From: Candidatus Endomicrobium embiratermitis
Lineage (GTDB): Bacteria; Elusimicrobiota; Endomicrobiia; Endomicrobiales; Endomicrobiaceae
Reading direction: 5' to 3'
Length of the DNA stretch: 64,000 bases
Assembly (NCBI GenBank): GCA_009781315.1
Contig: WQYI01000002.1
Location: 61,415 to 125,414, forward strand
Shown: positions 1-64,000 of the stretch, piece by piece
How positions within the stretch are numbered: the stretch's first letter is position 1
Layout: each line of letters opens with the position of its first letter
Notes under the pieces: generated by a model
Database searches by the model: none
Told to the model about the DNA's origin: nothing
What the model saw: only the letters and a program-made list of their open reading frames with translations
Made by a program: the position numbers and the translations under genes

Positions 1-91
1 CGAGCCTGTGTATTATTCCGTGCCCGCATCCCGGGCAGTAAGATAAAACAGAATCTTTAAGACTTTCCGGTTTTGATAATATTTTTTCCAT
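1..91 (-). CDS. 2-oxoacid:ferredoxin oxidoreductase beta (TPP-binding) subunit, N-terminal 30 codons; continues beyond window
   Basis: Minus-strand ATG overlaps the alpha-subunit stop (TAATG). Translation [30 protein letters not shown] carries the CPGCGH motif of TPP-binding beta subunits. Confidence 0.6.
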
Positions 92-1137
92 TATTTTGCC
101 ATCTCTTTAATTTTTACGAGTATTTCCTGTTCAGTGACTATTCCGCCGCCGGCTTTGCCTAAAAATTCGACGGGAGCTTTCCCGTTTACGGCAAGTTTTA
201 CGTCTTCAATCATTTGTCCGTGGCTTAACTCTACAGACAGAAACTTCGTTCCTTTTTTTGCCAATGAATCTATAATTTGTGATGGGAAAGGCCAAAGGGT
301 TTTTGGCCTAAGCAAACCTGCTTTTATACCTTCTTTTCTTGCCAGTTTTATTGCGGATTTGGCTATTCTCGACGAAATTCCGTAAGCGGTTATTATTATT
401 TCCGCGTCGTCAGTCATAAAAGTCTCATATTTTACTTCGTTTTTGGCGATAATTTTATATTTTTCCTGCAAATTAATATTATGTTTTTCCAATACTCCGT
501 CTTTCATAAGAAGCGATTGTACGGAACGCGGCTGTCTGCCTTTGCAGCCTGTCAAAACCCAGTTTTTGTCGTTAAAATCTTTTTTTTCGGATTTGTTAAA
601 TTCTACGGGTTCCATCATCTGCCCTATTATTCCGTCGGTAAGAATCATAACCGGGCTTCTGTATTTTTCCGCCAAATCAAAAGAATCATAAGCAAATTCA
701 TACATTTCCTGAGCGGAATTCGGCGAGAGAACTATAAGTCTGTAATCCCCGTGTCCGCCGCCTTTAACCGCCTGAAAATAGTCGGACTGCGAACCTGAAA
801 TATTTCCGAGTCCCGGCCCTCCTCTTTGAACATTGACTATTAAAGACGGAAGCTGCAATCCCGCCATATAAGAAATTGCTTCCTGTTTTAAAGAAATTCC
901 CGGAGACGACGATGAAGTCATTGCTCTTTTTCCCGTTACCGCCGCGCCCAAAACCATGTTAGCGGCCGCGATTTCCGATTCAGCCTGAACAAAAACGCGT
1001 TTCAGTTCAACCATCTTTTTGGACATATAAGCGGGGATTTCATTTTGAGGAGTTATCGGATAGCCGAAATAAGCGTGTAATCCCGCCGCTATAGCGCCTT
1101 CGCACAGAGCAATGTTACCTTTTATTAATTTTTTCAT
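91..1137 (-). CDS. 2-oxoacid:ferredoxin oxidoreductase alpha subunit (KorA/PorA/VorB family)
   Basis: 348-aa ORF with a GGPGLG-containing pyruvate-flavodoxin/ferredoxin oxidoreductase alpha fold. Lies between a ferredoxin delta-subunit gene and the beta-subunit start. Confidence 0.85.
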
Positions 1138-1209
1138 TTTATACCTTTCAAATGCATAGCAACTACAAAAGCAGTTCCCATGCCTCCGTGCGTCTATGCC
1201 TCTAATCTT

Positions 1210-1413
1210 CTATTTATATACTTCTATACATACATCGGGACAAACCAAATAACAGAATCCGCAGCCTATGCATGCGTCTTCTTTTTCAAGCGTTGCCCAG
1301 CGGTATCCGGCTTTATTAAACTGTTCTGAAAAAGATATGCATTGCTTTGGGCAGGCTTTTAAACATAAACTACAGCCTTTACATTTCTCGGCGTTAATTT
1401 TAATTGTGGGCAT
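1210..1413 (-). CDS. 4Fe-4S ferredoxin, delta subunit of 2-oxoacid:ferredoxin oxidoreductase
   Basis: 67 aa with two CxxCxxCxxxCP clusters (CKGCSLCLKACP and CIGCGFCYLVCP). Confidence 0.85.
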   Translation of the reverse strand: MPTIKINAEKCKGCSLCLKACPKQCISFSEQFNKAGYRWATLEKEDACIGCGFCYLVCPDVCIEVYK

Positions 1414-1493
1414 AACATAAAACCTTTAAATTTTTATATAAAACATTGTTATTTTAGGATTTTAGGAAATTTAAGTCAAATCACGGCAAACAA

Positions 1494-1587
1494 ACGAGAT
1501 GCAGAGATACGGGGATGCAAAGATGCGAAGAAAACAGCCTTTAAAGCCGTTGCTCTGCATCCCATCTTCTCCGCATCTCATCTTCTG
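1494..1587. repeat. Composite palindromic element, GATGCAGAGATGCGG family (family 4), copy 1
   Basis: 5' arm gagatgcagagatacggggatgcaaagatgcg and 3' arm gctctgcatcccatcttctccgcatctcatcttctgc are inverted. Related to copies at 21934-22032 and 30398-30493. Confidence 0.7.
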
Positions 1588-1676
1588 CTGTGTTGTTTGC
1601 ATAAACATTATAAATGTAGTATAATCCGCAAAGATAATTTGAAAGTTTTTAGATTGTTTGAAATGATTGTTCAAGT

Positions 1677-1762
1677 GGGCGGATGGCGGAACTGGCAGAC
1701 GCACAGGACTTAAAATCCTGAGGCTCGCAAGAGCCGTGAGGGTTCAATTCCCTCTCCGCCCA
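1677..1762 (+). tRNA. tRNA-Leu (anticodon TAA), type II with long variable arm
   Basis: Cloverleaf read by hand: acceptor GGGCGGA/TCCGCCC plus discriminator A, anticodon stem CAGGA/TCCTG with loop CTTAAAA, variable arm GGCTC-GCAA-GAGCC, T-arm GAGGG-TTCAATT-CCCTC. CCA not encoded. Confidence 0.9.
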
Positions 1763-1813
1763 TTTTTGCTTTGGCTTTTGAATTTTTGCCTCCTTATACT
1801 CCGGCTCATTTAG

Positions 1814-1915
1814 TTTTAGTCTAAGGATAGGGCGCTCACATCTCGCGTCCGTTGCCAGACTTACGCTCCTTATTCGTCGCGTGGCAACCCGTCTTAAGCG
1901 TCGCAAAAATATCAA
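1814..1915 (-). ncRNA. Candidate structured RNA element, copy A (two hairpins; conserved loop CGACGAAUAAGGAGC)
   Basis: Reverse complement aligns with 47489-47590 and the stem differences are compensatory (see findings). Confidence 0.45.
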
Positions 1916-1973
1916 AATCCTTTGCAAAAAAACTATATAAATTAGTGTTTTGTTTGAGTAAAAAGGAAAAAAT

Positions 1974-2843
1974 ATGAGTGAAAAAAAAGATATTCTCGTT
2001 GATTTTGCTTCAATAGAGAAAAATTTACAAAAATATAAAGTAAAAAACAAAGGAATTCAGGCTATAGAGACGGAAAAGATAGTCGGGAGCATTAACAGGT
2101 ACAATGATTTTTCCGAAAATCTGCTTCCTTACAGAGGCGACTCAAGCATGAGATACGCCAATATTGAAAGAGCTTTGCTCGCGGGAGTTAATCTGCCTCC
2201 TATACAGGTTTACCAGATACTTGACAGCTATTTTATAATAGACGGACATCACAGGGCTGCCGTTGCGAAAAGACTTTTTAACGCGGAATTTATCGACGCC
2301 GAAGTTTTTGAGGTTAAGTTTGAGTTCGATATTTCCACGACAAAGAATTATTCGTACGATACTAAAAGCGCCAAGGATTTTTTGATTAAACTTGAAGAAT
2401 ACTCTTTTTTGTCAAAAACGTATTTGTCAAACGCTGTTTTAAAATATCCTTTAAAAGTCACCGAGCTTAAAAGTTACGGAAAACTCCTTGAGGAAATAGA
2501 AAATTATAAAGCCAGCTATAATAAAGGCGAATTCAGCAAGAAACACACGATTTTTGCTTCGTATCATTGGTATGAGCATAGTTTTCTTCCGTCCGTGTCG
2601 GTTATGGAAGAAGAAGACGTATTGAGCGGGTTTCGCAAAAGAACTTACACGGATCTTTATGTCTGGATACAGCAGCATAAATATTACCTCAGCCAAAAAG
2701 CCGGTCACGACGTCGGGTTCGATTTTACCGCGCACGATTTTTTCAGAAAATATAAAAAAGTGAAGCCTCTGCATCTTATACCGTCGAAAATAAAAGATAT
2801 TTTAAACGGAATTAAGGAACGTATAAAAGACTTTAAGGAATAA
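1974..2843 (+). CDS. ParB-like nuclease domain protein (ParB/Srx fold, IIDGHHRAAVA motif)
   Basis: 289-aa ORF; DGHHR..A motif typical of the ParB N-terminal / ParB-like nuclease domain; an RBS-like AAGGAAAAAA lies upstream. Confidence 0.55.
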   Translation: MSEKKDILVDFASIEKNLQKYKVKNKGIQAIETEKIVGSINRYNDFSENLLPYRGDSSMRYANIERALLAGVNLPPIQVYQILDSYFIIDGHHRAAVAKRLFNAEFIDAEVFEVKFEFDISTTKNYSYDTKSAKDFLIKLEEYSFLSKTYLSNAVLKYPLKVTELKSYGKLLEEIENYKASYNKGEFSKKHTIFASYHWYEHSFLPSVSVMEEEDVLSGFRKRTYTDLYVWIQQHKYYLSQKAGHDVGFDFTAHDFFRKYKKVKPLHLIPSKIKDILNGIKERIKDFKE

Positions 2844-2849
2844 CTCGGT

Positions 2850-3527
2850 ATGAGAATTCTTTGCGTTTCAGACGATGAAGACGTTTATCTAAAGCATATT
2901 ATTGAAACGAGCCAGGATAAACTCGGAAAAATAGACTGTATTTTTTCCTGCGGCGATTTGACGAAAAAATATCTTGAGTACATAACCGACGGCGTAAATA
3001 AAAATTTATATTATGTGGTCGGAAACCATTTTGTTTCGCAGTTTTACCAGGACGGCGGAAAAGAATCGGATTTTGGTTTGGGCGGAACAGATATGCACGG
3101 CAGATTCGAGGTTGTCGGAAATTATATTGTCGTAGGTTTCGGCGGCTCTAAGAGATATAATCCCGGAAAATTCCAATTTGAAGAAAACGAAATGGAAAAA
3201 ATAGTAAGGAAAACGACGACGGCGGTAAAGCGTCGCCGTTTTTTCGATTTAATGGCTTCGAATAAAACGAAAGATATAATTGTTATAACGCACGCTCCGG
3301 TCGCGGGCGTTCATGATAAGCCCGACAGATGTCACAGCGGATTCGAGTGTTTCAGAAATTTTATCTCGGAAATGAAACCTTTGCTTTGGCTTCACGGGCA
3401 TATTCATGAAAATCGCAAAAAAATACAGCAGACCGTGCTTCATAATACCCTTATAGTAAATGCCGTTCCTTCAAAAATAATAGAAATAAACGATTCCGAA
3501 CTTTCCGTACGGCGAATAATTGATTAG
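2850..3527 (+). CDS. Calcineurin-like metallophosphoesterase
   Basis: 225 aa with GDLT, VVGNHF and GHIH metal-binding motifs; starts 7 nt after the previous stop. Confidence 0.7.
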   Translation: MRILCVSDDEDVYLKHIIETSQDKLGKIDCIFSCGDLTKKYLEYITDGVNKNLYYVVGNHFVSQFYQDGGKESDFGLGGTDMHGRFEVVGNYIVVGFGGSKRYNPGKFQFEENEMEKIVRKTTTAVKRRRFFDLMASNKTKDIIVITHAPVAGVHDKPDRCHSGFECFRNFISEMKPLLWLHGHIHENRKKIQQTVLHNTLIVNAVPSKIIEINDSELSVRRIID

Positions 3528-3629
3528 CGGCGCCTGCCTGCTTTAATTGAAAATTTTGTATAATATGCAAATTCAAAACAGCACGGAGTTAACCGAACTC
3601 CTGACTGTCTTTATAAACAGGATAATAAA

Positions 3630-5369
3630 ATGAAAGAACAAAAATCATTGGATACTTTGAGACATTCCGCGTCGCATATAATGGCTGCGGCCGTTACAGA
3701 ACTTTTTCCGGATACAAAAGTCGCGATAGGCCCTTCCATAGAAGAAGGCTTTTACTACGATTTCGACAGACCCGAGCCGTTTACCCCCGAAGATTTGTCG
3801 AAAATAGAAGAAAAAATGAAAGAGATTATAAAAGAGAATCATCCTTTTGTTTGTTCTTCCGTGCCAAAAGACGATGCGGTCAAAGAATTTAACTCAAAAG
3901 GCGAAAAATACAAAGCCGAAATAGCTTCGGAAATTCCCGATGACAAAGTCAGTATTTATAAATCCGGAGATTTTACCGACCTTTGCAGAGGTCCTCACGT
4001 CGCTTCGACGGGAGAAGTACAAAATTTTAAGCTTCTTTCCGTTGCCGGCGCGTACTGGAGAGGGGATTCTTCAAGAGAGATGCTGCAAAGGATTTACGGC
4101 ACCGCGTTTTTTACAAAAGAAGATTTAGACGAATATTTAAAGAAACTTGAAGAAATACAAAAAAGAGACCACAGAAAACTCGGAAAAGATTTAGACCTTT
4201 TCAGCGTTCACGACGCGGTAGGTGGAGGACTTGTTTTGTGGCACCCAAAAGGCGCTCTTTTAAGAGATATAATCGAAACCTACTGGAAACAGTTTCATAT
4301 TAACAATGGTTACGAGCTGTTGCTTACGCCTCATATAGCAAGCGAAGAACTTTTCAGCATAAGCGGCCATTTGCAGACGTATTCCGAAAATATGTACGCG
4401 CCGATGGAAATAGAGGGCAAACCATACCGCGTAAAACCCATGAATTGCCCCATGCATTTAATGGTGTATAAAACAAAGCTTCACTCTTACAGGGAGCTTC
4501 CGATAAGGTACGCTGAGCTCGGAACGGTTTACAGGTTTGAGAAATCTGGCGTTTTGCACGGACTTTTACGCGTCAGGGGGTTTACGCAGGACGACGGACA
4601 TGTAATAGTTTCTCCGGAACAGCTTGAAGGCGAAATGCTTACGATTTTTAATATGGCCGTAAATATGCTTAAAACTTTCGGTTTTAGCGATTATAAAATT
4701 TATCTTGCCACAAGACCTGAAAAAAAATACGTAGGAGAAGTTTCAGATTGGGAAAAAGCTCAAAAATCAATAGAAAGCGCTTTGAAAAAAACAGGTTATG
4801 AATATGAACTTGACGAAGGCGGCGGCGCTTTTTACGGTCCCAAAATAGACATAAAAATAAAAGACGCCATAGGCAGGCTATGGCAGTGTTCTACTATACA
4901 GTTTGATTTTAACCTTCCGGAAAGATTTGATATTACATATATTGATTCATCCGGAAAAAAAGCAAGACCTTATATGATTCACAGAGCTTTAATGGGTTCG
5001 CTTGAAAGATTTACAGGCGTTTTACTTGAGCATTATTCGGGCGCGCTTCCTTTATGGCTGTCGCCGATACAAGTTGCTATAGCTAATATCAACGATGAGC
5101 AGAGCGAATATTGTAAAGAGTTGCTGGATAAATTGAAAAAAGAGGGAATAAGAGCTGTTTTAGACGACAGAAATGAAAAAATCGGCCATAAAATCAGGGA
5201 AAACGCAATGCAGAAAATACCTTATATAGCGGTTGTAGGAAACAAAGAAAAAGAAGCCGGTTCTGTTGCCGTAAGAGCAAGGGGAAACAAAGATTTAGGC
5301 GTAATTAAAATTGACGATTTTATAAACCTTTTAAAAGAAAAAAGCATTCCCGGCGTAAACGAACTTTAA
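3630..5369 (+). CDS. thrS: Threonine--tRNA ligase (short form lacking the N-terminal TGS domain)
   Basis: 579 aa; begins at the HxxxH editing-domain region ([12 protein letters not shown]), followed by the class II core and a C-terminal anticodon-binding domain. Confidence 0.92.
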
Positions 5370-5373
5370 AGGC

Positions 5374-5408
5374 AAAGTTCAAAGTGTAAAGTGAAAAGTT
5401 CAAAGAGC
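5374..5408. repeat. Solo arm of the AAAGTGAAAAGTG composite-element family (family 2)
   Basis: caaagttcaaagtgtaaagtgaaaagttcaaagagc matches the 5' arms of the elements at 37186, 49014, 55535 and 61361, but no core or partner arm follows. Confidence 0.5.
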
Positions 5409-5409
5409 A

Positions 5410-5439
5410 TTGACATACCTATTGCAGTTATTGTATAAT
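5410..5439 (+). promoter_or_regulatory. Sigma-70-type promoter, TTGACA-N18-TATAAT with a TG just upstream of the -10
   Basis: cattgacatacctattgcagttattgtataatt; near-consensus hexamers about 165 nt upstream of the infC coding region. Confidence 0.6.
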
Positions 5440-5541
5440 TTTTAAATATTAATAATAAAGAAGCCGTCCCGGCTCACCTTGACCAAAATGAAATTATAGG
5501 AAAAAGGTTAAAAAACAGGCAATAATTTGTATCTCATAATC

Positions 5542-5575
5542 ACGGGGCGGGATTTTCCGTCCCGATTTTTTTATT
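5542..5575 (+). terminator. Stem-loop plus U-tract in the infC leader (attenuator-like, or thrS terminator)
   Basis: CGGGGCGG-GATTTT-CCGTCCCG (one G.U pair) followed by ATTTTTTTATTT, lying between the promoter and the infC coding region. Confidence 0.55.
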
Positions 5576-5603
5576 TAAATTCTGCCAAAGGCAGAGGGAG
5601 GAC

Positions 5604-6131
5604 ATCGTCGAAAACAAGAGATATCGTACCAACCAGTTCATAAGGGTAGCGGAGGTCAGGCTTATTGATTCCGACGGGCAGCAGGTAGGCGTTGTTAAAA
5701 CCTCAGAAGCTTTATCTATGGCTCAGGCAAAAGGTTTGGATTTAGTGGAAATTTCTCCGCAGGCAGTTCCGCCTGTGTGCAAAATAGTCAATTTTTCCAA
5801 GTTCAGATACGAAATGGAAAAGAAAGAAAAAGAAGCGAGAAAAAAACAAAAAATTACGCATACTAAAGAGGTCAGAATAAGGCCGCGCATAGGCGAACAT
5901 GATTTGGAAGTGAAAATAAAACACGCCAGGGAATTTATAGAGAAAGGCGATAAAGTCCAGATTACCGCTATGTTTTCCGGCAGAGAAATGCAGCATAAAG
6001 AGCTGGGTATAAAAATAATGGACAGAATAAAAGACGCTTTATCGGACATTGCCGAGCCGGAAGGTAGAACGTCTTCAATGGGAACCAGAGTGTTTTTAAC
6101 TTTGATTCCGAAGAAAAAACTTTCAAAATAA
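5604..6131 (+). CDS. infC: Translation initiation factor IF-3; start uncertain, probably a non-AUG codon (AUC at 5604 or AUU at 5565)
   Basis: The conserved IF-3 N-terminal region (KRYRTNQFIRVAEVRLIDSDGQQVGVV) lies upstream of the first ATG at 5718. There is no in-frame ATG/GTG/TTG between the TAA at 5523 and 5718. GGAGG at 5597-5601. Confidence 0.8.
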   Translation: MVENKRYRTNQFIRVAEVRLIDSDGQQVGVVKTSEALSMAQAKGLDLVEISPQAVPPVCKIVNFSKFRYEMEKKEKEARKKQKITHTKEVRIRPRIGEHDLEVKIKHAREFIEKGDKVQITAMFSGREMQHKELGIKIMDRIKDALSDIAEPEGRTSSMGTRVFLTLIPKKKLSK

Positions 6132-6158
6132 ATAATAACAAATATCGGAGGATTTACT

Positions 6159-6359
6159 ATGCCTAAAATGAAAACGCACAGCGGCGCAAAAAAGCGCTTT
6201 AAAGTTACCGGAACCGGAAAAGTAAAATATAAAAAGCCCGGGCAGAGACACTTGTTAACCGGAGATTCGGGAAACCAAAACAGAAAATCAAGAAAAGCCT
6301 CAATAGTCGATAAGGCTGATATGAACACTATGAAGAAGTATTTGCCATATAACTTCTAA
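6159..6359 (+). CDS. rpmI: 50S ribosomal protein L35
   Basis: MPKMKTHSGAKKRFKVTGTGK..., typical L35. Confidence 0.9.
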   Translation: MPKMKTHSGAKKRFKVTGTGKVKYKKPGQRHLLTGDSGNQNRKSRKASIVDKADMNTMKKYLPYNF

Positions 6360-6400
6360 ACAACAATTAATAGTCAATAATTAGGAAGGGGTAATGTAAA

Positions 6401-6748
6401 ATGCGTACGAAAAGTTCCGTCTATACAAGACAAAGAAAGAAAAAATACTTAAGAATCGCCAAAGGCTCTTACGCCACGAAGAAAAACCGCTGGAGAATGG
6501 TAATGCAGCAGGTTGAGAGATCTCTCGATTATGCTTATGTCGGCAGAAAAGACAATAAAGCCAATTTCAGAACTCTCTGGATTATCCGTTTGAACGCGGC
6601 CGTAAGGGAAGAAGGAATGTCTTATAACAGGTTTATTTCCGGGCTTAAAAAAGCCAGCGTCGTTATCGACAGAAAAATGCTCGCGGATATAGCCGTTAAT
6701 GACAACGCTTCTTTTAAGCAGCTTGTCCAAATAGCAAAATCCGCATAA
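6401..6748 (+). CDS. rplT: 50S ribosomal protein L20
   Basis: 115 aa, highly basic; follows infC-rpmI. Confidence 0.9.
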   Translation: MRTKSSVYTRQRKKKYLRIAKGSYATKKNRWRMVMQQVERSLDYAYVGRKDNKANFRTLWIIRLNAAVREEGMSYNRFISGLKKASVVIDRKMLADIAVNDNASFKQLVQIAKSA

Positions 6749-6756
6749 AATAAAAA

Positions 6757-8082
6757 ATGAATTATTCGCCGGCAAAAACCTTAATATTGTTTTTTCTCGT
6801 TCTAATAACCGCGGGAACGGTATTATTGTTGTTGCCTGTTTCAAGAAATTCCGGATTTGATTGTTCAATTTTGACATGTTTTTTTACTTCCGTTTCGGCT
6901 GTAAGCGTAACAGGTCTTACGGTCGTTCCAACAGGTGAATATTTCTCATTTTTCGGTCAGACCGTAATATTGCTTTTGATACAGCTTGGCGGTTTGGGTT
7001 ATATGTTTGTTTCAACCGTCGTCACTTTGCTTATAGGCAAAATGGCTTTAAAAGACAGACGCATAATGAAGGAAATTTTCGATATTTCGTCTTTTAGCGA
7101 TTTAAAAAAGCTCCTTTATAAAGCCGTGTTTTTTGTTCTAGCTATAGAGTTTATCGGGGCAATTATTCTTACGGCGTTTTTTATGCGGCAATTCTCTTTT
7201 TTGAAATCGGTTTATCTCGGTATATTTCATTCGGTATCTGCTTTTTGCAATGCAGGTTTTAGTTTGTTTCCCGACAGTTTGATAAGTTACGCAGGCTCTC
7301 CGGTTTTGCTTTATACGATCATGTTTCTTATATTGCTTGGCGGTTTAGGGTTCTTTGTAATAGTGGATTTATACGATACATACAGATATAAGCGTTTGCA
7401 TTTGACAACAAATACCAAAGTTATTCTTTCGATTTCCGCCGCGATTATTATTTTCGGATTCGTATTTTTCTTTTTGTCGGAAAAGGTTTACGCTTTCGGG
7501 CTTCTGAAAAACGCAAGCGTTTTGGATGCCGTCAATAATTCTCTGTTTCAGTCGATAAGCGCGCGAACGGCGGGTTTTAATTCGGTTCCTGCCGAACATT
7601 TTAACCGTTTTACGAAAGTGATATTATCTTTTCTTATGTCTATCGGCGCAGCTCCCGGAAGCACCGCGGGCGGCCTTAAAATTACTACGCTTGCGCTTGT
7701 TTTTGTTTTTGTAAGAAGCTCGGTTAAATCAGAAGAAGATTATGTTCTTTTTAAAAAAAGAATTCCTTGGGATTTAATAAAAAAAGCGTTAACTATTTTT
7801 ATAATATATTTTACGGCAATGGCGGTTTTTTCGGCAATTCTTGTTATGTTTGAATCCTCCCAAGCTTCCGTTGATATGATTTTTGAAACCGTTTCGGCTT
7901 TCGGGACGGCAGGCTTAGACTCGGGCATTACGCCTCTATTGTCGGCCGGAGGAAAATTTATTGTCATAGCGTCTATGATAACGGGACGAATCGGAATTTT
8001 GACTATTCTAATTTTAATGGTAACTTCTACGGTAAAAAGAAAAAATATAAAGTACCCTGAAGCAAGAGTACTTGTAGGGTAG
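6757..8082 (+). CDS. TrkH/KtrB family potassium uptake protein
   Basis: 441-aa polytopic membrane protein; GLTxV/GYxFxS and SAxxTxG/GGLK selectivity-filter-like segments; adjacent to a TrkA-like gene. Confidence 0.8.
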   Translation: MNYSPAKTLILFFLVLITAGTVLLLLPVSRNSGFDCSILTCFFTSVSAVSVTGLTVVPTGEYFSFFGQTVILLLIQLGGLGYMFVSTVVTLLIGKMALKDRRIMKEIFDISSFSDLKKLLYKAVFFVLAIEFIGAIILTAFFMRQFSFLKSVYLGIFHSVSAFCNAGFSLFPDSLISYAGSPVLLYTIMFLILLGGLGFFVIVDLYDTYRYKRLHLTTNTKVILSISAAIIIFGFVFFFLSEKVYAFGLLKNASVLDAVNNSLFQSISARTAGFNSVPAEHFNRFTKVILSFLMSIGAAPGSTAGGLKITTLALVFVFVRSSVKSEEDYVLFKKRIPWDLIKKALTIFIIYFTAMAVFSAILVMFESSQASVDMIFETVSAFGTAGLDSGITPLLSAGGKFIVIASMITGRIGILTILILMVTSTVKRKNIKYPEARVLVG

Positions 8083-8089
8083 GTAAAGT

Positions 8090-8794
8090 ATGAAAAAGAG
8101 ACAATTTGGCGTTATAGGGCTTGGAACTTTCGGATTTAACGTCGCCGCAGAGCTTGCAAAAAAAGGCATGCAGGTTCTCGCCATAGACAATGATACGGAG
8201 ATAATCAACAGAATAAGCGAATCCGTCACTCAGGCTTTGGTCGTTGACGCGACGGACGAAAAAGCTATGTTTAACGCGGGGATTGCCGACTGCGACAGCG
8301 TGATTATTTCAATAGGCGAAAGCATAGAAACCAGCATACTTGCGACTTTAATCGTAAAAGAACTGGGCGTTAAAAACGTTATAGTAAAATGCGTAAGTTT
8401 GTGGCATTCCAAAGTCGCGGCGAAACTCGGCGCGGACACCGTGGTTTACCCTGAGTTTGAAATGGCAAAAAAACTTGTCGACAGCATAATTACTCCTAAT
8501 ATTTTAGAGCAGATAGAACTTTCAAAAGATTATAATCTTTTGGAGATAGTCGCTCCTAAAGAATTCTGGGGAAAAACAATTAAAACTTCCGGCATAAGAA
8601 ACAATTACGGCATAAACGTCATCGCGGTGAGAAAACAAATTCCCATTGTAGACGATAACGGGCATACCGACATAAAAGAAGAAATAAATATGGTTCCGGG
8701 AGCCGATGACGAAATAAACCAAAATGACGTGTTAGTAGTGGTAGGTTCTCATAGTTCTCTCGAAAAAATTAAAAAAATAAAGGATATTAAATGA
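8090..8794 (+). CDS. TrkA/KtrA NAD-binding regulatory subunit
   Basis: 234 aa; Rossmann GxGxxG (GLGTFG) plus TrkA-C domain. Confidence 0.8.
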   Translation: MKKRQFGVIGLGTFGFNVAAELAKKGMQVLAIDNDTEIINRISESVTQALVVDATDEKAMFNAGIADCDSVIISIGESIETSILATLIVKELGVKNVIVKCVSLWHSKVAAKLGADTVVYPEFEMAKKLVDSIITPNILEQIELSKDYNLLEIVAPKEFWGKTIKTSGIRNNYGINVIAVRKQIPIVDDNGHTDIKEEINMVPGADDEINQNDVLVVVGSHSSLEKIKKIKDIK

Positions 8795-9069
8795 GCGGTA
8801 ATAATATTAAAAATGAAACTGACCTTATGGAAATGGGCAAGTTTTATTTTTTAAACAATAAGTATGACGAAGCAGTGGCGGAATTTAAAAAAGTTTTGGA
8901 ATTAAACACGAATAACGCCGAAGCTTATTATAATATAGGTTTGATAAACGAAACTTCAAACAATACCGACGAAGCTAAAAAAATGTATTCAAAAGCTTTA
9001 TCCATCAATCCAGATTATAAAACGGCAAGAGAAAAATTAAACAGGCTTATAGGACTTGAAGATGAATAA
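8791..9069 (+). CDS. Tetratricopeptide-repeat protein
   Basis: 92 aa with AEAYYNIG / KALSINPDY TPR signatures; overlaps neighbours by 4 nt and 14 nt. Confidence 0.6.
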   Translation: MSGNNIKNETDLMEMGKFYFLNNKYDEAVAEFKKVLELNTNNAEAYYNIGLINETSNNTDEAKKMYSKALSINPDYKTAREKLNRLIGLEDE

Positions 9070-10081
9070 TATCGAACAAATTATTTCGGACGCATTGCAA
9101 AAAATAAATAATTCCGATATTTCCGGACTTGAAGTTTTAAAGGCGGAATATTTAGGTAAAAACGGAGTTGTCACGCAGATTCTCAAATCCCTTTCGCAGT
9201 ACTCCGCGGAAGAAAAGAAAAAAATAGGCGCCGAAGCGAACAGAGCGAAAGATTCGATTGAATCCGCTATTGAACAAAGAGGGGAGTTTTTAAAAAATGC
9301 CGCTCTTGACGAAAAAATGGCCAAAGAAAAAGTCGATTTTTCGCAAATTTTTTATTTTCCTTTTTCAAAAGGCAGCCTGCATCCGGTTTTAAAAACAATA
9401 GAAGACATAAGCGCGGTTTTTAAATCTCTCGGTTTTGTAGTCGCAGAAGGCCCGGAGATTGAAACTGACTGGTACAATTTCGAAGCTTTAAATATTCCCT
9501 CGGATCATCCCGCAAGAGACACTCAGGACACGTTTTATATTGAAGGAATGAAAAACCTGCTCAGAACCCATACTTCTCCCGGACAGATACACGTTATGGA
9601 GAAACAAGAGCCGCCCGTGCGGGTTATAGTCCCGGGCAGAGTTTACAGAAACGAGGCTTCGGACGCTTCGCATTCGTCGACTTTTCACCAAATTGAAGGT
9701 TTGGCTGTTGATGAAAATATAACTTTCGCGGATTTAAAAAGCGTTCTTACGAAATTCGCGCATAAATTTTTCGGGCAGGATTTAGACATACGTTTCAGAC
9801 CGTCGCATTTTCAGTTTACCGAACCTTCGGCTGAAATGGACATGCAGTGCTTTTTCTGCAAAGGAAAAGGCTGCAGAGTATGCAAAAATTCAGGCTGGAT
9901 TGAAACTCTGGGCTGCGGAATGGTACACCCGAATGTGTTGAAAGCGGTAAATTATGACCCTGAGAAATATACGGGTTTCGCGTTCGGCATGGGCGTTGAA
10001 AGAATAACGATGTTGAAATACGGAATATACGATATACGCTTGTTTTACGAAAACGATTTGAGGTTTTTAAAACAGTTTTAA
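9056..10081 (+). CDS. pheS: Phenylalanine--tRNA ligase alpha subunit
   Basis: 341 aa; class II motifs (FRPSHFQFTEPS; GCGMVHPNVL). Confidence 0.92.
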   Translation: MKMNNIEQIISDALQKINNSDISGLEVLKAEYLGKNGVVTQILKSLSQYSAEEKKKIGAEANRAKDSIESAIEQRGEFLKNAALDEKMAKEKVDFSQIFYFPFSKGSLHPVLKTIEDISAVFKSLGFVVAEGPEIETDWYNFEALNIPSDHPARDTQDTFYIEGMKNLLRTHTSPGQIHVMEKQEPPVRVIVPGRVYRNEASDASHSSTFHQIEGLAVDENITFADLKSVLTKFAHKFFGQDLDIRFRPSHFQFTEPSAEMDMQCFFCKGKGCRVCKNSGWIETLGCGMVHPNVLKAVNYDPEKYTGFAFGMGVERITMLKYGIYDIRLFYENDLRFLKQF

Positions 10082-10109
10082 AACAGCAAAGTTCAAAAAA
10101 GGAAACGAA

Positions 10110-12473
10110 ATGAAAGTATCATATAACTGGCTGAAGAAATTTGTCGAATTTGATTTGTCACCCGGGGATCTTTCTTCTATGCTTACGTCTATAGGCGTTG
10201 AAACTTCCATTGCCTCGGGCGGATGCTCGTGGACGGACGTTATAACAGCTAAAGTTTTAACTAAAGAGAAACATCCGGGAGCCGACAAGCTTTCTTTGTG
10301 TGCGCTTACGGACGGCGTAAATAATTATTCCGTGGTTTGCGGGGCTGAAAATGTCGATGCGGGACAAATTGTTCCTTTAGCTAAAATCGGCGCGATACTT
10401 CCGGGTAACTTCCAGATAAAAAAAACCAAAATAAGAGGCGTAGACTCCGAAGGTATGATATGTTCTGAACAGGAACTCGGCTTTAAAGAAAATTCCGAAG
10501 GGATTTTAGTTTTGGACGAAAATACTAAAGTCGGAGTTCCTCTGGAAAGCGTTTTAGATTCGGACTCCGTTCTTAACATAGAAATAACCACAAACAGAGG
10601 CGATTGTTTAAGCCACTTGGGCGTTGCAAGAGAAATCGGCGCAAAACTTAAAAAAACTCCTATTTTGCCGGTAATAAAAACTTTTGACGTTCCCGAATTA
10701 AGCGTTGTCAAAGTAGAGTCCGATTTATGCTCGCGTTATATAGGAGCGGTTATATCCGGCGTAAAAGTCGGACCTTCGCCTAAATGGATGTCCGACGCGC
10801 TTGAAAAGTGCGGAATAAGATCAATAAATAATATCGTAGACATTACTAATTACGTTATGCTGGAACTCGGCCATCCGCTGCACGCTTTTGACATATCAAA
10901 ACTTGTTTCCAAAAAAATTGTCGTAAGAACAGCCCAAGAAAACGAATCTATGACGGCCCTTGACGGAAAAATATATAAACTCGATTCTGAAATGCTTGTA
11001 ATTGCCGATGAAACAAAGCCGGTTGCCATAGCCGGCGTCATGGGCGGCGAATATTCGGGTATTGACGAAAAAACCGAGACAATATTTTTAGAGAGCGCGA
11101 TATTTAAACCGTCTTCAATAAGAAAGACCTCAAAGAAGTTAAATCTTTCCAGCGATTCGTCTTACAGATTCGAAAGAGGCTCGGCGTGGGATATCGCGGA
11201 GCTTGCATCGTGGCGCGCGGTAAATTTAATAAGCGAACTTGCGGGCGGACGCATAGAAATAAGGGAAGACGTTAAAACCGTAAAATATGAAAAAACAAAT
11301 ATAACTTTGAGAGTTCCGAGAGTTTCAAAACTTTTGGGCTATACTATTGAGGAAAATAAAATCGCCGAGATTTTAAGATTCCTGGGCATAGATTTAAAGC
11401 CCGGCGGAAAAGAGATAATACTTTGTTCAATTCCTTCGTGGCGTAACGATATAAAAGAAGAAATTGACTTAATCGAGGAAGTCGCCCGTATTTACGGGTA
11501 TGACAATATACCTAAACCTTCGGAGCAGGGGGTTCAGATTTCTACAAAAAGCAATTCATTTTTTCCGGGGATTATCGCGGGTTTCAGGTCAAAACTTTCT
11601 GGGCTAGGCTTTAGCGAGGCTTTAAATTACAGCTTTTCCGAGATTAAAGAACTTGAATTTTTCGGTTTAAAATATTTTTACAAAATAGCAAATCCGATAT
11701 CCAAAGAAAACGAAGTTTTAAGGCCGTCGCTTCTTCCGTCTTTGTACAGGAATATTATGCTTAACGTAAGCCAGGGAGCGGAATCGGCAGCATTATTCGA
11801 ATACGGCAAGATTTACGTTGAACAAGGCGAAAGAAAAACTTTTGCGGCGATAATGTGCGGCAGAGTGTGGCCGGAATGGTGGAAATGGGCTGAAAACAAG
11901 ATAAGTCCTAAATATGATTTTTATTTCGGAGGCGGAATAGTAAAAAATATTATTCCCTCTGATAATTTTATCATTGCGGAAAATCTTTCTCCTAAAAATT
12001 ATTTTCATCCGGGCAAAACCGCCGCAATAGTCCATAGAGGCAAAGCAATAGGGCAGTTCGGAGTTTTAAAACCGTCTTTAAACGGCGATTTAAAAGACGA
12101 TATTTTTTATTTTGAAATCGACATAGAATCTTTAGAAAATGTTTATGACGGAGAAGTTTCTTTATATGAACATTATTCAAAATTTCCGTTAGTAAAAAGA
12201 GATATTTCCGTCACCGCGGAAAAATCTCTTCAGTTCGCGAAAATAGAAAAAGTCATAAAAAGCGTTATGAAAACAGGGAATATTTTAAAGGATTATTCTT
12301 TGTTTTCCGTATATGAAGACGAGTCAAAACTCGGAGCGGGAAAAATAAGTTATTCGTTCAGGCTTTCTTACAGAAATAATGAAAGAACTTTGACGGATGA
12401 GGAAGTCAATGCCGATATGAACGCTCTTATCCAAAAACTTGACAGTGAACTTTACGTAAAACTTAGAACATAG
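10110..12473 (+). CDS. pheT: Phenylalanine--tRNA ligase beta subunit
   Basis: 787 aa; N-terminal tRNA-binding domain, B3/B4, B5 and C-terminal FDX-ACB domains. Confidence 0.92.
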   Translation: MKVSYNWLKKFVEFDLSPGDLSSMLTSIGVETSIASGGCSWTDVITAKVLTKEKHPGADKLSLCALTDGVNNYSVVCGAENVDAGQIVPLAKIGAILPGNFQIKKTKIRGVDSEGMICSEQELGFKENSEGILVLDENTKVGVPLESVLDSDSVLNIEITTNRGDCLSHLGVAREIGAKLKKTPILPVIKTFDVPELSVVKVESDLCSRYIGAVISGVKVGPSPKWMSDALEKCGIRSINNIVDITNYVMLELGHPLHAFDISKLVSKKIVVRTAQENESMTALDGKIYKLDSEMLVIADETKPVAIAGVMGGEYSGIDEKTETIFLESAIFKPSSIRKTSKKLNLSSDSSYRFERGSAWDIAELASWRAVNLISELAGGRIEIREDVKTVKYEKTNITLRVPRVSKLLGYTIEENKIAEILRFLGIDLKPGGKEIILCSIPSWRNDIKEEIDLIEEVARIYGYDNIPKPSEQGVQISTKSNSFFPGIIAGFRSKLSGLGFSEALNYSFSEIKELEFFGLKYFYKIANPISKENEVLRPSLLPSLYRNIMLNVSQGAESAALFEYGKIYVEQGERKTFAAIMCGRVWPEWWKWAENKISPKYDFYFGGGIVKNIIPSDNFIIAENLSPKNYFHPGKTAAIVHRGKAIGQFGVLKPSLNGDLKDDIFYFEIDIESLENVYDGEVSLYEHYSKFPLVKRDISVTAEKSLQFAKIEKVIKSVMKTGNILKDYSLFSVYEDESKLGAGKISYSFRLSYRNNERTLTDEEVNADMNALIQKLDSELYVKLRT

Positions 12474-12494
12474 ACGCAATAAAACATACAAAAC

Positions 12495-12537
12495 AAAAAA
12501 GCCGCTATATTTGCAAATATAGCGGCTTTTTTGTTTT
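12495..12537. terminator. Bidirectional rho-independent terminator between convergent pheT and the 12652-14547 gene
   Basis: aaaaaa-GCCGCTATAT-ttgcaa-ATATAGCGGC-tttttt; perfect 10-bp stem flanked by A-tract and T-tract. Confidence 0.8.
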
Positions 12538-12545
12538 TCCTAGTT

Positions 12546-12613
12546 GTCATTCCGTTGGAAAACGGGATCCACGTTATTAGTTAAAAATGGATTCCGTTTT
12601 TCAACGGAATGAC
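12546..12613. repeat. Nested palindrome, GTCATTCC-type
   Basis: gtcattccgttggaaaacgggatcc ... ggattccgttttcaacggaatgac. Confidence 0.7.
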
Positions 12614-12651
12614 ACGACAAGAACAGGGGGGGGTAAGAAACTCGATTGATA

Positions 12652-14547
12652 TTATTTCCCTAAAAGATTTAACGGTATTAAAGAAGCCGTTTGTTTTTTT
12701 AATTCGTCTTCTTTTTTTGTAATTAAAGCTTTAACATCGTTAAGCTGTTTTTGGATATCTTTGAGTTTAGGGTCGATTTCTTTTTGAATTTTTGCTTTAT
12801 AATTATCGGCTTCAGCCTGTAAGACTTTTTTCTGGCTTTCTACGTACTGAGTGATTTCTTTTCTTATTGTTTCTTTTACATCTCCTATCGCCGCGTTTAG
12901 TATATTGCCGAATCTCTGTCCTAAGATTTTATCAATGTCGGACGAAAATGCGAATTTTAAACCGCTTTCTTTCAGTATGCCTATCTCCGCGTTAACATTT
13001 ATGCTGTTTATACCCTGCCATAGCGAGTTAACATATTTTGATATGTTTTTGTCGATTCCGGGAAATTCTCTTGAGCTGTCATATACAAGCCCATAGATGT
13101 ATAAACCTGCTTTTGTAGTAAAATCGTTTCCTTTTAGAATGAATTCCGCCGTTATGCTTGATTTTGCCTGTTTAAACGACGGTGTATAATCCGTTTCCGG
13201 AATACCTAGTCTTGCAGCTTCGACGCCTTCTAGGGAGAACAAAATTTTATCATCGGCAATTTCCGTCAATCTGTCAAAAGTGCCGGATAAATTGATTTTT
13301 TGATTCGTGTCGTCTCCCGCGATTTCAAACGTCGTATTATGTCCTATAAGTTTTTGATTAGAAGTGATATTTTTGACAAATCCTTTAAATGTTACCTGGA
13401 TATTTTCTTTTCCTTCGCCGCCCGTAGTGCCGCTCACGGAAATATTTCCTATCCACAACGACGGCAGATTATGTTTCAAAGGATAAATAATGTCTCTGCC
13501 TTTCATTCTTTCCCTGACTTCGATTTTCTTTTCCTCTTTACTCTTTTCAGGCATATACTTTCTGACAAGTTCCATATAATGAAGCGCTTTATCGACTCTG
13601 TTTATCCATATTTCTCCGAAAAGCATTCTGCTTATATTTTTAAAATCGAGCTTCGGAACGGATAGTTTTGACGCGATCTCGTCCACATCATTACTTATAA
13701 GGGACGATATGTCATTAAACATATTTTTCTGGTCGGCTACGTCTTTTGCAAGGCTTGTCTGAACCGTTTTTAAATCGGAATAAGATTTTTCAAGCTCTTT
13801 CCTTTTAGCGTCTAAAGCCTGCAGGTTTTCTTTCAAAGCTGCGGCGTCGGCGGCGGTTTTGATTTCTGTTTTAGATATTTTATCCGTAAGAGCTTTTACT
13901 TCGTCAATCTGCGTCTGAACGTTGAATGAATTTATTGTTTTTACATAAGAATCATATCTGCCCATAACGTCGACGAAAGCGGTTTGTATTTTGGCTATGG
14001 ATTGAATGCCTGTCATATCTATAACGCTTTGGGGGGAAAAATCTTTAAGCTGTCTTTGTATTTCGTCGAACCTTTTAACTCCCGGAAAAGCATTAAATTC
14101 GGCGGCAGCCTGTTTTTGCGCTTCTTTCATTTTTCTTCCCAGAAAACTTTCTTCACCGGGCTTTTTCTCTTTTTTCTTTTTGGGAGGGAGTTTGTTGGAA
14201 GTTTTTCTTGCCGTACCCCATTTCAAGCCGCCGACGCTCATATTGTCTATTATGACTTTTTTTGAAAGCAAAGGAATAAAGCGCACTTTAAAATTTATAT
14301 TGTCTATGTCGATAAGATTAGTGAATTCATTATCTTTATCGCCGATTTTTAAAGCGTTGACGTTTAAAGAAAGTTTTGTAAATGTCGTTTTTACGGATCC
14401 TATTTCAACTTTAGCGCCGAAAGCGGCTTCTCCCGCGCAGATGAAAGCTTTTTTAAGATAAACGTCGAAGTAAAAAATAAAAAAAACTATTATTAACGCG
14501 GTTATTATCACAGCGGGGATTATAAATGTCGTGCGGAATATTTTCAT
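12652..14547 (-). CDS. Conserved hypothetical membrane-anchored protein, AsmA-like (resembles TIGR03545 family)
   Basis: 631 aa; N-terminal TM helix, lysine-rich linker, long coiled-coil region; paired with the small TIGR03546-like membrane protein downstream. Confidence 0.5.
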   Translation of the reverse strand: MKIFRTTFIIPAVIITALIIVFFIFYFDVYLKKAFICAGEAAFGAKVEIGSVKTTFTKLSLNVNALKIGDKDNEFTNLIDIDNINFKVRFIPLLSKKVIIDNMSVGGLKWGTARKTSNKLPPKKKKEKKPGEESFLGRKMKEAQKQAAAEFNAFPGVKRFDEIQRQLKDFSPQSVIDMTGIQSIAKIQTAFVDVMGRYDSYVKTINSFNVQTQIDEVKALTDKISKTEIKTAADAAALKENLQALDAKRKELEKSYSDLKTVQTSLAKDVADQKNMFNDISSLISNDVDEIASKLSVPKLDFKNISRMLFGEIWINRVDKALHYMELVRKYMPEKSKEEKKIEVRERMKGRDIIYPLKHNLPSLWIGNISVSGTTGGEGKENIQVTFKGFVKNITSNQKLIGHNTTFEIAGDDTNQKINLSGTFDRLTEIADDKILFSLEGVEAARLGIPETDYTPSFKQAKSSITAEFILKGNDFTTKAGLYIYGLVYDSSREFPGIDKNISKYVNSLWQGINSINVNAEIGILKESGLKFAFSSDIDKILGQRFGNILNAAIGDVKETIRKEITQYVESQKKVLQAEADNYKAKIQKEIDPKLKDIQKQLNDVKALITKKEDELKKQTASLIPLNLLGK

Positions 14548-14560
14548 TTTTTTCTCTCCG

Positions 14561-15061
14561 TTATTTTAAAATCGTATGGGATAATATTCCGGCCGTAAGA
14601 AGTTTTGTTAATCTCCATTTCGCTACTTTGTCGCGCCAGTGCGTTCTGTAATAAGATATGAATTTTTTCGACGCGAAAAATACCGGAATGAAAAACAGCA
14701 ATCCTAAAACTATATTCCCCATAACCATAGAATTATTGAATTTAGTGAAAGGAACAATCGCAAGGTTATAAAGATAAGTCCAGAGAGGTATAAGAAAATC
14801 AATATTTAAAATAAAAAAACCGATTTTGTCGGAAATAGGGTCGAGCGCAAAGCTGATTACGCCGAACAATGTCCATGCGGCAAGAGCGGAACCTATATTG
14901 ACGCGAAGTATAAGGATTAAGACGAAAAGAATGCATTTCATAAGAATTCCCGGCACAAGACCGAGAAAAACCCCGAGCGCTGCTCCGAACGCTATTTGAT
15001 TAGGAGACACGTCGGTTTGCAGAACTTTTAAAAATTCTTTTATGAGTTTTGCGATAAACAC
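14561..15061 (-). CDS. Small integral membrane protein (resembles TIGR03546 family)
   Basis: 166 aa, 4-5 TM helices; conserved partner of the preceding gene. Confidence 0.5.
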   Translation of the reverse strand: MFIAKLIKEFLKVLQTDVSPNQIAFGAALGVFLGLVPGILMKCILFVLILILRVNIGSALAAWTLFGVISFALDPISDKIGFFILNIDFLIPLWTYLYNLAIVPFTKFNNSMVMGNIVLGLLFFIPVFFASKKFISYYRTHWRDKVAKWRLTKLLTAGILSHTILK

Positions 15062-15172
15062 AATTCCTCCAATTATTAATGGTTAACGGTTAATGATTAA
15101 TTATATGAGTGTGCTTTGCGTACCTTTCAATTAAAAAAGGTTCTGTCTTGAACAATAATTAACCATTTATCA

Positions 15173-15820
15173 TTAATCATTATTAACTATCTTTATTATT
15201 TCTTCAGGCTTTTCAACTATATAATCGGGTTTAAATTTTTTTATCTGTTCGATATTTGAATAGCCGTACAAAACGGCTATTGAAGCCGTGCCCGCGGCTT
15301 TAGCCGCTTTAAAATCGTTTTCGCTGTCGCCGATTAAGACTGTTTTAGAAGGCACTACGCCGGCTCTTTTCATTAAATCTAAAACAGGTTTCGGATCGGG
15401 CTTTTTTACTCCTGCCGTGTCTCCGCCCCAGACTTCGATGAAATATTTTAAAAGATCCAGTCTTTTTACTATTTCGTGCGAGAAAAATTCCGTTTTATTT
15501 GAAAGGATAGCTTTCTTTTTGTCTTTAAGAGTTTCAAGGGTTTTTTTAATTCCGGTATAGGCGACGGTTGTATCGGTAAGCGTTTGTCCGTAATGAAATT
15601 TGAAACGTTCCAAAGCTTCTTTGTGTATTTCTTTGTCATGCTCGGGCACGGCTTTATCCACTAAAGCATTAACGCCGCTTCCGAGAAAAGAACGCACCTT
15701 TTCCACGGTAAGCGGCTCAAAACCGAATTCTTTACGTACGCGGTTTATTGCGGAAGTTATATCTTTTTGGGAATCTATAACGGTTCCGTCCAAATCAAAA
15801 ATAAGAAAATCGTAGCCCAT
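15173..15820 (-). CDS. HAD-superfamily hydrolase, phosphoglycolate phosphatase-like
   Basis: FDLDGTVIDS motif I, SNK motif II, GDSENDFKAAKAAG motif III/IV. Confidence 0.8.
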   Translation of the reverse strand: MGYDFLIFDLDGTVIDSQKDITSAINRVRKEFGFEPLTVEKVRSFLGSGVNALVDKAVPEHDKEIHKEALERFKFHYGQTLTDTTVAYTGIKKTLETLKDKKKAILSNKTEFFSHEIVKRLDLLKYFIEVWGGDTAGVKKPDPKPVLDLMKRAGVVPSKTVLIGDSENDFKAAKAAGTASIAVLYGYSNIEQIKKFKPDYIVEKPEEIIKIVNND

Positions 15821-15831
15821 TTTAACAACCG

Positions 15832-15920
15832 GAAGTTGAGAAGATGGGAAGCTGAGATGTTGAGCAACGACTTTGTCTTTGCTTTTTCCAAACTTCTCAT
15901 CATCTCATCTTCTTATCTTC
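15832..15920. repeat. Composite palindromic element, GAAGTTGAGAAG family (family 3), copy 1
   Basis: 5' arm gaagttgagaagatgggaagctgagatgttgagcaacgac is nearly identical to the arm at 28094; 3' arm ccaaacttctcatcatctcatcttcttatcttc. Confidence 0.7.
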
Positions 15921-15925
15921 TGCCT

Positions 15926-18544
15926 TTATATGTTTTGCTGCCATTTTACCATTTCGGTAATATACTGAACTTCGCCGGAATATTGCGGCAAAACCCTTAT
16001 TGTATATCCGCAATGTCCTACTTTATCCGTTAAAATTTTGCCTTCATATATATGCAGGTCGCCTTCCTTAGATACGAGTCTCATTTCATCGACTTCCTGT
16101 TCGCTTACTACTTGCCTGGAATCAAGATACCCGCTGTAAATCTGTACGCTTATGTCGTCGGGAGTTAAAGAGCCGAGATTCACTTTTGCCTGTACCGTGA
16201 GACTGTTTGAAATTTTTATTTCGTCTTTAACATTGTCTTCGGAAAGGACTATTTTTATCGAATCCCAGTTGTCGCGTATGTTTTCCGCCCATATTGCTTT
16301 TTTCTTTACGGCGGTGAAATTGTCTTTTTTAAGTTTTTCGTGCGCGACGGCTGTAGGTATATAAAATTTTCTTGTATATTCTTCAATCATGCGGTTTGTA
16401 TTGAAAACCGGTCCGAGGGTCTGCATTGAAATTTTCATCTTTTTTATCCAGCCGCGCGGAATTCCGTCGGTTCCTCTTGTGAAATACAACGGTATAATTT
16501 CTTTTTCAAGAGTTTCGTAAATGGCGTTGCTTTCAACTTCATCCTGATATTCCCTGTCGGGATAACGGTCTATCGAGCCTATTGTCCAGCCGTTTTCATT
16601 TTCCGCGTTATAACCTTCGCACCACCAGCCGTCTAAAACGCTGAAATTAATGACGCCGTTTACGGCTGCTTTCATTCCGCTTGTTCCCGAAGCTTCTTCG
16701 GGCCTTAACGGATTATTCAGCCAGATGTCCGCGCCCTGCACCAGATAATGAGCCACGTTCATATCATAATCTTCTAAAAACACGACTTTATAACGCAGTT
16801 CCGGGTCATTTGCCATATTGACAATCTTTTTTATTATTTCTTTTCCGTTATTGTCCTGCGGATGCGCTTTGCCGGCTATGATTATCTGCACGGGAAAATC
16901 TTTGTTTGAGAGTATTTTTTTTATTCTTTCCAGGTTTTTAAAAATGAGGTCTCCGCGTTTATAAGAAGCGAATCTTCTGGCAAAACCTATGGTTAACGCT
17001 TCGGGGTCTAAAACTTCGTCGGCGTAACTTATAATCTTTTGGGAAGCTCCCCGTCTTTCAAGCTGGTGCTTGAGCTTTTCTCTCGCGAAAGATACAAGCC
17101 TTTCTCTTCTTCTTTCATGGCTTCTCCATATTTCCGCATCGGGGATTTGGGCTACTCTGTTCCATATTGTGTGGTCTGCGGGTTCGTCTTTCCACGACGA
17201 GCCCAGATATCTGTCGAAAAGCCCCGCGAACTCGTAAGATATCCACGTATTTGTGTGAATTCCGTTTGTTATGTGGGTTATAGGTACTTCTTTTCTCGGG
17301 ATTCCGGGCCATATTCCCGACCACATTTCCCTTGAAACCGTCGCGTGCAGCCTGCTTACTCCGTTTGCTTTGTTAGACACTTTCAAAGCCAGTATTGTCA
17401 TTGAGAAATTTGAAAGGTCGGTATTTTTGATTTCTTTTACCGGAAAAGAGCCTAATGCCAGAAGTTCTTCTTTTTTAGCTCCGAGTTTCCTGCACATGGG
17501 TTCAAAATATTTTAAAACCAAATCGTTTGAAAACATTTCGTTTCCGGCCGGAACCGGGGTATGCGTGGTGAAAACGCAGCTGCTTTTTACAATTTGATAA
17601 GCTTCTTCAATGGAAAGTCCGTTATCTTCAATATATCCTCTCATTTTTTCAAAAAGCAAAAACGCCGAATGCCCTTCGTTGATATGTATGACGTCAGGGT
17701 CTATTTTTAACGCTTTCAGCAGTTTCACTCCGCCTATGCCCAAAACTATTTCCTGAAGTATGCGCATTTCCCTGTCTCCGCCGTAAAGCTGGCCGGTAAT
17801 TTCTCTTACTTCTTTAGGGTTTTTTCTGAAGTCAGTATCCAAAAGATACAAAGGGACTCTGCCCACCTGCAGTTTCCAGACTCTCGCGTATATTTTTTGT
17901 TTGGGCGTGTCTATGTCTATAATCAAATATGTTCCGTCGTCATTTTTTACCTGCTGTAAAGGCATGCGGTTAAAATGATTTTCGCTGTATTCTTCCTGCT
18001 GCCAGCCGTCAAAACTTAAATATTGTTTAAAATAGCCGTATCTGTATAAAAGCCCGACGCCGACAAGCGGAAGGCCCATATCGCTTGCCGATTTCAGATG
18101 ATCTCCGGACAAAACTCCGAGGCCTCCGGAATAAATAGGTATGCTTTCATGAATTGCAAATTCCGTAGAGAAATACGCAAACTGCATATTGGCGTAATCC
18201 GAACAGGCGTGGGAATACCATGTGTTCATAGCCATATATTTTTCAAGTTCGTTTTTTACTCTTTCCATGTGCGAAACAAAACTGTCGTCTTTAGAAAGTT
18301 CTACAAGCCTTTCCTGCCTTACCATCCCGAGCATGGCTTTCGGATTATGGTATGTTTCTTCCCATAAATCCCTGTCCATCCTTCTGAAAAGTTCTACGGC
18401 TTCGCTGTTCCAGCACCACCACATATTGTTTGCTATGGTAAGAAGAGGAGCAAGAACTTCCGGCAAGTTCGGCACTACTACAAAAGGCTTTACGTTTTGG
18501 GTGTAAAAAGTCTCTTGGTTTTCGTTAAATAGATCTTTGTTCAT
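15926..18544 (-). CDS. glgP: Alpha-glucan phosphorylase (GT35)
   Basis: 872 aa; PLP-lysine region (GTSGMKAA); typical alpha-glucan-family phosphorylase architecture. Confidence 0.88.
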   Translation of the reverse strand: MNKDLFNENQETFYTQNVKPFVVVPNLPEVLAPLLTIANNMWWCWNSEAVELFRRMDRDLWEETYHNPKAMLGMVRQERLVELSKDDSFVSHMERVKNELEKYMAMNTWYSHACSDYANMQFAYFSTEFAIHESIPIYSGGLGVLSGDHLKSASDMGLPLVGVGLLYRYGYFKQYLSFDGWQQEEYSENHFNRMPLQQVKNDDGTYLIIDIDTPKQKIYARVWKLQVGRVPLYLLDTDFRKNPKEVREITGQLYGGDREMRILQEIVLGIGGVKLLKALKIDPDVIHINEGHSAFLLFEKMRGYIEDNGLSIEEAYQIVKSSCVFTTHTPVPAGNEMFSNDLVLKYFEPMCRKLGAKKEELLALGSFPVKEIKNTDLSNFSMTILALKVSNKANGVSRLHATVSREMWSGIWPGIPRKEVPITHITNGIHTNTWISYEFAGLFDRYLGSSWKDEPADHTIWNRVAQIPDAEIWRSHERRRERLVSFAREKLKHQLERRGASQKIISYADEVLDPEALTIGFARRFASYKRGDLIFKNLERIKKILSNKDFPVQIIIAGKAHPQDNNGKEIIKKIVNMANDPELRYKVVFLEDYDMNVAHYLVQGADIWLNNPLRPEEASGTSGMKAAVNGVINFSVLDGWWCEGYNAENENGWTIGSIDRYPDREYQDEVESNAIYETLEKEIIPLYFTRGTDGIPRGWIKKMKISMQTLGPVFNTNRMIEEYTRKFYIPTAVAHEKLKKDNFTAVKKKAIWAENIRDNWDSIKIVLSEDNVKDEIKISNSLTVQAKVNLGSLTPDDISVQIYSGYLDSRQVVSEQEVDEMRLVSKEGDLHIYEGKILTDKVGHCGYTIRVLPQYSGEVQYITEMVKWQQNI

Positions 18545-18611
18545 TATTGCTCCTTTAAAAAATGCCTAATATTTTCAATATGATATTAAACTTTGATATT
18601 CTTTGTCAAAG

Positions 18612-18790
18612 AAACGATTTTTCGTTTTGTTTATTCAAGCGCCGAGCGCATTCATTAAAAATTTTTAAAACAATTTGCGGAACTTGCGGCAGATAAAGAC
18701 TTATAAGGTTGCCGCTTCAAACAGTCCTCAATAGATTTTTAAAAAAATTTAATTCATAGACCGCGCTAATGCGCTTTGCATAAACAAAAC
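18612..18790 (-). mobile_element. MITE-like ~175-bp element with terminal inverted repeats (same family as 52262-52440, opposite orientation)
   Basis: The reverse complement aligns along its whole length with 52262-52440; termini gttttgtttatgcaaagcgc / gcgcttgaataaacaaaac. Confidence 0.7.
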
Positions 18791-18892
18791 AGGGTATTTC
18801 AAGACAACGACAAAGACGAGGAGGCTAGTATTTAAAGCAAGCAGTTGGAAAGGCAGGTAGTATTAGCAGTGATAATATATCTATAAATAAAA

Positions 18893-18925
18893 AAAGGGCA
18901 GAGTTTAAAAACTCTGCCCTTTAGA
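18893..18925 (-). terminator. Rho-independent terminator of the 18936-19535 gene
   Basis: GGGCAGAG-tttaaaaa-CTCTGCCC followed by a T7 run on the minus strand. Confidence 0.75.
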
Positions 18926-18935
18926 AAAATAACAA

Positions 18936-19535
18936 TTATTCGTAAATTATGTCGTCAAGATAAAATATAAATCCGTTAGGATTGTCGTCTTTTGAAGCTG
19001 CCCAGCAGAAACCGCCGATAATGTGGGACAAATCTTTGCCTTTAAGATCGATCGTGTATTTCTGCCATTCTTTTTTAAGTTCGACGGGTCCGATAGCCGC
19101 TGAGTCTGAATCCGGGAATTCTCCGGTAATTCCACCCATTTTAAATTCAGCTATTTTTTCTCCGCCTACCGCTCCGCGCGCCCAGAAAGTAAGTTTTGTA
19201 GCTCCGGTTAAATCATATCCGCCTTTCTTTTCGCCCCAGTTATTTGCAGGCTGCTGCCAATAAATTCCGGCCCATCCCGCGCCTTGGGTCATTTTCGCGC
19301 TGTACGTGGTTTTAATACAGTAATTTCCGCTTCTCGGGCTTTCTGTGCTTGCGAGGTTAAGTTTAAGATCGCCATAATCTCCCATCCATCCTGAAGGAGC
19401 AAAATGGTTTTCTTTCGAGTTATATTCGACATAAACAGCGAAAGGTTTGAAAGCCGGGGCTTTCTGGGCTATTACTGCTACTGAAGCTGTTGCTACAAAT
19501 GCTGCGGCTAAAGCTAACGACAAAATTTTCTTCAT
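18936..19535 (-). CDS. Secreted protein with a putative carbohydrate-binding, beta-sandwich-like domain
   Basis: 199 aa with a signal peptide (MKKILSLALAAAFVATASVAVIA); aromatic-rich Gly/Trp segments. Confidence 0.45.
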   Translation of the reverse strand: MKKILSLALAAAFVATASVAVIAQKAPAFKPFAVYVEYNSKENHFAPSGWMGDYGDLKLNLASTESPRSGNYCIKTTYSAKMTQGAGWAGIYWQQPANNWGEKKGGYDLTGATKLTFWARGAVGGEKIAEFKMGGITGEFPDSDSAAIGPVELKKEWQKYTIDLKGKDLSHIIGGFCWAASKDDNPNGFIFYLDDIIYE

Positions 19536-19659
19536 GACACTCTCCCTTTTTTAATTTGACGCCTTTGGGCATCATTAATATTGAGACAACTTCAAATTGA
19601 AAAATGTTACGCTTTGTTTTTTAATCTTTAATAATAAATAGTAAATGTTCGTCGACAAA

Positions 19660-20034
19660 TTACTCTGTACGTCCTTTTATTTGTTTTTCTTCATGTTCTT
19701 TTAAGAGTTTAATATATATGTTTTTTTGTTTTTCGTCAAGTATGCTTTTGATGTTTTCTCTTAATATATGTAGCTGTATTTTTATTCTAGGGTCAACCTG
19801 CTTCATTATATTGTCTATTGCGGTTTTATTGTCGGCAAGAATATTAAAAAGCAAAGCTTTTTGAACGTCGCTTAACTCTAAAGTCTGGGTAAGCATATCA
19901 AGCCTTTCAAATTTGTGCTGAAAATTATAGGTTTCTTTGGCTTTTACATTGGTTTTTGTTATATACCCGCCCGCAAAACCTATGAAAAATATTAAAATGC
20001 ACAATGCGACGGCTTTTGTTTTAACCGAAACCAT
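19660..20034 (-). CDS. Periplasmic LTxxQ-motif protein (Spy/CpxP family-like)
   Basis: 124 aa with N-terminal TM/signal and an LTQTLELSDVQK motif; downstream of the ECF sigma/anti-sigma pair. Confidence 0.5.
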   Translation of the reverse strand: MVSVKTKAVALCILIFFIGFAGGYITKTNVKAKETYNFQHKFERLDMLTQTLELSDVQKALLFNILADNKTAIDNIMKQVDPRIKIQLHILRENIKSILDEKQKNIYIKLLKEHEEKQIKGRTE

Positions 20035-20038
20035 TTAT

Positions 20039-20470
20039 TTATCCCATTAAACCTGAAGATATTTTATCGTATACGGAAGTGTCTTTTAAAACGTAATCGT
20101 TTAAAGCCGCTATATTATCGTGACTTTTTTTGTCAAAAAACGAAGGCGTAAAAAAATTAAAAGCCGCTATTACGGCAAACAAAAATACCGCGGCAAGCAA
20201 AGAAACTTTTACCGTTTGAAAGAAAGTCGAAGCTTGGCTTGGCGTATAAAGTTTTTTCTCGATTTTTTGCATTATTATGCTTTCAAATCGGGCGCCGGTT
20301 TTTTGTTTGTTAAGATTCATAAGCGAAGTTCTTACGTTTTTTAGCGAGGAATATTCTTTAAAACATTCTTTGCACGACTTCAAATGCTCCTCAAACAAAA
20401 CTTTTTCGTTTTGAGGAAGTTTATCGTCTATATAAAGACTTATTTTCGGGACAAAATTTTTGCACTTCAT
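20039..20470 (-). CDS. Anti-sigma factor, zinc-finger type with one TM helix
   Basis: 143 aa; HLKSCKEC Cys/His cluster, central TM helix, 4-nt gap from the sigma-factor gene. Confidence 0.6.
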   Translation of the reverse strand: MKCKNFVPKISLYIDDKLPQNEKVLFEEHLKSCKECFKEYSSLKNVRTSLMNLNKQKTGARFESIIMQKIEKKLYTPSQASTFFQTVKVSLLAAVFLFAVIAAFNFFTPSFFDKKSHDNIAALNDYVLKDTSVYDKISSGLMG

Positions 20471-20484
20471 TTTTTTTCCTAGTT

Positions 20485-21045
20485 TCAGATTTTTATAATG
20501 CTTTTTAATTTGTTTCTGGCTCTGAACAGCCAGACTTTTACTTTTGCGTCGGAAATTTTCATTATCTGCGCTATTTCCTCGTACGAAATGTCTTCAATGT
20601 CTCTTAGCGTCACAATCATTCTGTATTTTTCTGGCAATTCCAGCAAAGCTTTTCTTATCATGCTTTGGGTTTCCGCCGAAATAGAGTTTTGTTCAACATT
20701 CGCGTTCGGGTCGGCTAAAACGTCTTTTAGAGAAATATCATCTTTATTTTTTACTTCCGTTTCAAGGGAAACCGTGTTTTTCTTTCTTTTTTTCAGTCCG
20801 TTATAACATTCGTTGACGGAAATTCTGTAAAGCCATGTTGAAAAAGCCGATTTTTCCTCAAAAGAATCCAAATTGGAATAAACTTTCAAAAAAACATTCT
20901 GGGTTATATCGTCGCTTTCGGAATAATTTGAAGTAAAAGAAAAAGCTATATTGAAAACTTTGTCTTTGTATTTTGTTATAAGAGATTCAAAAGCGTTTAA
21001 ATGACCCTCTTTTGCAAGTTTTACAAGCTGAATGTCGCTAAGCAT
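20485..21045 (-). CDS. ECF-type RNA polymerase sigma-70 factor
   Basis: Sigma-70 regions 2 and 4 (YRISVNECYN; DIEDISYEEIAQIMKIS). The start is probably the ATG at 21045; the ORF track begins at a TTG two codons upstream. Confidence 0.85.
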   Translation of the reverse strand: MLSDIQLVKLAKEGHLNAFESLITKYKDKVFNIAFSFTSNYSESDDITQNVFLKVYSNLDSFEEKSAFSTWLYRISVNECYNGLKKRKKNTVSLETEVKNKDDISLKDVLADPNANVEQNSISAETQSMIRKALLELPEKYRMIVTLRDIEDISYEEIAQIMKISDAKVKVWLFRARNKLKSIIKI

Positions 21046-21063
21046 TACCAAACTCTCAATAAA

Positions 21064-21091
21064 TTAGACTGTTTTTTTTATAAAAAGTTAC
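21064..21091 (-). promoter_or_regulatory. ECF-type autoregulatory promoter candidate (GTAACTT-N16-TCTAA on the minus strand)
   Basis: Minus strand reads tGTAACTTtttataaaaaaaacagTCTAAtttattgagagtttggtaATG, matching the sigE-like AACTT-N16-TCTAA pattern. Confidence 0.45.
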
Positions 21092-21129
21092 ATTTTAAAA
21101 ATTTTTTACAAATAAAGGTGTTTTAATTC

Positions 21130-21912
21130 TTATAAATTTTCAAATGTTTTTGAAAATTCATACATAATTATAGATGCGGCTATAGCGGCGTTTAAAGATT
21201 GCGCGTTGCCGGGCATATTTATTTTTATAAGCGAGTCCGCGAGTTTTTCGGTTTCCGGTTTCAAACCTTTTGACTCATTTCCTATAATTAGAGCGATTTT
21301 ATTTTTAACGATGGGGCTATTAATATCTTTATCGCATTCAAGAGAAGCGGCAGTTATAAAAACAGATTCATTTTTCATAATATTTACGGTTTCTTTTATG
21401 TCAATATTGCCCAAAACCGGTATATGAAATATCGAACCCATAGAAGCTCTTACTGTTTTATCGGAATATATATCAGCGCTTTCTTTTGACACAAAAACGG
21501 CTTTCGCGCCAAATGCGTGCGCCGAACGTATTATTGTACCGAGATTGCCCGGATCCTGAATACTTTCCAAGATGACAAACATTCCGTCTTGTTTAATGAT
21601 TTCTTGGGTGTTATATTTCTTTTTTTCAACGACTGCTGCTATTCCCTGCGGGGTTTTGGTTGATGATATTTTGTCAAAAAGGCGCTGCGAAAATACAAAG
21701 GGTTTAAGGTTTTTTGACATCTTTTCATTGAAATTTTCTGAAATTACGATTTCTTTTATATTCCAAGTGTCGGGAATTTCATCAACCTGTTTTTTGCCTT
21801 CAACAAGAAAAAATCCGCTGCTGTCGCGGTTTTTTTTGATTTTTAGGTCCAAAATGTTTTTATAATTACTATTCTGCCGGCTTTCTATTACCATAATGTT
21901 ATAATTTATCAC
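21130..21912 (-). CDS. TrmH/SpoU-family RNA 2'-O-methyltransferase
   Basis: 260 aa; SpoU methylase motifs (GNLGTIIRSA; IGNESKGL). Confidence 0.8.
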   Translation of the reverse strand: MINYNIMVIESRQNSNYKNILDLKIKKNRDSSGFFLVEGKKQVDEIPDTWNIKEIVISENFNEKMSKNLKPFVFSQRLFDKISSTKTPQGIAAVVEKKKYNTQEIIKQDGMFVILESIQDPGNLGTIIRSAHAFGAKAVFVSKESADIYSDKTVRASMGSIFHIPVLGNIDIKETVNIMKNESVFITAASLECDKDINSPIVKNKIALIIGNESKGLKPETEKLADSLIKINMPGNAQSLNAAIAASIIMYEFSKTFENL

Positions 21913-21933
21913 TTATTGACAAAAAACGCAAAC

Positions 21934-22032
21934 GGCAGAGGCAGAGATGCGGAGATGCAGGGAAAAGACAAAAGCAAAGACAGTTGTGTCGTTAACTCCG
22001 CATCTCTGCCTCTCTGCATCTCCACATCTGCA
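21934..22032. repeat. Composite palindromic element, family 4, copy 2 (divergent intergenic region)
   Basis: gcagaggcagagatgcggagatgcaggg ... ctccgcatctctgcctctctgcatctccacatctgc. Confidence 0.7.
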
Positions 22033-22096
22033 GTTTTGACACTACATATACTATTTTGATATCATTACGGAAATAATCATACAAAAAGAGGCATAG

Positions 22097-23344
22097 ATGT
22101 TGCGTTATATTCAAAATGATTTGTATATTGAAAACGTTAAACTTGAAACTGTAGCAAAAAAATTCAAAACAGCGGCTTTCGTATATTCGAAAAAACAGCT
22201 TACGGATAATTTTTTAGCTTATAAAGAAGCCTTTGGTAATAAAGAAGGCTTAATTTGTTTTGCCTGTAAAACAAACTCAAACGGGCGGATTTTAAATATC
22301 CTTTCAAAACTGGGCGCAGGCGCGGACACAACTTCAGGAGGGGAAATATTCAGGTGCCTTAAAGCGGGTTTTAGCCCTTTGAAAATAGTTTATGCCGGAG
22401 TAGGCAAAACAAACGAAGAAATAGAATATGCTCTTAAAAATAAAATTTTGATGTTCAACGTTGAATCTTTTGAGGAACTTTCCGCAATCGATAAAATAGC
22501 GGGAAGACTTAAAACCAAAGCGAAAATCGCTTTCAGAATTAATCCTGATGTTGACCCTGACACGCATTCTTATATTGTTACGGGCAAAAAAGGCACGAAA
22601 TTCGGCATACCTTATGAAGATTCTGTAAAAGCTTATTTGACTGCCAAAAAGATGAAAAATATAGCTTTGACCGGGATACATTACCACATAGGTTCGCAGA
22701 TTTTAGACGTAGAGCCGTTTAGGATTGCCGCAAAAAAGATTAAAAAAGTCGTAGATGAAGTTGAAAAAAACGGCGTAAAACTCGAATATATTAACTGCGG
22801 CGGCGGATTGGGTATTGAATATTCCAAATCCGACAAAGCAAAAACCCCGAAACAGCTTATGTCCGAGATTTTTCCGGTTTTTGATAAAGATAAAAAATTT
22901 ATCTTTGAGCCGGGACGTTCTATAATCGGAAACGCCGGCCATTTGGTTGCAAAAGTCATTTACAGAAAACAGTCCGGCGGAAAAAGTTTTCTTATTACCG
23001 ACGCCGGAATGAACGATTTGATAAGACCTACTTTGTACGAGGCTTATCACGACATAGTGCCGGTTAAAAAAACTAAAATGAAAACCGTTAAAACGGATGT
23101 CGTGGGTCCGATTTGCGAAAGCGCTGATTTTATGGGTAAAGACAGGCAATTGCCTGTTTTAAATCAGGGAGAGTATTTGCTGATAAAATACGCGGGCGCT
23201 TACGGCGCGGCAATGTCGTCGCAATATAACTCAAGAACGCTGCTTGCGGAAATTTTAGTAGACGGTTCTAAAACGGAACTGATAAGGAAAAGGGCTGCAT
23301 ACGAAGATTTATTGTTGAATGAAACGTATCAGGATAAAAAATGA
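22097..23344 (+). CDS. lysA: Diaminopimelate decarboxylase
   Basis: 415 aa; PLP-dependent group IV decarboxylase motifs (FACKTNSN; EPGRSI; CESAD). Confidence 0.9.
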   Translation: MLRYIQNDLYIENVKLETVAKKFKTAAFVYSKKQLTDNFLAYKEAFGNKEGLICFACKTNSNGRILNILSKLGAGADTTSGGEIFRCLKAGFSPLKIVYAGVGKTNEEIEYALKNKILMFNVESFEELSAIDKIAGRLKTKAKIAFRINPDVDPDTHSYIVTGKKGTKFGIPYEDSVKAYLTAKKMKNIALTGIHYHIGSQILDVEPFRIAAKKIKKVVDEVEKNGVKLEYINCGGGLGIEYSKSDKAKTPKQLMSEIFPVFDKDKKFIFEPGRSIIGNAGHLVAKVIYRKQSGGKSFLITDAGMNDLIRPTLYEAYHDIVPVKKTKMKTVKTDVVGPICESADFMGKDRQLPVLNQGEYLLIKYAGAYGAAMSSQYNSRTLLAEILVDGSKTELIRKRAAYEDLLLNETYQDKK

Positions 23345-24153
23345 ATATCAATTTCTCAAAACTTACCGCAGCCGGGAACGATTTTGTTCTCATTGATAAC
23401 AGGGAAAATATAATAAATGAAAAGAATTACCGGAATCTTGCAATAAAACTGTGCGACAGGAAATATTCGATAGGCGCGGACGGTCTTATTTTTCTTGAAA
23501 AAAGCTCTGAAAAAGATTTTAAAATGAAATATTTTAATTCCGACGGTTCTCACGCTTCCATGTGCGGAAACGGCGGACGTTCTATCGCGATGTTTGCTTT
23601 TGAAATCGGAGCGGCAAAAGAAAAAATGATTTTTGAAACCGACGCAGGCGTTATTAACGCGGAAATTATACCCGGTAATAGGGTTAAACTTGATTTATAT
23701 GATCCAAAAGATTTAAAACGCGATATTAAAATCGAATCCGAAGGGCAAAAATTTGACATTGATTTTATAAATACGGGAGTTCCTCATGCGGTTATTTTTG
23801 TCGATGATATCGAAAATGCCGATGTTTTCAGATATGGAAGAGCGATACGAAACCATAAAGAGTTTGCGCCGTCAGGAACAAACGTAAATTTTGTCCGGGT
23901 ATTAAAAGACAATACGATTTTAGTCCGTACTTATGAAAGAGGAGTAGAAGGAGAAACTCTTGCCTGCGGCACAGGCATTACGGCTTCGGCGATAATTTCA
24001 GGGCTTAAGGGTTTTGCGAAATCTCCGGTTAATGTTGTTGCCAGAGGCGGAGATAAACTTGCAGTCGCGTTTAAAACCGGCGACGGAAAAATAACCGGAG
24101 TAGTTTTGGAAGGACCTGCGGTAATAGCGTTTAAAGGAACAGTAAAAATATAA
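23341..24153 (+). CDS. dapF: Diaminopimelate epimerase
   Basis: 270 aa; NSDGS...MCGNG and ACGTG catalytic-cysteine motifs; ATGA overlap with lysA. Confidence 0.9.
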   Translation: MNINFSKLTAAGNDFVLIDNRENIINEKNYRNLAIKLCDRKYSIGADGLIFLEKSSEKDFKMKYFNSDGSHASMCGNGGRSIAMFAFEIGAAKEKMIFETDAGVINAEIIPGNRVKLDLYDPKDLKRDIKIESEGQKFDIDFINTGVPHAVIFVDDIENADVFRYGRAIRNHKEFAPSGTNVNFVRVLKDNTILVRTYERGVEGETLACGTGITASAIISGLKGFAKSPVNVVARGGDKLAVAFKTGDGKITGVVLEGPAVIAFKGTVKI

Positions 24154-24155
24154 AA

Positions 24156-24268
24156 GACAAATAACAATTAACAAATGATAATTTACAATTAACGGCAAAA
24201 AACTATAGCAACAAGTTGACTTTAATTGTTATTTGTAAATTGTAAACTGTTAATTGTGGTTAATTGGG
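24156..24268. repeat. Composite palindromic element, TAACAATTAACAAAT family (family 1)
   Basis: aaataacaattaacaaatgataatttacaattaacgg ... ttaattgttatttgtaaattgtaaactgttaattgtggttaattgg; the 3' end runs into the GGGGG SD of dapA. Confidence 0.7.
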
Positions 24269-24274
24269 GGATGT

Positions 24275-25147
24275 ATGTTTCACGGGGTTTACACGGCTTT
24301 GATTACGCCTTTTAAGAATGACAAAATCGATTTTGACGCTTTAGGCGCGATAATTGAGAATCAAAAAAAATATGGTGTCGACGGATTAGTTCCCTGCGGA
24401 TCTACTGGCGAATCTACGACATTGTCTTATGAAGAACATGAAGCCGTAATAGAGTTTGCGGTTAAAGCCGTAAAAGGCAAAATGAAAGTTCTTGCCGGTA
24501 CGGGTTCAAATTCTACCGACGAAGCTATACATTTTACAAGTTTTGCCAAAAAAATCGGCTGCGACGGCGCTTTGATAGTTTCGCCTTATTACAATAAACC
24601 TACGCAAAAAGGCTTGTATCTTCATTTTAAACAAATTGCCGACAGCGTCGACATTCCGATAGTGCTTTATAATATCGCGGGCAGAACCGCCGTAAACATA
24701 GAAACCGCGACCGTCGCTAAATTATGTAAAGACTGCAAAAATATTATCGGCGTAAAAGAGGCGTCGGGGTCGCTTGACCAGATGAGCGCGGTAAAATCCG
24801 CCGTTGCGGAAATAGAACTTATTTCGGGAGACGATGCGCTTACGCTTCCGTTACTTTCAATAGGCGGTTGCGGAGTGATATCAGTCTTATCTAATATCGT
24901 TCCTCAAGAAGTCATATCTTTAGAAAGAGCTTTTAAAAGCGGAAATATAAAAGAAGCGCAAAGAATACATTACAAACTTTTGCCGCTTATAAAAGCTATG
25001 TTTATAGAAACAAATCCTATACCCGTGAAAACCGCGGCGGCAATGCTTGGAATGTGCGGTCCTGAGTTAAGGCTTCCGATGTGCGAGATGGATGAGGCAA
25101 ATAAAACAAAGCTTGAAAAAGCGATGAAGGATTTCGGACTTATTTAA
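24275..25147 (+). CDS. dapA: 4-hydroxy-tetrahydrodipicolinate synthase
   Basis: Begins MFHGVYTALITPF; the Schiff-base lysine region is present. The ORF track start at 24254 lies inside the repeat element. Confidence 0.88.
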   Translation: MFHGVYTALITPFKNDKIDFDALGAIIENQKKYGVDGLVPCGSTGESTTLSYEEHEAVIEFAVKAVKGKMKVLAGTGSNSTDEAIHFTSFAKKIGCDGALIVSPYYNKPTQKGLYLHFKQIADSVDIPIVLYNIAGRTAVNIETATVAKLCKDCKNIIGVKEASGSLDQMSAVKSAVAEIELISGDDALTLPLLSIGGCGVISVLSNIVPQEVISLERAFKSGNIKEAQRIHYKLLPLIKAMFIETNPIPVKTAAAMLGMCGPELRLPMCEMDEANKTKLEKAMKDFGLI

Positions 25148-25167
25148 AATGTACCAAAGGACTAAAT

Positions 25168-25692
25168 GTGAATAAAATATTGCTGGCGGTTGTAGCTGCG
25201 TTTTTGTTGTTGCCTAATGTTTATGCAACAAAACTTGTTAAAATAGTAAAAAATGAAAGCAGCGTTCAAATAAGAACGCCGGACGGCGAATTGAGCTTGT
25301 ACAAGGAAGGCGAAAAAGTTCCTGAACTTTTATACGGTTCGAAAATAATCGCCGGTTCAAAACCGGTATCAGTTCAATTTTTTAATACCGCGGTTATAGT
25401 TTTGGAAAAAAATCAGGGTATTTTTTTTACAAAAGACCCTATTAACAAAACAATAGAAATCTACAAACTTGAAACCAAAAGCAAGGATCAGAAAATAAAA
25501 GTTATTCTGCCAGGCAATATAACGGCGTATTTCGGCGCGGATGCGAAGATTACTTTAAAAGAACAGTTTCCAAGCATATATCTGGGGGTTAAAACAGGTT
25601 TTGCGACAGTCGAAGATTCTGACGGAACATTTTGCAAACTTGCCGAAGGCGACGACTATGAAGCAAAACAAAATTTGTTAAATGACTTTTAA
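25168..25692 (+). CDS. Hypothetical secreted protein
   Basis: 174 aa; GTG start with AAAGGA RBS; signal peptide. Confidence 0.5.
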   Translation: MNKILLAVVAAFLLLPNVYATKLVKIVKNESSVQIRTPDGELSLYKEGEKVPELLYGSKIIAGSKPVSVQFFNTAVIVLEKNQGIFFTKDPINKTIEIYKLETKSKDQKIKVILPGNITAYFGADAKITLKEQFPSIYLGVKTGFATVEDSDGTFCKLAEGDDYEAKQNLLNDF

Positions 25693-26230
25693 GTTTACAA
25701 AATTATCGATTCCGGACGTTGTTTTGATTGAATCTAAAAAATTCGAGGATTCAAGAGGTTTTTTTGCCGAATTATACCAGGAAAGCAAATTTAAGGAATT
25801 CGGTATCGACAAATCCGTGAAACAGATAAATCTTTCAAAATCTTCAAAAGGCGTTTTGAGAGGGCTCCATTATCAGCTTAACCCTTTTGCGCAGGGAAAA
25901 ATCGTAAGGGTTGTTGCCGGAAGCATCTTTGACGTTGCCGTGGATTTAAGAAAAAATTCGCAGTTTTACGGCAAATGGGTAGGCGTAAATTTAAAATCCG
26001 AAAACTTAAATATGCTTTATATTCCCGAAGGTTTTGCGCACGGTTTTGAAGTTCTTTCCGATACCGCCGAATTTGAATATCTTTGCACCCAGGTTTATTC
26101 GCCGCAGCATGAAAGGGGAATCAGATACGACGATCCTTTCCTTAACATATCATGGTCTTCAAAAAGTCCCGTTCTTTCCGAAAAAGATTTAAAATACCCG
26201 TTTTTTAAAGAAGCGGATACAAATTTTTAA
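25682..26230 (+). CDS. rfbC: dTDP-4-dehydrorhamnose 3,5-epimerase
   Basis: 182 aa; cupin motifs RGLHYQ and PEGFAHGF. Confidence 0.88.
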   Translation: MTFKFTKLSIPDVVLIESKKFEDSRGFFAELYQESKFKEFGIDKSVKQINLSKSSKGVLRGLHYQLNPFAQGKIVRVVAGSIFDVAVDLRKNSQFYGKWVGVNLKSENLNMLYIPEGFAHGFEVLSDTAEFEYLCTQVYSPQHERGIRYDDPFLNISWSSKSPVLSEKDLKYPFFKEADTNF

Positions 26231-26231
26231 A

Positions 26232-26732
26232 ATGACTCAAAATATATCAATTCCTTTAATTTACGCCGTCCGTTATGACGGTATAAATGAATTTCATTGT
26301 TTTATGAAAGAATTTAAAAACCGCGATGACGTTTTTAAGCATTACGCGGATTTATTGTGTGAAAAAATAACTTCAGACAAAGATTTTTTTGAAAATTTTG
26401 ATTTTTTTGTTTTTATACCTTCTTTAAGTCCCGACAGAGTAAATTACTCTTTAAAACTTGCCGAATATGTGTCTAAAAAATTAAATAAGCCCGTAAGATA
26501 CGACGTTTTGGAAAAAATAAAGTTTACAAAGGAAATCAAAACGCTTCCTAAAGAGGAAAGACGTAAGGAAATAGAAAAATCTTTTGTTGCTAAACTTGCC
26601 GGCAATGAAAGAGTTTGTATTATAGATGATGTTTGCGCTTCAGGAGCAACATTAAACGAGGTTTCAAAGGTTTTAAAAGCGGCAGGAGTATCATCTGTCT
26701 GTTGTGCCGTAGCGGCATTGTATGTTATTTAA
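26232..26732 (+). CDS. ComF-family / phosphoribosyltransferase-domain protein
   Basis: 166 aa; PRPP-binding motif VCIIDDVCASGATL. Confidence 0.65.
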   Translation: MTQNISIPLIYAVRYDGINEFHCFMKEFKNRDDVFKHYADLLCEKITSDKDFFENFDFFVFIPSLSPDRVNYSLKLAEYVSKKLNKPVRYDVLEKIKFTKEIKTLPKEERRKEIEKSFVAKLAGNERVCIIDDVCASGATLNEVSKVLKAAGVSSVCCAVAALYVI

Positions 26733-26755
26733 CATTTTCTTCTGTCAATATCGGC

Positions 26756-26880
26756 TTACTTGTCTTTAAATATCCGGAGCGTTCTATTCGTCTGTCATTC
26801 CCGCGAAAGCGGGAATCCAAGTTTAACATGACTCCCCTATTAAGACATTCGGGGATGACAAAAGGAAGGGTTTAAAACCT
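26756..26880. repeat. Palindromic element, GTCATTCCCGCGAAAGCGGGAATC type
   Basis: gtcattcccgcgaaagcgggaatc plus tcccctattaagacattcggggatgacaaaagg; the same core recurs at 40355-40390. Confidence 0.65.
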
Positions 26881-26928
26881 GCTTTTGTCAGTTTGCGGGA
26901 AATCTCTGATTTTTGTATAATTTTATGA

Positions 26929-28101
26929 ATGAATAAAAAGCAATTGAGCGGTTACGTATCTGATATAATTGAAGATATAAAAGAAAACGGCGATAAAGCC
27001 GTTTATAAATATCTCAAAAAATTTGACGGCGTTGATTTATCGCTAAAAGGATATAAAATATCTAAAAAAACGATAGACGATGCTGCCAAACGCGTTTCTC
27101 CCTCTTTAAAAAATGCTATAAAATCATCGTATCTTAATATTTTGTCATACCATAAATACGAATATTTGCAAATTAAAAAAAGCTGGGTCAGAAATAAAAA
27201 CGGCGTTAAGACGGGTCAATTTTACTCTGCGGTTGAGTCCGCGGGGATATATGTTCCGGGCGGTAAATTCCCTTATCCTTCTACTGTTATAATGACTGCC
27301 GTTCCTGCAAAAGCCGCGGGAGTTAAAAGAATTGTCATGGTAACCCCGCCAAATAATATTAGCGATGAAGTTCTTTATGCCGCTCAACTTTGCGGCGTTA
27401 CGGATGTATACGGCGTAGGCGGAATTATGGCGATTGCCGCTCTTGCTTACGGCACGCAGACAGTTAAAAAAGTCGATATTATAGCAGGTCCCGGAAACGC
27501 CTATGTGAACGAGGCCAAAAGGCAGGTTTTCGGCCGGGTAGGCATAGATTCTTTGGCAGGTCCCAGCGAAGTGGCTATAATAGCCGATAAAAGCGTTCCC
27601 GTAAAATACGTTGTTGCCGATATTATGGCGCAGGTTGAACATGACGCTATGGCTAAAGCTTATTTGTTTTGCGAAAGCCAATCAAAGATTGGGAAAATAA
27701 AAGAAGCTTTGCCAAAAGAAGCTCTTAGTCAGGTTGAAATTGAACTTTGTTCATTAGATAAAGCGGTTGAAAAAGTAAATAAAATCGCTCCAGAACATCT
27801 TGAGATTCTTGTTGAAAATTATTTAAAACTTGTCAAAAACATTAAAAACGCCGGCGCAATTTTTGCGGGTTATCAAACGCCTACGGCCGCCGGAGATTAC
27901 TGGGCGGGACCGTCTCATGTTTTGCCTACAAACGCTTCCGCGAAGTTTTCAAGCGGGTTGTCTGTTATGTCGTTTTTGAAAAGGACGACATATATTGAAT
28001 TGAACAAAAATAATGCTAAAGCCTATAAAGAAATTGCGGATTTTGCGCGCTGCGAAGGAATGAAATATCATAAAGAATCGGCCGATATAAGAAGAAGTTG
28101 A
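26929..28101 (+). CDS. hisD: Histidinol dehydrogenase
   Basis: 390 aa; Zn/NAD-binding motifs (AGPSEVAII; EHLEI). Confidence 0.88.
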   Translation: MNKKQLSGYVSDIIEDIKENGDKAVYKYLKKFDGVDLSLKGYKISKKTIDDAAKRVSPSLKNAIKSSYLNILSYHKYEYLQIKKSWVRNKNGVKTGQFYSAVESAGIYVPGGKFPYPSTVIMTAVPAKAAGVKRIVMVTPPNNISDEVLYAAQLCGVTDVYGVGGIMAIAALAYGTQTVKKVDIIAGPGNAYVNEAKRQVFGRVGIDSLAGPSEVAIIADKSVPVKYVVADIMAQVEHDAMAKAYLFCESQSKIGKIKEALPKEALSQVEIELCSLDKAVEKVNKIAPEHLEILVENYLKLVKNIKNAGAIFAGYQTPTAAGDYWAGPSHVLPTNASAKFSSGLSVMSFLKRTTYIELNKNNAKAYKEIADFARCEGMKYHKESADIRRS

Positions 28102-28204
28102 GAAGTTGGGCAGCTGGGAAGTTGAGCAACGACGAAGGTAAAGACAAAAGACGAAACGACCACAGCTCCTCTCAGCTTCTCAACTGCCAAGCTCTCTAAA
28201 CTTC
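28094..28204. repeat. Composite palindromic element, family 3, copy 2; its 5' arm overlaps the hisD stop codon
   Basis: gaagttgagaagttgggcagctgggaagttgagcaacgacgaagg ... cagctcctctcagcttctcaactgccaagctctctaaacttc. Confidence 0.7.
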
Positions 28205-28222
28205 CGCCATAAGGAATGTTAA

Positions 28223-28432
28223 ATGAAAATAGATTTAAGCTGGAAAGAAGTCGGGTATCTTCTGTATTTGATAAATGAATCAGCGGCAAAAAAATCCGAA
28301 AGCGGAGCCAATTATCACGAATACAGCATTGACGATATAGAACTTATGGATAAGCTTGAAGCAGCTATAAAATTTTTTGAAATTGAAAAATTCGGTTTGG
28401 GTAAAGCTTCAAAAAACCAGCCGTTAAATTGA
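28223..28432 (+). CDS. Small acidic hypothetical protein (69 aa) inserted between hisD and hisB
   Basis: AAGGAA RBS 6 nt upstream; no recognisable domain. Confidence 0.4.
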   Translation: MKIDLSWKEVGYLLYLINESAAKKSESGANYHEYSIDDIELMDKLEAAIKFFEIEKFGLGKASKNQPLN

Positions 28433-28439
28433 GAAAATT

Positions 28440-29027
28440 ATGAAACAAAGAAAATCAAAGATCAAAAGAACCACCAAAGAAACGGATGTTTCGGTAGAAT
28501 TAAATCTCGATAAAATTTCTAAGCCCGAAATTTCCACGACATCCGGATTTTTAGGCCATATGCTGGAGCTTTTTGCCGCTCACGCTGGAATTTTTTTAAA
28601 AGTAAAAGCCAAAGGCGATACTAATATTGACGAACATCATCTGGTTGAAGACATCGGAATAACAATCGGGCAGGCTTTAAAAACCGCGCTGGGCGACAAA
28701 AAAGGCATAGCCCGTTACGGCCATTTTCTGCTTCCCATGGACGAAGCGTTAAGTTATACGGCATTGGATTTGTCCGGCAGATTTTATTTGAGCTATGAAG
28801 CTTCAATCCGGTTTCAAAAAACGGGTTTTAATTATGATTTAATACAGGAATTTTTTTACGCTCTTGCAAGCAACGCAGGTATGACTTTGCATATAAAAAT
28901 GATTAAAGGGCGCAATAATCACCATATAGCCGAAGCTATTTTTAAATCTTTCGGACGCTCTTTAAAACAGGCGATTACTTTTACTAAAGGCAAAAAAGTA
29001 ATTCCTTCGACAAAAGGGATTTTATAA
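28440..29027 (+). CDS. hisB: Imidazoleglycerol-phosphate dehydratase
   Basis: 195 aa; Mn-binding HHxxE motifs (DEHHLVED; NNHHIAEA). Confidence 0.9.
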   Translation: MKQRKSKIKRTTKETDVSVELNLDKISKPEISTTSGFLGHMLELFAAHAGIFLKVKAKGDTNIDEHHLVEDIGITIGQALKTALGDKKGIARYGHFLLPMDEALSYTALDLSGRFYLSYEASIRFQKTGFNYDLIQEFFYALASNAGMTLHIKMIKGRNNHHIAEAIFKSFGRSLKQAITFTKGKKVIPSTKGIL

Positions 29028-29039
29028 CGGCAAAAAACA

Positions 29040-29675
29040 ATGTCTCAAAAAATAGCAATAATAGATTACGGTTTCGGTAATATTAAAAGCATTATAAACG
29101 CTTTAAAATTTTGCGGGTCGGAATATGAAGTTATAAATTCACCGGAAAAAATTTCAAATTTCGGCGGAGCTATACTTCCCGGTGTCGGGGCTTTTGGTCC
29201 TGCGTCGTATTTTTTAAGGGAATCCGGTTTTGATATTTCAATTCGCAATTACGTGAATTCAGGTAAAATGCTTTTCGGGATATGCCTGGGTTTTCAGCTT
29301 TTTTTCGCTAAAAGTTATGAAAACGGAACGCATGAAGGGCTTGGGCTGATAGAGGGCGAAGTCAAAAAGTTTGAATTTCCGGACAGCAGTTTAAAAGTAC
29401 CGCATATGGGCTGGAACAATGTCAGGATTACCGATACTTCTTATGCGAAAAAAATGTTTGCCGGGATAGTAAGCAGCGAAAATTTTTATTTCGTGCATTC
29501 TTATTATGCTTTACCCTCGGATAAAAGCAAGGCTTCGGGTTTCTGCGATTACGGCGTAGAGTTTTGTTCGTCCGCAGCTTTTGAAAACGTATGGGGAAGC
29601 CAGTTTCACCCCGAGAAAAGCGGCGACAAAGGGCTGAAAATAATTTCAAATTTTATAAACGAGGTAAATAAATGA
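29040..29675 (+). CDS. hisH: Imidazole glycerol phosphate synthase, glutamine amidotransferase subunit
   Basis: 211 aa; class I GATase (GICLGFQ; HSY..; QFHPE). Confidence 0.9.
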
Positions 29676-30397
29676 TAGTAATTCCCGCGATTGATATAAG
29701 ACAAGGAAATTCCGTAAGGCTTAAACAGGGGAAAATTGACGCTGAAACCATTTATTCTACAGATCCTGTTTTTATCGCAAAACTTTGGAAAGCGAAAGGC
29801 GCGCAAAGAATTCACGTCGTGGATTTGGACGGGGCGTTCAGCGGCTTAAACAGCAATAAAGAAATTATAAAACAGATATGCGCTTCAATGGATATTCCCG
29901 TGGAAGTCGGCGGCGGAATAAGAACCATGGAAAGATTAAAAGAAGTGTTTGATATGGGCGCGTCTTATGCGATTTTGGGGACAGTAGCCGTATATAATCC
30001 GGAAATTGTCCGCAAAGCAGTCGATAAATACGGTCCGAAAAAAATCATAATCTCTATAGACGCGAAAGACGGAAAAGTTGCAATAGGCGGCTGGAAAGAC
30101 ATTACGCCTGTCGATATGTTTGAACTTATAGATAAATTGAAAGAAGCCGGCATAAAAGATATTTTGTACACGGATATTTCAAGAGACGGAATGTTAACAG
30201 GCCCCGATTTTAGCGGACTTAAGAAAATTTCAAAAACAGGAATGAGAATAATCGCTTCCGGCGGAATAAAAACCGTAGATGACATAGTAAAACTCAAAGG
30301 GCTTGAAAAAGACGGCGTTTTTGCCGCGATAGTCGGCAGCGCTTTATATACGGATGATTTCAAGCTTGAAGAAGCAATAAAAAAAGCAGAGGATTAG
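29672..30397 (+). CDS. hisA: ProFAR isomerase (1-(5-phosphoribosyl)-5-[(5-phosphoribosylamino)methylideneamino]imidazole-4-carboxamide isomerase)
   Basis: 241 aa; begins [17 protein letters not shown]; TIM barrel; 4-nt overlap with hisH. Confidence 0.9.
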
Positions 30398-30493
30398 AGG
30401 CAAAGAGGCAGGGATGCAGAGTAACTGCTCTTGAAATAAAGGCAGTTTTTGTTGTCTTTGCTCCGCATCTTTGCATCCTCGCATCCATGCATC
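30398..30493. repeat. Composite palindromic element, family 4, copy 3 (between hisA and hisF)
   Basis: aggcaaagaggcagggatgcagag ... ctccgcatctttgcatcctcgcatccatgcatc. Confidence 0.7.
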
Positions 30494-30507
30494 AAAAAGG
30501 TATTCAT

Positions 30508-31260
30508 ATGTTAGGCGTAAGAGTTATTCCATGTTTGGACGTCAATAAAGGGCGCGTTGTAAAAGGCACGAATTTTGTAAATTTAAGAGACGCGGGCGAT
30601 CCTGTTGAAATTGCCGAAAGATACAATGCCGAGGGCGCAGACGAGCTTGTTTTTTTGGATATTACCGCAACCCACGAAGGCAGAGACACTACCGTCGATT
30701 TGGTAAGAAGAACCGCTGAGAAAGTGTTTATACCTCTTACGGTCGGCGGCGGAATAAGAACCCTGGACGATATAAGAAACCTTTTAAACGCGGGAGCCGA
30801 TAAAGTTTCTTTAAATTCGTCTGCTGTAAAAGACCCTGAAATCATAAAGCATGCAAGCGATAAATTCGGCATACAATGCATAGTCGCGGCAATAGACGCA
30901 AAGAAAATTGCCGAAAGAAAATGGAATGTTTTTATAAACGGCGGCAGAATAGATACCGGGCTTGACGCTGTTGAATGGGCGAAAAAAACCGCGGAACTCG
31001 GGGCAGGAGAAATTTTACTTACAAGCATGGACAAAGACGGAACAAAAGACGGATATGACAACGAACTTATAAAAGCAGTCTCGGATGCGGTTAAAATTCC
31101 TGTTATAGCTTCCGGCGGCGCGGGAAAGCTGGAACATTTTTACGAGGCCTGCAAAAGCGGTGCGTCGGCGGTCCTTGCAGCGTCTTTGTTTCATTATAAA
31201 GAAGTTACGATAAAAGAAGTTAAAAACTATTTAAAATCAAAAAATATATCTGTAAGGTAA
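30508..31260 (+). CDS. hisF: Imidazole glycerol phosphate synthase, cyclase subunit
   Basis: Begins [12 protein letters not shown] with AAAAAGG RBS. The ORF track start at 30487 extends into the repeat. Confidence 0.9.
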
Positions 31261-31282
31261 ATAAAGAAAAAAGGGGGACAAA

Positions 31283-32719
31283 ATGTACGGAAATGAAATG
31301 TCTGAGATGGTAATGTTTGTATTGGTGCTTGGCGGTATAGTAGCGTTTATTATTATGATCCTATTAATAAAGTGGATACTGAGTTTGAGAAGGGTTGTGC
31401 CGACAAATATGGTAGATATTGTTCAAAGGCGTTCGTCTACGGTTTCGTACGGAAAAAATTACGGCAACGGAAACACATATTATAAATTCCCGTCGTGGAT
31501 TCCTTTTATAGGCGTTACGACAATAAGCCTTCCTACTTCGGTTTTTGATGTCGATTTGAACAACTATGAAGCATATGACATGGAAAGGCTTCCGTTTGTA
31601 GTTGACGTCAAAGCTTTTTACAGAATTGAAGATTCTAATATGGCGGCAAACAGGATTTCAACATTTCCCGACCTTCTTACGCAGCTTACCGATATCACGC
31701 GCGGCGTTGTGAGAAGTTTGCTTGCGAAATCCAACCTTGAAAATATAATGTCCGAAAGAAGCACGTACGGAGCTCTTTTTACGAGTGAAGTTCAGGAGCA
31801 GCTTAAAGCATGGGGCGTGACTCCGGTAAAAAATATAGAGCTTATGGATATTCGAGATACGAAGGACGGAAAAGTTATTTCCGATATCATGAATAAGAAA
31901 AAATCCAAAATCGAGATGGAGTCAAGAACTGAAGTTGCCGAAAACATGAGAAAAGCCCAGGAAGCCGAAATCGAAGCCGGTAAAGAAGTCGCGCTGAAAA
32001 AAGAGCAGGCTGCTCAGGAAGTAGGTCAGAGAAAAGCGCAGGTTACCAGAGAAGTAGGCATAGCCGACGAAAAAGCGAAGCAGGAAGTTCAGGAACAGGC
32101 AAAAACAACGGCTGAAAAAATGATGGCTGTTGAAAAAGTCAATCAGGTTAAACTTGCGGAAATTAAGAAAGAAGCGAATATTGTTAAAGCGGAAGAAGAA
32201 AAGAGCGTTACGATTATTTCGTCTGAAGCGAATAAGGAATATTTGGCTATTAATGCCGCGGGCGTTAAAAAACAGCTTGAACTTGAAGCGGAAGGCAAGC
32301 TTTATTCGAAAGCGAAGGAGTCTGAAGGTATACACCTTGAAGGTACGGCAAGAGCCGACGCTGAAAAGAAGATGCAGCTTGCTTCCGTTGAAGCTCAGAT
32401 AACTTTAGCGGCGAAAATCGGAGAAAATAAGGGTTATCAGGAATATCTTATCAATATAAGATCGGTTGAAGCCCAGGAAAAAGTCGGCGTTGAACAGGCA
32501 AAGAATTTAGGAAGAGCCGATATTAAAGTTATCGCAAATGCGGGCGACGTAAATTCCGGAGTTAAATCTGCGATGGAGATGTTCTCTTCAAAAGGCGGAA
32601 CCGCAGTCGGCGGAATGCTTGAGGCTTTAAAAAATACTCCGACAGGTAAAGCTGTTTTAGAAAAGATAGCAGGAAAATCGCACCACCATAGTGAAGATAA
32701 GAAAGACGGAAACAAATAA
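31283..32719 (+). CDS. Flotillin / SPFH-domain membrane protein
   Basis: 478 aa; N-terminal TM helix, SPFH domain, long E/A/K-rich coiled coil, C-terminal HHH tail; inserted between hisF and hisI. Confidence 0.75.
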
Positions 32720-32745
32720 ATTGTTTAAATCGGAGAATTTCAATA

Positions 32746-33141
32746 GTGGAAAAGATAATAAAAGTTTTAAAGTTCGATGACAAAGGATTAATTCCGGCCG
32801 TAGTGCAGGACTGGAAAGACAATGCCGTTTTAATGGTCGCGTATATGAATAAAGAGGCTGTTTTAAGAACCCTTAAAACAAAAAAAGCTACTTTCTGGAG
32901 CCGTTCAAGGCAGTCTTTTTGGGTAAAAGGCGAAAGTTCCGGAAATATCCAGAAAGTCAAAGAATTTTATTATGACTGCGACGGCGACTGCATACTTTTA
33001 AAAGTTAACCAAATCGGCGGAGCGGCGTGCCATACGGGGCATAGAAGCTGCTTTTTTACAAAAGTTACTTCGACCGGCAATACTAAAACCATTGGAAAGA
33101 AGTTGTTTGATCCGGAGAAAGTCTACAAAAAAGACAAGTAA
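32746..33141 (+). CDS. hisI: Phosphoribosyl-AMP cyclohydrolase
   Basis: 131 aa; CDGD and CHTG metal-binding motifs; HisI only, no HisE fusion. Confidence 0.88.
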
Positions 33142-33215
33142 CAATTTACAAATAACAATGAAAAACAATGTTTTTGTCGTTTTGTCGTTAATTGTAAATT
33201 ATTAATTGAAAATTG
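33139..33215. repeat. Composite palindromic element, family 1
   Basis: taacaatttacaaataacaatg ... cgttaattgtaaattattaattgaaaattgg; the 3' end supplies the GGAG RBS of trpF. Confidence 0.65.
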
Positions 33216-33223
33216 GAGTTATT

Positions 33224-33850
33224 GTGGCTAAAGTTAAAATATGCGGTCTTGCGAATTATAACGACGCTTTGGACGCAACAAATTTGGGCGCGGATTTTTT
33301 AGGGTTTCATTTTATAAAAGAATCTCCAAAAAAAGTTTCCGAAAAAATGGTTAGGGATATTGTCTCAAAACTTCCGCCTTTTGTAGTTCCCGTAGGTATT
33401 TTTAAAGACGAAGAGCAAAAAGTAATATCTAAAACCGTTAAAAAATGCTCGTTAAAAAACATTCAGTTTAACGGAAACGAGACTCCCGAGTTTTGCAAAG
33501 CGGCGCGCGAAGGGCTTGGCGTGAAAGTTTTTAAATTTTTTAAACTTGAAAACGACGAATCTCTTTTACCTCTTGAAAGCTACATAGGAAGCGTCGATTA
33601 TTTCGTCTTTGACGTTTCTTATGCGGACGGCGAAGCTGTAAAACAAAATTATGCTCTCGTAGCTAAAGCAGGAAATTTGAAAGTTCCTTTTTTTATTTCG
33701 GGACAAATTAAGCCTGAAGATATTCCTGAAACTCTTGAAATTGCCGTACCTTTCGGCATAGACGGTGATTCGGGAATAGAAAGGCTTCCGAAAAGAAAAG
33801 ATTATGACAAAATGAACGCTTTTATAAGATATAGTCACGGGCTTAAGTAA
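33224..33850 (+). CDS. trpF: Phosphoribosylanthranilate isomerase
   Basis: GTG start (MAKVKICGL) 6 nt after GGAG. The ORF track starts at a TTG inside the repeat. Confidence 0.8.
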   Translation: MAKVKICGLANYNDALDATNLGADFLGFHFIKESPKKVSEKMVRDIVSKLPPFVVPVGIFKDEEQKVISKTVKKCSLKNIQFNGNETPEFCKAAREGLGVKVFKFFKLENDESLLPLESYIGSVDYFVFDVSYADGEAVKQNYALVAKAGNLKVPFFISGQIKPEDIPETLEIAVPFGIDGDSGIERLPKRKDYDKMNAFIRYSHGLK

Positions 33851-33876
33851 AGGCAATTACGAATTATAAATTTCGG

Positions 33877-34851
33877 GTGGATGTATTAATGGATAACTTT
33901 AAAATAGCGAAAGAAACGATTGATATCGAAGTAAAAGCCCTTCAGCGCCAGATAAAACATCTTGACGCTAATTTTTCCAAAGCCGTTGATCTGATTAAGA
34001 ATTGCAGAGGGCGTATTTTGGTTATGGGGCTTGGAAAATCCGGGCTTATAGGGCGCAAAATATCTGCGACCATGTCTTCCGTAGGAATACCGTCGGCTTT
34101 TATTCATCCGTCGGAAAGTCTTCACGGTGATATCGGAATGGTTATGAAAGACGACGTAGTTATAATGCTTTCTTATTCCGGCGAAACCGAAGAAATTAAA
34201 AAAGTTCTTCCTGTTCTGCGTAAAATGAAAATAGAAGTCGTGGTTATGACCGGTAAACCGAAAGCGTTTGTATGGCGGGACTGCAAATGTATAATTGATT
34301 GCAGCGTTGAGAAAGAGGCGTGTCCTTATAATCTTGCGCCTACCGCTTCCACTACCGCAATGCTTGCAATGGGAGACGCTCTGTCTTTGACTGTTTCCAA
34401 TTTGAAAGGTTTTAAAAAAGAAAATCTGGCTTTGTTTCACCCGCTTGGAGCTATAGGCAAAAAGCTTACAATGCAGGTAAGCGATATTATGAGAAAAGGC
34501 AGCGCTAATCCGGTTGTAAAAGAAAATGCCTTTGTCGGGGACGCGCTTTTGGTAATGACCGGCACAAGAGTCGGCGCGACAAGCATTATAAATAAAAATG
34601 GAAAGATAACCGGCTTTTTTACCGACGGCGACTTAAGAAGACATTTGCAGAAAGACGGAAAAATTCTTAAAAAGAAAATTTCGGAAGTTATGACAAAATC
34701 TCCGCGCACGGTTACGCCCGATATGATGGCGGTTGACGCGGCGAGGATTTTAAAAAAATATAACATCGACAATATTCCGGTGGTAAGCAAAGACAATAAA
34801 CCTTTGGGAATTTTAGACCAGGGAGATTTGCTTGCCGAAGGAATTTCTTGA
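33877..34851 (+). CDS. kpsF: Arabinose-5-phosphate isomerase (KpsF/GutQ family; SIS plus tandem CBS domains)
   Basis: 324 aa; SIS motif VMGLGKSG; C-terminal CBS pair. Confidence 0.85.
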   Translation: MDVLMDNFKIAKETIDIEVKALQRQIKHLDANFSKAVDLIKNCRGRILVMGLGKSGLIGRKISATMSSVGIPSAFIHPSESLHGDIGMVMKDDVVIMLSYSGETEEIKKVLPVLRKMKIEVVVMTGKPKAFVWRDCKCIIDCSVEKEACPYNLAPTASTTAMLAMGDALSLTVSNLKGFKKENLALFHPLGAIGKKLTMQVSDIMRKGSANPVVKENAFVGDALLVMTGTRVGATSIINKNGKITGFFTDGDLRRHLQKDGKILKKKISEVMTKSPRTVTPDMMAVDAARILKKYNIDNIPVVSKDNKPLGILDQGDLLAEGIS

Positions 34852-34855
34852 AAAG

Positions 34856-34958
34856 CAATTAACAAATAACAATTTACAATTGACAAATGAAAACTGTCAA
34901 AAAAATTTAATTATTATTTATAATCTGTTAATTGTGCTTTGTTAATTATTAATTGTCT
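34856..34958. repeat. Composite palindromic element, family 1
   Basis: aattaacaaataacaatttacaattgacaaatg ... taatctgttaattgtgctttgttaattattaattg, followed by GGGGG. Confidence 0.7.
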
Positions 34959-34975
34959 TTATGGGGGAATTGAAA

Positions 34976-35782
34976 ATGGCGAGAAAACAGACAAAAGTGT
35001 CTGATAAAAAGGGTCTTCCCGCGGGAATATGGACTAAATGCAAAAAATGCGAGCAGTTATTTCTTCAGAAAGATTTTGAAGAAAATCTTATGGTATGTCT
35101 TAAATGCGGGTATTATGCGAGGCTTAACGCGCGCAAAAGAATAGAATTTATGACGGATGCGGGAAGTTTTAAAGAATCCGATAAAGACGTTAAACCGGTG
35201 GATTTTTTGGATTTTCCGGGATACGCCGATAAGATAAGCAAATCCGACTCATGCGACGCGATAGTGACGGGCGAAGCAAAAATCGGCGGACACGGCGTTA
35301 TGGTTGCCGTTATGGATTTTGATTTTATGGGCGGAAGCATGGGTTCGGTAGTCGGAGAGAAAATTGTCCGCGCCGTTGAAACGGCCATAGATAAAAAATT
35401 CCCGGTAATAATAGTTTCAGCGTCGGGCGGAGCCAGAATGCAGGAGGGAATAATTTCCCTTATGCAGATGGGTAAAACAAGCGCCGCGCTTGCAAGGCTT
35501 GCCGACAACGGCCTTGCCTATATTTCGGTTTTAACAGACCCGACAACCGGCGGAGTCGCGGCCAGTTACGCAATGCTTGGCGATGTAAATATTGCGGAGA
35601 CCAAAGCTTTAATCGGTTTTGCGGGTCCGAGAGTTATCGAACAGACAATAAGACAGCAGTTGCCGGAAGGATTTCAAATGTCGGAGTTTCTCGAAAAGCA
35701 CGGAATGGTTGATATAGTCGTAGAAAGAAAAGATTTGAAAAATACGCTTGCTAAAGTTTTGAAGTTTTTGTCTAAAAAGTGA
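34976..35782 (+). CDS. accD: Acetyl-CoA carboxylase carboxyltransferase beta subunit
   Basis: Begins MARKQTK...; zinc ribbon CxxC...CxxC; the GGGGG SD lies 11 nt upstream. Confidence 0.88.
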   Translation: MARKQTKVSDKKGLPAGIWTKCKKCEQLFLQKDFEENLMVCLKCGYYARLNARKRIEFMTDAGSFKESDKDVKPVDFLDFPGYADKISKSDSCDAIVTGEAKIGGHGVMVAVMDFDFMGGSMGSVVGEKIVRAVETAIDKKFPVIIVSASGGARMQEGIISLMQMGKTSAALARLADNGLAYISVLTDPTTGGVAASYAMLGDVNIAETKALIGFAGPRVIEQTIRQQLPEGFQMSEFLEKHGMVDIVVERKDLKNTLAKVLKFLSKK

Positions 35783-35784
35783 CG

Positions 35785-35915
35785 CGAAGTGTCATCCTGA
35801 ATCCCCGATTACGAATTTCGAGGATAAACTCCGTGAAGGATCCATGTTAAACTGTTATCTATTCTTCAATGCTTCGCATTTCAGAATGACAACAACGGCA
35901 ATGATTAGAGGTATT
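35785..35915. repeat. Long imperfect palindrome, GACGCGAAGTGTCATCC type
   Basis: tgacgcgaagtgtcatcctgaatc ... gcttcgcatttcagaatgacaac; the 5' end is related to 58258-58280. Confidence 0.6.
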
Positions 35916-35922
35916 AACGCTG

Positions 35923-37176
35923 ATGTTCTTTGAATCGTTAAAAGAATATGAAGGAATGAAGCCGGGTCTTTCAAGAATAAAAAAATTTCTTGATAGCGTC
36001 GGAAATCCTCAAAATAAATTTAATTGCGTTCATATAGCGGGAACAAACGGTAAAGGTTCCACTGCGGCTTTTATAGACGCTGTTTTAAAAGAAAACGGTT
36101 ATAAAACCGCTCTTTACACTTCTCCGCATTTGACGGATATTAACGAACGCATAAAAGTATGCGGAAAAAATATCCCGAAAAATAAATTTAACTACATAGC
36201 CCAAAAATATATAAAACATGCCATACAATGCGAACTTTCTTATTTTGAATATCTTACCGCTATAGCTTTTATATATTTTGCCGGGCAAAAAATCGATATT
36301 GCCGTAATAGAAACAGGACTTGGCGGCAGATTTGATGCCACTAATGTTATTGAAAAACCTTTGGGTTCGGTTATCACTTCCATATCTTTTGACCATAAGG
36401 AAATTTTAGGAAATACCATTGAAAAAATAGCGTCTGAAAAAGCGGGTATTATAAAAAAAGGAGCTTTTACCGTTTGTTCTAAAGTTCCCGCTGCGGCTTT
36501 GAGAGTAATACGCGGTAAAGCAAGAAATGTTCAGAGCCGGGTTTATATTTTAAATAAAGATTTCTTTATAAAGAACGCGACCGATAAAGAGTTTGACTAT
36601 CACGGCATTGAAAAAAATATACAAGATATAAAATTATCCCTTATAGGCAAACATCAGTTTAATAATGCCGCGACGGCTCTTTGCGTTATTGAACTTTTAA
36701 CAAAAAACGGCTATGCTTTTAGCGATGAAAAAATAAAAAAAGCCTTGATTTCCGCGGTTTGGAACGCAAGATTTGACGTAAGAAAAGTAAAATTTAACAA
36801 TAGAAAATTTGAACTTGTTATAGACGGCGCGCACAATGAAGAGGGAATAAACGCCTTTATCGAAACCTGGAATAACAGCGCATATTGTAAAAAGAAACGA
36901 AGTTTCATTTTTGCGGTGATGAAAGAAAAAAATTATAAGAAAATAGCGAAGAAAATAGCTTGTTTGGCGGACGAGGTAATTTTACCGGATTTAAAAACCG
37001 ACAGAGCCGTGCCGCAAAACGTTTTAAAAACGGAATTTTTAAAATATATGGAAGATGAGAGTAAAATTTATCGCGCGGGTTCCGTAAAAGAAGCCTTAAA
37101 TATTATAAAAAACAAGGGTAAAGCGGCGGCAGTAGGTTCTCTTTATCTTGCGGGCGAGATTTTAAAAAATATATAA
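35923..37176 (+). CDS. folC: Folylpolyglutamate synthase / dihydrofolate synthase
   Basis: 417 aa; Mur-ligase P-loop GTNGKGST. Confidence 0.88.
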   Translation: MFFESLKEYEGMKPGLSRIKKFLDSVGNPQNKFNCVHIAGTNGKGSTAAFIDAVLKENGYKTALYTSPHLTDINERIKVCGKNIPKNKFNYIAQKYIKHAIQCELSYFEYLTAIAFIYFAGQKIDIAVIETGLGGRFDATNVIEKPLGSVITSISFDHKEILGNTIEKIASEKAGIIKKGAFTVCSKVPAAALRVIRGKARNVQSRVYILNKDFFIKNATDKEFDYHGIEKNIQDIKLSLIGKHQFNNAATALCVIELLTKNGYAFSDEKIKKALISAVWNARFDVRKVKFNNRKFELVIDGAHNEEGINAFIETWNNSAYCKKKRSFIFAVMKEKNYKKIAKKIACLADEVILPDLKTDRAVPQNVLKTEFLKYMEDESKIYRAGSVKEALNIIKNKGKAAAVGSLYLAGEILKNI

Positions 37177-37185
37177 TTCAAACAA

Positions 37186-37308
37186 CAAAGTTGAAAGTGA
37201 AGAGAGAAAAGAGGAAATGTCGTATTTCGGCAAATCCGAAATTAATTTTAGGTTTTCGCTTTGCGAAAACACAATAATTTCACTTTTAACTTTACACTTT
37301 TCACTTTT
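37186..37308. repeat. Composite palindromic element, family 2 (AAAGTGAAAAGTG)
   Basis: Arms caaagttgaaagtgaagagag / ttcacttttaactttacacttttcacttttc; core hairpins tttcggcaaatccgaaa and ttttcgctttgcgaaaac. Confidence 0.75.
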
Positions 37309-37324
37309 CTTTTGAGGTATTAAA

Positions 37325-38272
37325 ATGTCAAAACAGCAATTTTATCTCGGAATAGACATGGGCGGAACTCATATTAAAATCGCTATAGTTGATTCTTCAT
37401 GTAACATTGTCGAAGAAACCGTTCTTGACACGGACATAAAAGCCACTCCTATAGACGTTATCAAATCCATAATTTCAAAAGCTTCGGAGATGAAAAATTA
37501 TTCAAAAGTAAAAAGCATAGGCATAGGCATGGCCGGCGATATAAACTGTTTTGACGGAAGCGTGCGTTTTTCTCCGAATCTTCCGAAGTGGAAAAATATC
37601 GCGTTGAAAAAAATTATAGAAAATCTTACAAAGAAGAAAACTATTGTGGATAATGACGCCAATACCGCTTCCATAGGGGCGTTTTGGCTTGACGCTAAAG
37701 GTAAAGCCGAAAATCTTGTATGCGTTACTTTGGGGACTGGTGTCGGAGGGGGATTTATTCTTGATAAAAAACTTTACAGAGGGTCGTCTTGTAGCGCCGG
37801 AGAAATAGGGCATATTACCATTGATCCTTGCGGAGACGTCTGCAAATGCGGCAACAGAGGCTGTGTAGAAACATTTATAGGCGCGAAATATATTTCAAAA
37901 TATGCCGCGCGGTATTTAAAGAAAAATAAATCCGAATTAATAAATAAACTTACAAACGGCGATTATTCCAAGGTTACTCCGAGAATTTTGTATTTGGCTG
38001 CCAAAAAAGGCGATAAGGCGGCAATATCAATCTGGAAATATGTCGGGGAAAAACTCGGAATACTGTTTGCCGGCATACTTAATTTTATAAATCCGGATGT
38101 CATTGTTTTGTGCGGCGGCGTAAGCCACGCAGGAAAATATCTTATAGACCCCGCAAGACGCGAAATGAAATCCAGGGCATTCGCTTCGGCGGTGAAAAAT
38201 TGCAGCATTGTAGTTTCAAAATATACAAACAAACTCGGAGTGGTCGGCGCCGCTATGCTTCCGAAACAGTAA
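37325..38272 (+). CDS. glk: ROK-family glucokinase
   Basis: 315 aa; DxGGT ATPase motif; ROK Cys cluster CGxxGC. Confidence 0.8.
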   Translation: MSKQQFYLGIDMGGTHIKIAIVDSSCNIVEETVLDTDIKATPIDVIKSIISKASEMKNYSKVKSIGIGMAGDINCFDGSVRFSPNLPKWKNIALKKIIENLTKKKTIVDNDANTASIGAFWLDAKGKAENLVCVTLGTGVGGGFILDKKLYRGSSCSAGEIGHITIDPCGDVCKCGNRGCVETFIGAKYISKYAARYLKKNKSELINKLTNGDYSKVTPRILYLAAKKGDKAAISIWKYVGEKLGILFAGILNFINPDVIVLCGGVSHAGKYLIDPARREMKSRAFASAVKNCSIVVSKYTNKLGVVGAAMLPKQ

Positions 38273-40305
38273 TGAAAAAAAAAATCTTTCTTTTTTTTAT
38301 TTTTTTGTTGTTTAGCACGGCGGTTTTCGCCTATGAAGTCGATATTAACGCCGATAATCTTGTATATGACCAAAACAGCGGAAAAATTTCAGCGGACGGC
38401 AACGTAATTCTTGTCTGGAAAGGCAAAAAGGTAAAAGCGGATTACGTTGAGTTTTTAGTCGATAAAAAAGTTATGAATGCGTATGGAGGCGTTAAGATTG
38501 AAGAAGACGGAAACGCTTTTTTCGCCGACAGCATAAATTATAATTTTTCGGACGAAAGCGGGGAAATAAAAAATACTTTTGCGGCTTCATCGTCCATATT
38601 TATGCGCGCCGAAGCTATGCTGCGCCAAGACAAAGACACATACTCCGTAAACAGCGTAAAAATATCAAACTGCGATTTAGACCATCCTCATACGTATTTC
38701 AAAGCAAAAAAAGGAAAAATAACAATCGGAAAAAGAGTTACTCTTTATAATCCGATATTTTATATCGGTAAAATTCCGATTTTCTATCTTCCGATAGTCA
38801 CAAAATCGCTTGAAGGCGGAAGCGGTTTTTCTTCAAAATTAAATTATAAATTCGAGCCCGGCTACACAAGCGACGGCGGAGTTTCCATTAAAAATACCCT
38901 TGAGTACAGATTTAACAATAAAACGTCCGCAAGCGCTTTGTTTGACTATTACGGTTCAAGAGGCTGGGGTTACGGCGGGCAGTTTGACTATTTTTCTAAT
39001 GACGCCAAAGCCTCGGTTTTTGCTTATCACATAGAGGATTTGTCAACGGGAACGGATCGCTGGACAGTGCGTCCGTATTATTGGCACAGGCTGGATGACA
39101 AATGGAGTATACAGTCCCAGGCGGAATTCGTAAGCGACAAAAGTTTTAACAATTATTATAATCAAAACGACTGGAACAGGGTGATGAACACGCTGGAATC
39201 TTATGCCGCGATTACACGGCAGGATCAAAACGGTAATTTGATGATACTTGCCCGGCGTTTCGATACTTATGACCCTTCTAAAGGCGATTTTGAAACTACG
39301 TCGCTGACTCTTCCTCAGGTAAATTTTACTTATTATCCTAAAAAGATTTTCTGGGGAATAACCAACAGTTTTAATCTGGTTTATAATAATGACTACAGAG
39401 AGTACAGTCTTGATAATTTTTTCTATAAAAATTCAACCGCGTTTTCTTATTCTTTGGCGAAAGATTTTAAATTCGGAAGGCGTTTCACTTTAAAGCCTAC
39501 TTTGGGATTTTCCGAGGAGTGGTACGATAAAAATGATTCGGGTGAAATAGATCATATGTTTTTGTCGAAATATTCGGCAAGCTTAAATTCAAGATTCAGA
39601 GCAACCAGCTGGATGGACTGGAACATAAATTATTCCGCGACTGCAAGAGCCGGAAGAAATTCTTTGCAAATAGATTCTGCGGCAAACGATTATGGAATAG
39701 AAAGCAATCTTCTTTCATATACCAATTATATGTATATCGGCAACAGAACCACTGTCCGAAATTTTCTTTCTTACAATTTGAAAGAAGACAGATTGTTTAC
39801 TCCTCAGAAATGGTCTCCTTTTGTCACGGAAATAATATACACGCCAAAGTATTTTATAACCACTTACTTAAGACAGACGCAAATGCTGGAGCCTTTCAAA
39901 TTTAATTCGCTTCAGCTTGACGTTAGAGTCGGAGAACTGGAGAAAATTTATTTAAATTTCGGAGCGTTTTACCAAAATTATGACGACGATCCGTATTATA
40001 GTTACCGCACGCGCGAAGTTGACAATACTTTGGGTTTCGGTTTATGGTTTACCCCAAAATGGCGTTTGGATTACAATATTAAAACTACGGCAAAACTTGA
40101 TTTTACGTATATAAGGATGAATGAACACGAATTCAGGCTTTACAGGGATTTGCACTGTTATAATCTTGGAGTGACGTGGCGGATAAGAGGCGTATACCAC
40201 GAAGTGTTTTTTAAATTCGATTTGAAAACGAATATGCCGTTCGACAGAAAAGCCGTACTGGAAGAGCAGAGAGAGGATGAAAGAATATTTTATCCGTGGA
40301 GATAA
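38272..40305 (+). CDS. lptD: LPS-assembly outer-membrane protein LptD (OstA family)
   Basis: Start MKKKIFLFF... overlaps the glk stop (TAATG). Signal peptide; OstA N-terminal domain (ADNLVYDQNSGKISADGNVIL); aromatic-rich beta-barrel ending in a hydrophobic C-terminal residue. The ORF track start at 38110 is an artefact. Confidence 0.8.
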   Translation: MKKKIFLFFIFLLFSTAVFAYEVDINADNLVYDQNSGKISADGNVILVWKGKKVKADYVEFLVDKKVMNAYGGVKIEEDGNAFFADSINYNFSDESGEIKNTFAASSSIFMRAEAMLRQDKDTYSVNSVKISNCDLDHPHTYFKAKKGKITIGKRVTLYNPIFYIGKIPIFYLPIVTKSLEGGSGFSSKLNYKFEPGYTSDGGVSIKNTLEYRFNNKTSASALFDYYGSRGWGYGGQFDYFSNDAKASVFAYHIEDLSTGTDRWTVRPYYWHRLDDKWSIQSQAEFVSDKSFNNYYNQNDWNRVMNTLESYAAITRQDQNGNLMILARRFDTYDPSKGDFETTSLTLPQVNFTYYPKKIFWGITNSFNLVYNNDYREYSLDNFFYKNSTAFSYSLAKDFKFGRRFTLKPTLGFSEEWYDKNDSGEIDHMFLSKYSASLNSRFRATSWMDWNINYSATARAGRNSLQIDSAANDYGIESNLLSYTNYMYIGNRTTVRNFLSYNLKEDRLFTPQKWSPFVTEIIYTPKYFITTYLRQTQMLEPFKFNSLQLDVRVGELEKIYLNFGAFYQNYDDDPYYSYRTREVDNTLGFGLWFTPKWRLDYNIKTTAKLDFTYIRMNEHEFRLYRDLHCYNLGVTWRIRGVYHEVFFKFDLKTNMPFDRKAVLEEQREDERIFYPWR

Positions 40306-40314
40306 ATGAAACAA

Positions 40315-40450
40315 TTAGGAATTAGGAGTGAGGAGTTAGGAATTAACGACAAAAGACTTTGTCATTCCCGCGAAAGCGGGAATCTAAGTTTTCTAAAAGT
40401 TTGCGGCGAAGCCGCTCCAAAATTCCTAATTCCTAATTTCTAACTCCTAA
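40315..40450. repeat. Composite palindromic element, ATTAGGAATTAGGAG arm flavour
   Basis: Arms attaggaattaggagtgaggagttaggaatt / aattcctaattcctaatttctaactcctaatt; core gtcattcccgcgaaagcgggaat plus tttgcggcgaagccgctccaaaatt. Confidence 0.75.
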
Positions 40451-40473
40451 TTAAATATAAAGAGGGGATATTT

Positions 40474-41430
40474 ATGAAACTATTTGTAACTGGCGGGGCG
40501 GGATTTATCGGATCGAATTTTATAAGGTATATTTTAAAAAAATACCCGAAATACATAATAATTAATTACGATAAGCTTACTTATGCGGGAAATCCCGATA
40601 ATTTAAGAGACGTAGAAAAAAATCCGAGATATAAATTTATAAAAGGCGATATATGCGATTTTAATACGGTAAATAAAAATATAAAAAGCGTTGATGCGAT
40701 TATAAATTTTGCGGCGGAAACGCATGTTGATCGCTCGATTTTAAGCGGCGGCGAGTTTATTAAAACCAATGTCAACGGGACTTATTCTCTTTTGGAAGCC
40801 GCGAGACAAAACAACATAAAAAAATTCGTGCATGTTTCCACGGATGAAGTTTACGGAAGCATATTGAAAGGTTCATTCACGGAAAAATCGCATTTAAGCC
40901 CTAATAGTCCGTACTCGGCTTCAAAGGCTTCTTCGGATTTGCTTGTACGCTCTTATTTTGTCACTTACGGATTGCCGGCAATAATTACAAGATGTTCCAA
41001 CAATTACGGTCCTTACCAGTATCCTGAAAAAGTTATCCCTTTGTTTGTGACGAATGCTTTGCAAAACAAAGAGCTTCCTCTTTACGGAGACGGGAAAAAT
41101 GTCCGTGACTGGCTTTATGTCGAAGACCATTGTCTGGGAATAGATATAGTTTTGCATAAAGGAAAACTTGGCGAAATATATAATATAGGCGGCGGAGTTG
41201 AAATGACAAATATTGAGCTTACCAAAACTATATTAAATATCATGGGAAAACCTGAAACTCTTATAAAACGCGTCGCTGACAGGCTTGGACATGACAGGCG
41301 GTATTCCATAAATTGCGCAAAAATCAAAAGGTTAGGCTATAAACCTAAATTTTCATTTGCAAAAGCCATAAAAAATACTGTAAAATGGTATTCAGAAAAT
41401 GAAAAAATATGGCGAAAATTAACTAAGTGA
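40474..41430 (+). CDS. rfbB: dTDP-glucose 4,6-dehydratase
   Basis: 318 aa; GGAGFIGS and YSASK motifs. Confidence 0.9.
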   Translation: MKLFVTGGAGFIGSNFIRYILKKYPKYIIINYDKLTYAGNPDNLRDVEKNPRYKFIKGDICDFNTVNKNIKSVDAIINFAAETHVDRSILSGGEFIKTNVNGTYSLLEAARQNNIKKFVHVSTDEVYGSILKGSFTEKSHLSPNSPYSASKASSDLLVRSYFVTYGLPAIITRCSNNYGPYQYPEKVIPLFVTNALQNKELPLYGDGKNVRDWLYVEDHCLGIDIVLHKGKLGEIYNIGGGVEMTNIELTKTILNIMGKPETLIKRVADRLGHDRRYSINCAKIKRLGYKPKFSFAKAIKNTVKWYSENEKIWRKLTK

Positions 41431-41440
41431 CATATTAAAG

Positions 41441-41983
41441 ATGTTATCGTCAAAGGAATTAAAAAAGTCCGGCGGACAGGCTTTGGTTGAGGCGGCATTA
41501 ATCGCGCCCCTTATAATTTTTTTTCTTTTCACGGTCGTTTGGTTTGCGCGCGTTATGCTTACATGGCAGCAAATTACGGGCGCGGCAAGGTACGGAACGG
41601 ATCTTATAGCTTATACCTCTTATAGTAAAAAATTTATAGAAAAAGATATCAGGCATTATTTATGCCACGGCAACAATATAGGCAGGACTTTGGATTCCGA
41701 TCCGAAAATATTGCGTATTAAAGTTGAAGCGCGCGACGCGAAAAAATCGGATTTCAGTTTAGGTATCAAAAATATTGCGGATTTTAACCCTTTAAATATT
41801 GTCCAAAACATAAAAAATTTGTCGCCTATCGGGCCGGATAAGTCTTATGTGGAAATAGAATATGACTATAAAATTCCGAAAATTATGAGAATAACCGGTA
41901 ATGAATATTTAACAATAAGAGCAAAAAGCGAAGTGTTGTCCGGAGACGCAAGCGCGGGATATAAAAAACGCAGAGGAACATAA
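41441..41983 (+). CDS. TadE/TadG-family pilus assembly protein
   Basis: 180 aa; N-terminal GQALVEAALIAPLIIFFLF hydrophobic segment. Confidence 0.65.
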   Translation: MLSSKELKKSGGQALVEAALIAPLIIFFLFTVVWFARVMLTWQQITGAARYGTDLIAYTSYSKKFIEKDIRHYLCHGNNIGRTLDSDPKILRIKVEARDAKKSDFSLGIKNIADFNPLNIVQNIKNLSPIGPDKSYVEIEYDYKIPKIMRITGNEYLTIRAKSEVLSGDASAGYKKRRGT

Positions 41984-42000
41984 TAAAACAGTTAGTAATT

Positions 42001-42100
42001 AGTAGTGAGTAGTTAGTAGTTGTTGTGCGGGGCTTTGCCCCGCTAATAAACAGGTGCGCAAAGCGCACTCCAAAATTACTCACTATTCACTACTCACTGA
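42001..42100. repeat. Composite palindromic element, AGTAGTGAGTAG arm flavour
   Basis: Arms cagttagtaattagtagtgagtagttagtag / tactcactattcactactcactg; core gcggggctttgccccgc plus gtgcgcaaagcgcactccaaaatt. Confidence 0.75.
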
Positions 42101-42121
42101 TGTTAAAAGGGGAGAAACAAA

Positions 42122-42301
42122 ATGTTGAACTTTGGCTGGCTTAAAAGAAACAAAGGTCAGGGTATGGTAGAGTATATTTTGATTGTTGCCGTGGTTGTAG
42201 GCATCGTATTTGCGGCTTATAAACTTATGGGCGGGTCTGTAAAAGAGCAATTCGGAAAAGCCCAGACTACTATTGAAAATGCGGATGCAGAGAAAAAATA
42301 G
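42122..42301 (+). CDS. flp: Flp/Fap-family type IVb pilin (59 aa; not in the ORF track)
   Basis: MLNFGWLKRNKGQGMVEYILIVAVVVGIVFAAY...: Flp motif G-xxxx-EY followed by a hydrophobic helix; GGGGAG RBS upstream; precedes cpaB. Confidence 0.8.
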   Translation: MLNFGWLKRNKGQGMVEYILIVAVVVGIVFAAYKLMGGSVKEQFGKAQTTIENADAEKK

Positions 42302-42304
42302 TCT

Positions 42305-43147
42305 ATGAAAAAAACGATATTATTGTCGGTTATTTTTGCCGTTGCCGCATCGTTTTTTGCTTACGTATATCTTTCGGGTTTGGAAACAAAATACAAACAG
42401 ATGTCCGAGCCTGTAAAAGTTGTAGTGGCGGCGCAGAGAATCGCCCAAGGAACGGTTATTGGAAAAAATATGCTTGCCGAAAAAAATGTTCCTAAAGAAT
42501 ACGTTCAGCCTAAAGTTTTTGAGGCTGTCGGGAACCTTTTTTCAAAAGACTGGTCACCGGTATACATAGCGTTAAATACCATTGAACCCGGCGAACAGAT
42601 ACTTTCGACAAAAGTTTCGCAAACAAATCAAGATACGGGAATATCCAATATTATCCCGGACGGTCAGAAAGCTTTGGCAGTAAATTTCGACGCGGACAGT
42701 TCTCTTGTCATAACTCCCGGAAGCAGAATAGACGTTTTGAGCATAATAGAATATTCCGACGGCAATAAACAATTCCATCAATCTGTTTTCCCGGTGGCTC
42801 AAAATATTCTTGTTTTGGCTGTAGGAAATAATTATTTGGGTTCCGCTAAAAGAAAAGGCGATGATGAATCGTCATCGGGTAAAGGAATACTCACATTGGC
42901 TGTAAGCATCGAAGACGCTCAGGCGATACTTCTTGCGGGCGAAAAAGGGATTTTAAAATATATAATACGTCCCGCAGGCGACGAAACCGTAACGGAAATA
43001 AAACCTTTAAAAATGTCGGATATTATCAAAGATATTTCAAAAACTTCATATCAGTCCGATATTAAAAAATCCGCCGCGGAAAAAGCCGTAAACCAAAGCC
43101 GGAAAGAAGCGCTGGAAATAATAAATAAATACGCAAAAGGCGAGTAA
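42305..43147 (+). CDS. cpaB: Flp pilus assembly protein CpaB/RcpC
   Basis: 280 aa; N-terminal TM helix, SAF/CpaB domain. Confidence 0.75.
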   Translation: MKKTILLSVIFAVAASFFAYVYLSGLETKYKQMSEPVKVVVAAQRIAQGTVIGKNMLAEKNVPKEYVQPKVFEAVGNLFSKDWSPVYIALNTIEPGEQILSTKVSQTNQDTGISNIIPDGQKALAVNFDADSSLVITPGSRIDVLSIIEYSDGNKQFHQSVFPVAQNILVLAVGNNYLGSAKRKGDDESSSGKGILTLAVSIEDAQAILLAGEKGILKYIIRPAGDETVTEIKPLKMSDIIKDISKTSYQSDIKKSAAEKAVNQSRKEALEIINKYAKGE

Positions 43148-45198
43148 TGCTTACTATTGTCCCGACCTGTGATTGTCTTAAAAGATCTTTAATAGCTAAC
43201 GCTTTGTCGCTGATATCTTCTAACCGCGGCGAAGAAAATATAATTGTCGATTTTTCCGTTCCCGCGACCGAAGCATTTTGGTCGTTATATAAAAACGGAG
43301 TGAAATATGTCGAGGATATTCTGGACGTTTTGCCGGGAATTAATCCAAAAATGTTAAAAAGTTTTTTATCTCCTTCGGGAGTAAGTCTTGTTTTGGGCCT
43401 GAAAAGCAAAAAACTTTCGGAAATACCTTTGACAAGCGTGGATTATCTGCTTGAGATGCTCGGTAAAAATTACAAACGTGTTTTTGTAATTTTGCCGGAC
43501 ACAAATGACGAACATTCTTTTGAAATTATAAAAAAATCAAAATGCGTGTTAATGCCTTTTACTTCCGACGCATTTTCCGCAAGAAATGCCGTGTCGCTTG
43601 CAAATCTTTATGCTTCAAAGGTTCCGTTAGGATTTAATCCCTTGTCTTTAAAACTTAAATTAGATTACGACTTTAATTCCGATAGAATTTTAAATTCCAA
43701 TGAAATTTTTAAAAACACTTTGTCGGCGGAATTTAACGCCGGAATTGAACGCCAGATTAGTTCCCCGAAATATTCATTCAGGGATAAATCCGTGGAATTT
43801 ACGGCGACTTTGGAAAAAGTTCTTGATTATTGCGATTCGTCCGACAAAGTCGCAATTTATTCGGAAAATGTTTCGAAAAAATATTTTAACGATGAAAATG
43901 TTTACGGTGAATTGAAAAATAAGGTTTACGGCGAACTCGTTGAAGACATTTATGATGAATTGAGAAATAAAGTTTACGGGGAACTCGTTGAAGAAATGAA
44001 ATCTTTTGCGGGTGAAACGGATGAAAAACGCTTAAAAGAGATTGCCGGTGAAAAAATCGGAGCCATATTAAAAAAACTTGATTTGCGTTTGCCGGAAGAG
44101 ATTTCGGAAAAAATTTTCAAAGAGTTGATCGATAATGTAACAGGACTCGGTGTTTTGGAGGATTTTATTAAAAATCCGGCTGTTACGGAAATAATGGTTA
44201 ACGGTTACGACAATATTTATATTGAAAAGTCGGGACGCATTTTTAAAACCGACATGGCGTTTGCTGATGAAAAACAATTGAGAACGGTTATCGACAGAAT
44301 CGTAGCCCAGACAGGAAGGCATATAGACGAAGCTTCGCCTATTGTCGACGCAAGGCTCAAAGACGGCTCGCGCGTTAATGCCGTCATCAAACCTGTCGCT
44401 TTAAACGGTTCGATTTTAACGATAAGAAAATTTTCGAAAAGCAAACTTTCTATTGAATCTTTAGTATCTTCGGGAAGTATAAGCATAGAAATGATAGCTT
44501 TTTTAAAAATCGCTGTGGTGTTGAAGAAAAATATTATAATTTCTGGCGGTACGGGTACCGGAAAGACAACTTTGTTGAATATACTGTCGTCTTTTATACC
44601 TGAAAACGAAAGAATCGTAACGATTGAAGATTCCGCGGAATTGCAGCTCCAGCAAAAACACGTTGTCCGGCTTGAAAGCCGTCCTATATCCAGCGAAGGT
44701 ACCGGCGAAGTAAGCATAAAGCGTCTGGTTGTCAATGCGCTAAGAATGAGACCTGACAGAATTATAGTCGGAGAGTGCCGTGCCGGAGAAGCGTTTGATA
44801 TGCTGCAGGCAATGAATACGGGTCATGAAGGCAGCATGTCGACAGTGCATGCGAATACGGAAGCCGACGCCATTTCAAGGCTTGTTGCCATGGTTTTGAT
44901 GTCCGGCGTAGATTTTCCGGAGCGTTCGATAATTTCGCAGATAGCTTCGGCAGTGCACGTTATAGTCCAGCTTACGCGTTATAACGACGGTTCGAGAAAA
45001 ATATCTTCGATATCGTGCGTAAATAAAACCATGGACGATAGAATATTCGAAATAAACCAGGTATTTAAGTTTCATTTGAAAGGAGTTGAGAACGGAATTC
45101 AAAAAGGCGAATTCCACTCTACGGGATTTATACCGGATTTTATAAAAACGGCCGTAGACAGCGGACTAAACATAGATCTCGGTATTTTTAAATGCTAA
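43147..45198 (+). CDS. cpaF: Tad pilus secretion ATPase CpaF/TadA fused to a ~330-aa N-terminal domain, possibly a degenerate TadZ/CpaE-like scaffold
   Basis: C-terminal half has Walker A GGTGTGKTT and the VirB11-like RGE..AF motif. N-terminal half has no Walker A. A linker carries the direct repeat NKVYGELVEDIYDELRNKVYGELVEEMK. Confidence 0.8.
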   Translation: MLTIVPTCDCLKRSLIANALSLISSNRGEENIIVDFSVPATEAFWSLYKNGVKYVEDILDVLPGINPKMLKSFLSPSGVSLVLGLKSKKLSEIPLTSVDYLLEMLGKNYKRVFVILPDTNDEHSFEIIKKSKCVLMPFTSDAFSARNAVSLANLYASKVPLGFNPLSLKLKLDYDFNSDRILNSNEIFKNTLSAEFNAGIERQISSPKYSFRDKSVEFTATLEKVLDYCDSSDKVAIYSENVSKKYFNDENVYGELKNKVYGELVEDIYDELRNKVYGELVEEMKSFAGETDEKRLKEIAGEKIGAILKKLDLRLPEEISEKIFKELIDNVTGLGVLEDFIKNPAVTEIMVNGYDNIYIEKSGRIFKTDMAFADEKQLRTVIDRIVAQTGRHIDEASPIVDARLKDGSRVNAVIKPVALNGSILTIRKFSKSKLSIESLVSSGSISIEMIAFLKIAVVLKKNIIISGGTGTGKTTLLNILSSFIPENERIVTIEDSAELQLQQKHVVRLESRPISSEGTGEVSIKRLVVNALRMRPDRIIVGECRAGEAFDMLQAMNTGHEGSMSTVHANTEADAISRLVAMVLMSGVDFPERSIISQIASAVHVIVQLTRYNDGSRKISSISCVNKTMDDRIFEINQVFKFHLKGVENGIQKGEFHSTGFIPDFIKTAVDSGLNIDLGIFKC

Positions 45199-45998
45199 TT
45201 TTAATATGTTTCATCATATCGGTATTTGCCGCCGTATTTTTGCTTGTATTTTCTTTGATAAAAGGAATATCCGCAAAAAAAGAAAAGAGAAAAATATCGT
45301 TTAAAAACATAAGCGCGAACAGGAAAAGAGTAATCGTCGCGCTTATTATTTTTTTATTGTCCGCCGTTATTATCCAAAATATAATTTTTGCTTTAATTTT
45401 TTGCGGTTTGTATTTGTATTTCGGCTGGTATTTCAAAGATAAAAAAGCAAAGGAACTTGCCGCATTAATCGATAAACAGGTTATAGAAGCGTTGACAATT
45501 ATTAAAAGCGCGGTACAGTCGGGACAGTCTCTTGTCAAAGCGATTAATACGGCTTCATCGGAACTTAAAGAGCCTATTAAAAGCGAATTTTCCGGTATTT
45601 CCGAAAGGCTTGCTTTAGGCGCAAGTTTTGATAAAGTTTTATCCGATATTTCAGAAAAATCTCCGAGTAAAGAATTTCGCCTTATGATAAATACAATAAG
45701 AATTTCAAAAGATTCCGGCGCAAGTCTTGGCGGTATGTTTGACAGGATAACCGACGCCGCGGTTCAAAGGGTTGCGATTCAGTCCAAAGTCAACGCGTTG
45801 ACGGCGCAGGGCAGAATGTCCGGAAATATCGTAAGCGTAATACCTTTTGTCGTTGTTTTGATGATGTATGTAATCGAGCCTGATATGATGAGTTCACTTT
45901 TTACTACTGTCGCGGGCAATATTTTACTTTTGATAGTCGTAATAATGGTGCTTACGGGTTCTTTCGTAATCAGAAAGTTAACGGAAATAGACTTTTGA
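45192..45998 (+). CDS. tadB: Tad pilus inner-membrane protein TadB
   Basis: 268 aa; T2SF-like domain; overlaps cpaF by 7 nt. Confidence 0.75.
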   Translation: MLILICFIISVFAAVFLLVFSLIKGISAKKEKRKISFKNISANRKRVIVALIIFLLSAVIIQNIIFALIFCGLYLYFGWYFKDKKAKELAALIDKQVIEALTIIKSAVQSGQSLVKAINTASSELKEPIKSEFSGISERLALGASFDKVLSDISEKSPSKEFRLMINTIRISKDSGASLGGMFDRITDAAVQRVAIQSKVNALTAQGRMSGNIVSVIPFVVVLMMYVIEPDMMSSLFTTVAGNILLLIVVIMVLTGSFVIRKLTEIDF

Positions 45999-46006
45999 TA
46001 ACAGCA

Positions 46007-46102
46007 GAAGTTTAGATGTTTGGCAGCTTGGAAGCTTGGCAAAAACAAAAGGCAGTTACTAAGCTTCCAAACTTCTAAGCTCTCTAAACTCTCTAAACTT
46101 CT
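46007..46102. repeat. Composite palindromic element, family 3, copy 3 (between tadB and tadC)
   Basis: gaagtttagatgtttggcagcttggaagcttggc ... aagcttccaaacttctaagctctctaaactctctaaacttc. Confidence 0.7.
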
Positions 46103-46116
46103 TAATAAGGATATTT

Positions 46117-47001
46117 ATGTACTTAATCCTATTTTGCATATTTTTTGCCGTAAGTTTATTCTTTTTTACAAATTTTTTTCTCAAAAGCGTTGACCGGGCT
46201 GCAGCAGAGGGAAAAGTTTATAATGCGCTTGAAAAAAATCAAAGCAAAAGTTTTCTTATGCCTTTTATTTTTAGACGCGCGGATAATTTAGGAAAACTGT
46301 TTTCTAAAATAAACAATAAAAAATTCCGCGAATATGCCGGTAAAATTGATAATGACTTAAGGACTCTCGAAGGAAATTACGATAAGTTCAATTCTTATCA
46401 ATATATATCTTTACAATTTTTTGCGGCAGCCGCGGGAATGTTATTTTGCGCTTTATTTATAAGCGTTGATATCTTTTTTCTGTTTTTTGCCGGTCTTTTG
46501 TTTTTCTTTTTGCCGCTCATTAAAATCAAAGAAGAAATAAAAAAGCGAAGGGAAACTATATTTAAACAATTGCCCGATATGGCGGATTTACTTTCTATAA
46601 TGCTTGAGTCCGGAGCTGATTTTTTCGGAGCCGCGGATAAAGCGACCGTTATTTTAAAAGGGCCGCTGTCAGACGAATTTAAAAGCGTTTTGTCAAAAAT
46701 ATCTTTCGGCTACGATAAGAAAAAAGCCCTAAACGAGATGGTGCAAAAAACAGGGGTCGAACAGCTCGGTTTTTTCGTAAGGACTATAAATATGTCCTTA
46801 GATTCCGGCGCTGGCATGGCCGGCACTTTAAAAAGGATTGCCGCGCAAATCAGAAATGAGCGCGCGTCTCTTGCCGAAAAAAAAGCTCAGGAAGCTCCGG
46901 TGAAAATGCTAATTCCTCTGGTTCTTTTTATATTTCCGACCATTTTTATAGTAATATTCGGACCTATAGTAATAAACTTCATTAAGACCGGCGGCTTTTG
47001 A
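46117..47001 (+). CDS. tadC: Tad pilus inner-membrane protein TadC
   Basis: 294 aa; T2SF-like domain; AAGGA RBS. Confidence 0.75.
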   Translation: MYLILFCIFFAVSLFFFTNFFLKSVDRAAAEGKVYNALEKNQSKSFLMPFIFRRADNLGKLFSKINNKKFREYAGKIDNDLRTLEGNYDKFNSYQYISLQFFAAAAGMLFCALFISVDIFFLFFAGLLFFFLPLIKIKEEIKKRRETIFKQLPDMADLLSIMLESGADFFGAADKATVILKGPLSDEFKSVLSKISFGYDKKKALNEMVQKTGVEQLGFFVRTINMSLDSGAGMAGTLKRIAAQIRNERASLAEKKAQEAPVKMLIPLVLFIFPTIFIVIFGPIVINFIKTGGF

Positions 47002-47035
47002 TTTTAATCCTCGCTTGCCTTTGCCGTTAAATATC

Positions 47036-47098
47036 GGTTTTGTTTATGTAAAGCGCGTTAGTGCGAATGCGTGCGGCGCTTGAATAAACAAAACAAAA
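47036..47098. mobile_element. Internally deleted derivative of the MITE-like element (terminal inverted repeats only)
   Basis: gttttgtttatgtaaagcgcgttagtgcg ... cgtgcggcgcttgaataaacaaaac, matching both ends of 52262-52440. Confidence 0.6.
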
Positions 47099-47106
47099 AA
47101 TATTGA

Positions 47107-47135
47107 TTGACAAAAAAAAATATTTTTTCTATATT
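47107..47135 (+). promoter_or_regulatory. Sigma-70-type promoter for the tRNA-Lys/tRNA-Glu pair (TTGACA-N17-TATATT)
   Basis: ttgacaaaaaaaaatattttttctatatt, about 70 nt upstream of tRNA-Lys. Confidence 0.5.
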
Positions 47136-47203
47136 ATACAGGTTGTGAAAATTAGACATTCTTCTCTCTTCGAAGTTCGACGGTCTAATCTTTTCAAATC
47201 AAA

Positions 47204-47276
47204 GGGCCCGTAGCTCAGCCGGTAGAGCACCTCACTTTTAATGAGGTTGTCGTGCGTTCGAGCCGCACCGGGCTCA
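47204..47276 (+). tRNA. tRNA-Lys (anticodon TTT)
   Basis: Acceptor GGGCCCG/CGGGCTC plus A; anticodon stem CCTCA/TGAGG, loop CTTTTAA; T-arm GTGCG-TTCGAGC-CGCAC. Confidence 0.9.
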
Positions 47277-47287
47277 TTTTTAATCAA

Positions 47288-47360
47288 GCCCCCATCGTCT
47301 AGGGGTCTAGGACACATGATTTTCAATCATGCGACCGGGGTTCAAATCCCCGTGGGGGCG
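47288..47360 (+). tRNA. tRNA-Glu (anticodon TTC)
   Basis: Acceptor GCCCCCA/TGGGGGC plus G; anticodon stem CATGA/TCATG, loop TTTTCAA; T-arm CGGGG-TTCAAAT-CCCCG. Confidence 0.9.
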
Positions 47361-47488
47361 TTTTTAACTTCGTCTTTTAAGCTTATACAGCGTCAGAGGT
47401 TCGCTCATTTACCGTTTGCTTTCGTAAACTTCGCCAGCCTCTTCCTTGTCTAAACTTAAAATACTTCGTTAAATTTATGGTAACCATA

Positions 47489-47590
47489 TTGATTTGCTGT
47501 CGCAAGCGTCAGTCGCCGTGCGACGAATAAGGAGCACAAGTTTGGCGACGGGTGCAAGATGGTGAGCACCCAATCCTTTAAGAGAATCCT
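47489..47590 (+). ncRNA. Candidate structured RNA element, copy B (two hairpins; conserved loop CGACGAAUAAGGAGC)
   Basis: Aligns with the reverse complement of 1814-1915; the stems differ by compensatory substitutions. Confidence 0.45.
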
Positions 47591-47701
47591 TGTAAAAATT
47601 AATATATAAATAAAATATTTCGCTAAAAGATATTATTTCAAATACAACCGTTTAGACTTTAGAGCAACAGTTTAAACGGTTATTTTATGGAAGGTGGAAA
47701 A

Positions 47702-48991
47702 ATGTCAACATTAGTCGTTTTGGGCACCCAGTGGGGAGATGAAGGCAAAGGCAAAGTAGTTCATTATCTCGCAAAACAGGCAGACTATATTGTACGTTAT
47801 CAGGGCGGAAATAACGCGGGACATACCTTAATTTATGAAAACAAGCCTTTTGTGCTGCACCTTATACCTTCGGGGATATTATTTCCGGATAAAATGTGTT
47901 TAATTACAAACGGAGTCGTAGTTGACTCGAAAGCCTTAAGAGAAGAAATTATTCTTTTAAATAAGAAAAAAATTCCCGTTAAAGGAAGATTTTTTATAAG
48001 CGAACAGGCGCATGTTATTTTGCCTTATCACAAATTAATCGATGGAATTCTTGAAGAAGGGCAGGTCAAAATAGGAACTACCAAAAGAGGAATAGGTCCT
48101 GCTTATGCCGATAAAGTTAAAAGAATAGGCATAAGGGTGGTTGACTATATAGAAAAAGACGTATTTATAGATTTACTTGAGAAAAATTTTATCGAAAAAG
48201 CGCCTATCTTAGAAAAAAGCGGCGTAAATATAGCCAAACTTAAAAAAGAAATATTAAACGATCATAAGATTCTTTCGAAGTTCATAAAGCCTTTTGTGAC
48301 CGACACAAGTTTAATGCTTGAAGCCGCAATGAAAAAGAATAAAAAAGTTTTATATGAAAGCGCTCAGGGGACGATGCTTGACTTAGATTTCGGAACATAT
48401 CCGTTTGTGACGTCGTCAAACCCTATAGCCGGCGGAGTATGTACGGGCGCGGGTATAGGACCTACGCAGGTGCAGAAAGTTTTAGGAGTCGTAAAGGCTT
48501 ATACTACGAGAGTAGGGGAAGGTCCTTTTGCAGTAGAACTTTTCGATAAAATGGGCGAATATTTGAGAGAAAAGGGCGGAGAATACGGCGCGACTACAGG
48601 CAGACCGCGCCGCTGCGGCTGGTTTGACGCCGTTGTTGTGCGTCACAGCGTAAGAGTAAGCGGAATAAAACATTTGATACTTACAAAGCTCGACTGTATG
48701 GAAGATATAGAGAAAATAAAAATTTGCGTTGCATATAAATATAAAGGTAAAATTTATAAGGAGTTTCCTTCGTCAAGAACCGTTCAAGCGGGATGCAAAC
48801 CCGTTTATGAAGAATTTCCGGGTTTTAACGGAAAAGTCAAAGGAATCACGGATTTTAAAAAACTTCCCGTGAACGCGCAAAAGTATGTTAAACGCCTTGA
48901 ACAGCTTGTCGGGGCCGATATAGATTTGATATCTCTCGGACGTAAACGGGAAGAAACAATAGAAGTGCGCAAAGGCGTTAAGTGGTTTTAA
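47702..48991 (+). CDS. purA: Adenylosuccinate synthetase
   Basis: GTQWGDEGKGK P-loop; start at the second ATG (MSTLVV...), preceded by AAGGTGG. Confidence 0.92.
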   Translation: MSTLVVLGTQWGDEGKGKVVHYLAKQADYIVRYQGGNNAGHTLIYENKPFVLHLIPSGILFPDKMCLITNGVVVDSKALREEIILLNKKKIPVKGRFFISEQAHVILPYHKLIDGILEEGQVKIGTTKRGIGPAYADKVKRIGIRVVDYIEKDVFIDLLEKNFIEKAPILEKSGVNIAKLKKEILNDHKILSKFIKPFVTDTSLMLEAAMKKNKKVLYESAQGTMLDLDFGTYPFVTSSNPIAGGVCTGAGIGPTQVQKVLGVVKAYTTRVGEGPFAVELFDKMGEYLREKGGEYGATTGRPRRCGWFDAVVVRHSVRVSGIKHLILTKLDCMEDIEKIKICVAYKYKGKIYKEFPSSRTVQAGCKPVYEEFPGFNGKVKGITDFKKLPVNAQKYVKRLEQLVGADIDLISLGRKREETIEVRKGVKWF

Positions 48992-49013
48992 TAAAAGCAG
49001 AGTAAGAATAATA

Positions 49014-49146
49014 AAAAGTGTAAAGTTGAAAGTTAAAAGTGAAAATTACGTGTTTTCGCTTTGCGAAAACTAATTAATTTGATTTCGGCTTTGTCGAAAT
49101 TCATTATTTTAACTTTGCACTTCTCACTTTTCACTTTGTCGTTAAA
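49014..49146. repeat. Composite palindromic element, family 2 (core hairpins in swapped order)
   Basis: aaaagtgtaaagttgaaagttaaaagtgaaaat ... gttttcgctttgcgaaaac ... gatttcggctttgtcgaaat ... ctttgcacttctcacttttcactttgtcgttaaaaaagg. Confidence 0.75.
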
Positions 49147-49159
49147 AAAGGCGGAGCCT

Positions 49160-49855
49160 TTGAAAGTAAAACTTCTTAAATTTACCAATGATCCGGAAAA
49201 AACCTGCGCTATAGCGGCGAGGCTTTGCTACAGCGCTGCGGGAATAGACGAGATTACCGAAAAATTTACGAAAGAGAAAGTTAAAGAACTTCTTGATAAA
49301 GTTATTTCGTCGGGGCATCAATCCGTTTTGGAGCACGCGTCGTTTTCTTTCGGAATAGAAGGCGTCTCCCGCGCTTTGCTTGCCCAGCTTACAAGACACA
49401 GAATAGCGTCATTTTCCGTGCAAAGCCAGAGATATGTGAAATTTAAAAACGGTGTGGAGTTTGTTACTCCCGATACTGTAAAAAAACAAAAAGCTTTGCT
49501 TTTAAAATTCGATAATTTTTTAAAAGAAGTCGAAAAACTTTACGAATATTTTTTGGAAGCCGGAATTCCGGCGGAAGACGCAAGATATGTTTTGCCTAAC
49601 GCTTCCGCTACGAAAATAATAATAACGATGAACGCCAGAGAGTTAAGGCATTTTTTCGCTTTAAGGTGCTGTAACAGAGCGCAGTGGGAAATAAGAGATA
49701 TGGCTTGCAGGATGTTAAATCTTGTCCGCAAAGAAGCCCCCGTGCTCTTTTCTGACGCGGGGCCTGATTGCGTGAAAGGCGGTTGCCACGAAGCTTTCCC
49801 GTGCGGAAAACCGTGGACAAAGTCCCGGATAAAGTCCGAAAAATACTCGATATAA
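49160..49855 (+). CDS. thyX: Flavin-dependent thymidylate synthase ThyX
   Basis: ThyX RHRxxxxxS motif (LAQLTRHRIASFSVQSQRY). Probable TTG start (MKVKLLKF...) after AAAAAAGGCGGAG. The ORF track start at 49061 reads through the repeat. Confidence 0.85.
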   Translation: MKVKLLKFTNDPEKTCAIAARLCYSAAGIDEITEKFTKEKVKELLDKVISSGHQSVLEHASFSFGIEGVSRALLAQLTRHRIASFSVQSQRYVKFKNGVEFVTPDTVKKQKALLLKFDNFLKEVEKLYEYFLEAGIPAEDARYVLPNASATKIIITMNARELRHFFALRCCNRAQWEIRDMACRMLNLVRKEAPVLFSDAGPDCVKGGCHEAFPCGKPWTKSRIKSEKYSI

Positions 49856-50077
49856 ATTTGATTTTACCTCTTTTAATTGACTAATCTTTTTAACAGGCGT
49901 GCCAAAAAATTTCAAAAAGAATTCCAAAACTTTTTTCCGATTAAAAAATGACTATACAATTTCTTTAAAATATCTTACAATAAAGCAAAAAGACAAAATT
50001 GCAAAGGCTGATAAAGCCGGCTTTGAAGTTCCGGAAGATTTTATTGAAATTTTAAATCTTCATAAGGAATAGTTGAG

Positions 50078-51250
50078 ATGCACGAAATTTATGCTTTTTT
50101 GATGGCTATTGCCGTTATACTTATTGCTGCGAAGCTTTTTGGCGAAATTGCCGTGCGGTTCGGCCAAAGCGCGATAGTCGGAGAGCTTCTTGCAGGCGTG
50201 ATAATAGGTCCGAGCGTTTTTGGGTTTGTATCGGAAACGCATGTTTTATCAAGCATTGCCGAACTCGGAGCAATTATTTTGCTTTTTGAAGTAGGTCTTT
50301 CGTCGGATATAAAAGAGTTTGCCAAAGCCGGAGGATGGGCTGCCGCTGTTGCGTTTGTCGGAGTATTTTTGCCTTACATATCCGGTTACTATGTGTTTTT
50401 GTATTTTGGTTTCAGTACTACTCAGGCGATTTTTGCGGGCGCTGTGCTTACTGCGACATCAGTTGGGATAACCGCCAGAGTTTTTATGGATTTAAAAAGA
50501 ATAGAAACGCAGGAAGCCAAAATTGTTTTGGGCGCGGCGGTTATTGACGATGTAATAGGTCTTGTCATACTTGCCGTGGTTTTGAAACTTGTATCCGGCG
50601 GAACAGTTACAGCAGGAACGATTGCTCATGTAAGCGGAATGGCGGTATTATTTTTGATTCTGTCAGTAGGGGCGGGGCTGCTTATAGCGCCGACTTTATT
50701 TAGATTTATTTCGAAAATGAAACAAGAGCAAGTAATTTTTGTAATGGCAGTGGCTTTTTGCTTAATAATATCGGCATTGGCGTCAAAAGTCGGCCTTGCG
50801 CCGATAGTCGGGGCATTTGCCGCGGGGCTTGTCCTGTCATCGACAAATTATAAGGCTGAAATAAGAAACGGCGTTAAGCCTCTTTACGTATTTTTTGTTC
50901 CCGTATTTTTTGTATTGATGGGAACACAGGTTGATTTAAGCGTTTTCAATCCGTTTATAGAATCTAACAGAATGATTCTTTTGCTTACCGCCATACTTTT
51001 TATTGTAGCGTTTATAGGAAAAGCCGTCGCGGGTTTTGTTGTTTTAAAAAAAGGAATCAACAAACTTTTAGTCGGAGTCTCAATGGTTCCTCGAGGCGAA
51101 GTGGGTTTGATTTTTGCCGGTATAGGTTTAAAAAACGGAGTTTTCGGTTCCGATGATTACAGCGCTTTGGTTGCCGTAATAATGCTTACGACTTTTGTGA
51201 CTCCGTTTATTTTAAAATATTTGATTTCTAAAGACATGGAAAAAAATTAA
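50078..51250 (+). CDS. Cation:proton antiporter (CPA family, Kef/NhaP-like)
   Basis: 390 aa, about 11-12 TM helices, Na_H exchanger-like. Confidence 0.75.
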   Translation: MHEIYAFLMAIAVILIAAKLFGEIAVRFGQSAIVGELLAGVIIGPSVFGFVSETHVLSSIAELGAIILLFEVGLSSDIKEFAKAGGWAAAVAFVGVFLPYISGYYVFLYFGFSTTQAIFAGAVLTATSVGITARVFMDLKRIETQEAKIVLGAAVIDDVIGLVILAVVLKLVSGGTVTAGTIAHVSGMAVLFLILSVGAGLLIAPTLFRFISKMKQEQVIFVMAVAFCLIISALASKVGLAPIVGAFAAGLVLSSTNYKAEIRNGVKPLYVFFVPVFFVLMGTQVDLSVFNPFIESNRMILLLTAILFIVAFIGKAVAGFVVLKKGINKLLVGVSMVPRGEVGLIFAGIGLKNGVFGSDDYSALVAVIMLTTFVTPFILKYLISKDMEKN

Positions 51251-51263
51251 GAGGAGAAAAATT

Positions 51264-52178
51264 ATGAAAAGACATTTTTCTATCGCCGTATGTTTGGTAT
51301 TTATTATGAGCGTTTTTATCCCGTCTTTTTTGCATGCGGAAGATTATATGGTCTACGAAGACGGAGTTGTTGTTATGGTTGAAGACAAAAATTCTGAAGA
51401 TGAGACGGCCTCCGTAAATAAAAATGACGACGAAAATGATGTAAGCGAAGAAACGACAACCGTTACTGACGAGCACAAAGACTCGGAAGATGATAATACG
51501 GCGTCCGTAAATGAAAATGAGAACGAAAATGCAAGCGAAGAACCGACAACCGTTACTGACGAGCGCAAAAATTCGGAAGATAATAAAACGGCGGCCGTAA
51601 ATAAAAATAACGACGAAAATGTAAGCGAAGAAACGAAAACCGTTGCTGACGAGCGCAAAGATTCGGAAGATAATAAGACTGCATCCGTAAATGAGAATGA
51701 AGACGAGGATGAAAATAGTTTTGTCTACATAGGAAACGAAAGGAAAACTCGCGCAAATGCGAGTAAATTTAATGAATCCGGTAACGATAATGTTTCTGTA
51801 AATGAAAATAAAGAAAGAGGCGTAAAGGCACAGACGGCAAAGCCGAAACCGCAACAAGCGAAACCGCAGCAAGCGCAAAATACAGGTCCTAAACCTAACC
51901 AGGACGAACAGGCAATAGCAAAAAAAGTTCAGGAATATTATAATGAGTTTATGAAAAATCCTAAAGTGGTATCTTTTATTAAGTTTCTTTCAAAAAGATG
52001 GGAAGAAATAAAAGCTTTTGTTTCTGAGCTTCCGGGAATCAAGCAGTATAACAACTCTATATATACAAACGAAAACTACAAAAAAGAGATGGGAGCTTTT
52101 TCCACTGAATACAAACCTCATATACAGAGTAACAGCGAAGGCGTTCAAAAAGCCAAAGAAGGTGCAAAAAAGCTTTAA
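51264..52178 (+). CDS. Secreted acidic tandem-repeat protein (hypothetical)
   Basis: Signal peptide, then about 3.5 imperfect ~31-aa repeats (TTTVTDE[HR]K[DN]SED[DN][NK]TA[SA]VN[EK]N[EDN]...), a Q/P-rich segment (KPKPQQAKPQQAQNTGPKPNQ) and a folded-looking ~100-aa C-terminal domain. Confidence 0.6.
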   Translation: MKRHFSIAVCLVFIMSVFIPSFLHAEDYMVYEDGVVVMVEDKNSEDETASVNKNDDENDVSEETTTVTDEHKDSEDDNTASVNENENENASEEPTTVTDERKNSEDNKTAAVNKNNDENVSEETKTVADERKDSEDNKTASVNENEDEDENSFVYIGNERKTRANASKFNESGNDNVSVNENKERGVKAQTAKPKPQQAKPQQAQNTGPKPNQDEQAIAKKVQEYYNEFMKNPKVVSFIKFLSKRWEEIKAFVSELPGIKQYNNSIYTNENYKKEMGAFSTEYKPHIQSNSEGVQKAKEGAKKL

Positions 52179-52261
52179 TATCGTAAATTTTGTGCTTCTT
52201 CTTTCCGAGGCTGTTGAGAGAGAAAATTACTGGAATTTATTTATAAATTTTTGTCTTTAAA

Positions 52262-52440
52262 AACCCTGTTTTGTTTATGTAAAGCGCATTAGCGTGGCTT
52301 ATGAATTAAAAATTTTTAAAAATCTTGAGGACTGTCCGAAGCGGCAACCTTATAAGCCTTTATTTGCCGCAAGTTCCGCAAACTGTTTTAAAAATTTTTA
52401 ATGAATGCGCTCGGCGCTTGAATAAACAAAACGAAAAAGC
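52262..52440 (+). mobile_element. MITE-like ~175-bp element with ~20-bp imperfect terminal inverted repeats
   Basis: gttttgtttatgtaaagcgcattagcg ... cgctcggcgcttgaataaacaaaacg, with internal sub-palindromes; full copy at 18612-18790 (inverted) and deleted copy at 47036-47098. Confidence 0.7.
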
Positions 52441-52444
52441 AATC

Positions 52445-52587
52445 TTGACATATCAACCCGTAGTTTTGTATAACCTGCAAAACCTAACCTGTAGAAAATA
52501 ATTCCTCGAAAAAATTTCTAAAAAAAAATCATTGACAAATCTATACGTATGTTGTAACATTATTTTTGCCACTACGGGTAGTTTTGT
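52445..52587 (+). promoter_or_regulatory. nrdR upstream region: two promoter-like hexamer pairs plus the palindromes TAGTTTTG-N9-CAAAACCTA and ACTACGGGTAGT
   Basis: TTGACA-N18-TATAAC at 52445-52474, TTGACA-N17-TAACAT at 52532-52560, perfect 12-bp palindrome ACTACGGGTAGT at 52571-52582; the motif cgtagttttgt occurs twice. Confidence 0.4.
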
Positions 52588-52624
52588 CGACCAGTAAAAT
52601 TTAAAAAAAATTAAGAGCAAAAAA

Positions 52625-53107
52625 ATGAAATGTCCTTTTTGCGGAAGTTTTGAAGACCAAGTGCTTGATTCCCGCCCGATTGAACATTTGCCTGCCGTAA
52701 GGCGGCGCAGAGAATGTTCCGGCTGTAAAAAAAGGTATACCACTTTTGAAAGGCCTGAAGAAATAAGCCTTATGGTTGTTAAATCTGACCAAAGCAGGCA
52801 GCCTTTTGACAGAAAAAAGATTTGGGAAGGCATAGACAGAGCGTGCCGCAAACGTCCTATTGCCGTTGAAACAATAGACAAAATCGTAAGCGAAATAGAA
52901 AACGAGCTGACAGGCGAATACGTTATGGAAATACCGTCAAGCGTTATAGGACAGAAAATTTTAGATAAACTTTGGGACGTAGACCTTGTGGCGTATATAA
53001 GGTTTGCTTCGGTATATAGAAAATTCGGCGACATAGACACTTTTATGGCCGAACTTAAAAAACTTAAAAAAGAACATATAAAAAGACAATTGAAAAATAA
53101 CAAATAA
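52625..53107 (+). CDS. nrdR: Transcriptional repressor NrdR
   Basis: MKCPFCGSFEDQVLDSR zinc ribbon plus ATP-cone. Confidence 0.92.
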   Translation: MKCPFCGSFEDQVLDSRPIEHLPAVRRRRECSGCKKRYTTFERPEEISLMVVKSDQSRQPFDRKKIWEGIDRACRKRPIAVETIDKIVSEIENELTGEYVMEIPSSVIGQKILDKLWDVDLVAYIRFASVYRKFGDIDTFMAELKKLKKEHIKRQLKNNK

Positions 53108-53196
53108 CAGATAACAATTAAAAACGGCTGTAGTAATAAGGCAGCTTTGAAGTTTTAATTAATTTGTCAATTGTAAATTGTTAATTGTTGTTAATC
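53098..53196. repeat. Composite palindromic element, family 1 (between nrdR and nrdJ)
   Basis: aacaaataacagataacaattaaaaacgg ... ttaattaatttgtcaattgtaaattgttaattgttgttaatc followed by TGGGGG. Confidence 0.7.
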
Positions 53197-53208
53197 TGGG
53201 GGTTGAAA

Positions 53209-55527
53209 ATGGCACAAAACACTAAAGAGGAGCTTATTTCCGAAAACAGTGCAAAACTTGAAAAAAACGCGCTTACGGTTTTGCAAAAAAGATATTTAGG
53301 AAAAGACAGTAACGGCAATATAATTGAAGAACCGGAAGATTTATTTTACAGAGTGGCCGAAAATATTGCCCAGGCTGATAAAATATATGATAAAGACGCG
53401 GATTTGGCGTTTTTGATCAAAGAATTCTATTTGGCTATGTCGTCCCTTGATTTTTTGCCTAACTCTCCGACTTTGATGAACGCAGGCAGGCATTTACAGC
53501 AGCTTTCGGCGTGTTTTGTGCTTCCGATAGAAGATTCAATGGATTCTATATTTGAAACCCTTAAAAATACCGCTCTTATACATAAGTCGGGCGGCGGAAC
53601 TGGATTTTCTTTTTCAAGGCTGCGTCCTAAAAATGATAATGTAAAAACCACAAGCGGCGTGTCTTCGGGACCGGTATCTTTTATGCAGGTTTTTAACGCC
53701 GCTACGGAAGCCATTAAACAGGGCGGAACAAGACGCGGCGCGAATATGGGTATGCTTCGCGTTGATCATCCGGACATTTTAGACTTCATTACCTGTAAAG
53801 ACAGAAACGACAGCCTCAATAATTTCAATATTTCCGTGGCCGTGACAAAAGAGTTTATGGAGGCTTTGGAAGAAGAGACTGACTATAATCTTTATAATCC
53901 GCGCACTAAAGAAGCGGCGGGAACGCTTAACGCAAAAGAAGTTTTCAATAAAATAGTCGATCAGGCGTGGAAAAACGGCGAGCCGGGTATAGTTTTTATA
54001 GACAGGATGAACGACGCTAATCCTACTCCCGAAGCGGGGCTTATTGAATCGACAAACCCATGCGGCGAACAGCCGCTTCTCCCTTACGAGTCTTGCAATT
54101 TAGGATCGATAAATTTAAGTCATTTTGTAAAAGAGGGACAGGTTGACTGGGAAAGGCTTGAGAGTATTATTAAAACGGCGGTTCATTTTTTGGATAATGT
54201 TATAGACATGAACAATTATCCGATACAAAAAATCGGCGAGACCACGCGTTCTAACAGAAAAATCGGGCTTGGCGTTATGGGATGGGCTGATATGCTTTTA
54301 AGTTTAGGCATACCGTACGGTTCGCATGATTCTTTAATGCTTGCGGAAAAAGTTATGGGTTTTATACAATCCAAGTCGCACGAAGCTTCCGAAGAACTTG
54401 CTCTTAAAAGAGGAGCTTTCCCGAATTTTAAACAAAGTATATACGGCAAAGGAAATCCTATAAGAAACGCTACTACCACGACTATTGCTCCGACAGGCAC
54501 AATAGGCATTATAGCGTCGGCTTCGGGCGGTATAGAACCTATTTTTGCGCTTGTCTATAAAAGGGCAAATTGTCTGGATAACGCGGAAATGTACGAAGTG
54601 AACCCTCATTTTGAAAAAGTCGCAAAAGAACAGGGATTTTATTCCGCCGAACTTATGGATAAAATTGCCGAAAAAGGCAGCGTGCACGGGTTAAAAGAAG
54701 TTCCGGAAAAAATAAAAAAAGTTTTCGTCACCGCTCAGGACATTACGCCCGAAGACCATATAAGAATGCAGGCGGCTTTCCAGAAATTTACGGACAATGC
54801 CGTGTCAAAAACCGTAAACTTTCCTAATTCCGCTACTAAAGAAGACGTAAAAAAAGTTTATATGCTTTCGTATAAAATGGCTTGCAAAGGCGTAACGGTT
54901 TACCGCGACGGCAGCAGGGATTTACAGGTTTTAAATCTGGCAAATAAAAAAGAAACCGTTCAGTCTCAAGGAGAAATTAAAGAAAAAAAGCCGAGAACCA
55001 GGCCTAAAAAAACAATGGGATTCACGTTTTTAATGCATACGGGCTGCGGAAAGATGTATGTTACGATAAATGAAGATGAGCAGGGAGCGTGCGAGTTGTT
55101 TACGCAGCTCGGTAAATCAGGAGGCTGTACGTCGTCCCAGTCTGAAGCGGTCGCCCGTATGATTTCTTTGGCATTGCGTTCCGGCGTTAATCAGCAGGAT
55201 ATAATAAATCAGTTAAAAGGCATAAGATGTCCGTCGCCGACTTTGGCCGAAGGCGGAGCTATATTGTCTTGCGCGGACGCGGTTGCAAAAGCCCTCGAAG
55301 CTTACGCAAAAGAAAAACAAACTCCGGCTCTTTTTACCGAGGAAGTGATAAATTCCGAGCCGTATGCTCCGGTTGAAGAAAATAGCCGCCCTTCGGCGTC
55401 GTATTCTTCGGATATAAAAAATAATTTTTCAGGTTCATGCCCGCAATGTCCGGAATGCGGAGAGATGCTTACTTTTTCCGAAGGGTGCGTTGTGTGCAGG
55501 GACTGCGGATATAGTAAATGCTGGTAG
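53209..55527 (+). CDS. nrdJ: Adenosylcobalamin-dependent ribonucleoside-diphosphate/triphosphate reductase (class II, NrdJ)
   Basis: About 772 aa from MAQNTKEEL; active-site NPCGEQPL motif; C-terminal CxxC...CxxC zinc ribbon. Confidence 0.88.
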   Translation: MAQNTKEELISENSAKLEKNALTVLQKRYLGKDSNGNIIEEPEDLFYRVAENIAQADKIYDKDADLAFLIKEFYLAMSSLDFLPNSPTLMNAGRHLQQLSACFVLPIEDSMDSIFETLKNTALIHKSGGGTGFSFSRLRPKNDNVKTTSGVSSGPVSFMQVFNAATEAIKQGGTRRGANMGMLRVDHPDILDFITCKDRNDSLNNFNISVAVTKEFMEALEEETDYNLYNPRTKEAAGTLNAKEVFNKIVDQAWKNGEPGIVFIDRMNDANPTPEAGLIESTNPCGEQPLLPYESCNLGSINLSHFVKEGQVDWERLESIIKTAVHFLDNVIDMNNYPIQKIGETTRSNRKIGLGVMGWADMLLSLGIPYGSHDSLMLAEKVMGFIQSKSHEASEELALKRGAFPNFKQSIYGKGNPIRNATTTTIAPTGTIGIIASASGGIEPIFALVYKRANCLDNAEMYEVNPHFEKVAKEQGFYSAELMDKIAEKGSVHGLKEVPEKIKKVFVTAQDITPEDHIRMQAAFQKFTDNAVSKTVNFPNSATKEDVKKVYMLSYKMACKGVTVYRDGSRDLQVLNLANKKETVQSQGEIKEKKPRTRPKKTMGFTFLMHTGCGKMYVTINEDEQGACELFTQLGKSGGCTSSQSEAVARMISLALRSGVNQQDIINQLKGIRCPSPTLAEGGAILSCADAVAKALEAYAKEKQTPALFTEEVINSEPYAPVEENSRPSASYSSDIKNNFSGSCPQCPECGEMLTFSEGCVVCRDCGYSKCW

Positions 55528-55534
55528 TATACGA

Positions 55535-55666
55535 CAAAGTAGAAAGTTAAAAGTGTAAAGTGAAAATATTGTGTTTCGGCAAAGCCGAAACAGAGTTTAG
55601 GTTTTTGCAAAGCAAAAACACATCTTAACTTTTAACTCTTCACTTTTCACTTTGTCGTTAAAAAAG
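55535..55666. repeat. Composite palindromic element, family 2
   Basis: caaagtagaaagttaaaagtgtaaagtgaaaat ... gtttcggcaaagccgaaac ... gtttttgcaaagcaaaaac ... cttaacttttaactcttcacttttcactttgtcgttaaaaaaggg. Confidence 0.8.
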
Positions 55667-55672
55667 GGATTT

Positions 55673-56260
55673 ATGGTAAAAAGCGATAAATGGATTAAAC
55701 GGATGGCTCTTGATAAGAAAATCATAGAGCCGTTTGAAGCCGGGCAAATAAAACAAATAGACGGTAAAGGCGTTATATCTTTCGGCACTTCGTCTTATGG
55801 TTACGATATGCGTTTGTCAGACGAGTTTATGGTTATGAAAGTCCGTACCGGACAGGAAGGCCAAGGAAGTGTTGAAGCGCTTGACCCTAAAAATTCAGCC
55901 GAAAGGCTGTTTGAACCCATAAAAGTAAAAGATTACATAATAATCCCGCCCAACTCAATTGTTTTGGGAAAAACTATAGAGTATTTTAGAATACCGAGAG
56001 ACATTGTCACAATAGCGTTCGGTAAATCTACTTACGCAAGGTGCGGCATTTTTGTAAATGTAACGCCGTTTGAGCCGGAGTGGGAAGGGTATGTAACTCT
56101 TTCTATAGCAAATACTACGGCTTTGCCGGTAAAAGTATATGCCAATGAAGGTATTGCCCAGGTTCTTTTTTTAGGCCCGGACGAAATGTGTGAAATATCG
56201 TATGCCGACAGAAAAGGCAAGTATCAGGCTCAAAAAATCATAACTTCGGCGAAAATTTAG
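55673..56260 (+). CDS. dcd: dCTP deaminase
   Basis: Begins [21 protein letters not shown]; dUTPase-like fold. The ORF track start at 55652 lies in the repeat. Confidence 0.88.
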
Positions 56261-56298
56261 TATAATAGTACGGTAGTTCAATTAAAAGGAGGAAGTCT

Positions 56299-56703
56299 AT
56301 GGACAAGTTTATGGCATGGTTTAAGCTTTATTTTTGGGAAGTTGTAACAAAACAGTATGTTAATTTTGAAGGACGTGCAAGCAGACCTCAGTATTGGTAT
56401 TTTGTTTTGGTTTGTTTTATAATTAGCTTAATTCTATCCATACTTCACTTAGGTGTTATAAATTTTATTATATCGTTGGCATTATTTATTCCTTCTATTG
56501 CAATTTGTGCAAGAAGGCTCCACGATATTAATCAATCAGGTTGGCTTCAGTTGATAGTTCTTATTCCTATTTTAGGTTGGATTGCTATAATTATTTTGTG
56601 CGTATTGCCTCCAGTAGAACCCAATAAATACGGAAATAACTCAAAAGTAAAAGAAACAACTGCTTCTACAGAAACAGATAAAATGAAAACGGAAACAAAT
56701 TAA
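56299..56703 (+). CDS. DUF805-family inner-membrane protein
   Basis: 134 aa; GRASRPQYWYFVL signature; 3 TM helices. Confidence 0.7.
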   Translation: MDKFMAWFKLYFWEVVTKQYVNFEGRASRPQYWYFVLVCFIISLILSILHLGVINFIISLALFIPSIAICARRLHDINQSGWLQLIVLIPILGWIAIIILCVLPPVEPNKYGNNSKVKETTASTETDKMKTETN

Positions 56704-58233
56704 ATGATTTTAATTTTAGATTTCGGTTCTCAGTATACGCAGCTTATAGCAAGGCGTATAAGGGAAGAGAAAGTTTACTGCGAAATATATCCCGGAAATA
56801 AATCTTTAGCAGATTTGGAAAATTTAAGAGATTTGAAAGGCGTAATACTTTCCGGCGGTTATGACAGCGTTTATTCTAAAGGCGCTCCTCACCCGGACCC
56901 GAAAATCTGGGAACTCGGCGTTCCTGTTTTGGGTATTTGTTACGGAATGCAGCTTATAGCCGAACTTTTCGGCGGCAAAGTAAGCCCGTCAAATAAAAGG
57001 GAATTTGGTCTGGCTTTGATAAACGTAAACCCCAAAAGCGAATTGTTAAAGGGGCTTAGCCGCGGGGAAACGCTGTGGATGAGCCATGGCGACAAACTTT
57101 CCAAAATGCCGAAAAATTTTAAAATAACCGCAAAATCATCAAATTCTCCTTACGCCGCCATAGAAAACGTTAAAGATAAGATATACGGCGTTCAGTTTCA
57201 CCCCGAAGTAAAACATTCCGTGCACGGCAGAAAAATTCTTCAAAACTTTATATTCGGCATATGCGGTTCCAAGCGCGACTGGACAATGAAATCTTATATT
57301 GTCGATGAAGTCAAAAGAATCAAAAATCAGGTCGGCAAGGGTAAAGTTTTATGCGCTCTTTCCGGCGGGGTTGATTCGTCAGTCGCGGCGGTTATGCTTC
57401 ATAAAGCTATAGGAAAACGGCTTGTATGCGTTTTTGTCGATCATGGTTTGCAAAAACTCGGCGAAAATGACAGGGTAAAAAAAATATTCGGGAAAAAGTT
57501 TGGTAAAAACCTTATTATGGTTGACGCGAGAAAATTTTTTCTTGGAAGGCTTAAAGGCGTAACAGACCCGGAGCATAAGAGAAAGATAATAGGACACACT
57601 TTCATAGAAGTTTTTGACAAAGAAGCTGCTAAATTAAAAGGAATAGATTTCCTCCTTCAGGGAACAATTTATCCTGACGTCATTGAAAGCATTTCAGTTA
57701 AAGGCGCGAAAGTCGCGATAAAGAGCCATCACAATGTCGGCGGGCTTCCGGAAAAAATGAAAATGAAGCTGGTTGAGCCTTTGAAATTTCTCTTTAAAGA
57801 CGAAGTCAGAATTTTGGGCAGGGAACTTAATATTCCCGACGAAATCATAAACAGACAGCCTTTTCCGGGTCCGGGACTTGCAGTAAGGTGTATCGGAGAA
57901 ATAACCGAAGAAAAGCTCAGGATCTTAAAGGAAGCGGACTATATAGTCACGCAGGAGATAAGAAAAGCCGGTCTGTACGAAAAAATCTGGCAGTCTTTTG
58001 CCATAATTTTACCCGTAAAAACAGTAGGCGTTATGGGCGATGTGAGAACATACGAACACGTTATAGTTTTAAGAGCAGTAAATTCTGAAGACGCCATGAC
58101 TGCGGACTGGGTAAAACTTCCTTATGATTTGCTCGGCAGAATATCTTCAAGAATTATAAATGAAGTAAAAGGCGCAAACAGAGTAGTTTACGATATTTCC
58201 AACAAACCGCCGGCAACCATCGAATGGGAATAA
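56704..58233 (+). CDS. guaA: GMP synthase (glutamine-hydrolysing)
   Basis: 509 aa; GATase (GICYGMQ; QFHPE) plus ATP-PPase SGGVDSSV. Confidence 0.92.
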
Positions 58234-58249
58234 ATTTATAGCGTCTTAA

Positions 58250-58340
58250 TAAAATTGACACGAAGTGTCACCCCGTTGAAAAACGGGGTCTCAGTTAATA
58301 ATAAACATGGATACCGACTTTCGTCGGTATGACAAAAGAT
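58250..58340. repeat. Cluster of three short hairpins, GACACGAAGTGTCACC type
   Basis: gacacgaagtgtcac; ccccgttgaaaaacgggg; ataccgactttcgtcggtat. Confidence 0.6.
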
Positions 58341-58562
58341 ATGATTAACATCTTGCTTTTGTCAATTTTTAAGCCTTTAACGACAACGGCTGTCGCAGGC
58401 GTCGCCTAAACGCAAAAATACTTTGCCTTTAACGGCAAATACTACGCCTCTTAAACGGCAAGTAAAGACATATAAAATGTAATATAATGCAAGACGTTAT
58501 ATATTACTTTTTATATGTTATATTTTATATGTTTTTAAATTTTGTTTTCATTAAGGGGTATA

Positions 58563-59447
58563 ATGAAACAATTTTGTATATTTGTTTTGTGTTTTTTTGC
58601 TTTTTTTATATCTTCCTGTTCCCGTCCTGCCGGAAAAGACGGGGAGTATGCGGCGTCTATACAAATAAAAGGGTCGGATACCATAGTTAACCTTGTTCAG
58701 GTTTGGGCTGAAAGGTTTGTGGAAAATAACCCTTCATGTAATATAGGCGTTACCGGCGGCGGTTCGGGAACCGGTTTTGCGGCTCTGTTAAACAACACTT
58801 GCGATATAGCGATGTCGTCAAGAGAAATAGAGGAAAAAGAAAAAATTAAAGCTACGGAAAAAAATATAAATCCCGTTGAACATATGGTAGGTCTTGACGG
58901 TTTGGCGATACTTATAAATAAAAATAATCCCGTGGATAAGTTGACTTTGGAACAGTTACGGGATATTTTTATGGCAAAGATTACAAACTGGAAAGAAATC
59001 GGCGGGGAAGACAGAAAAATAGTTATTCTTTCCCGCGAAAGCAATTCCGGCACGCATATGTTTTTTAAAGAACACGTTTTAAGGCATAAAGATAAAAAAT
59101 CGAAAGAAGAATTCTCTCCGCGCGCATTGCTTATGCCGTCGTCTCAGGCAATATATGACGAAGTCTATCAAAACCCTAACGCCTTAGGATATGTCGGAAT
59201 GGGTTATATCAACGATAAGGTCAAAGCGGTTTTAGTCGCGATAAACGAAAACAGCGAATATTTTTACCCGAATGTCGAAAACGTAATGACGGGACAATAT
59301 CCGATTTCAAGGCCTTTATACCTTTATACCGACGGCGATCCTCACGACGTTGTTGAAAAATTTATAGAGTACGCTTTATCAGACGAAGGGCAAAAAATCG
59401 TAGCTGAAACTGATTTTGTGCCGATAAACAAGACAAGTAATAAATAA
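58563..59447 (+). CDS. pstS: Phosphate ABC transporter, periplasmic substrate-binding protein
   Basis: Signal/lipoprotein peptide (MKQFCIFVLCFFAFFISSC); PBP superfamily (GSGTG). Confidence 0.88.
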   Translation: MKQFCIFVLCFFAFFISSCSRPAGKDGEYAASIQIKGSDTIVNLVQVWAERFVENNPSCNIGVTGGGSGTGFAALLNNTCDIAMSSREIEEKEKIKATEKNINPVEHMVGLDGLAILINKNNPVDKLTLEQLRDIFMAKITNWKEIGGEDRKIVILSRESNSGTHMFFKEHVLRHKDKKSKEEFSPRALLMPSSQAIYDEVYQNPNALGYVGMGYINDKVKAVLVAINENSEYFYPNVENVMTGQYPISRPLYLYTDGDPHDVVEKFIEYALSDEGQKIVAETDFVPINKTSNK

Positions 59448-59527
59448 AATATAACATGTAAAATATTTTTATTCCCTCGCCCCTTGCGGGAGAGGGACAA
59501 GCGGAGCTTGAGGGTGAGGGGTCGCTT

Positions 59528-60397
59528 TTGAAACGTAAAATAATTGATACTATCATTGAAAAAATAATATTTTTTTGCGGAATACTGGCAATAGTCTTTG
59601 TCACGCTTATATTCGGTTTTTTGCTTAAAGAAGGCTTTGCGTTTTTTAAAGAATACGGCGTTATAAGTTTTATAGCCGGAAAATTGTGGTATCCTACCTC
59701 TGATCCGGCGCAATTCGGCATACTTTCCATGATAGTCGGTTCTCTTTTAGTGACCGCTGGCGCTTGTGTAATTGCGGTTCCTATAGGCATTATGGCTGCG
59801 TTATACATTTCCGAAATTGCTCCCAAAGGAGTGAGAGACGTTTTGAAATCTTTTATAGAACTTATGGCTGCGGTTCCAAGCGTTGTTATAGGTTTTGTCG
59901 GCATGGTTACGCTTGTTCCTCTTGTAAGAACTATTTTTGATCTTCCTACGGGGCTTACTGCTTTTTCAGGTTCTATAATGCTTGCGTTTATGGCAATGCC
60001 TACTATAGTTACCATATCCGAAGACGCTATACGTTCGGTTCCGTGGTCGTATAAAGAAGGAGCGTTGGCGCTCGGCGCGACTAAATGGCAGACGATACGC
60101 CGCATAGTTTTAAAAGCGGCAATGCCCGGAATTATCGCAGCGGTAATGCTCGGGATAGGGCGCGTTGTCGGTGAAACTATGGCTGTTATGATGATAACCG
60201 GAAACGCGGCTCATATACCTAGTTCTATTTTTGAGCCTGTTCGTACGATGACGGCGACTATTGCAGCCGAAATGGGCGAGACAGTCCGGGGCGGAATGCA
60301 TTACAGGGCGTTATTTGCCATAGGGCTTGTTCTGTTTATTATTACGTTTATAGTAAATTTTATAGCGGACTTATTTTTGGGAAAAAGCAAGAAGTAA
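59528..60397 (+). CDS. pstC: Phosphate ABC transporter permease
   Basis: 289 aa; 6 TM helices; EAA-like loop. Confidence 0.85.
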   Translation: MKRKIIDTIIEKIIFFCGILAIVFVTLIFGFLLKEGFAFFKEYGVISFIAGKLWYPTSDPAQFGILSMIVGSLLVTAGACVIAVPIGIMAALYISEIAPKGVRDVLKSFIELMAAVPSVVIGFVGMVTLVPLVRTIFDLPTGLTAFSGSIMLAFMAMPTIVTISEDAIRSVPWSYKEGALALGATKWQTIRRIVLKAAMPGIIAAVMLGIGRVVGETMAVMMITGNAAHIPSSIFEPVRTMTATIAAEMGETVRGGMHYRALFAIGLVLFIITFIVNFIADLFLGKSKK

Positions 60398-60495
60398 TTA
60401 ACAATTAACAATTAATAATGAACAATTGTTGAGCGCGCTTTGCGCGCATATAATTTGCGGCTTTGCCGCTCCAAAATTGTTATTTGTAATTTGGT
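60396..60495. repeat. Composite palindromic element, family 1 (between pstC and pstA)
   Basis: aattaacaattaacaattaataatgaacaattg ... gagcgcgctttgcgcgc ... ttgcggctttgccgctccaaaattg ... ttatttgtaatttgg. Confidence 0.75.
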
Positions 60496-60502
60496 GTTAA
60501 AA

Positions 60503-61357
60503 ATGTTTAAACTAAATCCTAAACTATCACAGAAAATTTCATATTCGATTTTATTTTGCGCGACGATACTTGCCATTATTCCGGTGGCAGTCATTATTTT
60601 TATTATTATAAAAAACGGCGCCTCGGCGATAACATGGGAATTTTTAACTTCTATGCCCAAAAACGGCATGAGAGGCGGAGGTATTCTTCCCGCTATAATA
60701 GGAACACTTTCGATAGTTATGTGCGCTATTGCCGTCACTTTGCCGATAGGTGTTTGCGCGGCTATATATTTAAACGAGTATGCGAAAGACAATCTGCTTA
60801 CAAGAATAATAAAACTTGCGATCGTAAATCTTGCGGGCGTTCCGTCGGTAGTATACGGGTTGTTCGGGCTCGGAATTTTCGTAATGTTTTTAAAACTCGG
60901 CGTGTCGATTATTGCCGGAGCCTTAACTTTGGCTATAATGGAGTTACCGGTAATTATAACTACGGCAAGAGGCGCGCTAAACAGCGTGCCGTATTCTTTC
61001 AGGGAAGCAAGCTTATCTTTAGGCGTAAGCCGCTGGCAGACTATAAGGCATGTTGTTTTGCCTAATGCTTTGCCGGGAATTTTAACGGGAGCGATTTTAA
61101 GCATAGCAAGAATTTCGGGAGAAACCGCGCCGATAATGTTTACCGCGGCGGCTTTTTATGTTCCGCATCTTCCGACGTCCGCTTTTGACCAGGTTATGGC
61201 TTTACCGTACCATTTGTATATTATTTCAACCCAGATACCGGGTATGCCCAAAAACATAATTTTCGGCACGGCTTTGGTTTTATTAATGATGGTTTTATCG
61301 ATGAGCTTAATCGCTATAATAGCAAGAATATATTTCAGAAAACGCAGAAAATGGTAA
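60503..61357 (+). CDS. pstA: Phosphate ABC transporter permease
   Basis: Begins MFKLNPK...; 6 TM helices. Confidence 0.85.
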   Translation: MFKLNPKLSQKISYSILFCATILAIIPVAVIIFIIIKNGASAITWEFLTSMPKNGMRGGGILPAIIGTLSIVMCAIAVTLPIGVCAAIYLNEYAKDNLLTRIIKLAIVNLAGVPSVVYGLFGLGIFVMFLKLGVSIIAGALTLAIMELPVIITTARGALNSVPYSFREASLSLGVSRWQTIRHVVLPNALPGILTGAILSIARISGETAPIMFTAAAFYVPHLPTSAFDQVMALPYHLYIISTQIPGMPKNIIFGTALVLLMMVLSMSLIAIIARIYFRKRRKW

Positions 61358-61360
61358 TTT

Positions 61361-61492
61361 TAACGACAAAGTGAAGAGTGAAAAGTGTAGAGTGTAAATA
61401 TTGTGTTTCGGCGAAGCCGAAACGGATTAAATGTTTTTGCAAAGCAAAAACTCATTATTTCCACTTTTAACTTTCAACTTTTCAAATTGTCT
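61361..61492. repeat. Composite palindromic element, family 2 (between pstA and pstB1)
   Basis: acgacaaagtgaagagtgaaaagtgtagagtg ... gtttcggcgaagccgaaac ... gtttttgcaaagcaaaaac ... ccacttttaactttcaacttttcaaattgtc. Confidence 0.8.
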
Positions 61493-61504
61493 CTGCAGGT
61501 AAAA

Positions 61505-62254
61505 ATGGATAAAATAAAAGTTGAAAATTTAAGTTGTTTTTATGGCGGACAATGCGTTTTGGAATCGTTGGATATCAACGTTGTCAAAAACGAGATACTG
61601 ACTATTATAGGCCCCGCAAACAGCGGCAAAACCACTTTTTTAAGAACTCTTAACAGAATGAGCGATTTAAACACTAGTTATTCGCGTAAAGGCACTGTAT
61701 ATCTCGACGATGAAAATATTTTTAATATGAATATGGAAAAACTCAGGAAACGCGTCGGAATGCTTTTCGCAATGCCCATACCTTTGCCTATGACGATTTA
61801 TGAAAATATAGTTTACGCGCCTAAAAGACTCGGGCTTGTTTCTAAAAAAAACGAAATGGACGCTGTTGTAGAACAGGCTTTGAAAGACGCTTCTTTATGG
61901 GACGAGGTTAAAGACAGGCTTAACTCTTCGGGAATGAAACTTTCCGGCGGCCAGCAGCAAAGGCTTTGCATAGCAAGAATATTAGCGATAAATCCCGAAG
62001 TTATTTTATTTGACGAACCCTGCTCCGGACTTGATCCTATTTCAACTGCGAAAGTAGAAGAATCTATGATAGAGTTGAAAGAAAAATATACTATCGTCCT
62101 TGTGACGAATAACGTAAAACAGGCTTCAAGAGTAGGCGACAGAACTGCGTTTTTCCTTATGGGAAAACTTGTAGAAATTGATAAAACGGGAACTATGTTT
62201 GTTTCGCCGAAGCAGAAACAGACGGAAGACTATATTACAGGCAGATTTGGATAA
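61505..62254 (+). CDS. pstB: Phosphate import ATP-binding protein PstB, copy 1
   Basis: Begins MDKIKVENLS; Walker A GPANSGKTT; signature LSGGQQQRL. Confidence 0.88.
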   Translation: MDKIKVENLSCFYGGQCVLESLDINVVKNEILTIIGPANSGKTTFLRTLNRMSDLNTSYSRKGTVYLDDENIFNMNMEKLRKRVGMLFAMPIPLPMTIYENIVYAPKRLGLVSKKNEMDAVVEQALKDASLWDEVKDRLNSSGMKLSGGQQQRLCIARILAINPEVILFDEPCSGLDPISTAKVEESMIELKEKYTIVLVTNNVKQASRVGDRTAFFLMGKLVEIDKTGTMFVSPKQKQTEDYITGRFG

Positions 62255-62261
62255 TAACGGC

Positions 62262-62320
62262 AGTTAACAATTTACAAATAATAATTAACAAATTTGTTTT
62301 AAATTGTTAATTATAAATTG
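62262..62320. repeat. Composite palindromic element, family 1 (short; between pstB1 and pstB2)
   Basis: cagttaacaatttacaaataataattaacaaatttgttttaaattgttaattataaattgg followed by AG. Confidence 0.65.
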
Positions 62321-62330
62321 GAGTTTTGAT

Positions 62331-63089
62331 TTGGCAATAAAAATACAAATAAAAAATTTTAATCTTTGGTACACGGATTTTCTTGCGCTTAAGAATATAA
62401 ATATCGCTATTGAGGAAAAGCGTATTACCGCAATGATAGGTCCTTCGGGCTGCGGTAAATCTACTCTTTTGCGCGCCATAAACAGAATAAATGACACTAT
62501 TGAAGGCGTGCGTACGGAAGGCGACATAATTATCTCCGGAAAAAGTGTTTACGACAGCAGAGCCGATGTTGAAGTTTTACGCAGAAATGTCGGTATGGTT
62601 TTTCAGCGGCCGAATCCTTTTCCGATTTCTATTTATGAGAATGTGGCTTTCGGTTTGAAAGTCAACAGGATAGAGTCTAAAAAAAGTCTCATTGACGAAA
62701 CGGTTGAAGAAAGTCTTAAGTCTGTTTTACTTTGGGATGACATAAAACATAAACTGAAAAAATCCGCTCTCGAACTTACTTTAGAGCAGCAGCAGAGGCT
62801 TTGCATAGCAAGAGTTATAGCTGTAAAATCGCAAATTATTCTTTTAGACGAACCTTGCTCGTCTCTTGATCCTGTCGCGACACAGAGAATAGAAGAGTTG
62901 ATGCTGCAGCTTAAAGATAAATACACGATAGTCATAGTGACGCACAATATGCAGCAGGCGGCGAGGGTTTCTGCCGATACGGCTTTTATGCTTTTGGGCG
63001 ATCTTATAGAATTTGATAAAACCGAAAAAATATTTACAAATCCCGCTAAAAAAGAAACAAACGATTATGTGAGCGGAAGATTCGGATAA
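62331..63089 (+). CDS. pstB: Phosphate import ATP-binding protein PstB, copy 2
   Basis: Probable TTG start (MAIKIQIKNFNLWY) 7 nt after GGAG; Walker A GPSGCGKST; signature LTLEQQQRL. Confidence 0.85.
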   Translation: MAIKIQIKNFNLWYTDFLALKNINIAIEEKRITAMIGPSGCGKSTLLRAINRINDTIEGVRTEGDIIISGKSVYDSRADVEVLRRNVGMVFQRPNPFPISIYENVAFGLKVNRIESKKSLIDETVEESLKSVLLWDDIKHKLKKSALELTLEQQQRLCIARVIAVKSQIILLDEPCSSLDPVATQRIEELMLQLKDKYTIVIVTHNMQQAARVSADTAFMLLGDLIEFDKTEKIFTNPAKKETNDYVSGRFG

Positions 63090-63124
63090 TGGCAATTACG
63101 AATTACGAATAATTGGGGGAAACT

Positions 63125-63802
63125 ATGAGGCACTTTGAAGTGGAAATGAACGACTTGAAAAAATGTCTTTTGGACATGAGCGATCTTGTTCAGGAGATGA
63201 TAAAAACCACAATCAACGGGCTTGTAAAAAGAGACTTGAAATTGTTCGATACGGTTTTTTGTCTGGAAAAAGAAGTTAATATTCAGGAAATAGTTATTGA
63301 CGATAAATGTTTAAAGCTTATGGCGTTAAACCAGCCTGTCGGAACGGATTTGCGTTTTATTACGTCTGCCGCGAGAATCAGCACTGATTTGGAAAGAATG
63401 GGCGATGAAGCCGTAAATATAAGCGAAAGAGCCGTTAATTTAATAAAATATCCCGAACTCAAACCTCTTATAGATATTCCGAAAATGTCCGATATAGTCC
63501 AGCAGATGGTAACGGATAGCATCAAGGCTTTTAATACTAACGACGTGGAGCTTGCCAATTCCGTGCTTGTCAAAGACGACGAAGTTGACAATTTAAAAGA
63601 TACCGTTTTTAAAGATTTAAAAGTATACATGACAAAATCTACCGAACCGGACACAATAGAAAGAGCCGTTGATTTAATGCTTGTCGCCAAAAGTCTTGAA
63701 AGAATCGGCGATCACGCGACAAATATCAGCGAAGACGTAATTTTTATGGTTCACGGTAAGGATGTCAGGCATCCCAGAACGTGCGCCGCTAAAACCGAAT
63801 AA
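63125..63802 (+). CDS. phoU: Phosphate transport system regulator PhoU
   Basis: Begins MRHFEVEMNDLKK; two PhoU repeats (D..R..D motifs). Confidence 0.88.
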   Translation: MRHFEVEMNDLKKCLLDMSDLVQEMIKTTINGLVKRDLKLFDTVFCLEKEVNIQEIVIDDKCLKLMALNQPVGTDLRFITSAARISTDLERMGDEAVNISERAVNLIKYPELKPLIDIPKMSDIVQQMVTDSIKAFNTNDVELANSVLVKDDEVDNLKDTVFKDLKVYMTKSTEPDTIERAVDLMLVAKSLERIGDHATNISEDVIFMVHGKDVRHPRTCAAKTE

Positions 63803-63850
63803 ACCGCAGATAGCGAAGGATTGAGGTCGGTATATTGAGAGAAAACAAAA

Positions 63851-64000
63851 ATGTCTAACCAGGAAGACAATATTAATCTGCCTTTAGTACACAAAGGCAA
63901 GGTCAGAAATGTTTACGATTTGGGGCAAAGTTTTTTAATTGTCGCTTCGGACAGAATCTCGGCGTTTGATTACGTTATTCCGACGCTTATTCCGGATAAG
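63851..64000 (+). CDS. purC: SAICAR synthetase, N-terminal fragment; continues beyond window
   Basis: [42 protein letters not shown]: typical PurC N-terminus. Confidence 0.8.

Follow-up and report, generated by a model that had tools for sequence, protein, structure and literature searches.

The three related sequences found in the window, the 64-kb stretch of DNA from Candidatus Endomicrobium embiratermitis analysed here, are probably copies of a non-autonomous palindromic mobile repeat that is MITE-like in the broad sense in which the Correia and ERIC elements are, and that would form a previously undescribed, low-copy family of termite-gut Endomicrobium. In kind the element is most likely ordinary, and the strict name of MITE is weakened in that neither a consistent target-site duplication nor a partner insertion sequence was found and in that one relative holds a short remnant at the glgP site. 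Five loci in two species carry it: copies A, B and C in the window, and copies E1 and E2 in Ca. Endomicrobium labiotermitis (Table 1). The original prediction placed the three window copies correctly, to within 1–12 nt at each end, and had copies A and B align over their full length; indeed they are 92.1% identical over 190 aligned columns, a span that includes extra homology in the flanks, while in the 60 nt outside them on each side the identity of 49–51% is that of the background. The 19-mer of the right end, GTTTTGTTTATTCAAGCGC, occurs exactly three times in the 64-kb window; at up to three mismatches 0.25 matches would be expected, and none of 100 shuffled sequences reached three.

The full unit of about 190 bp is made up of a 17-nt left module, two imperfect arms of about 30 nt, a 106-bp centre and an A-run, with the full element measuring 165–190 bp and copy C 58–80 bp, and with ends of the form GTTTTGTTTATG...CATAAACAAAAC. 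Imperfect terminal inverted repeats of about 20 bp had been predicted and are present: their outer 11 bp (GTTTTGTTTAT/ATAAACAAAAC) are perfect in all five copies, and two further short G+C stems extend the pairing to about 23 bp. Homology runs on for about 17 nt beyond the left repeat, as the left module TTGyCkTTAAAwAyCCyG found in all copies, and for 6 nt beyond the right one, as rAAAAA. Both of these pieces lie outside the inverted repeat yet move together with the element, something unusual in a MITE of the DDE type; that the A-run does so follows from its presence in E1 and E2, neither of which has a -35 hexamer after it. Sites resembling the left module with at most two mismatches number eight in the window against 1.8 expected, and they include those of copies A, B and C and one at 26760 that stands ahead of a different repeat. 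When the module was considered as a genomic motif or a target, it bore only a vague resemblance to the empty sites of relatives.

Internal sub-palindromes had been predicted, and inside the arms lie a 17-bp A/T stem formed by two TTAAAAATTTTTAA arms and the apical stem GCGGCAA/TTGCCGC. Copy C, which had been read as an internally deleted form, has indeed lost its centre and keeps both termini together with part of the right junction (GAATGCG); its sequence fits an internal deletion near two direct repeats of ATGAAT, one on either side of the centre in A and B. The element holds no open reading frame: ATG AAT TAA stops at once.

Table 1. Features of the window and of fetched Endomicrobium loci (positions refer to the window unless a locus, numbered with L, is named)
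Feature	Position	Strand	Details	Basis
Copy A, full-length	52251-52438	+	inverted-repeat limits 52268-52432	sequence reading, alignment, repeat finder
Copy A, left module	52251-52267	+
Copy A, left inverted-repeat arm	52268-52297	+
Copy A, central part	52298-52403	+	two TTAAAAATTTTTAA arms and GCGGCAA/TTGCCGC stem
Copy A, right arm	52404-52432	+
Copy A, A-run	52433-52438	+	GAAAAA
Copy B, full-length	18618-18807	-	inverted-repeat limits 18790 and 18624	alignment, repeat finder
Copy B, left module	18807-18791	-
Copy B, A-run	18623-18618	-
Copy C, internally deleted mini copy	47021-47100	+		alignment
Copy C, left module	47021-47036	+
Copy C, 58-nt hairpin	47037-47094	+	the two termini joined
Copy C, A-run	47095-47100	+
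Copy E1	L005 2326-2516 (same site as L035 9788-9980)		Ca. Endomicrobium labiotermitis; between HAD hydrolase and radical-SAM genes
Copy E2	L035 1654-1867	-	Ca. Endomicrobium labiotermitis; 8 kb from E1, opposite strand
nrdR promoter P1	52445-52474	+	TTGACA, 18 nt, TATAAC; starts 12 nt past copy A right end	read from sequence
nrdR promoter P2	52532-52560	+	TTGACA, 17 nt, TAACAT; conserved CCGGTAGTTTTG boxes on both sides
Alpha-glucan phosphorylase (glgP) promoter	18580-18609	-	TTGACA, 18 nt, TATCAT; 11/12 in scan; starts 14 nt past copy B right end
tRNA-Lys/tRNA-Glu promoter	47107-47135	+	TTGACA, 17 nt, TATATT; 11/12 in scan; starts 12 nt past copy C right end
Intrinsic terminator of the 199-aa gene upstream of copy B	18893-18922	-	between that gene and copy B; kept in L030 and L033
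Boxes around the nrdR promoters	52451-52500, 52560-52590		CAACCyGTAGTTTTGT, AACCGGTAGAA, CACTACCGGTAGTTTTG
304-aa open reading frame upstream of copy A	51264-52178		tandem repeats at 51400-51714
Second palindromic repeat family	12545-12576, 26793-26860, 40360-40391; L035 1690-1815 (inside E2)		TGTCATTCCCG...CGGGAATCC...GGGAATGACA (TGTCATTCCCGCGAAAGCGGGAATCCAAGTT...GGGGATGACA)
14-bp palindrome	L005 2519-2532; L037 9861-9874		GTTTCACGTGAAAC
Palindromic element of about 137 bp	L019 177-313 (also in L018, L020)		GGTTTTGTTTTGTCGTAATTGCGAGGA...TCCTCGCAATGACAAAAG
Low-complexity hairpin regions	37173-37320, 49004-49150, 55529-55667, 61354-61488; 24150-24260, 33127-33220, 34851-34960, 53086-53192, 62253-62325; 15832-15921, 28094-28133, 46007-46046, 1498-1591, 21932-22029; 40310-40450; L037 9880-9985

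Against shuffled sequences the fold of the whole element scores z = -5.8 as DNA and that of copy C z = -3.5 as RNA. The fold is also asymmetric between the strands. Stem mismatches in the five copies comprise nine G·T pairs on the plus strand of the element against one A·C (one-sided binomial p ~0.01, the events being few and, as the copies share ancestry, only partly independent), and the plus strand is more stable than the minus strand by 6–10 kcal/mol in all five. Four of the five copies share the orientation of the genes on either side, E2 being the exception, as it is antisense to them. GC skew is uniform across the window and dips only over minus-strand genes, which suggests a single direction of replication, and copy B thus tracks the direction of the genes and not that of replication; no rule relating orientation to replication emerged, either from A and C against B in the window or from E1 against E2 within 8 kb. 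The G·T excess and the shared orientation with the genes, drawn from small numbers and related copies, hint that the sense-strand hairpin matters. A role as an intrinsic terminator was considered and rejected: the outer stem is A/T-rich, rAAAAA follows it on one strand and there is no consistent T-run on the other.

One explanation of a strong, conserved fold whose plus strand is the more stable is a family of independently transcribed small-RNA genes, which we consider very improbable. At no copy is there a promoter-like site upstream or a terminator after the element, copy C lacks two thirds of the sequence, the centre of E2 is unrelated, and E1 ends 29 nt before the ATG of the next gene, the radical-SAM gene. 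Nor is there an Rfam match: with Rfam 15 only three tRNAs reach the gathering threshold in the window, and over copy A the best hit at E <= 10 is STnc220, with 16.8 bits against a threshold of 60. The same asymmetries bear on another explanation, that the repeat is a cis-acting module of the host, kept by selection, whose sense-strand hairpin acts in RNA or DNA and whose mobility is only historical. As RNA it would protect a 3' end, offer an RNase III site or insulate the upstream gene and the next promoter from each other; as DNA it would be a bent, cruciform-prone segment with the A-run as an upstream promoter element. We regard such a module as unlikely overall. The wobble bias, the better fold of the plus strand and the co-orientation of four copies, with B following the local gene direction, all speak for it, but the wobble events carry the dependence noted above and E2 runs antisense to its neighbours. 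In addition, no single internal motif can be required, as copy C lacks the centre and E2 has a foreign one.

The call for a search for further copies yielded E1 and E2 and nothing more in 578 kb. E1 is the one true match of an exact scan with the right-end 19-mer over one genome per species (185,579 genomes), and the same locus was returned by an exact scan of the JGI metagenomes; the window's own genome apparently lies outside the genome and metagenome collections scanned. The other 19-mer matches are chance similarities of 20–35 nt in Proteobacteria and were discarded. E2 was found by fetching 10 kb on either side of the E1 locus, and it was all that nhmmer profiles, built on the entire element and on its two ends, added across the 578 kb of fetched loci. 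The left module, the two arms and 15 nt at the start of the centre are intact in E2, with the rest of the centre replaced by a member of a second palindromic repeat family. The member of that second family at 26.8 kb in the window is an insertion relative to L033, and it has the same left-module motif ahead of it (TTGTCTTTAAATATCC, at 26760).

Copy number appears low, a point against the mobile-repeat reading: the window species has three copies over about 95 kb and Ca. E. labiotermitis two over 21 kb, and none was seen in three other relatives, covered by about 130 kb together. The contigs L015 and L036 both begin within the element, as commonly happens when multi-copy repeats are assembled. 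Between the two species the copies, which lie at different loci, are 83–84.5% identical, against 62–76% at the third codon positions of flanking orthologues, and so they either share an ancestor more recent than that of the genomes or are under constraint. A more recent source could mean that the element stayed active or was passed between species living in the same gut; constraint, with conservation exceeding that of third codon positions, would favour the host module.

Evidence for mobility comes from the comparison of the nrdR, tRNA-Lys, glgP and radical-SAM loci with those of sister species, in which the flanking proteins are 76–94% identical. Upstream of nrdR, copy A is absent in L016, L018, L022 and L028, and L018, which has no element, retains both P1 (CTTGACA...CAACCyGTAGTTTTGTATAACC) and P2 along with their surrounding boxes. 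At the tRNA-Lys site, L016 and L017 keep AAAAATAATGTTTGACAAAAAAAATTATTTTTTCTATATTATACAGG and the promoter without copy C; at the glgP site, the upstream terminator and the promoter TTTGACAAAGAATA...TTTAATATCAT are conserved in L030 and L033, neither of which has a full copy B. The window species in turn lacks the element where Ca. E. labiotermitis carries E1: at the radical-SAM site L037, a locus attributed to the window species on the ground that it and the window's contig share one ENA sample, the GTTTCACGTGAAAC palindrome is retained and E1 is missing. Relatives with identical copies at the same loci, which the original prediction had named as evidence against its reading, were therefore not found, the nrdR, tRNA-Lys and glgP sites lacking the element between proteins 86–94% identical. 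Judged from these aligned sequences, four loci are polymorphic for the insertion of the element.

The glgP site of L033 is not entirely clean. It holds a remnant consisting of CTTTCCGTTAAATAC and, 12 nt further on, GAATAAATAAAAC, spaced from the glgP -35 hexamer as copy B is; CTTTCCGTTAAATAC agrees with copy C's left module in 14 of 16 positions and GAATAAATAAAAC matches the right terminus of E2 at 13 of 13, and the chance of such a 13-mer at that place, estimated from base composition, is below 1e-4. The site was thus either filled before the species split and then eroded, or is a recurrent target. In the former case copy B would be old and would still be 92% like copy A, which would speak for constraint and against selfish drift. 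Since it occupies the position of copy B upstream of glgP, the remnant counts in favour of the host module.

Two further palindromes were seen at these sites. The perfect 14-bp palindrome GTTTCACGTGAAAC upstream of the radical-SAM gene is conserved in both species and is probably a transcription-factor site, lying 8 nt past the end of E1. In a sister species the DNA ahead of the tRNA-Lys promoter is taken up by another palindromic element, about 137 bp long; in front of that element stands TTGCCTTTAAAATATCCGG, a sequence similar to the left module of the MITE-like element.

The genes that flank the window copies are housekeeping genes, encoding NrdR, a B12-dependent ribonucleotide reductase, adenylosuccinate synthase, alpha-glucan phosphorylase and the tRNA-Lys/tRNA-Glu pair; proteins identical to NrdR occur on termite-gut metagenome contigs labelled Endomicrobia. 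Each window copy occupies the gap between the end of the upstream gene and the downstream promoter. Placement immediately upstream of promoter-like hexamers had been predicted, and it is borne out for the three window copies, with spacings of 12, 14 and 12 nt; as a general rule it fails, for only three of the five known copies follow it and both E1 and E2 lack a subsequent -35 hexamer. The sigma-70-type promoters are kept in relatives without the element and hence predate it, and for the same reason the element did not create them. The spacing possibly reflects either the sole gap that is tolerated between co-directional genes in a compact genome or a real target preference. With it, the A-run of the window copies falls at about -47 to -42. 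In E. coli promoters this is about the position of the proximal UP subsite. At nrdR P1 the A-run stands in place of a T-run seen in L018, and an effect of the A-run on promoter strength might be supposed from its position.

The position 12–14 nt before the -35 hexamer, with rAAAAA at about -47 to -42, is again what a host module would lead one to expect, but the promoters next to it are conserved and presumably working in relatives that do without the element, and E1 and E2 have no such hexamer to serve. Moreover, a strong intrinsic terminator stands ahead of copy B, so that read-through probably does not reach it, which speaks against routine transcription of that copy. A variant of the idea joins mobility to function: the repeat would be a domesticated promoter-upstream cassette, in which a selected sense hairpin insulates the promoter against transcription coming from upstream and provides a UP-like A-run at about -45, and which is copied without duplication through homology of the left module to sequences upstream of -35 hexamers. 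Such a cassette would explain at one stroke the constant 12–14-nt spacing, the G·T bias, the conservation above the synonymous level and the glgP remnant of L033; we nevertheless think it improbable.

Around both nrdR promoters lie boxes that are conserved in all Endomicrobium relatives. These are probably NrdR operator boxes, and would imply autoregulation. The 304-aa open reading frame upstream of copy A, which matches no Pfam family, includes a run of three to four tandem repeats, each 90 bp long; its position is taken by a different gene, of 222–227 aa, in L016 and L022 and by none in L018.

What moved the element was sought in several collections. As predicted, there is no transposase among the open reading frames of the window, nor do the genes and Pfam families listed for the fetched Endomicrobium loci include one. 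No autonomous partner was returned by the exact right-end 19-mer in the 185,579 species genomes and the JGI metagenomes, and neither a partner nor a relative by the 19-mer with one degenerate base and the left end in IMG/VR or by blastn in plasmids and phages; these searches, being made with exact 19–20-mers or with blastn on plasmids and phages, would let a diverged partner escape. Target-site duplications, which the original prediction had suggested looking for, did not materialise: at offsets of 0–30 nt on the left and 0–20 nt on the right no consistent duplication was found in the five copies, which is a weak negative, and the best candidates, AAA or AA, are artefacts of the A-runs. The features of a MITE that are present are a size well under 500 bp, non-coding sequence, terminal inverted repeats, non-orthologous copies at unrelated loci, and both filled and empty sites. 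The MITE-like reading is thus largely right, although the other two classical marks of a MITE, the duplication and the partner insertion sequence, did not come up in these searches.

The absent duplication fits another route, in which the element is a single-stranded DNA hairpin moved by a tyrosine (HUH) transposase, in the manner of a REPIN with its RAYT or of an IS200/IS605 derivative associated with palindromes, and not a cut-and-paste MITE. A conserved left module 5' of the foot of the left hairpin resembles the target or guide region of IS200/IS605, the strand-asymmetric tolerance of G·T fits a folded single strand, and a long hairpin of two inverted arms is REPIN-like (PMC3116915). We still hold this route to be quite unlikely. 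The GTAG/CGTC tags that mark most REP families (PMC3733652) are missing, the arms beginning with GTTTTG; the 4 nt directly 5' of the arm vary (CCCT, CCCT, ATCG, CCCG, CCCG); the copy number is seemingly far below the hundreds typical of REPINs; the Pfam and gene lists of the fetched Endomicrobium loci contain no Y1 transposase; and orientation, as described above, is not tied to one direction of replication (A and C against B, E1 against E2).

On the preferred reading, that of a MITE-like mobile repeat, the element would be moved by an enzyme supplied in trans and would now be mostly a passenger. It has reached unrelated sites between genes in no fewer than two co-resident species, decays by internal deletion, as in copy C and the L033 remnant, and accepts nested insertions of another repeat family, as in E2. 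Where it settled it would have put an A-run at the proximal UP-element subsite and shifted the DNA farther upstream by 60–180 bp, and read-through from the upstream gene would add a long sense-strand RNA hairpin. The G·T excess would suggest that a single-stranded hairpin, an RNA or a DNA intermediate, is seen by selection or mobilisation.

Small palindromic repeats such as Correia, ERIC, RUP and REPIN are the general kind to which the element belongs (PMC2649163, PMC2229807, PMC10969869, PMC3116915), and among known bacterial MITEs both nested small repeats and promoter-adjacent placement have been described (PMC10969869, PMC2649163). The searched literature holds no report of small mobile repeats in Endomicrobium, or of Endomicrobium together with MITEs. 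The Correia elements of Neisseria (CREE/NEMIS) share much with the Endomicrobium element: they are non-coding, about 100–160 bp long, have terminal inverted repeats and are intergenic, often directly upstream of genes; some copies are full-length and others internally deleted, close relatives differ in which sites are filled, and the elements form long hairpins if transcribed (PMC2649163, PMC10969869). The likeness is architectural only, as there is no sequence similarity and the terminal sequence differs. Correia elements have 26-bp inverted repeats, a TA duplication, an IHF site and promoters created at their ends, whereas the Endomicrobium element has no TA or other duplication, no IHF site that could be recognised by eye, and adjacent promoters that are older than it is; Correia copies run to hundreds, those of the Endomicrobium element apparently to tens at most.

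ERIC/IRU elements of enterobacteria and Vibrio are likewise imperfect palindromes, of at least 127 bp, in transcribed intergenic regions (transcription being putative in Endomicrobium), with size variants that arise by internal deletions or insertions; their sequence is unrelated and their hosts belong to another phylum than the Elusimicrobiota. The effects of ERIC depend on orientation, through RNA hairpins. The REPIN/REP sequences mobilised by RAYTs resemble the element in their two-inverted-arm hairpins, the lack of a target duplication and an apparently long inheritance within a lineage (PMC3116915), but the Endomicrobium element differs in having no GTAG/CGTC tag (PMC3733652), longer arms, a 106-bp centre, a low copy number and no RAYT gene in view. 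In pneumococci the BOX, RUP and SPRITE repeats show, as far as PMC10969869 summarises PMC3049150, how several families share intergenic regions and insert into one another, as the TGTCATTCCCG family does inside E2; their sequences and modular structures are different, and RUP has a known IS partner.

The understanding of bacterial MITE-like elements is left unchanged by this family. Together with the other repeats of the window, it indicates that the small genomes of a symbiont lineage still exchange and reshuffle non-coding elements. In practice the element breaks metagenome assemblies, two contigs starting within it, and it is usable as a marker of strain or species. Given expression data, the promoters of nrdR, the tRNA-Lys/tRNA-Glu pair and the alpha-glucan phosphorylase gene, whose upstream context differs between sister species, make up a natural experiment on the sequence ahead of promoters.

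Many other intergenic regions of the window are long hairpins whose arms consist of low-complexity, degenerate short repeats, with a purine-rich word in the left arm and its complement in the right. The words differ by region (AAAGTGAAAAGTG/CACTTTTCACTTT, ACAATTAACAAAT/ATTTGTAAATTGT, GAAGTTGAGAAGATGGG/CATCTCATCTTC and AATTAGGAGTGAGG/CTCCTAATTCC), and the relatives have such hairpins too. They may be a genome-wide intergenic feature, one more unusual than the MITE-like element itself.

Follow-up and report, generated by a model that had tools for sequence, protein, structure and literature searches.

Palindromic repeats between stop codons and ribosome sites in Endomicrobium: probably dispersed MITE/REPIN-like elements, before thyX and dcd as before unrelated genes

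The dcd gene (dCTP deaminase TIGR02274, 132.6 bits) follows nrdJ, which encodes a B12-dependent ribonucleotide reductase (1215 bits), and the spacer between them is occupied by a long palindromic element of family 2. Four full copies of this family, about 130 nt each, and one solo arm were found in the window, i.e., the whole stretch of 64 kb that was analyzed. The search was performed by nhmmer with a profile built from the four copies and gave no further match above 12 bits in the rest of the window. An earlier note on this DNA had listed these five elements, and all are present where it placed them, the full copies with 121-136 bits and the solo arm as a weak match (E ~0.01). NCBIfam gave clear identities for thyX, dcd and pstB; glk is a ROK-family glucokinase with a score slightly under the curated cut-off. 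The window is rich in genes of nucleotide metabolism (purA, thyX, nrdJ, dcd, guaA and folC), and about 20 of its spacers carry analogous hairpins. The density is about one hairpin element per 3 kb. The features are as follows.

5367-5404, no strand assigned: solo arm directly 3' of the thrS stop codon (nhmmer E ~0.01 on both strands, weak match)
37179-37316, plus strand: full family-2 copy, folC/glk spacer (nhmmer 128 bits; fold z -5.0)
49010-49145, minus strand: full family-2 copy, purA/thyX spacer (nhmmer 121 bits on the minus strand vs 48 on the plus strand)
55525-55527, plus strand: nrdJ stop codon TAG, 3 nt 5' of the family-2 copy (ORF 53185-55527)
55531-55658, plus strand: full family-2 copy, nrdJ/dcd spacer, with the terminal inverted repeat ACGACAAAG...CTTTGTCGT as limits (nhmmer 55529-55660, 128 bits)
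55531-55569, plus strand: 5' arm of this copy, tip ACGACAAAG followed by A/G-rich 7-nt words
55573-55591, plus strand: core hairpin A of this copy, GTTTCGGC-AAA-GCCGAAAC
55601-55619, plus strand: core hairpin B of this copy, GTTTTTGC-AAA-GCAAAAAC
55620-55658, plus strand: 3' arm of this copy, T/C-rich, complementing the 5' arm, last motif CTTTGTCGT
55664-55675, plus strand: A-rich/SD-like AAGGGA of the host and dcd ATG, directly 3' of the copy and not in the stem
61360-61497, plus strand: full family-2 copy, pstA/pstB spacer within the pst operon (nhmmer 136 bits; z -6.3)

The elements end in an 8-nt terminal inverted repeat, AACGRCAG...CTGYCGTT, in which the AA/TT beside CGRCAG/CTGYCG is part of the repeat, and well-preserved copies read TTAAC...GTTAA at the tips. 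A tip that is intact on both sides occurs only in a minority of copies. The arms are about 35 nt long with about five 7-nt words each; whichever orientation the core has, the 5' arm is A-rich and the 3' arm T-rich. The centre is formed by two 8-bp hairpins, GTTTCGGC-NNN-GCCGAAAC and then GTTTTYGC-NNN-GCRAAAAC, which make up 19-nt palindromes (GTTTCGGC...GCCGAAAC and GTTTTCGC...GCGAAAAC). Their loop sequences form complementary pairs (AAA/TTT, GAA/TTC). The 3' end of the full element is GTTAAAAGGAG and has no T run. This arrangement of an arm, two core hairpins and an inverted-complement arm had been described in the earlier note and was confirmed by sequence and folding. Its further proposal, a swapped hairpin order at 49014 as a sign of modular construction, is explained differently: the whole element is inverted there, as its score of 121 bits belongs to the minus strand. 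In the element class as a whole, however, recombination of cores and arms does occur. The copy in the purA/thyX spacer seems to be nested in the remnant of an older element (TAATAAAAGCAGAGTAAGAATAAT at 48989-49013).

The arm word differs from element to element (GAGTGAA, AGAATAG, GGTAATA, GTGAGTA, TTAATAG, TTTGGAG) and is mirrored in the complementary arm. Among 74 aligned copies, every arm alphabet shows an almost constant A (mostly as AG or AGT) at 7-nt intervals; the other arm positions vary between sub-families. An offset scan showed side-maxima of pairing at +/-7, 14 and 21 columns. The solo arm at 5367-5404 consists of the terminal motif and four 7-nt words (AGGCAAAG + TTCAAAG TGTAAAG TGAAAAG), and a promoter-like site (TTGACA-18-TATAAT) lies 3' of it. 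SD-like motifs are absent from the 45 nt before the ribosome site, where only 3 ATG/GTG were counted, compared to 37 SD-like motifs and 133 ATG/GTG in the 5' arm. Stop codons in all three frames arising from the 7-nt words were seen in 23 of 49 copies, with 20 expected from shuffles, which is nothing special.

All four window copies begin 1-18 nt past the upstream stop codons (folC, purA, nrdJ and pstA) and end 6-16 nt before the next start codon. The statement that copies end just before start codons therefore stands as far as these distances are concerned, but the copies lie equally close to the upstream stop codons and fill the spacer entirely. It had also been suggested that the 3' end of the element supplies the RBS. 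This turned out to be wrong, and the RBS is host sequence, because TGAGGT is already present in the empty orthologous folC/glk spacer and GGCGGAGCCTTTG upstream of thyX is common to genomes whose elements differ. The JGI call of thyX begins inside the element.

In 705 kb from five other Endomicrobium genomes, nhmmer gave 147 matches, 116 of them near-full. A pattern scan matched 95 or more 8-kb tiles, which came almost exclusively from Endomicrobia MAGs; these tiles were selected for containing a pattern match, which inflates core conservation and biases occupancy counts. Related elements are carried by the cultured E. proavitum. Pattern matches in Opitutae/Opitutaceae are twin small hairpins in DNA of 63-65% G+C, have no arms and are not members of the family. 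The copies are dispersed over most contigs and not collected in one array. Gene calls were made by a crude longest-ORF procedure, and none of the 116 copies lies within a frame that stays open over the copy and 150 nt on either side, so that no intragenic copy was found. The median gap to the stop codon measures about 1 nt, and the one to the start codon about 13 nt.

Tandem genes flank 60 of the copies in close contexts (81%), divergent genes 10 and convergent genes 4. An enrichment in co-directional spacers was nevertheless rejected, since the genomic baseline of all spacers (435 tandem, 42 divergent, 60 convergent) is likewise 81% tandem. An orientation bias of the core relative to transcription seemed strong among the top-scoring matches, yet overall 28 antisense copies stand against 21 sense copies. 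The survey of distance and orientation proposed in the earlier note, done here by pattern scan and nhmmer in the five other genomes, supports extragenic placement from stop codon to RBS but no bias of core orientation. Ten downstream genes were sampled and are functionally unrelated (lpxA, nitroreductase, surE, asd, rlmB-like, dnaB, holA, M48 peptidase and others). The terminal motif is kept at the downstream end in 25 of 49 copies and at the upstream end in 10 of 49 (p = 0.006). Identity between copies never exceeds 91%, and the nearest neighbour is often found in another species; recent movement is therefore not evident.

The window copies fold at -36 to -48 kcal/mol, compared to about -22 kcal/mol for dinucleotide shuffles (z -5.0 to -7.1), and for each copy 0 of 200 shuffles fold equally well. 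The nrdJ/dcd copy reaches -45.7 kcal/mol (z -7.1). RNAalifold on a MAFFT alignment returned the two core hairpins only, and the arm pairing was imposed from the column-offset scan. In the 74 aligned copies 79.9% of the cells are paired, compared to 38-52% in slid controls, and the arms are 72% paired across copies, compared to 38-52% after a shift of the partner by 1-3 columns. Core hairpin A is paired in 98.5% of cells, with GC/AU covariation of the closing pair (48:23), and core hairpin B in 99.3%, with CG/UA covariation (60:11), values that are raised by the selection of tiles. Changes on both sides occur in 36 of 54 pairs. The covariation is 0.200 vs 0.132 in shuffles, and 0 of 500 shuffles were equally high. 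For 38 copies outside the search-pattern selection, the core stems are still 88-93% paired and include variant stems such as GTTTCGCC...GGCGAAAC. Identity to the consensus in copies not ascertained by the pattern is 84-89% for the core stems vs 45-63% for the interleaved loops and spacer.

Comparison of orthologous spacers revealed insertion polymorphism between related genomes. The folC/glk spacer is empty in genome L012 (TAAtgaggtctagtaaaATG), and the pstA/pstB spacer of L052 has 37 nt and contains no full element, possibly an arm remnant. In Ca. E. neocapritermitis, the nrdJ/dcd spacer holds a different, non-homologous hairpin, and in E. proavitum only 18 nt precede dcd. Only the thyX copy among the four window copies has a counterpart in another genome. 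As to strain variation, an exact-protein look-up with dcd gave no match, and the one with pstB led to the source metagenome contig, which is 100% identical and shows no variation. Many orthologous spacers measure 3-40 nt in one genome vs 100-150 nt in the other, and where a spacer is occupied in both genomes of a species pair, the elements are non-homologous in 8 of 8 cases. For 34 pairs compared between species, a biased sample, about 10 are both long, 14 discordant and 10 both short, and the concordance is not above chance.

Taken together, family 2 is probably a sub-family of abundant non-autonomous palindromic repeats (MITE/REPIN-like) in Endomicrobium, with at most a generic effect on expression and a coincidental thyX/dcd pairing. 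Many copies per genome are observed in several species, with presence/absence and replacement at orthologous spacers and with both core orientations. Their placement is strictly extragenic: they lie 3' of a stop codon and 5' of the A-rich/Shine-Dalgarno stretch that belongs to the following gene. The elements may have spread by transposition or a related copy mechanism that requires the hairpins, and paired changes would keep the structure across sub-families. They would survive only in the one slot of tightly packed operons where an additional 130 nt harm no gene. As judged from the operon context, e.g., pstA/pstB, the elements would be co-transcribed and fold into a long imperfect stem. This stem would bring the stop codon of the upstream gene next to the ribosome site of the downstream one, with the SD left single-stranded. 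In both orientations, the R-to-Y polarity of the arms could prevent decoy SD motifs and decoy start codons from lying near the true start. Expression, if affected at all, would be affected in a generic and secondary manner, by a double-stranded RNase target, by 3'-end protection or by ribosome stalling at the hairpin-abutting stop codon.

With regard to the generic features of MITEs, family 2 is small, non-coding and multi-copy and has terminal inverted repeats and insertion polymorphism; a parent transposase was not found in the 770 kb of window and tiles. No multi-copy ORF was detected there either, and when about 640 ORFs were compared all-vs-all by BLASTP, the only pairs were orthologues from different species. 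Target-site duplications (TA, TAA, TTAA, CG) were not consistently found, and the A/T-rich low-complexity flanks (TAAA.../...TAAAA) could mask 2-4 nt. A search of Rfam at gathering and permissive thresholds yielded no family; the best match, a plant miRNA-precursor model with 30 bits vs a threshold of 100, reflects a generic long hairpin. A plasmid collection contained no match to the element, and no description of the family was found in the literature on Endomicrobium/Elusimicrobia repeats. The repeat family is apparently undescribed.

A long hairpin before thyX in 7 of 7 genomes and the retention of the downstream tip hint at selection on position rather than pure neutrality. One alternative is a host-selected intercistronic RNA module, in which a long hairpin is kept whatever its sequence, so that the sequence turns over and the place persists. 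Such a module could be an RNase III-type processing site, a 3' stabiliser of the upstream cistron or a holder of stop codon and ribosome site that preserves translational coupling. RNase III-type processing sites lie between the early genes of phage T7. In favour of this reading, all seven Endomicrobium genomes have some long hairpin directly before thyX, downstream of purA as well as of carB. Only two of the seven have a family-2 copy there, and the window and L099 have both junctions in common but not the interior. Moreover, the base of the stem includes or abuts the stop codon and ends just 5' of AAAAGGAG, the downstream terminus is preferentially preserved (p = 0.006), and in the non-ascertained copies the core stems are better kept than loops and spacer. 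An excess of G:T mismatches is expected where the fold of an mRNA is under selection. However, the search for such a wobble signature in the sense RNA gave 68 G:T vs 100 A:C, the opposite of this excess (p = 0.017). The L090 orthologue of the thyX copy, the sole orthologous pair, is 68.5% identical and shows 2 compensatory pairs vs 7 pair-breaking single changes, and the arms are only 72-82% paired. The many empty orthologous spacers, the 14 of 34 length-discordant pairs and the occupancy concordance not above chance in this biased sample also argue against it. We consider a host-selected module possible but unlikely.

An undescribed class of modular stop-to-ribosome-site hairpin cassettes, with common 8-nt tips, a 7-nt arm grammar, interchangeable arm alphabets and cores and mutual replacement at the same junction in different species, appears doubtful. 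If it existed, it would imply a new mechanism of targeting or replacement, e.g., tip-specific exchange or insertion aimed at stop codon and RBS. Alternatively, it would imply selection for a long intercistronic hairpin as an operon-wide insulator or processing signal, possibly with a protein that reads the 7-nt periodicity.

It is very unlikely that the elements are terminators or attenuators, in which the GC-containing core hairpins and the T-rich 3' arm halt or pause the polymerase in either direction. A consensus scan flags core hairpins with T-rich tails at 49052-49070, 49081-49101, 55572-55592 and 61433-61451, and the arms have the A-rich/T-rich polarity known from bidirectional terminators. 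However, this loose consensus is satisfied only by the small core hairpins, whose stems have 3-5 G-C pairs and whose tails are interrupted T runs, and the whole arm is paired with its partner instead of being single-stranded. Copies also occur inside operons that need read-through, e.g., pstA/pstB, and copies between convergent genes are not enriched (4 of 74 vs a baseline of 11%).

Integron attC sites are imperfect palindromes of about 60-140 bp between the stop of one ORF and the next ORF, with AAC...GTT ends. A recombination site of this kind, recombined at the DNA level as a folded single strand, would match family 2 in general layout (about 130 bp, imperfect palindrome, position between stop codon and RBS, outer triplets in TTAAC...GTTAA). 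Different interiors at the same junctions across species resemble cassette replacement, and the complementary loop pairs indicate flipping at the DNA level. Despite the AAC...GTT as in R''/R' boxes, identity with attC was rejected. GRCAG/CTGYC after AAC is fully complementary, leaving no unpaired central spacer, and the arms align at one constant offset with 37 pairs, leaving no conserved extrahelical bases or bulges. The flanks are housekeeping genes in conserved operon order (pstCAB, nrdJ-dcd-guaA) and not cassettes, the copies are spread over most contigs without a single array, and the core is found in both orientations. The chance that these are attC-like sites is minimal.

Equally improbable is an array for a multimeric RNA-binding protein, which would recognize the conserved di- or trinucleotide every 7 nt in the single-stranded 5' arm and open the hairpin by binding. 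HutP reads NAG-N4 repeats and TRAP reads GAG/UAG repeats, and the nearly invariant A (mostly AG/AGT) among positions that vary by sub-family is reminiscent of both. However, conservation of the periodic positions is matched by that of their complements in the 3' arm, as simple pairing predicts, and the SD is not sequestered by the hairpin. Heptamers are the commonest long simple tandem repeats in bacteria and are ascribed to slippage (PMC4679880).

Hardly credible at all is the suggestion of the earlier note that thyX and dcd, both of the dTMP pathway, are placed under coordinated post-transcriptional control by a shared 5' leader. Both genes do have a family-2 copy 6-13 nt before the start codon in this genome and the thyX copy is retained in Th196P4bin33, but of the other two window copies one stands before glk and one before pstB, and unrelated genes follow at least 100 copies elsewhere. 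The thyX copy is opposite in orientation to the dcd copy, 5 of 7 thyX spacers hold other families, the dcd spacer of Ca. E. neocapritermitis is taken by another element and that of E. proavitum by none, and the SD outside the stem leaves no obvious switch. Conservation upstream of the orthologues of one pathway together with absence elsewhere is not the pattern of family 2. Two related genes among four copies are unremarkable, because about 20 spacers carry hairpins and the window is rich in nucleotide genes, and the pairing looks coincidental. The same note named a REP-like role as fallback, and this view of a dispersed element whose influence on mRNA is generic at most is consistent with the evidence.

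If the interpretation as non-autonomous repeats is true, a regulatory connection of thyX with dcd that was attractive but false is removed, and a dense, undescribed repeat class is documented in Endomicrobia, a model for genome reduction in termite-gut symbionts. Such elements break assemblies, mislead the calling of start codons and inflate apparent intergenic conservation; the processing of operon mRNA may also be shaped by them. Their anatomy, with variable complementary arms, a conserved twin-hairpin centre and placement between stop codon and RBS, is suited for the study of diversification that keeps a fold.

Several known systems resemble family 2. REP, BIME and REPIN elements are mobilized by RAYT (IS200/IS605-like Y1) transposases, and protection of mRNA 3' ends has been proposed for them, as well as ribosome stalling for REP elements near the stop codon. 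Like these, family 2 is extragenic, occurs within operons and has paired small G+C-containing hairpins with a structure kept by paired changes, without a consistent target duplication or a terminal transposase gene. In contrast to them, its hairpin pair lies side by side within an outer stem of much greater length, and no RAYT gene stood out in the 770 kb of window and tiles. REP is defined as an imperfect palindrome of 20-40 nt, one end of which carries a conserved GTAG or CGTC tag (PMC3733652); the core hairpins of family 2 have no such tag.

[quoted passage not shown] These double-hairpin and palindromic-microsatellite elements of organelles share with family 2 the presence/absence between close species (PMC7218506). 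However, they are eukaryotic, have no sequence relationship to it and are not positioned by stop codons or ribosome sites. The TAACTGA heptamer repeats of Beggiatoaceae, cyanobacteria and Bacteroidetes occur in runs of 2-6 or more 7-nt units, with strain-specific indels in 7-nt steps (PMC4679880). As for family 2, they lie a few nt from start codons or over stop codons, beside unrelated genes including essential ones (PMC4679880). They are direct copies of one fixed heptamer, whereas each family-2 element has its own word with a complementary arm, a hairpin core and terminal inverted repeats.

The Correia/NEMIS elements of Neisseria and the ERIC elements of enterobacteria are co-transcribed MITE hairpins, of which Correia is cut by RNase III and can invert, and ERIC unmasks an RNase E site (PMC10969869). 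They are, like family 2, non-coding palindromes of 100-200 nt in tens to hundreds of copies, intergenic, often adjacent to genes and in both orientations (PMC10969869). A sequence relationship was not found by the Rfam search, which had no bacterial repeat family among its matches. Family 2 also differs from both in that neither a TA or other target duplication was detectable nor a sigma-70 promoter or IHF site identified. Instead of conserved 26-bp terminal repeats, its arms are hypervariable arrays of 7-nt words, and it is the centre and the 8-nt tip that are conserved.

A profile of the four family-2 copies was searched back against the 64-kb window with nhmmer. The search revealed four strong matches and one weak partial match, and beyond these nothing above noise in the window:

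61360-61497, plus strand, family-2 copy between pstA and pstB, 136 bits
55529-55660, plus strand, family-2 copy between nrdJ and dcd, 128 bits
37179-37316, plus strand, family-2 copy between folC and glk, 128 bits
49010-49145, minus strand, family-2 copy between purA and thyX, 121 bits
5367-5404, weak partial family-2 match, E about 0.01

The shared architecture described in an earlier note can be read in all four strong matches, and the solo arm which it had placed at 5374-5408 coincides with the partial match, although this match is weak. Directly past the solo arm and the thrS stop codon lies a near-consensus promoter (TTGACA-18-TATAAT, 5410-5439), ahead of a putative infC leader and gene (infC by eye only). 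Each copy folds into a long imperfect outer stem around two 8-bp hairpins, with energies of -36 to -48 kcal/mol compared to about -22 for dinucleotide shuffles (z = -5.0 to -7.1; 0 of 200 shuffles folded as well). The swapped hairpins of the copy at 49014 had been taken to suggest modular construction. However, this copy reaches 121 bits in minus-strand and 48 bits in plus-strand orientation, and its reverse complement is colinear with the other copies, so the whole near-palindromic element is inverted and its modules are not shuffled. The neighbours were confirmed with NCBIfam as folC and a ROK-family glucokinase, purA and thyX, the B12-dependent nrdJ and dcd, and pstA and pstB. The copies occupy the whole spacer of these co-directional gene pairs, one of them within the pst operon. 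They do end just ahead of start codons (6-16 nt), as had been observed before, and lie equally close to the upstream stop codon (1-18 nt).

Outside the window, one genome of each prokaryotic species was scanned with a degenerate pattern of the twin-hairpin core. The pattern matched in at least 95 tiles of 8 kb, and among the matches listed nearly all came from termite-gut Endomicrobia MAGs, with Ca. Endomicrobium neocapritermitis, Th196P4bin33, Cu122P5bin43, Ca. E. labiotermitis and EPI_MAG_00026 as source genomes. The window is 66-84% identical at the DNA level to syntenic tiles of the matched Endomicrobium genomes and thus represents another Endomicrobium species; a 5-kb contig identical to window sequence is present in JGI metagenome 3300009826. 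In 705 kb of tiles, which were picked for holding a core match and therefore bias estimates of conservation and occupancy, nhmmer identified 147 non-overlapping family-2 matches, 116 of them near full length. The highest identity between any two copies is 91% or less, and the nearest neighbour often comes from another species. Three Opitutae tiles were rejected as family-2 members, since they hold only two small hairpins in DNA of 63-65% G+C. The small-hairpin pairs of Opitutae/Opitutaceae MAGs (L040:4078-4122, L069:2427-2472 and L092), TTTCGGC...GCCGAAA and GTTTTGGC...GCCAAAAC, are spaced as in the family-2 core, have no arms and may be an unrelated REP-like pair.

No reading frame stays open across any of the 116 near-full copies together with 150 nt of flank on both sides. 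With gene calls from a crude longest-ORF procedure, the close contexts were co-directional in 60 cases, divergent in 10 and convergent in 4, compared to 435, 42 and 60 for all spacers of the same DNA. The co-directional share is 81% for both, and the position ahead of a start codon is therefore simply a product of gene density. The core lies antisense to transcription in 28 copies and sense in 21. The placement is tight: at its upstream end the element touches or overlaps the stop codon (median distance about 1 nt), and about 13 nt separate its downstream end from the start codon. Its downstream tip, CTGYMGTT, lies 13-17 nt from the start codon and is followed by AAAA(A)GGRG, with the SD just outside the stem. 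The 45 nt of 3' arm ahead of the ribosome site contain 0 SD-like motifs and 3 ATG/GTG, versus 37 and 133 for the 5' arm. The same is true of both orientations of the element, as an R-then-Y palindrome remains R-then-Y when reverse-complemented. Stops in all three frames are not commoner than in shuffles. The public (JGI) thyX call of 239 aa is 8 residues longer than that from the TTG start at 49160 common to the relatives (window 49136-49160) and so starts inside the element, an example of how repeats of this kind can mislead start-codon annotation.

Orthologous spacers were compared by synteny with four loci, L052 and L012 of Ca. E. neocapritermitis, L053, and L090 of Th196P4bin33. The folC|glk spacer is empty in Ca. 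E. neocapritermitis (TAAtgaggtctagtaaaATG), and the window copy thus sits behind the stop codon and ahead of an SD that the host already had. The pstA|pstB spacer of this species (37 nt) has no full element, is not homologous to the window flanks and may hold an arm remnant, and its nrdJ|dcd spacer contains a different hairpin, of GTCATTGCGAGG type. A spacer of only 22 nt in the window (31261-31282) is occupied in both L012 and L053, and the short window spacers 33851-33876 and 60398-60439 are remnants with the left arm only of elements complete in other species. Many of the 34 orthologous spacer pairs differ in length, with 3-40 nt on one side and 100-150 nt on the other, and in all 8 pairs where both genomes have an element the two elements are not homologous.

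Only the thyX copy is shared among the four window copies, with L090 as partner. The two are 68.5% identical (adjacent thyX coding sequence 78%) and differ by 2 compensatory pairs versus 7 pair-breaking single changes. With thyX loci added from five more genomes (seven in total), including the cultured E. proavitum, a long hairpin element was found upstream of thyX in all seven Endomicrobium genomes, with differing arm words and cores:

48992-49159, window
L090:5230-5440, Th196P4bin33
L097:9898-10000, E. proavitum (CP009498)
L098:3898-4000, thyX locus of a further genome
L099:2017-2138, thyX locus of another further genome
L100:3909-4000, thyX locus of another further genome
L101:3924-4000, thyX locus of another further genome

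Upstream of the hairpin lies either purA or carB, depending on the genome. The window and L099 have both spacer junctions in common (TAATAAAAGCAGA... and ...AAAAAGGCGGAGCCTTTG) around unrelated interiors, and the window copy appears to be nested in the remnant of an older element. In addition to its full thyX hairpin, E. proavitum carries solo arms at 8560-8610, 10780-10815 and 15080-15115 of L097, including right arms that end in TTGCCGTTAAAAAGAGG directly ahead of start codons. Therefore, the hairpin class could be studied experimentally in this cultured species.

In an alignment of 74 copies, the 5' arm has a nearly invariant A at intervals of seven bases. When arm pairing was scanned over column offsets, a single offset gave the best value (72%), and the next-best offsets differ from it by multiples of 7 columns (+7, +14, +21, -7, -14). 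RNAalifold alone returned the two core hairpins only, with core covariation at one position per hairpin (GC/AU 48:23, CG/UA 60:11); for the pairing and covariation statistics the arm structure was imposed on the alignment. Standard pairs then fill 79.9% of cells, versus 38-52% with the 3' partner slid by 1-3 columns. Changes on both sides occur in 36 of 54 pairs, and the covariation score is 0.200 versus 0.132 in shuffles (as high in 0 of 500). The arms are paired to 72% and the core stems to 98-99%, the latter figure being inflated by a search pattern that admitted intact stems only. The 38 matches outside this pattern still have 88-93% pairing in the core stems and include variant stems that remain complementary, and their identity to the consensus is 84-89% in the stems versus 45-63% in the interleaved loops and spacer. 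Loop triplets come as complementary pairs (AAA/TTT, GAA/TTC), which suggests that the small palindromes flip at the DNA level. The arm words (GAGTGAA, AGAATAG, GGTAATA, GTGAGTA, TTAATAG, TTTGGAG, GTTCAGA) vary by sub-family, and within an element the partner arm mirrors them; the same arms were also found with a different core (L010:3785). No T run follows the element, and only core hairpins with T-rich tails fit a loose terminator consensus. Sense-strand arm mismatches were counted in the 49 copies of co-directional spacers, where a selected mRNA fold should give more G:T (G·U in sense RNA) than A:C. The counts were 68 G:T and 100 A:C (p = 0.017), the reverse of both mRNA-fold selection and the usual strand-biased deamination.

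Folding of every window spacer revealed long hairpins analogous to family 2 in about 20 of them, for example (approximate positions):

1490-1600
15062-15172
15821-15925
21930-22035
24154-24253
28094-28205
30398-30486
33127-33215
34852-34960
40313-40455
41988-42100
46005-46100
53086-53200
62255-62330

They have a common plan, an A-rich 5' arm and a complementary T-rich 3' arm of short repeated words around 0-2 small G+C hairpins, and the words differ (ACAATTA, GAAGTTG, GCAGAGA, AATTAGG, TTAGTAG and others). Word-armed hairpins occur roughly once per 3 kb in the window, which has 38.9% G+C and for which Rfam gave three tRNAs only. A hairpin repeat of a separate type, TGTCATTCC(C)-loop-GGGAATGACA or GTCATCCTGA..., is located at 12545-12620, 26793-26824, 35790-35905, 40360-40391 and 58260-58340. 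It is sometimes the core of a word-armed element (40306-40473), and the GTCATTGCGAGG hairpin in the nrdJ|dcd spacer of L052 is related to it. A repeat of about 190 nt forms an inverted pair 33 kb apart in long non-coding spacers (18618-18807 and 52251-52438, 89-92% complementary), with a third, partial copy of 37 nt at 47065-47101. At 51400-51714, 3-4 tandem 90-nt repeats (79-87% identical) lie inside ORF 51264-52178 and presumably encode a repetitive protein segment.

Family 2 probably represents a MITE/REPIN-like, non-autonomous palindromic repeat. In line with this, several species carry numerous diverged copies, orthologous sites differ in whether they hold an element and in which one, both orientations occur, placement is strictly extragenic, and the hairpins keep their structure from one sub-family to another. 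Its mobility would follow from comparative presence/absence and not from recent identical copies. Around the tips no consistent target-site duplication was seen, and 770 kb contained no multi-copy ORF. The REP-like alternative raised in the earlier note fits the data as far as it concerns a dispersed repeat with at most a generic effect on mRNA; the GTAG/CGTC tag is absent. In genomes with intercistronic spacers of 10-30 nt, the tight placement may be explained by purifying selection, which would leave elements only in the sole tolerable slot between the stop codon and the A-rich/SD stretch. The element would be transcribed with the operon and fold into a long stem that brings the stop codon next to the ribosome site. 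Generic consequences such as those of Correia, ERIC and REPs near stop codons are plausible here. Correia hairpins are cut by RNase III, those of ERIC by RNase E (PMC10969869).

As the main rival, the long intercistronic hairpin itself could be under selection. This would agree with the hairpin upstream of thyX in 7 of 7 genomes, the well-kept core stems and the tip, which is preserved downstream in 25 of 49 copies versus its complement upstream in 10 of 49 (p = 0.006). However, the wobble test came out the wrong way round (68 G:T versus 100 A:C), the single orthologous pair (thyX, window and L090) diverges near-neutrally and many orthologous sites are empty, so we regard this explanation as unlikely. 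Coordinated control of thyX and dcd in dTMP synthesis through their shared element, as proposed earlier, is highly improbable, since the ten sampled downstream genes have no functional relation to one another: lpxA, a nitroreductase gene, a CpXC protein gene, surE, asd, a SpoU methylase gene, dnaB, holA, an unknown gene and an M48 peptidase gene.

The MITE/REPIN-like element of family 2 resembles both Correia/NEMIS and ERIC in behaviour. With REP/REPIN it has the lack of duplication and the paired small hairpins in common, but not the tag. Like the TAACTGA repeats of Beggiatoaceae (PMC4679880), it places 7-nt words beside start and stop codons, but has no fixed heptamer. Integron attC sites are similar in size, position and AAC...GTT tips, whereas the element has no unpaired spacer or bulged bases and stands in a housekeeping context. 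Given these differences and the lack of any sequence or Rfam match, it belongs to none of these groups. Our literature search found no published description of repeats in Endomicrobia or Elusimicrobia and no earlier description of this element, a dispersed palindromic repeat that stands out by its unusual grammar and its unusually exact niche.

Follow-up and report, generated by a model that had tools for sequence, protein, structure and literature searches.

Each of the five junctions of the pst operon in the window, that is, in the 64 kb stretch analysed here of the source genome, a metagenome-assembled genome (MAG) of an uncultured termite-gut Endomicrobium, is occupied by a repeat. At the pstC/pstA junction, on which we focus, the pstC stop codon TAA (60395-60397) contains the start of the left arm of a hairpin element that extends to the initiation region of pstA, marked by a weak Shine-Dalgarno (SD)-like sequence:

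60396..60427, + strand: left arm of the focal element, ~4.6 tandem AATTAAC/TAACAAT heptamers (Tandem Repeats Finder: period 7, 4.6 copies, 84% match)
60433..60447, + strand: core mini-hairpin A, GCGCGC-TTT-GCGCGC
60457..60478, + strand: core mini-hairpin B, GCGGC-TTT-GCCGC plus the conserved core end CTCCAAAATT
60474..60492, + strand: right arm, with the heptamers inverted, AAATTGTTATTTGTAATTT
60493..60505, + strand: pstA initiation region, with the weak SD-like GGTG at 60493-60496 and the ATG start at 60503-60505

Mini-hairpin A is weakly terminator-like because AUAUAAUUUG comes next, and the core end of mini-hairpin B is common to the elements at 40306 and 41986, described below.

The focal element is a member of what we refer to as family 1, for which the original prediction listed eight copies or partial copies in the window. 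Repeats indeed exist at all eight coordinates first reported, and the gene names assigned to the neighbouring reading frames were all confirmed by Pfam (10 window proteins scanned). The grouping of the eight sites into one family stands for six full TAACAAT-type hairpin elements; the two ‘partials’ are remnants, namely short arrays of the neighbouring unit AATTACG rather than of TAACAAT, for which folding yielded no hairpin (33855-33875 and 63093-63115). Apart from the focal copy, the sites are the following:

24154..24268, + strand: family-1 hairpin between a DAP-epimerase-like gene and dapA; the GGGGG SD at 24266-24270 is ancestral
33135..33212, + strand: family-1 hairpin upstream of trpF; the stop codon of the upstream gene lies inside the first unit
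33855..33875, + strand: AATTACG-type array remnant before kpsF; short, not a hairpin, with a matching remnant in the relative L203
34853..34960, + strand: family-1 hairpin upstream of accD
53086..53196, + strand: family-1 hairpin upstream of nrdJ; the left arm overlaps the final codons of the upstream ORF
62262..62320, + strand: family-1 hairpin upstream of pstB2, without a core
63093..63115, + strand: AATTACG array remnant upstream of phoU, non-folding

The motif TAACAATTAACAAAT, with at most three mismatches allowed, matches the window 31 times versus 10.1 ± 2.95 times in shuffled sequences, none of which reaches 31, and 25 of the 31 matches fall inside the six full copies. Tandem Repeats Finder recovered period-7 arrays of 3.7-5.3 copies at 24157, 33134, 34856, 53095, 60396 and 62265, all of them intergenic, with ACAATTA/AATTAAC in the left arm and the inverted unit, AATTGTA/TTAATTG, in the right one. 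Family 1 thus belongs to the heptamer simple-sequence-repeat arrays (LSSR/STRR class), defined by at least three head-to-tail 7-nt units in mostly intergenic positions; its arrays are short and imperfect (73-85% match). Self-complementarity and folds likewise revealed two convergent arrays of one unit per spacer, capable of forming a stem-loop: long AU-rich hairpins are predicted for four full copies (24150, 34848, 53085 and 60390; z = -2.2 to -2.5), with weaker folds for the two shorter ones (33130, z = -1.0; 62255, z = -1.5). The arms are common to the family-1 copies, whereas the cores are mutually unrelated; colinear cores were found only in the AAAGTGA flavour introduced below. At the gathering score, Rfam 15 recognized only three tRNAs in the window and no family matching the elements, and a permissive Rfam search of 58200-63200 returned one sub-threshold match to a miRNA precursor (22 bits versus 95 required).

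Family 1 represents but one flavour among ~22 periodic-arm hairpins within the window, all built of 3-6 tandem 7- or 8-nt units, a variable core and the inverted units, with at least nine different unit sequences coexisting in the genome. A strict detector of a tandem array plus inverted partner had found only five hairpins and was replaced by a self-alignment scan. One detector reported 16 hairpins in the window versus one in total across 15 window shuffles, which, together with the 31 versus 10.1 motif matches, rules out an origin by chance or low complexity; the same detector reported one hairpin in ~180 kb of other Endomicrobiia and eight in 869 kb of unrelated loci. Three elements of other flavours are of particular relevance here:

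40306..40456, + strand: AATTAGG-flavour element; core end GCGGC-GAA-GCCGC-TCCAAAATT, the same as that of the focal element
41986..42100, + strand: AGTTAGT-flavour element; two mini-hairpins and the core end CTCCAAAATT
61365..61491, + strand: AAAGTGA-flavour hairpin (‘family 2’), which fills the pstA/pstB1 spacer; core mini-hairpins at 61405-61423 and 61433-61451

The likeness originally noted between the cores of the pst element and of the elements at 40315 and 42001 is borne out, as the elements at 60394, 40306 and 41986 follow one colinear plan and have the core end ...GC-CTCCAAAATT in common. This suggests that different arm flavours may have a common origin, joined by one core. More generally, a core often comprises a pair of small GC mini-hairpins, each with a loop of 3 nt (GC-WWW-GC), and ends in a short conserved stretch. 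There are 21 mini-hairpins in the window versus 5.6 in shuffles, and the element cores hold 10 of the 21, including most of those with the longest stems. The mini-hairpins, nested inside the heptamer hairpins, are 15-21 nt long with stems of 5-9 bp and no GTAG, and differ in sequence while keeping the plan (for instance, TTTCGGC/GCCGAAA, TTTTTGC/GCAAAAA and GCGGGGC/GCCCCGC).

Several features of the elements bear on the level, DNA or RNA, at which they might be maintained. The mean score of arm complementarity is 16.1 for the two arms of one element, 17.3 for arms of the same flavour from different loci and 6.5 across flavours; locus-specific covariation was not found in family 1, where the arms are interchangeable between loci of one flavour, so that the test has no resolving power. 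Arm mismatches on the sense strand of the window elements display no excess of G·U over A·C (45 versus 35, p = 0.31; 9 versus 12 in family 1 alone). Seven of the eight cores with a readable orientation point one way relative to transcription (binomial p ~0.07, by our own calculation), and the element at 49005 runs opposite to three paralogues, likewise located between + strand genes. Furthermore, two copies (1486 and 21923) and one half-array (5368) are located upstream of -35 boxes, outside operons, and the class is also represented in a divergent region. No target-site duplication was seen around the family-1 copies or at the pst junctions, and no insertion sequence (IS) in the list of window ORFs.

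Within the pst operon, the original prediction placed family 1 at pstC/pstA, pstB1/pstB2 and pstB2/phoU, and family 2 at pstA/pstB1. This assignment holds except at pstB2/phoU, which contains the AATTACG remnant; the pstS/pstC spacer also carries a repeat, of another kind. The true start of pstB1 is at 61505 and, therefore, the pstA/pstB1 spacer, ~145 nt, corresponds to a full AAAGTGA element. In the relative L001, repeats are present at four of the five junctions: at pstB1/pstB2, the orthologous element has a GC hairpin in its core, as opposed to the coreless copy of the window, and at pstB2/phoU, a near-perfect full AATTACG hairpin with 23 consecutive base pairs stands in place of the remnant. 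By contrast, pstC and pstA overlap as ATGA in 11 of the 12 other Endomicrobiia, pstA and pstB1 overlap as ATGGTAG in L008, L011, L013 and L005 and as ATGGTAA in L010, and pstB1 and pstB2 as TAATG in L008. Given the pstC/pstA overlap in 11 of 12 relatives, the elements are lineage-specific insertions into a once-compact operon, and the initiation region of pstA in the window is accordingly new.

Comparison with the relatives, which covered ~75 kb from close relatives in addition to the 64 kb of the source genome, points to a rapid turnover. Hairpins are also present at these junctions in two sister species, where the unit flavour or the core differs or one half is missing. For instance, the accD junction contains AATTAAC in the window, AATTACG in L202 and L203, and no element in E. 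proavitum; the dapA junction is occupied by family 1 in the window and by an AGAGTTA flavour in L203; upstream of nrdJ, L001 has a hairpin with arms unrelated to the family-1 arms of the window; and at trpF, where the window has a full hairpin, L203 retains only the right arm. Whole units or arms differ between the window and L001, L202 and L203 at pstB1/pstB2, accD and phoU. E. proavitum and Endomicrobiellum are devoid of elements at all junctions examined, save the region upstream of kpsF in E. proavitum, and the dapA, trpF and accD junctions are plain spacers of ~20-40 nt in L005, L006 or E. proavitum. Between the window and L001, identity at fourfold-degenerate sites is only ~55%, yet L001 has near-perfect hairpins (z = -5.6 and -4.3), which are therefore either young or actively homogenized. 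An independent assembly of the same sequence is identical to the window, with breaks in a family-1 arm and in a mini-hairpin. Beyond this lineage, (TWACAAW)3 arrays are widespread in unrelated metagenome contigs: a same-strand start lies within 40 nt in 22 of 80 unrelated contigs, with arrays near starts in both orientations (22 versus 15) and no Endomicrobium contigs among the matches.

The elements closely abut the SD sequences of the downstream genes, and the original prediction held that each copy ends in aattGGGGG or aattGGAG and forms one unit with the translation-initiation region. The first part applies exactly to only four of the eight copies; in the others, the last unit and the G-run lie 3-8 nt apart, and at pstA only GGTG stands in place of a G-run. 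The second part is not supported. Upstream of dapA, accD, nrdJ and phoU, a G-rich SD is found at the same distance from the start in relatives without the element: GGGGAGG and GGGGG for dapA in L005 and L006, GGAGG for accD in E. proavitum, GGGAG and GAGG for nrdJ in L008 and L007, and AGGAG, GAGGAGG and GGAGGG for phoU in L008, L013 and L011. Counting kpsF, with GAGG in E. proavitum, five of the eight sites have an ancestral SD. Every other element flavour likewise stops 6-24 nt short of a start codon, so that adjacency to the SD is a consequence of the filling of short spacers rather than a trait of family 1. Most of the SDs beside the repeats are thus those of the genes rather than part of the repeats; an element-derived SD could be envisaged at pstA alone, whose start once overlapped pstC, and possibly at trpF. 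Sequestration of the SD in the stem was also considered and rejected, as the left flanks of the pst and other family-1 copies contain no C-run to pair with the G-run.

We consider it probable, albeit with some reserve, that the family-1 copies, with their AATTAAC/TAACAAT units, make up one flavour within a superfamily of palindromic intergenic repeats that is specific to this lineage and represents selfish or neutral DNA. At the level of sequence comparison, the data show that elements invaded short stop-to-SD spacers, even formerly overlapping junctions, in an Endomicrobium subclade, that sister species retain them at the same junctions, and that they turn over fast there, with the flavour changing on both arms together, units gained or lost, cores swapped and halves deleted. 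The elements would be maintained and spread as selfish or neutral DNA, the complementarity of the arms being kept at the DNA level through replication slippage of units, template switching within the palindrome, and ectopic gene conversion or transposition among copies of the same flavour. Such inserts might be tolerated by virtue of folding on themselves, which would keep the stop codon of one neighbour and the own SD of the other gene intact and close together. Elements at operon junctions, between co-directional genes, are presumably co-transcribed; their transcripts would form long AU-rich RNA hairpins and the stop/start overlap would be abolished, with any effect on mRNA processing, stability or polarity being a by-product rather than the reason for their existence.

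The same junctions could instead harbour selected intercistronic RNA hairpins, serving as sites for RNase III, barriers to 3'-exonucleases or weak attenuators and, by analogy with the REP elements of malE-malF, setting differential stability or translation of the pstS/pstC/pstA/pstB/phoU mRNA. Such selection would account for the repeats at five of five pst junctions in the window and four of five in L001, for their conservation at orthologous junctions while the sequence changes and for the common orientation of seven of the eight cores; stems of 20-30 bp, as found here, would suffice for RNase III. Followed by U-rich tracts, the mini-hairpins at 60433 and 61433 score as terminator-like, being the only two to match a loose terminator consensus, with interrupted T-runs. 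Intrinsic termination as the main role of the elements was rejected, considering that no T-run follows the long AU-rich stems. Nevertheless, we find selection for RNA hairpins unlikely: sense-strand mismatches are not skewed towards G·U, one paralogue is inverted, family-1 cores are mutually unrelated and elements of the same class are also found upstream of promoters and in a divergent region. Moreover, most Endomicrobiia have no elements in their compact, overlapping pst operons, and hence the elements are not needed for pst function. The symmetric G·U/A·C mismatches and the one inverted core fit selfish or neutral palindromic repeats at the DNA level better than a selected RNA structure. 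Against the selfish or neutral reading, three species have kept hairpins at shared junctions although their neutral divergence is near saturation, a pattern that selection for the hairpin, and hence a function, would also explain; the orientation of the cores and the lack of any visible target-site duplication likewise count against it.

Still less probable, in our view, is that the heptamers are iterated sites for a regulator, a nucleoid protein or an RNA-binding protein. The units are iterated 3-6 times and adjoin start codons, (TWACAAW)3 arrays lie near same-strand gene starts in 22 of the 80 unrelated contigs, and for the TAACTGA repeats a translational role has been proposed, with S1, Csp or CsrA-like factors as candidates (MacGregor, 2015, PMC4679880). 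However, one binding protein cannot explain at least nine unit sequences in one genome, which led us to reject a single-protein array; the flavour at orthologous sites changes between species, the metagenomic arrays lie near starts in both orientations and the paired inverted arm would sequester a single-stranded binding site. We give hardly any credence to contingency (phase-variation) loci, in which heptamer slippage would alter the spacing or structure upstream of the start and switch the downstream gene. Heptamer simple sequence repeats are prone to slippage (Mrazek, 2007, as cited in PMC4679880), and the number of units does vary between the arms of one element and between species. Yet, the downstream genes are housekeeping ones (dapA, trpF, accD, nrdJ and pst), the arrays are short and imperfect, the independent assembly is identical, and the SD-to-start distance lies outside the array, so that slippage would not alter SD spacing.

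If the elements are indeed selfish or neutral repeats, the Endomicrobium subclade amounts to a natural experiment in which hairpin repeats were driven into the tightest sites of a small genome, including the stop/start overlaps of an essential transporter operon, whereas the compact ancestral organization survives in culturable and endosymbiotic relatives. What the insertions cost or bring, with translational coupling lost and a new RNA hairpin at every junction, could then be compared directly across species. The known range of heptamer-array hairpins with nested mini-hairpins, which takes in Cyanobacteria and Xanthomonas, would further come to include a third distant phylum, which would indicate a general mutational mechanism rather than a lineage-specific function. 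A bolder conjecture, for which the odds appear long, is that the elements are products of an active, hitherto undescribed homogenizing or mobilizing mechanism, such as a mobile core of ~55 nt, with two GC mini-hairpins and their 3-nt loops, that seeds or converts the flanking palindromes of tandem units, that they would replace translational coupling, for example, through RNase III cutting the mRNA into units starting at an exposed SD, and that the same process underlies the hairpins of Cyanobacteria, Xanthomonas and the metagenome. On the practical side, the elements break short-read assemblies and cause start codons to be miscalled: the longest-ORF starts of pstA, pstB1, nrdJ and the ORF from 49061 ran into repeats.

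No description of these repeats in Endomicrobium was found in the literature, and comparison with known systems reveals likenesses of different depth. Miniature inverted-repeat elements (MITEs) have IS-derived terminal inverted repeats, target-site duplications (TA for Correia) and full-length colinear copies, and Correia RNA is cut by RNase III. Like Correia/NEMIS of Neisseria and other MITEs, the Endomicrobium elements are intergenic hairpin inserts of ~100-150 nt, presumably transcribed with their neighbours, but their arms are arrays of tandem units, the family-1 cores are unrelated while the arms are common, and no flanking direct duplication was seen. REP/BIME, which are linked to RAYT transposases, consist of imperfect, GC-rich palindromes 20-40 nt long that carry a conserved GTAG at the 5' end. 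The enterobacterial representatives, including that at malE-malF, are likewise intergenic, intra-operon, transcribed palindromes, and their two-hairpin clusters with a linker recall the two core mini-hairpins; however, they are devoid of periodic AT-rich arms, and the Endomicrobium mini-hairpins have GC-WWW-GC stems of 5-9 bp in which GTAG was not seen; no RAYT came up among the 10 window proteins scanned against Pfam.

Heptamer repeats offer a closer match. The TAACTGA repeats of marine Beggiatoaceae, Cyanobacteria and Bacteroidetes are AT-rich TAAC-type heptamers located a few nucleotides before starts, with indels in 7-nt steps and with close relatives that have shorter, repeat-free spacers (MacGregor, 2015, PMC4679880). 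They differ in that nearly all are direct (one indirect set in 170), in that one unit dominates and in that canonical SDs are rare beside them (PMC4679880), whereas the Endomicrobium arrays come in many flavours, are paired with inverted copies and have a G-rich SD between the right arm and the start. The Xanthomonas GGGAATC and Nostoc G-rich heptamer repeats are intergenic and often form two convergent, stem-loop-capable arrays (Rehm et al., 2015, PMC4692102). As in Endomicrobium, these tandem arrays lie mostly between co-directional ORFs and occupy the same junctions in sister species with extensive variation in length and sequence (PMC4692102). Apart from the difference in phylum, they consist of one G-rich unit with G-quadruplex potential versus many AT-rich flavours, they lie nearer to the upstream ORF and do not take up the entire spacer, and a nested GC mini-hairpin core has not been described for them (PMC4692102). 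In family 1, with its TAACAAT/AATTAAC units, a G-rich unit of the G-quadruplex type is absent and the left arm is free of G-runs.

Small hairpin modules nested in heptamer repeats may have a counterpart in the short tandemly repeated repetitive (STRR) heptamers of Cyanobacteria, in which Elhai and co-workers reportedly described, in 2008, nested hairpin-forming small dispersed repeats (SDRs) of ~20-27 nt. Several SDR families are reportedly alike in structure, which compensatory changes conserve, but not in sequence, confined to a coherent subclade and marked by signs of recent mobility. The sequences, including those of the mini-hairpin modules and the Nostoc SDRs, are not known to be related, and the Endomicrobium arrays are regularly paired as inverted arms with modules usually in twos. 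Collectively, the heptamer arrays of Cyanobacteria and Xanthomonas, together with the SDRs of Nostoc, are the closest known relatives of the elements described here.

Family 1, the hairpin elements with arms of AATTAAC/TAACAAT heptamers, is a genuine, statistically solid repeat family. The motif TAACAATTAACAAAT has 31 matches in the window at up to three mismatches versus 10.1 ± 2.95 in dinucleotide shuffles, none of which reached 31, and 25 of these 31 matches lie inside the six full copies. The copy at the pstC/pstA junction (60396–60495) is built as follows:

60395–60397, pstC stop codon TAA, at the start of the element
60396–60427, left arm, ~4.6 tandem AATTAAC/TAACAAT heptamers
60433–60447, core mini-hairpin GCGCGC-TTT-GCGCGC
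60457–60469, core mini-hairpin GCGGC-TTT-GCCGC
after the second mini-hairpin, before the right arm, motif CTCCAAAATT
60474–60492, right arm, inverted heptamers AAATTGTTATTTGTAATTT
3′ of the right arm, GGTG, then the pstA ATG at 60503

The seven other family-1 sites of the original prediction are present as described. Upon folding, four full copies yielded long AU-rich hairpins (z = −2.2 to −2.5) and the two shortest gave z = −1.0 and −1.5, with no fold obtained for the two partial sites upstream of kpsF and phoU. Pfam confirms dapA, trpF, accD, pstC, pstA, two pstB genes and phoU, and identifies the kpsF product as a KpsF-type SIS+CBS isomerase and that of nrdJ as a class II-type ribonucleotide reductase.

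Family 1 is but one flavour (that is, one repeat-unit sequence of the arms) of a much larger, genome-wide class of hairpin elements, a membership that the original prediction under-appreciated. Tandem Repeats Finder, combined with reading of all intergenic spacers, revealed ~22 places in 64 kb sharing the same plan, in which tandem units are followed by a core and by inverted units. Beyond family 1, these include:

AAAGTGA flavour, 37178, 49005, 55528 and 61362, with a half-array at 5368
AATTAGG flavour, 40306
AGTTAGT flavour, 41986
AATGATT flavour, 15062
ATATAAC flavour, 58460
AATTACG remnants, 33855 and 63093
octamers (GAAGTTGA, GCAGAGAT and relatives), 1486, 15826, 21923, 28090, 30398 and 46000

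The elements are abundant in the window and restricted to one lineage. A self-alignment detector demanding a 7- or 8-nt periodicity of the arm found 16 periodic hairpins in the window, 1 altogether in 15 block-shuffles thereof, 1 in ~180 kb of other Endomicrobiia and 8 in 869 kb of unrelated loci. GC mini-hairpins (stem-GC-WWW-GC-stem) number 21 versus 5.6 in shuffles, and 10 of these, most of the longest stems among them, reside within element cores. An alignment of the elements at 60394, 40306 and 41986 is colinear and reveals a common core end, ...GC-CTCCAAAATT; their units differ only at positions 6–7 (AATTA-AC, -GG and -GT), and the right arms carry corresponding changes. Thus, the previously claimed resemblance of cores across families is correct, and it points to a single superfamily.

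The window also contains other repeats. A palindromic repeat of ~165 nt with the ends GTTTTGTTTATGTAAAGCGC...GCGCTTGAATAAACAAAAC is found at 52268–52432 (+ strand), inverted at ~18630–18800 and in a short form at ~47040–47100, the 60-nt ‘solo’ form joining both ends; each copy lies directly 5′ of a sigma-70-like promoter, including that of two tRNA genes (47204–47360). GC hairpin repeats of the GTCATTCCCGCGAAAGCGGGAATC type occur at 26797–26816 and 40364–40383, with related sequences at 12560–12620, 35790–35850 and 58256–58330; one copy is nested within the core of the AATTAGG element, and the motif also adjoins a TAACAAT array in a metagenome contig (L118). Directly 3′ of the AGTTAGT element, a small ORF (42123–42305) resembles a Flp-type pilin (MLNFGWLKRNKGQGMVEYILIVAVVVG...), and the syntenic E. 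proavitum locus encodes a 57-aa Flp_Fap protein in the same tad-like cluster.

The junctions were compared with those of L001, a MAG of ‘Candidatus Endomicrobium macrotermitis’ with which the window shares 95% identity in PstA, and of twelve further Endomicrobiia loci recovered. KpsF of the window is 100% identical to a protein of an ‘Endomicrobia bacterium’ MAG and shares 80% identity with its counterpart in the isolate E. proavitum. Direct comparison is possible because gene order is conserved. An ATGA overlap joins pstC to pstA in 11 of 12 relatives. For pstA and pstB1, the overlap is ATGGTAG in L008, L011, L013 and L005 and ATGGTAA in L010, and for pstB1 and pstB2, it is TAATG in L008. Such stop/start overlaps indicate that the ancestral pst operon was compact and translationally coupled and, therefore, that the elements of the window and of L001 are insertions. 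The state of individual junctions in the window, a second E. macrotermitis locus (L203), a close relative (L202) and other Endomicrobiia is as follows:

dapA-upstream: window, family 1; L203, AGAGTTA-flavour hairpin; L005 and L006, plain spacers of 25–40 nt
trpF-upstream: window, family 1; L202, hairpin of the AATAATT flavour containing two mini-hairpins; L203, only the right arm of family 1; E. proavitum, spacer of 26 nt
kpsF-upstream: window and L203, AATTACG remnant; L202, GC-rich repeat of another kind; E. proavitum, GC hairpin flanked by two direct arrays of the AAAGTGA type
accD-upstream: window, family 1; L202, one AATTACG array; L203, complete AATTACG hairpin; E. proavitum, no element
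nrdJ-upstream: window, family 1; L001, near-perfect hairpin, its arms unrelated to family 1; L007 and L008, plain spacers
pstB1/pstB2: window, family 1 without core; L001, orthologous family-1 element with GC-hairpin core; L008, overlap
phoU-upstream: window, 23-nt remnant; L001, hairpin including an unbroken run of 23 base pairs (z = −5.6); distant kin, non-periodic spacers

Elements persist at orthologous sites, where flavour, units, cores or halves have changed. Given that the window and L001 share only ~55% identity at fourfold-degenerate sites of their pst genes, a neutral hairpin older than their split should have decayed; hence, either the elements are young and arise recurrently or their complementarity is actively maintained. 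The pstS/pstC spacer (59448–59527) carries another GC-rich repeat, ccctcgccccttgcgggagaggg...gagggtgagggg, where L001 has only ~15 nt, and counting it, all five pst junctions of the window bear some repeat. In L001, a heptamer array, gagttaggagtgaggagtcaggagtcaggaattaac (~3330–3380), seemingly falls within the region homologous to the window ORF 55652–56260 and may represent an in-frame insertion or a problem of MAG assembly.

Every junction element, whatever its flavour, starts in the interval from 17 nt 5′ to 10 nt 3′ of the end of the preceding stop codon and stops 6–24 nt 5′ of the start codon. The proposal that element and translation-initiation region form one unit over-interpreted this link of family 1 to the ribosome-binding site. 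Relatives without the element have G-rich Shine-Dalgarno (SD) sequences in the same place as the window at dapA (GGGGAGG and GGGGG), accD (GGAGG), nrdJ (GGGAG and GAGG) and phoU (AGGAG, GAGGAGG and GGAGGG), as does E. proavitum, with its different repeat, at kpsF (GAGG). The SD is thus part of the gene, and the element has come to occupy the spacer as far as the SD. Only at pstA must the initiation region be new, because pstC and pstA formerly overlapped; its SD, a weak GGTG in an apparently mutated last unit (ATTTGGT versus ATTTGTA), may derive from that unit. Sequestration of the SD in the stem is ruled out, as the left flanks contain no C-run. Longest-ORF starts at 60440, 61403, 53185 and 49061 extend back into repeat elements; by homology or position, the real starts are 60503 (pstA), 61505 (pstB1) and 53209 (nrdJ), and the ORF listed from 49061 begins within the element at 49015–49137, so that its real start must be beyond ~49140. 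Automatic annotation of genomes with such repeats is likely to over-extend N-termini.

A selected, REP-like role of the hairpins in RNA, as originally proposed, would predict that arm mismatches in the sense transcript favour G·U over A·C, but no such excess is seen overall (45 versus 35, p = 0.31) or in family-1 arms (9 versus 12), and we regard this role as unlikely. Of the four AAAGTGA-flavour cores, those at 37178, 55528 and 61362 have a common orientation and that at 49005 is inverted, all four elements sitting between + strand genes; with CTCCAAAATT-type cores added, 7 of 8 cores have one orientation relative to transcription, which is suggestive, not significant. Outside operon junctions lie the octamer-array hairpins 1486–1600 and 21923–22037 and the unpaired AAAGTG-type array 5368–5409, which end directly 5′ of TTGCAT..TATAAT (−35/−10-like, before a tRNA at 1677) and of promoter-like TTGACA..TATCAT and TTGACA..TATAAT, respectively. 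Within a flavour, the left arm of a locus is as complementary to the right arm of another locus (score 17.3) as to its own (16.1), and the score falls to 6.5 across flavours; with arms so interchangeable, a flavour behaves like one multi-copy family rather than like separate loci that each compensate on their own. A Logan assembly made independently of the same sequence terminates within the family-1 arm and within a mini-hairpin, as expected at multi-copy repeats.

We favour, with some reserve, an interpretation of the elements as selfish or neutral palindromes of DNA. Slippage of units and template switching within the palindrome would renew the arms and preserve their complementarity, as would ectopic conversion or transposition between same-flavour copies. 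The inserts would be tolerated because they fold on themselves, so that stop codon and SD both survive and stay near each other. Junction elements are presumably co-transcribed, because their neighbours are co-directional, and must remove stop/start coupling. Effects on processing or polarity could plausibly arise as by-products, for instance, through the mini-hairpins at 60433 and 61433, which have weak terminator scores. The main, if moderate, interest of the elements is as a natural experiment on the tolerance of compact operons to hairpin insertions.

A metagenome scan detected (TWACAAW)3 arrays in >120 contigs with a GC content of 0.26–0.66. Among the 80 contigs that were retrieved for examination (L082–L161), none is close to Endomicrobium, ~20 carry periodic-arm hairpins and one (L117) matches the dapA element with 74% identity over 94 nt, supporting a wide distribution of TAACAAT-type arrays beyond Endomicrobium. 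In these contigs, many of the tandem TAACAAT, TTACAAT or TTACAAA arrays end 0–15 nt 5′ of an ATG with no visible SD (e.g., L119, L131, L144 and L157).

The literature searched holds no description of these repeats in Endomicrobium. They lack the GTAG hallmark of REP/BIME and the defined terminal inverted repeats, target duplication and end-to-end colinear copies of MITE, and the long AU-rich stems are not succeeded by the T-run typical of intrinsic terminators. Among the closest known cases are the cyanobacterial STRR heptamers, in which Elhai reportedly described nested small dispersed repeats in 2008. Further such cases are the heptamer repeats of Xanthomonas and Nostoc; in Xanthomonas, 70–75 convergent GGGAATC array pairs are stem-loop capable and lie at conserved junctions, with length and sequence varying greatly between sister species (PMC4692102). 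Beggiatoaceae, Cyanobacteria and Bacteroidetes provide another close case, the TAACTGA direct repeats located just 5′ of start codons, which show 7-nt indels, have close relatives without repeats (PMC4679880) and resemble the metagenomic arrays abutting an ATG. The elements of the window are intergenic heptamer-array hairpins with nested small palindromes, a known kind in a new phylum.
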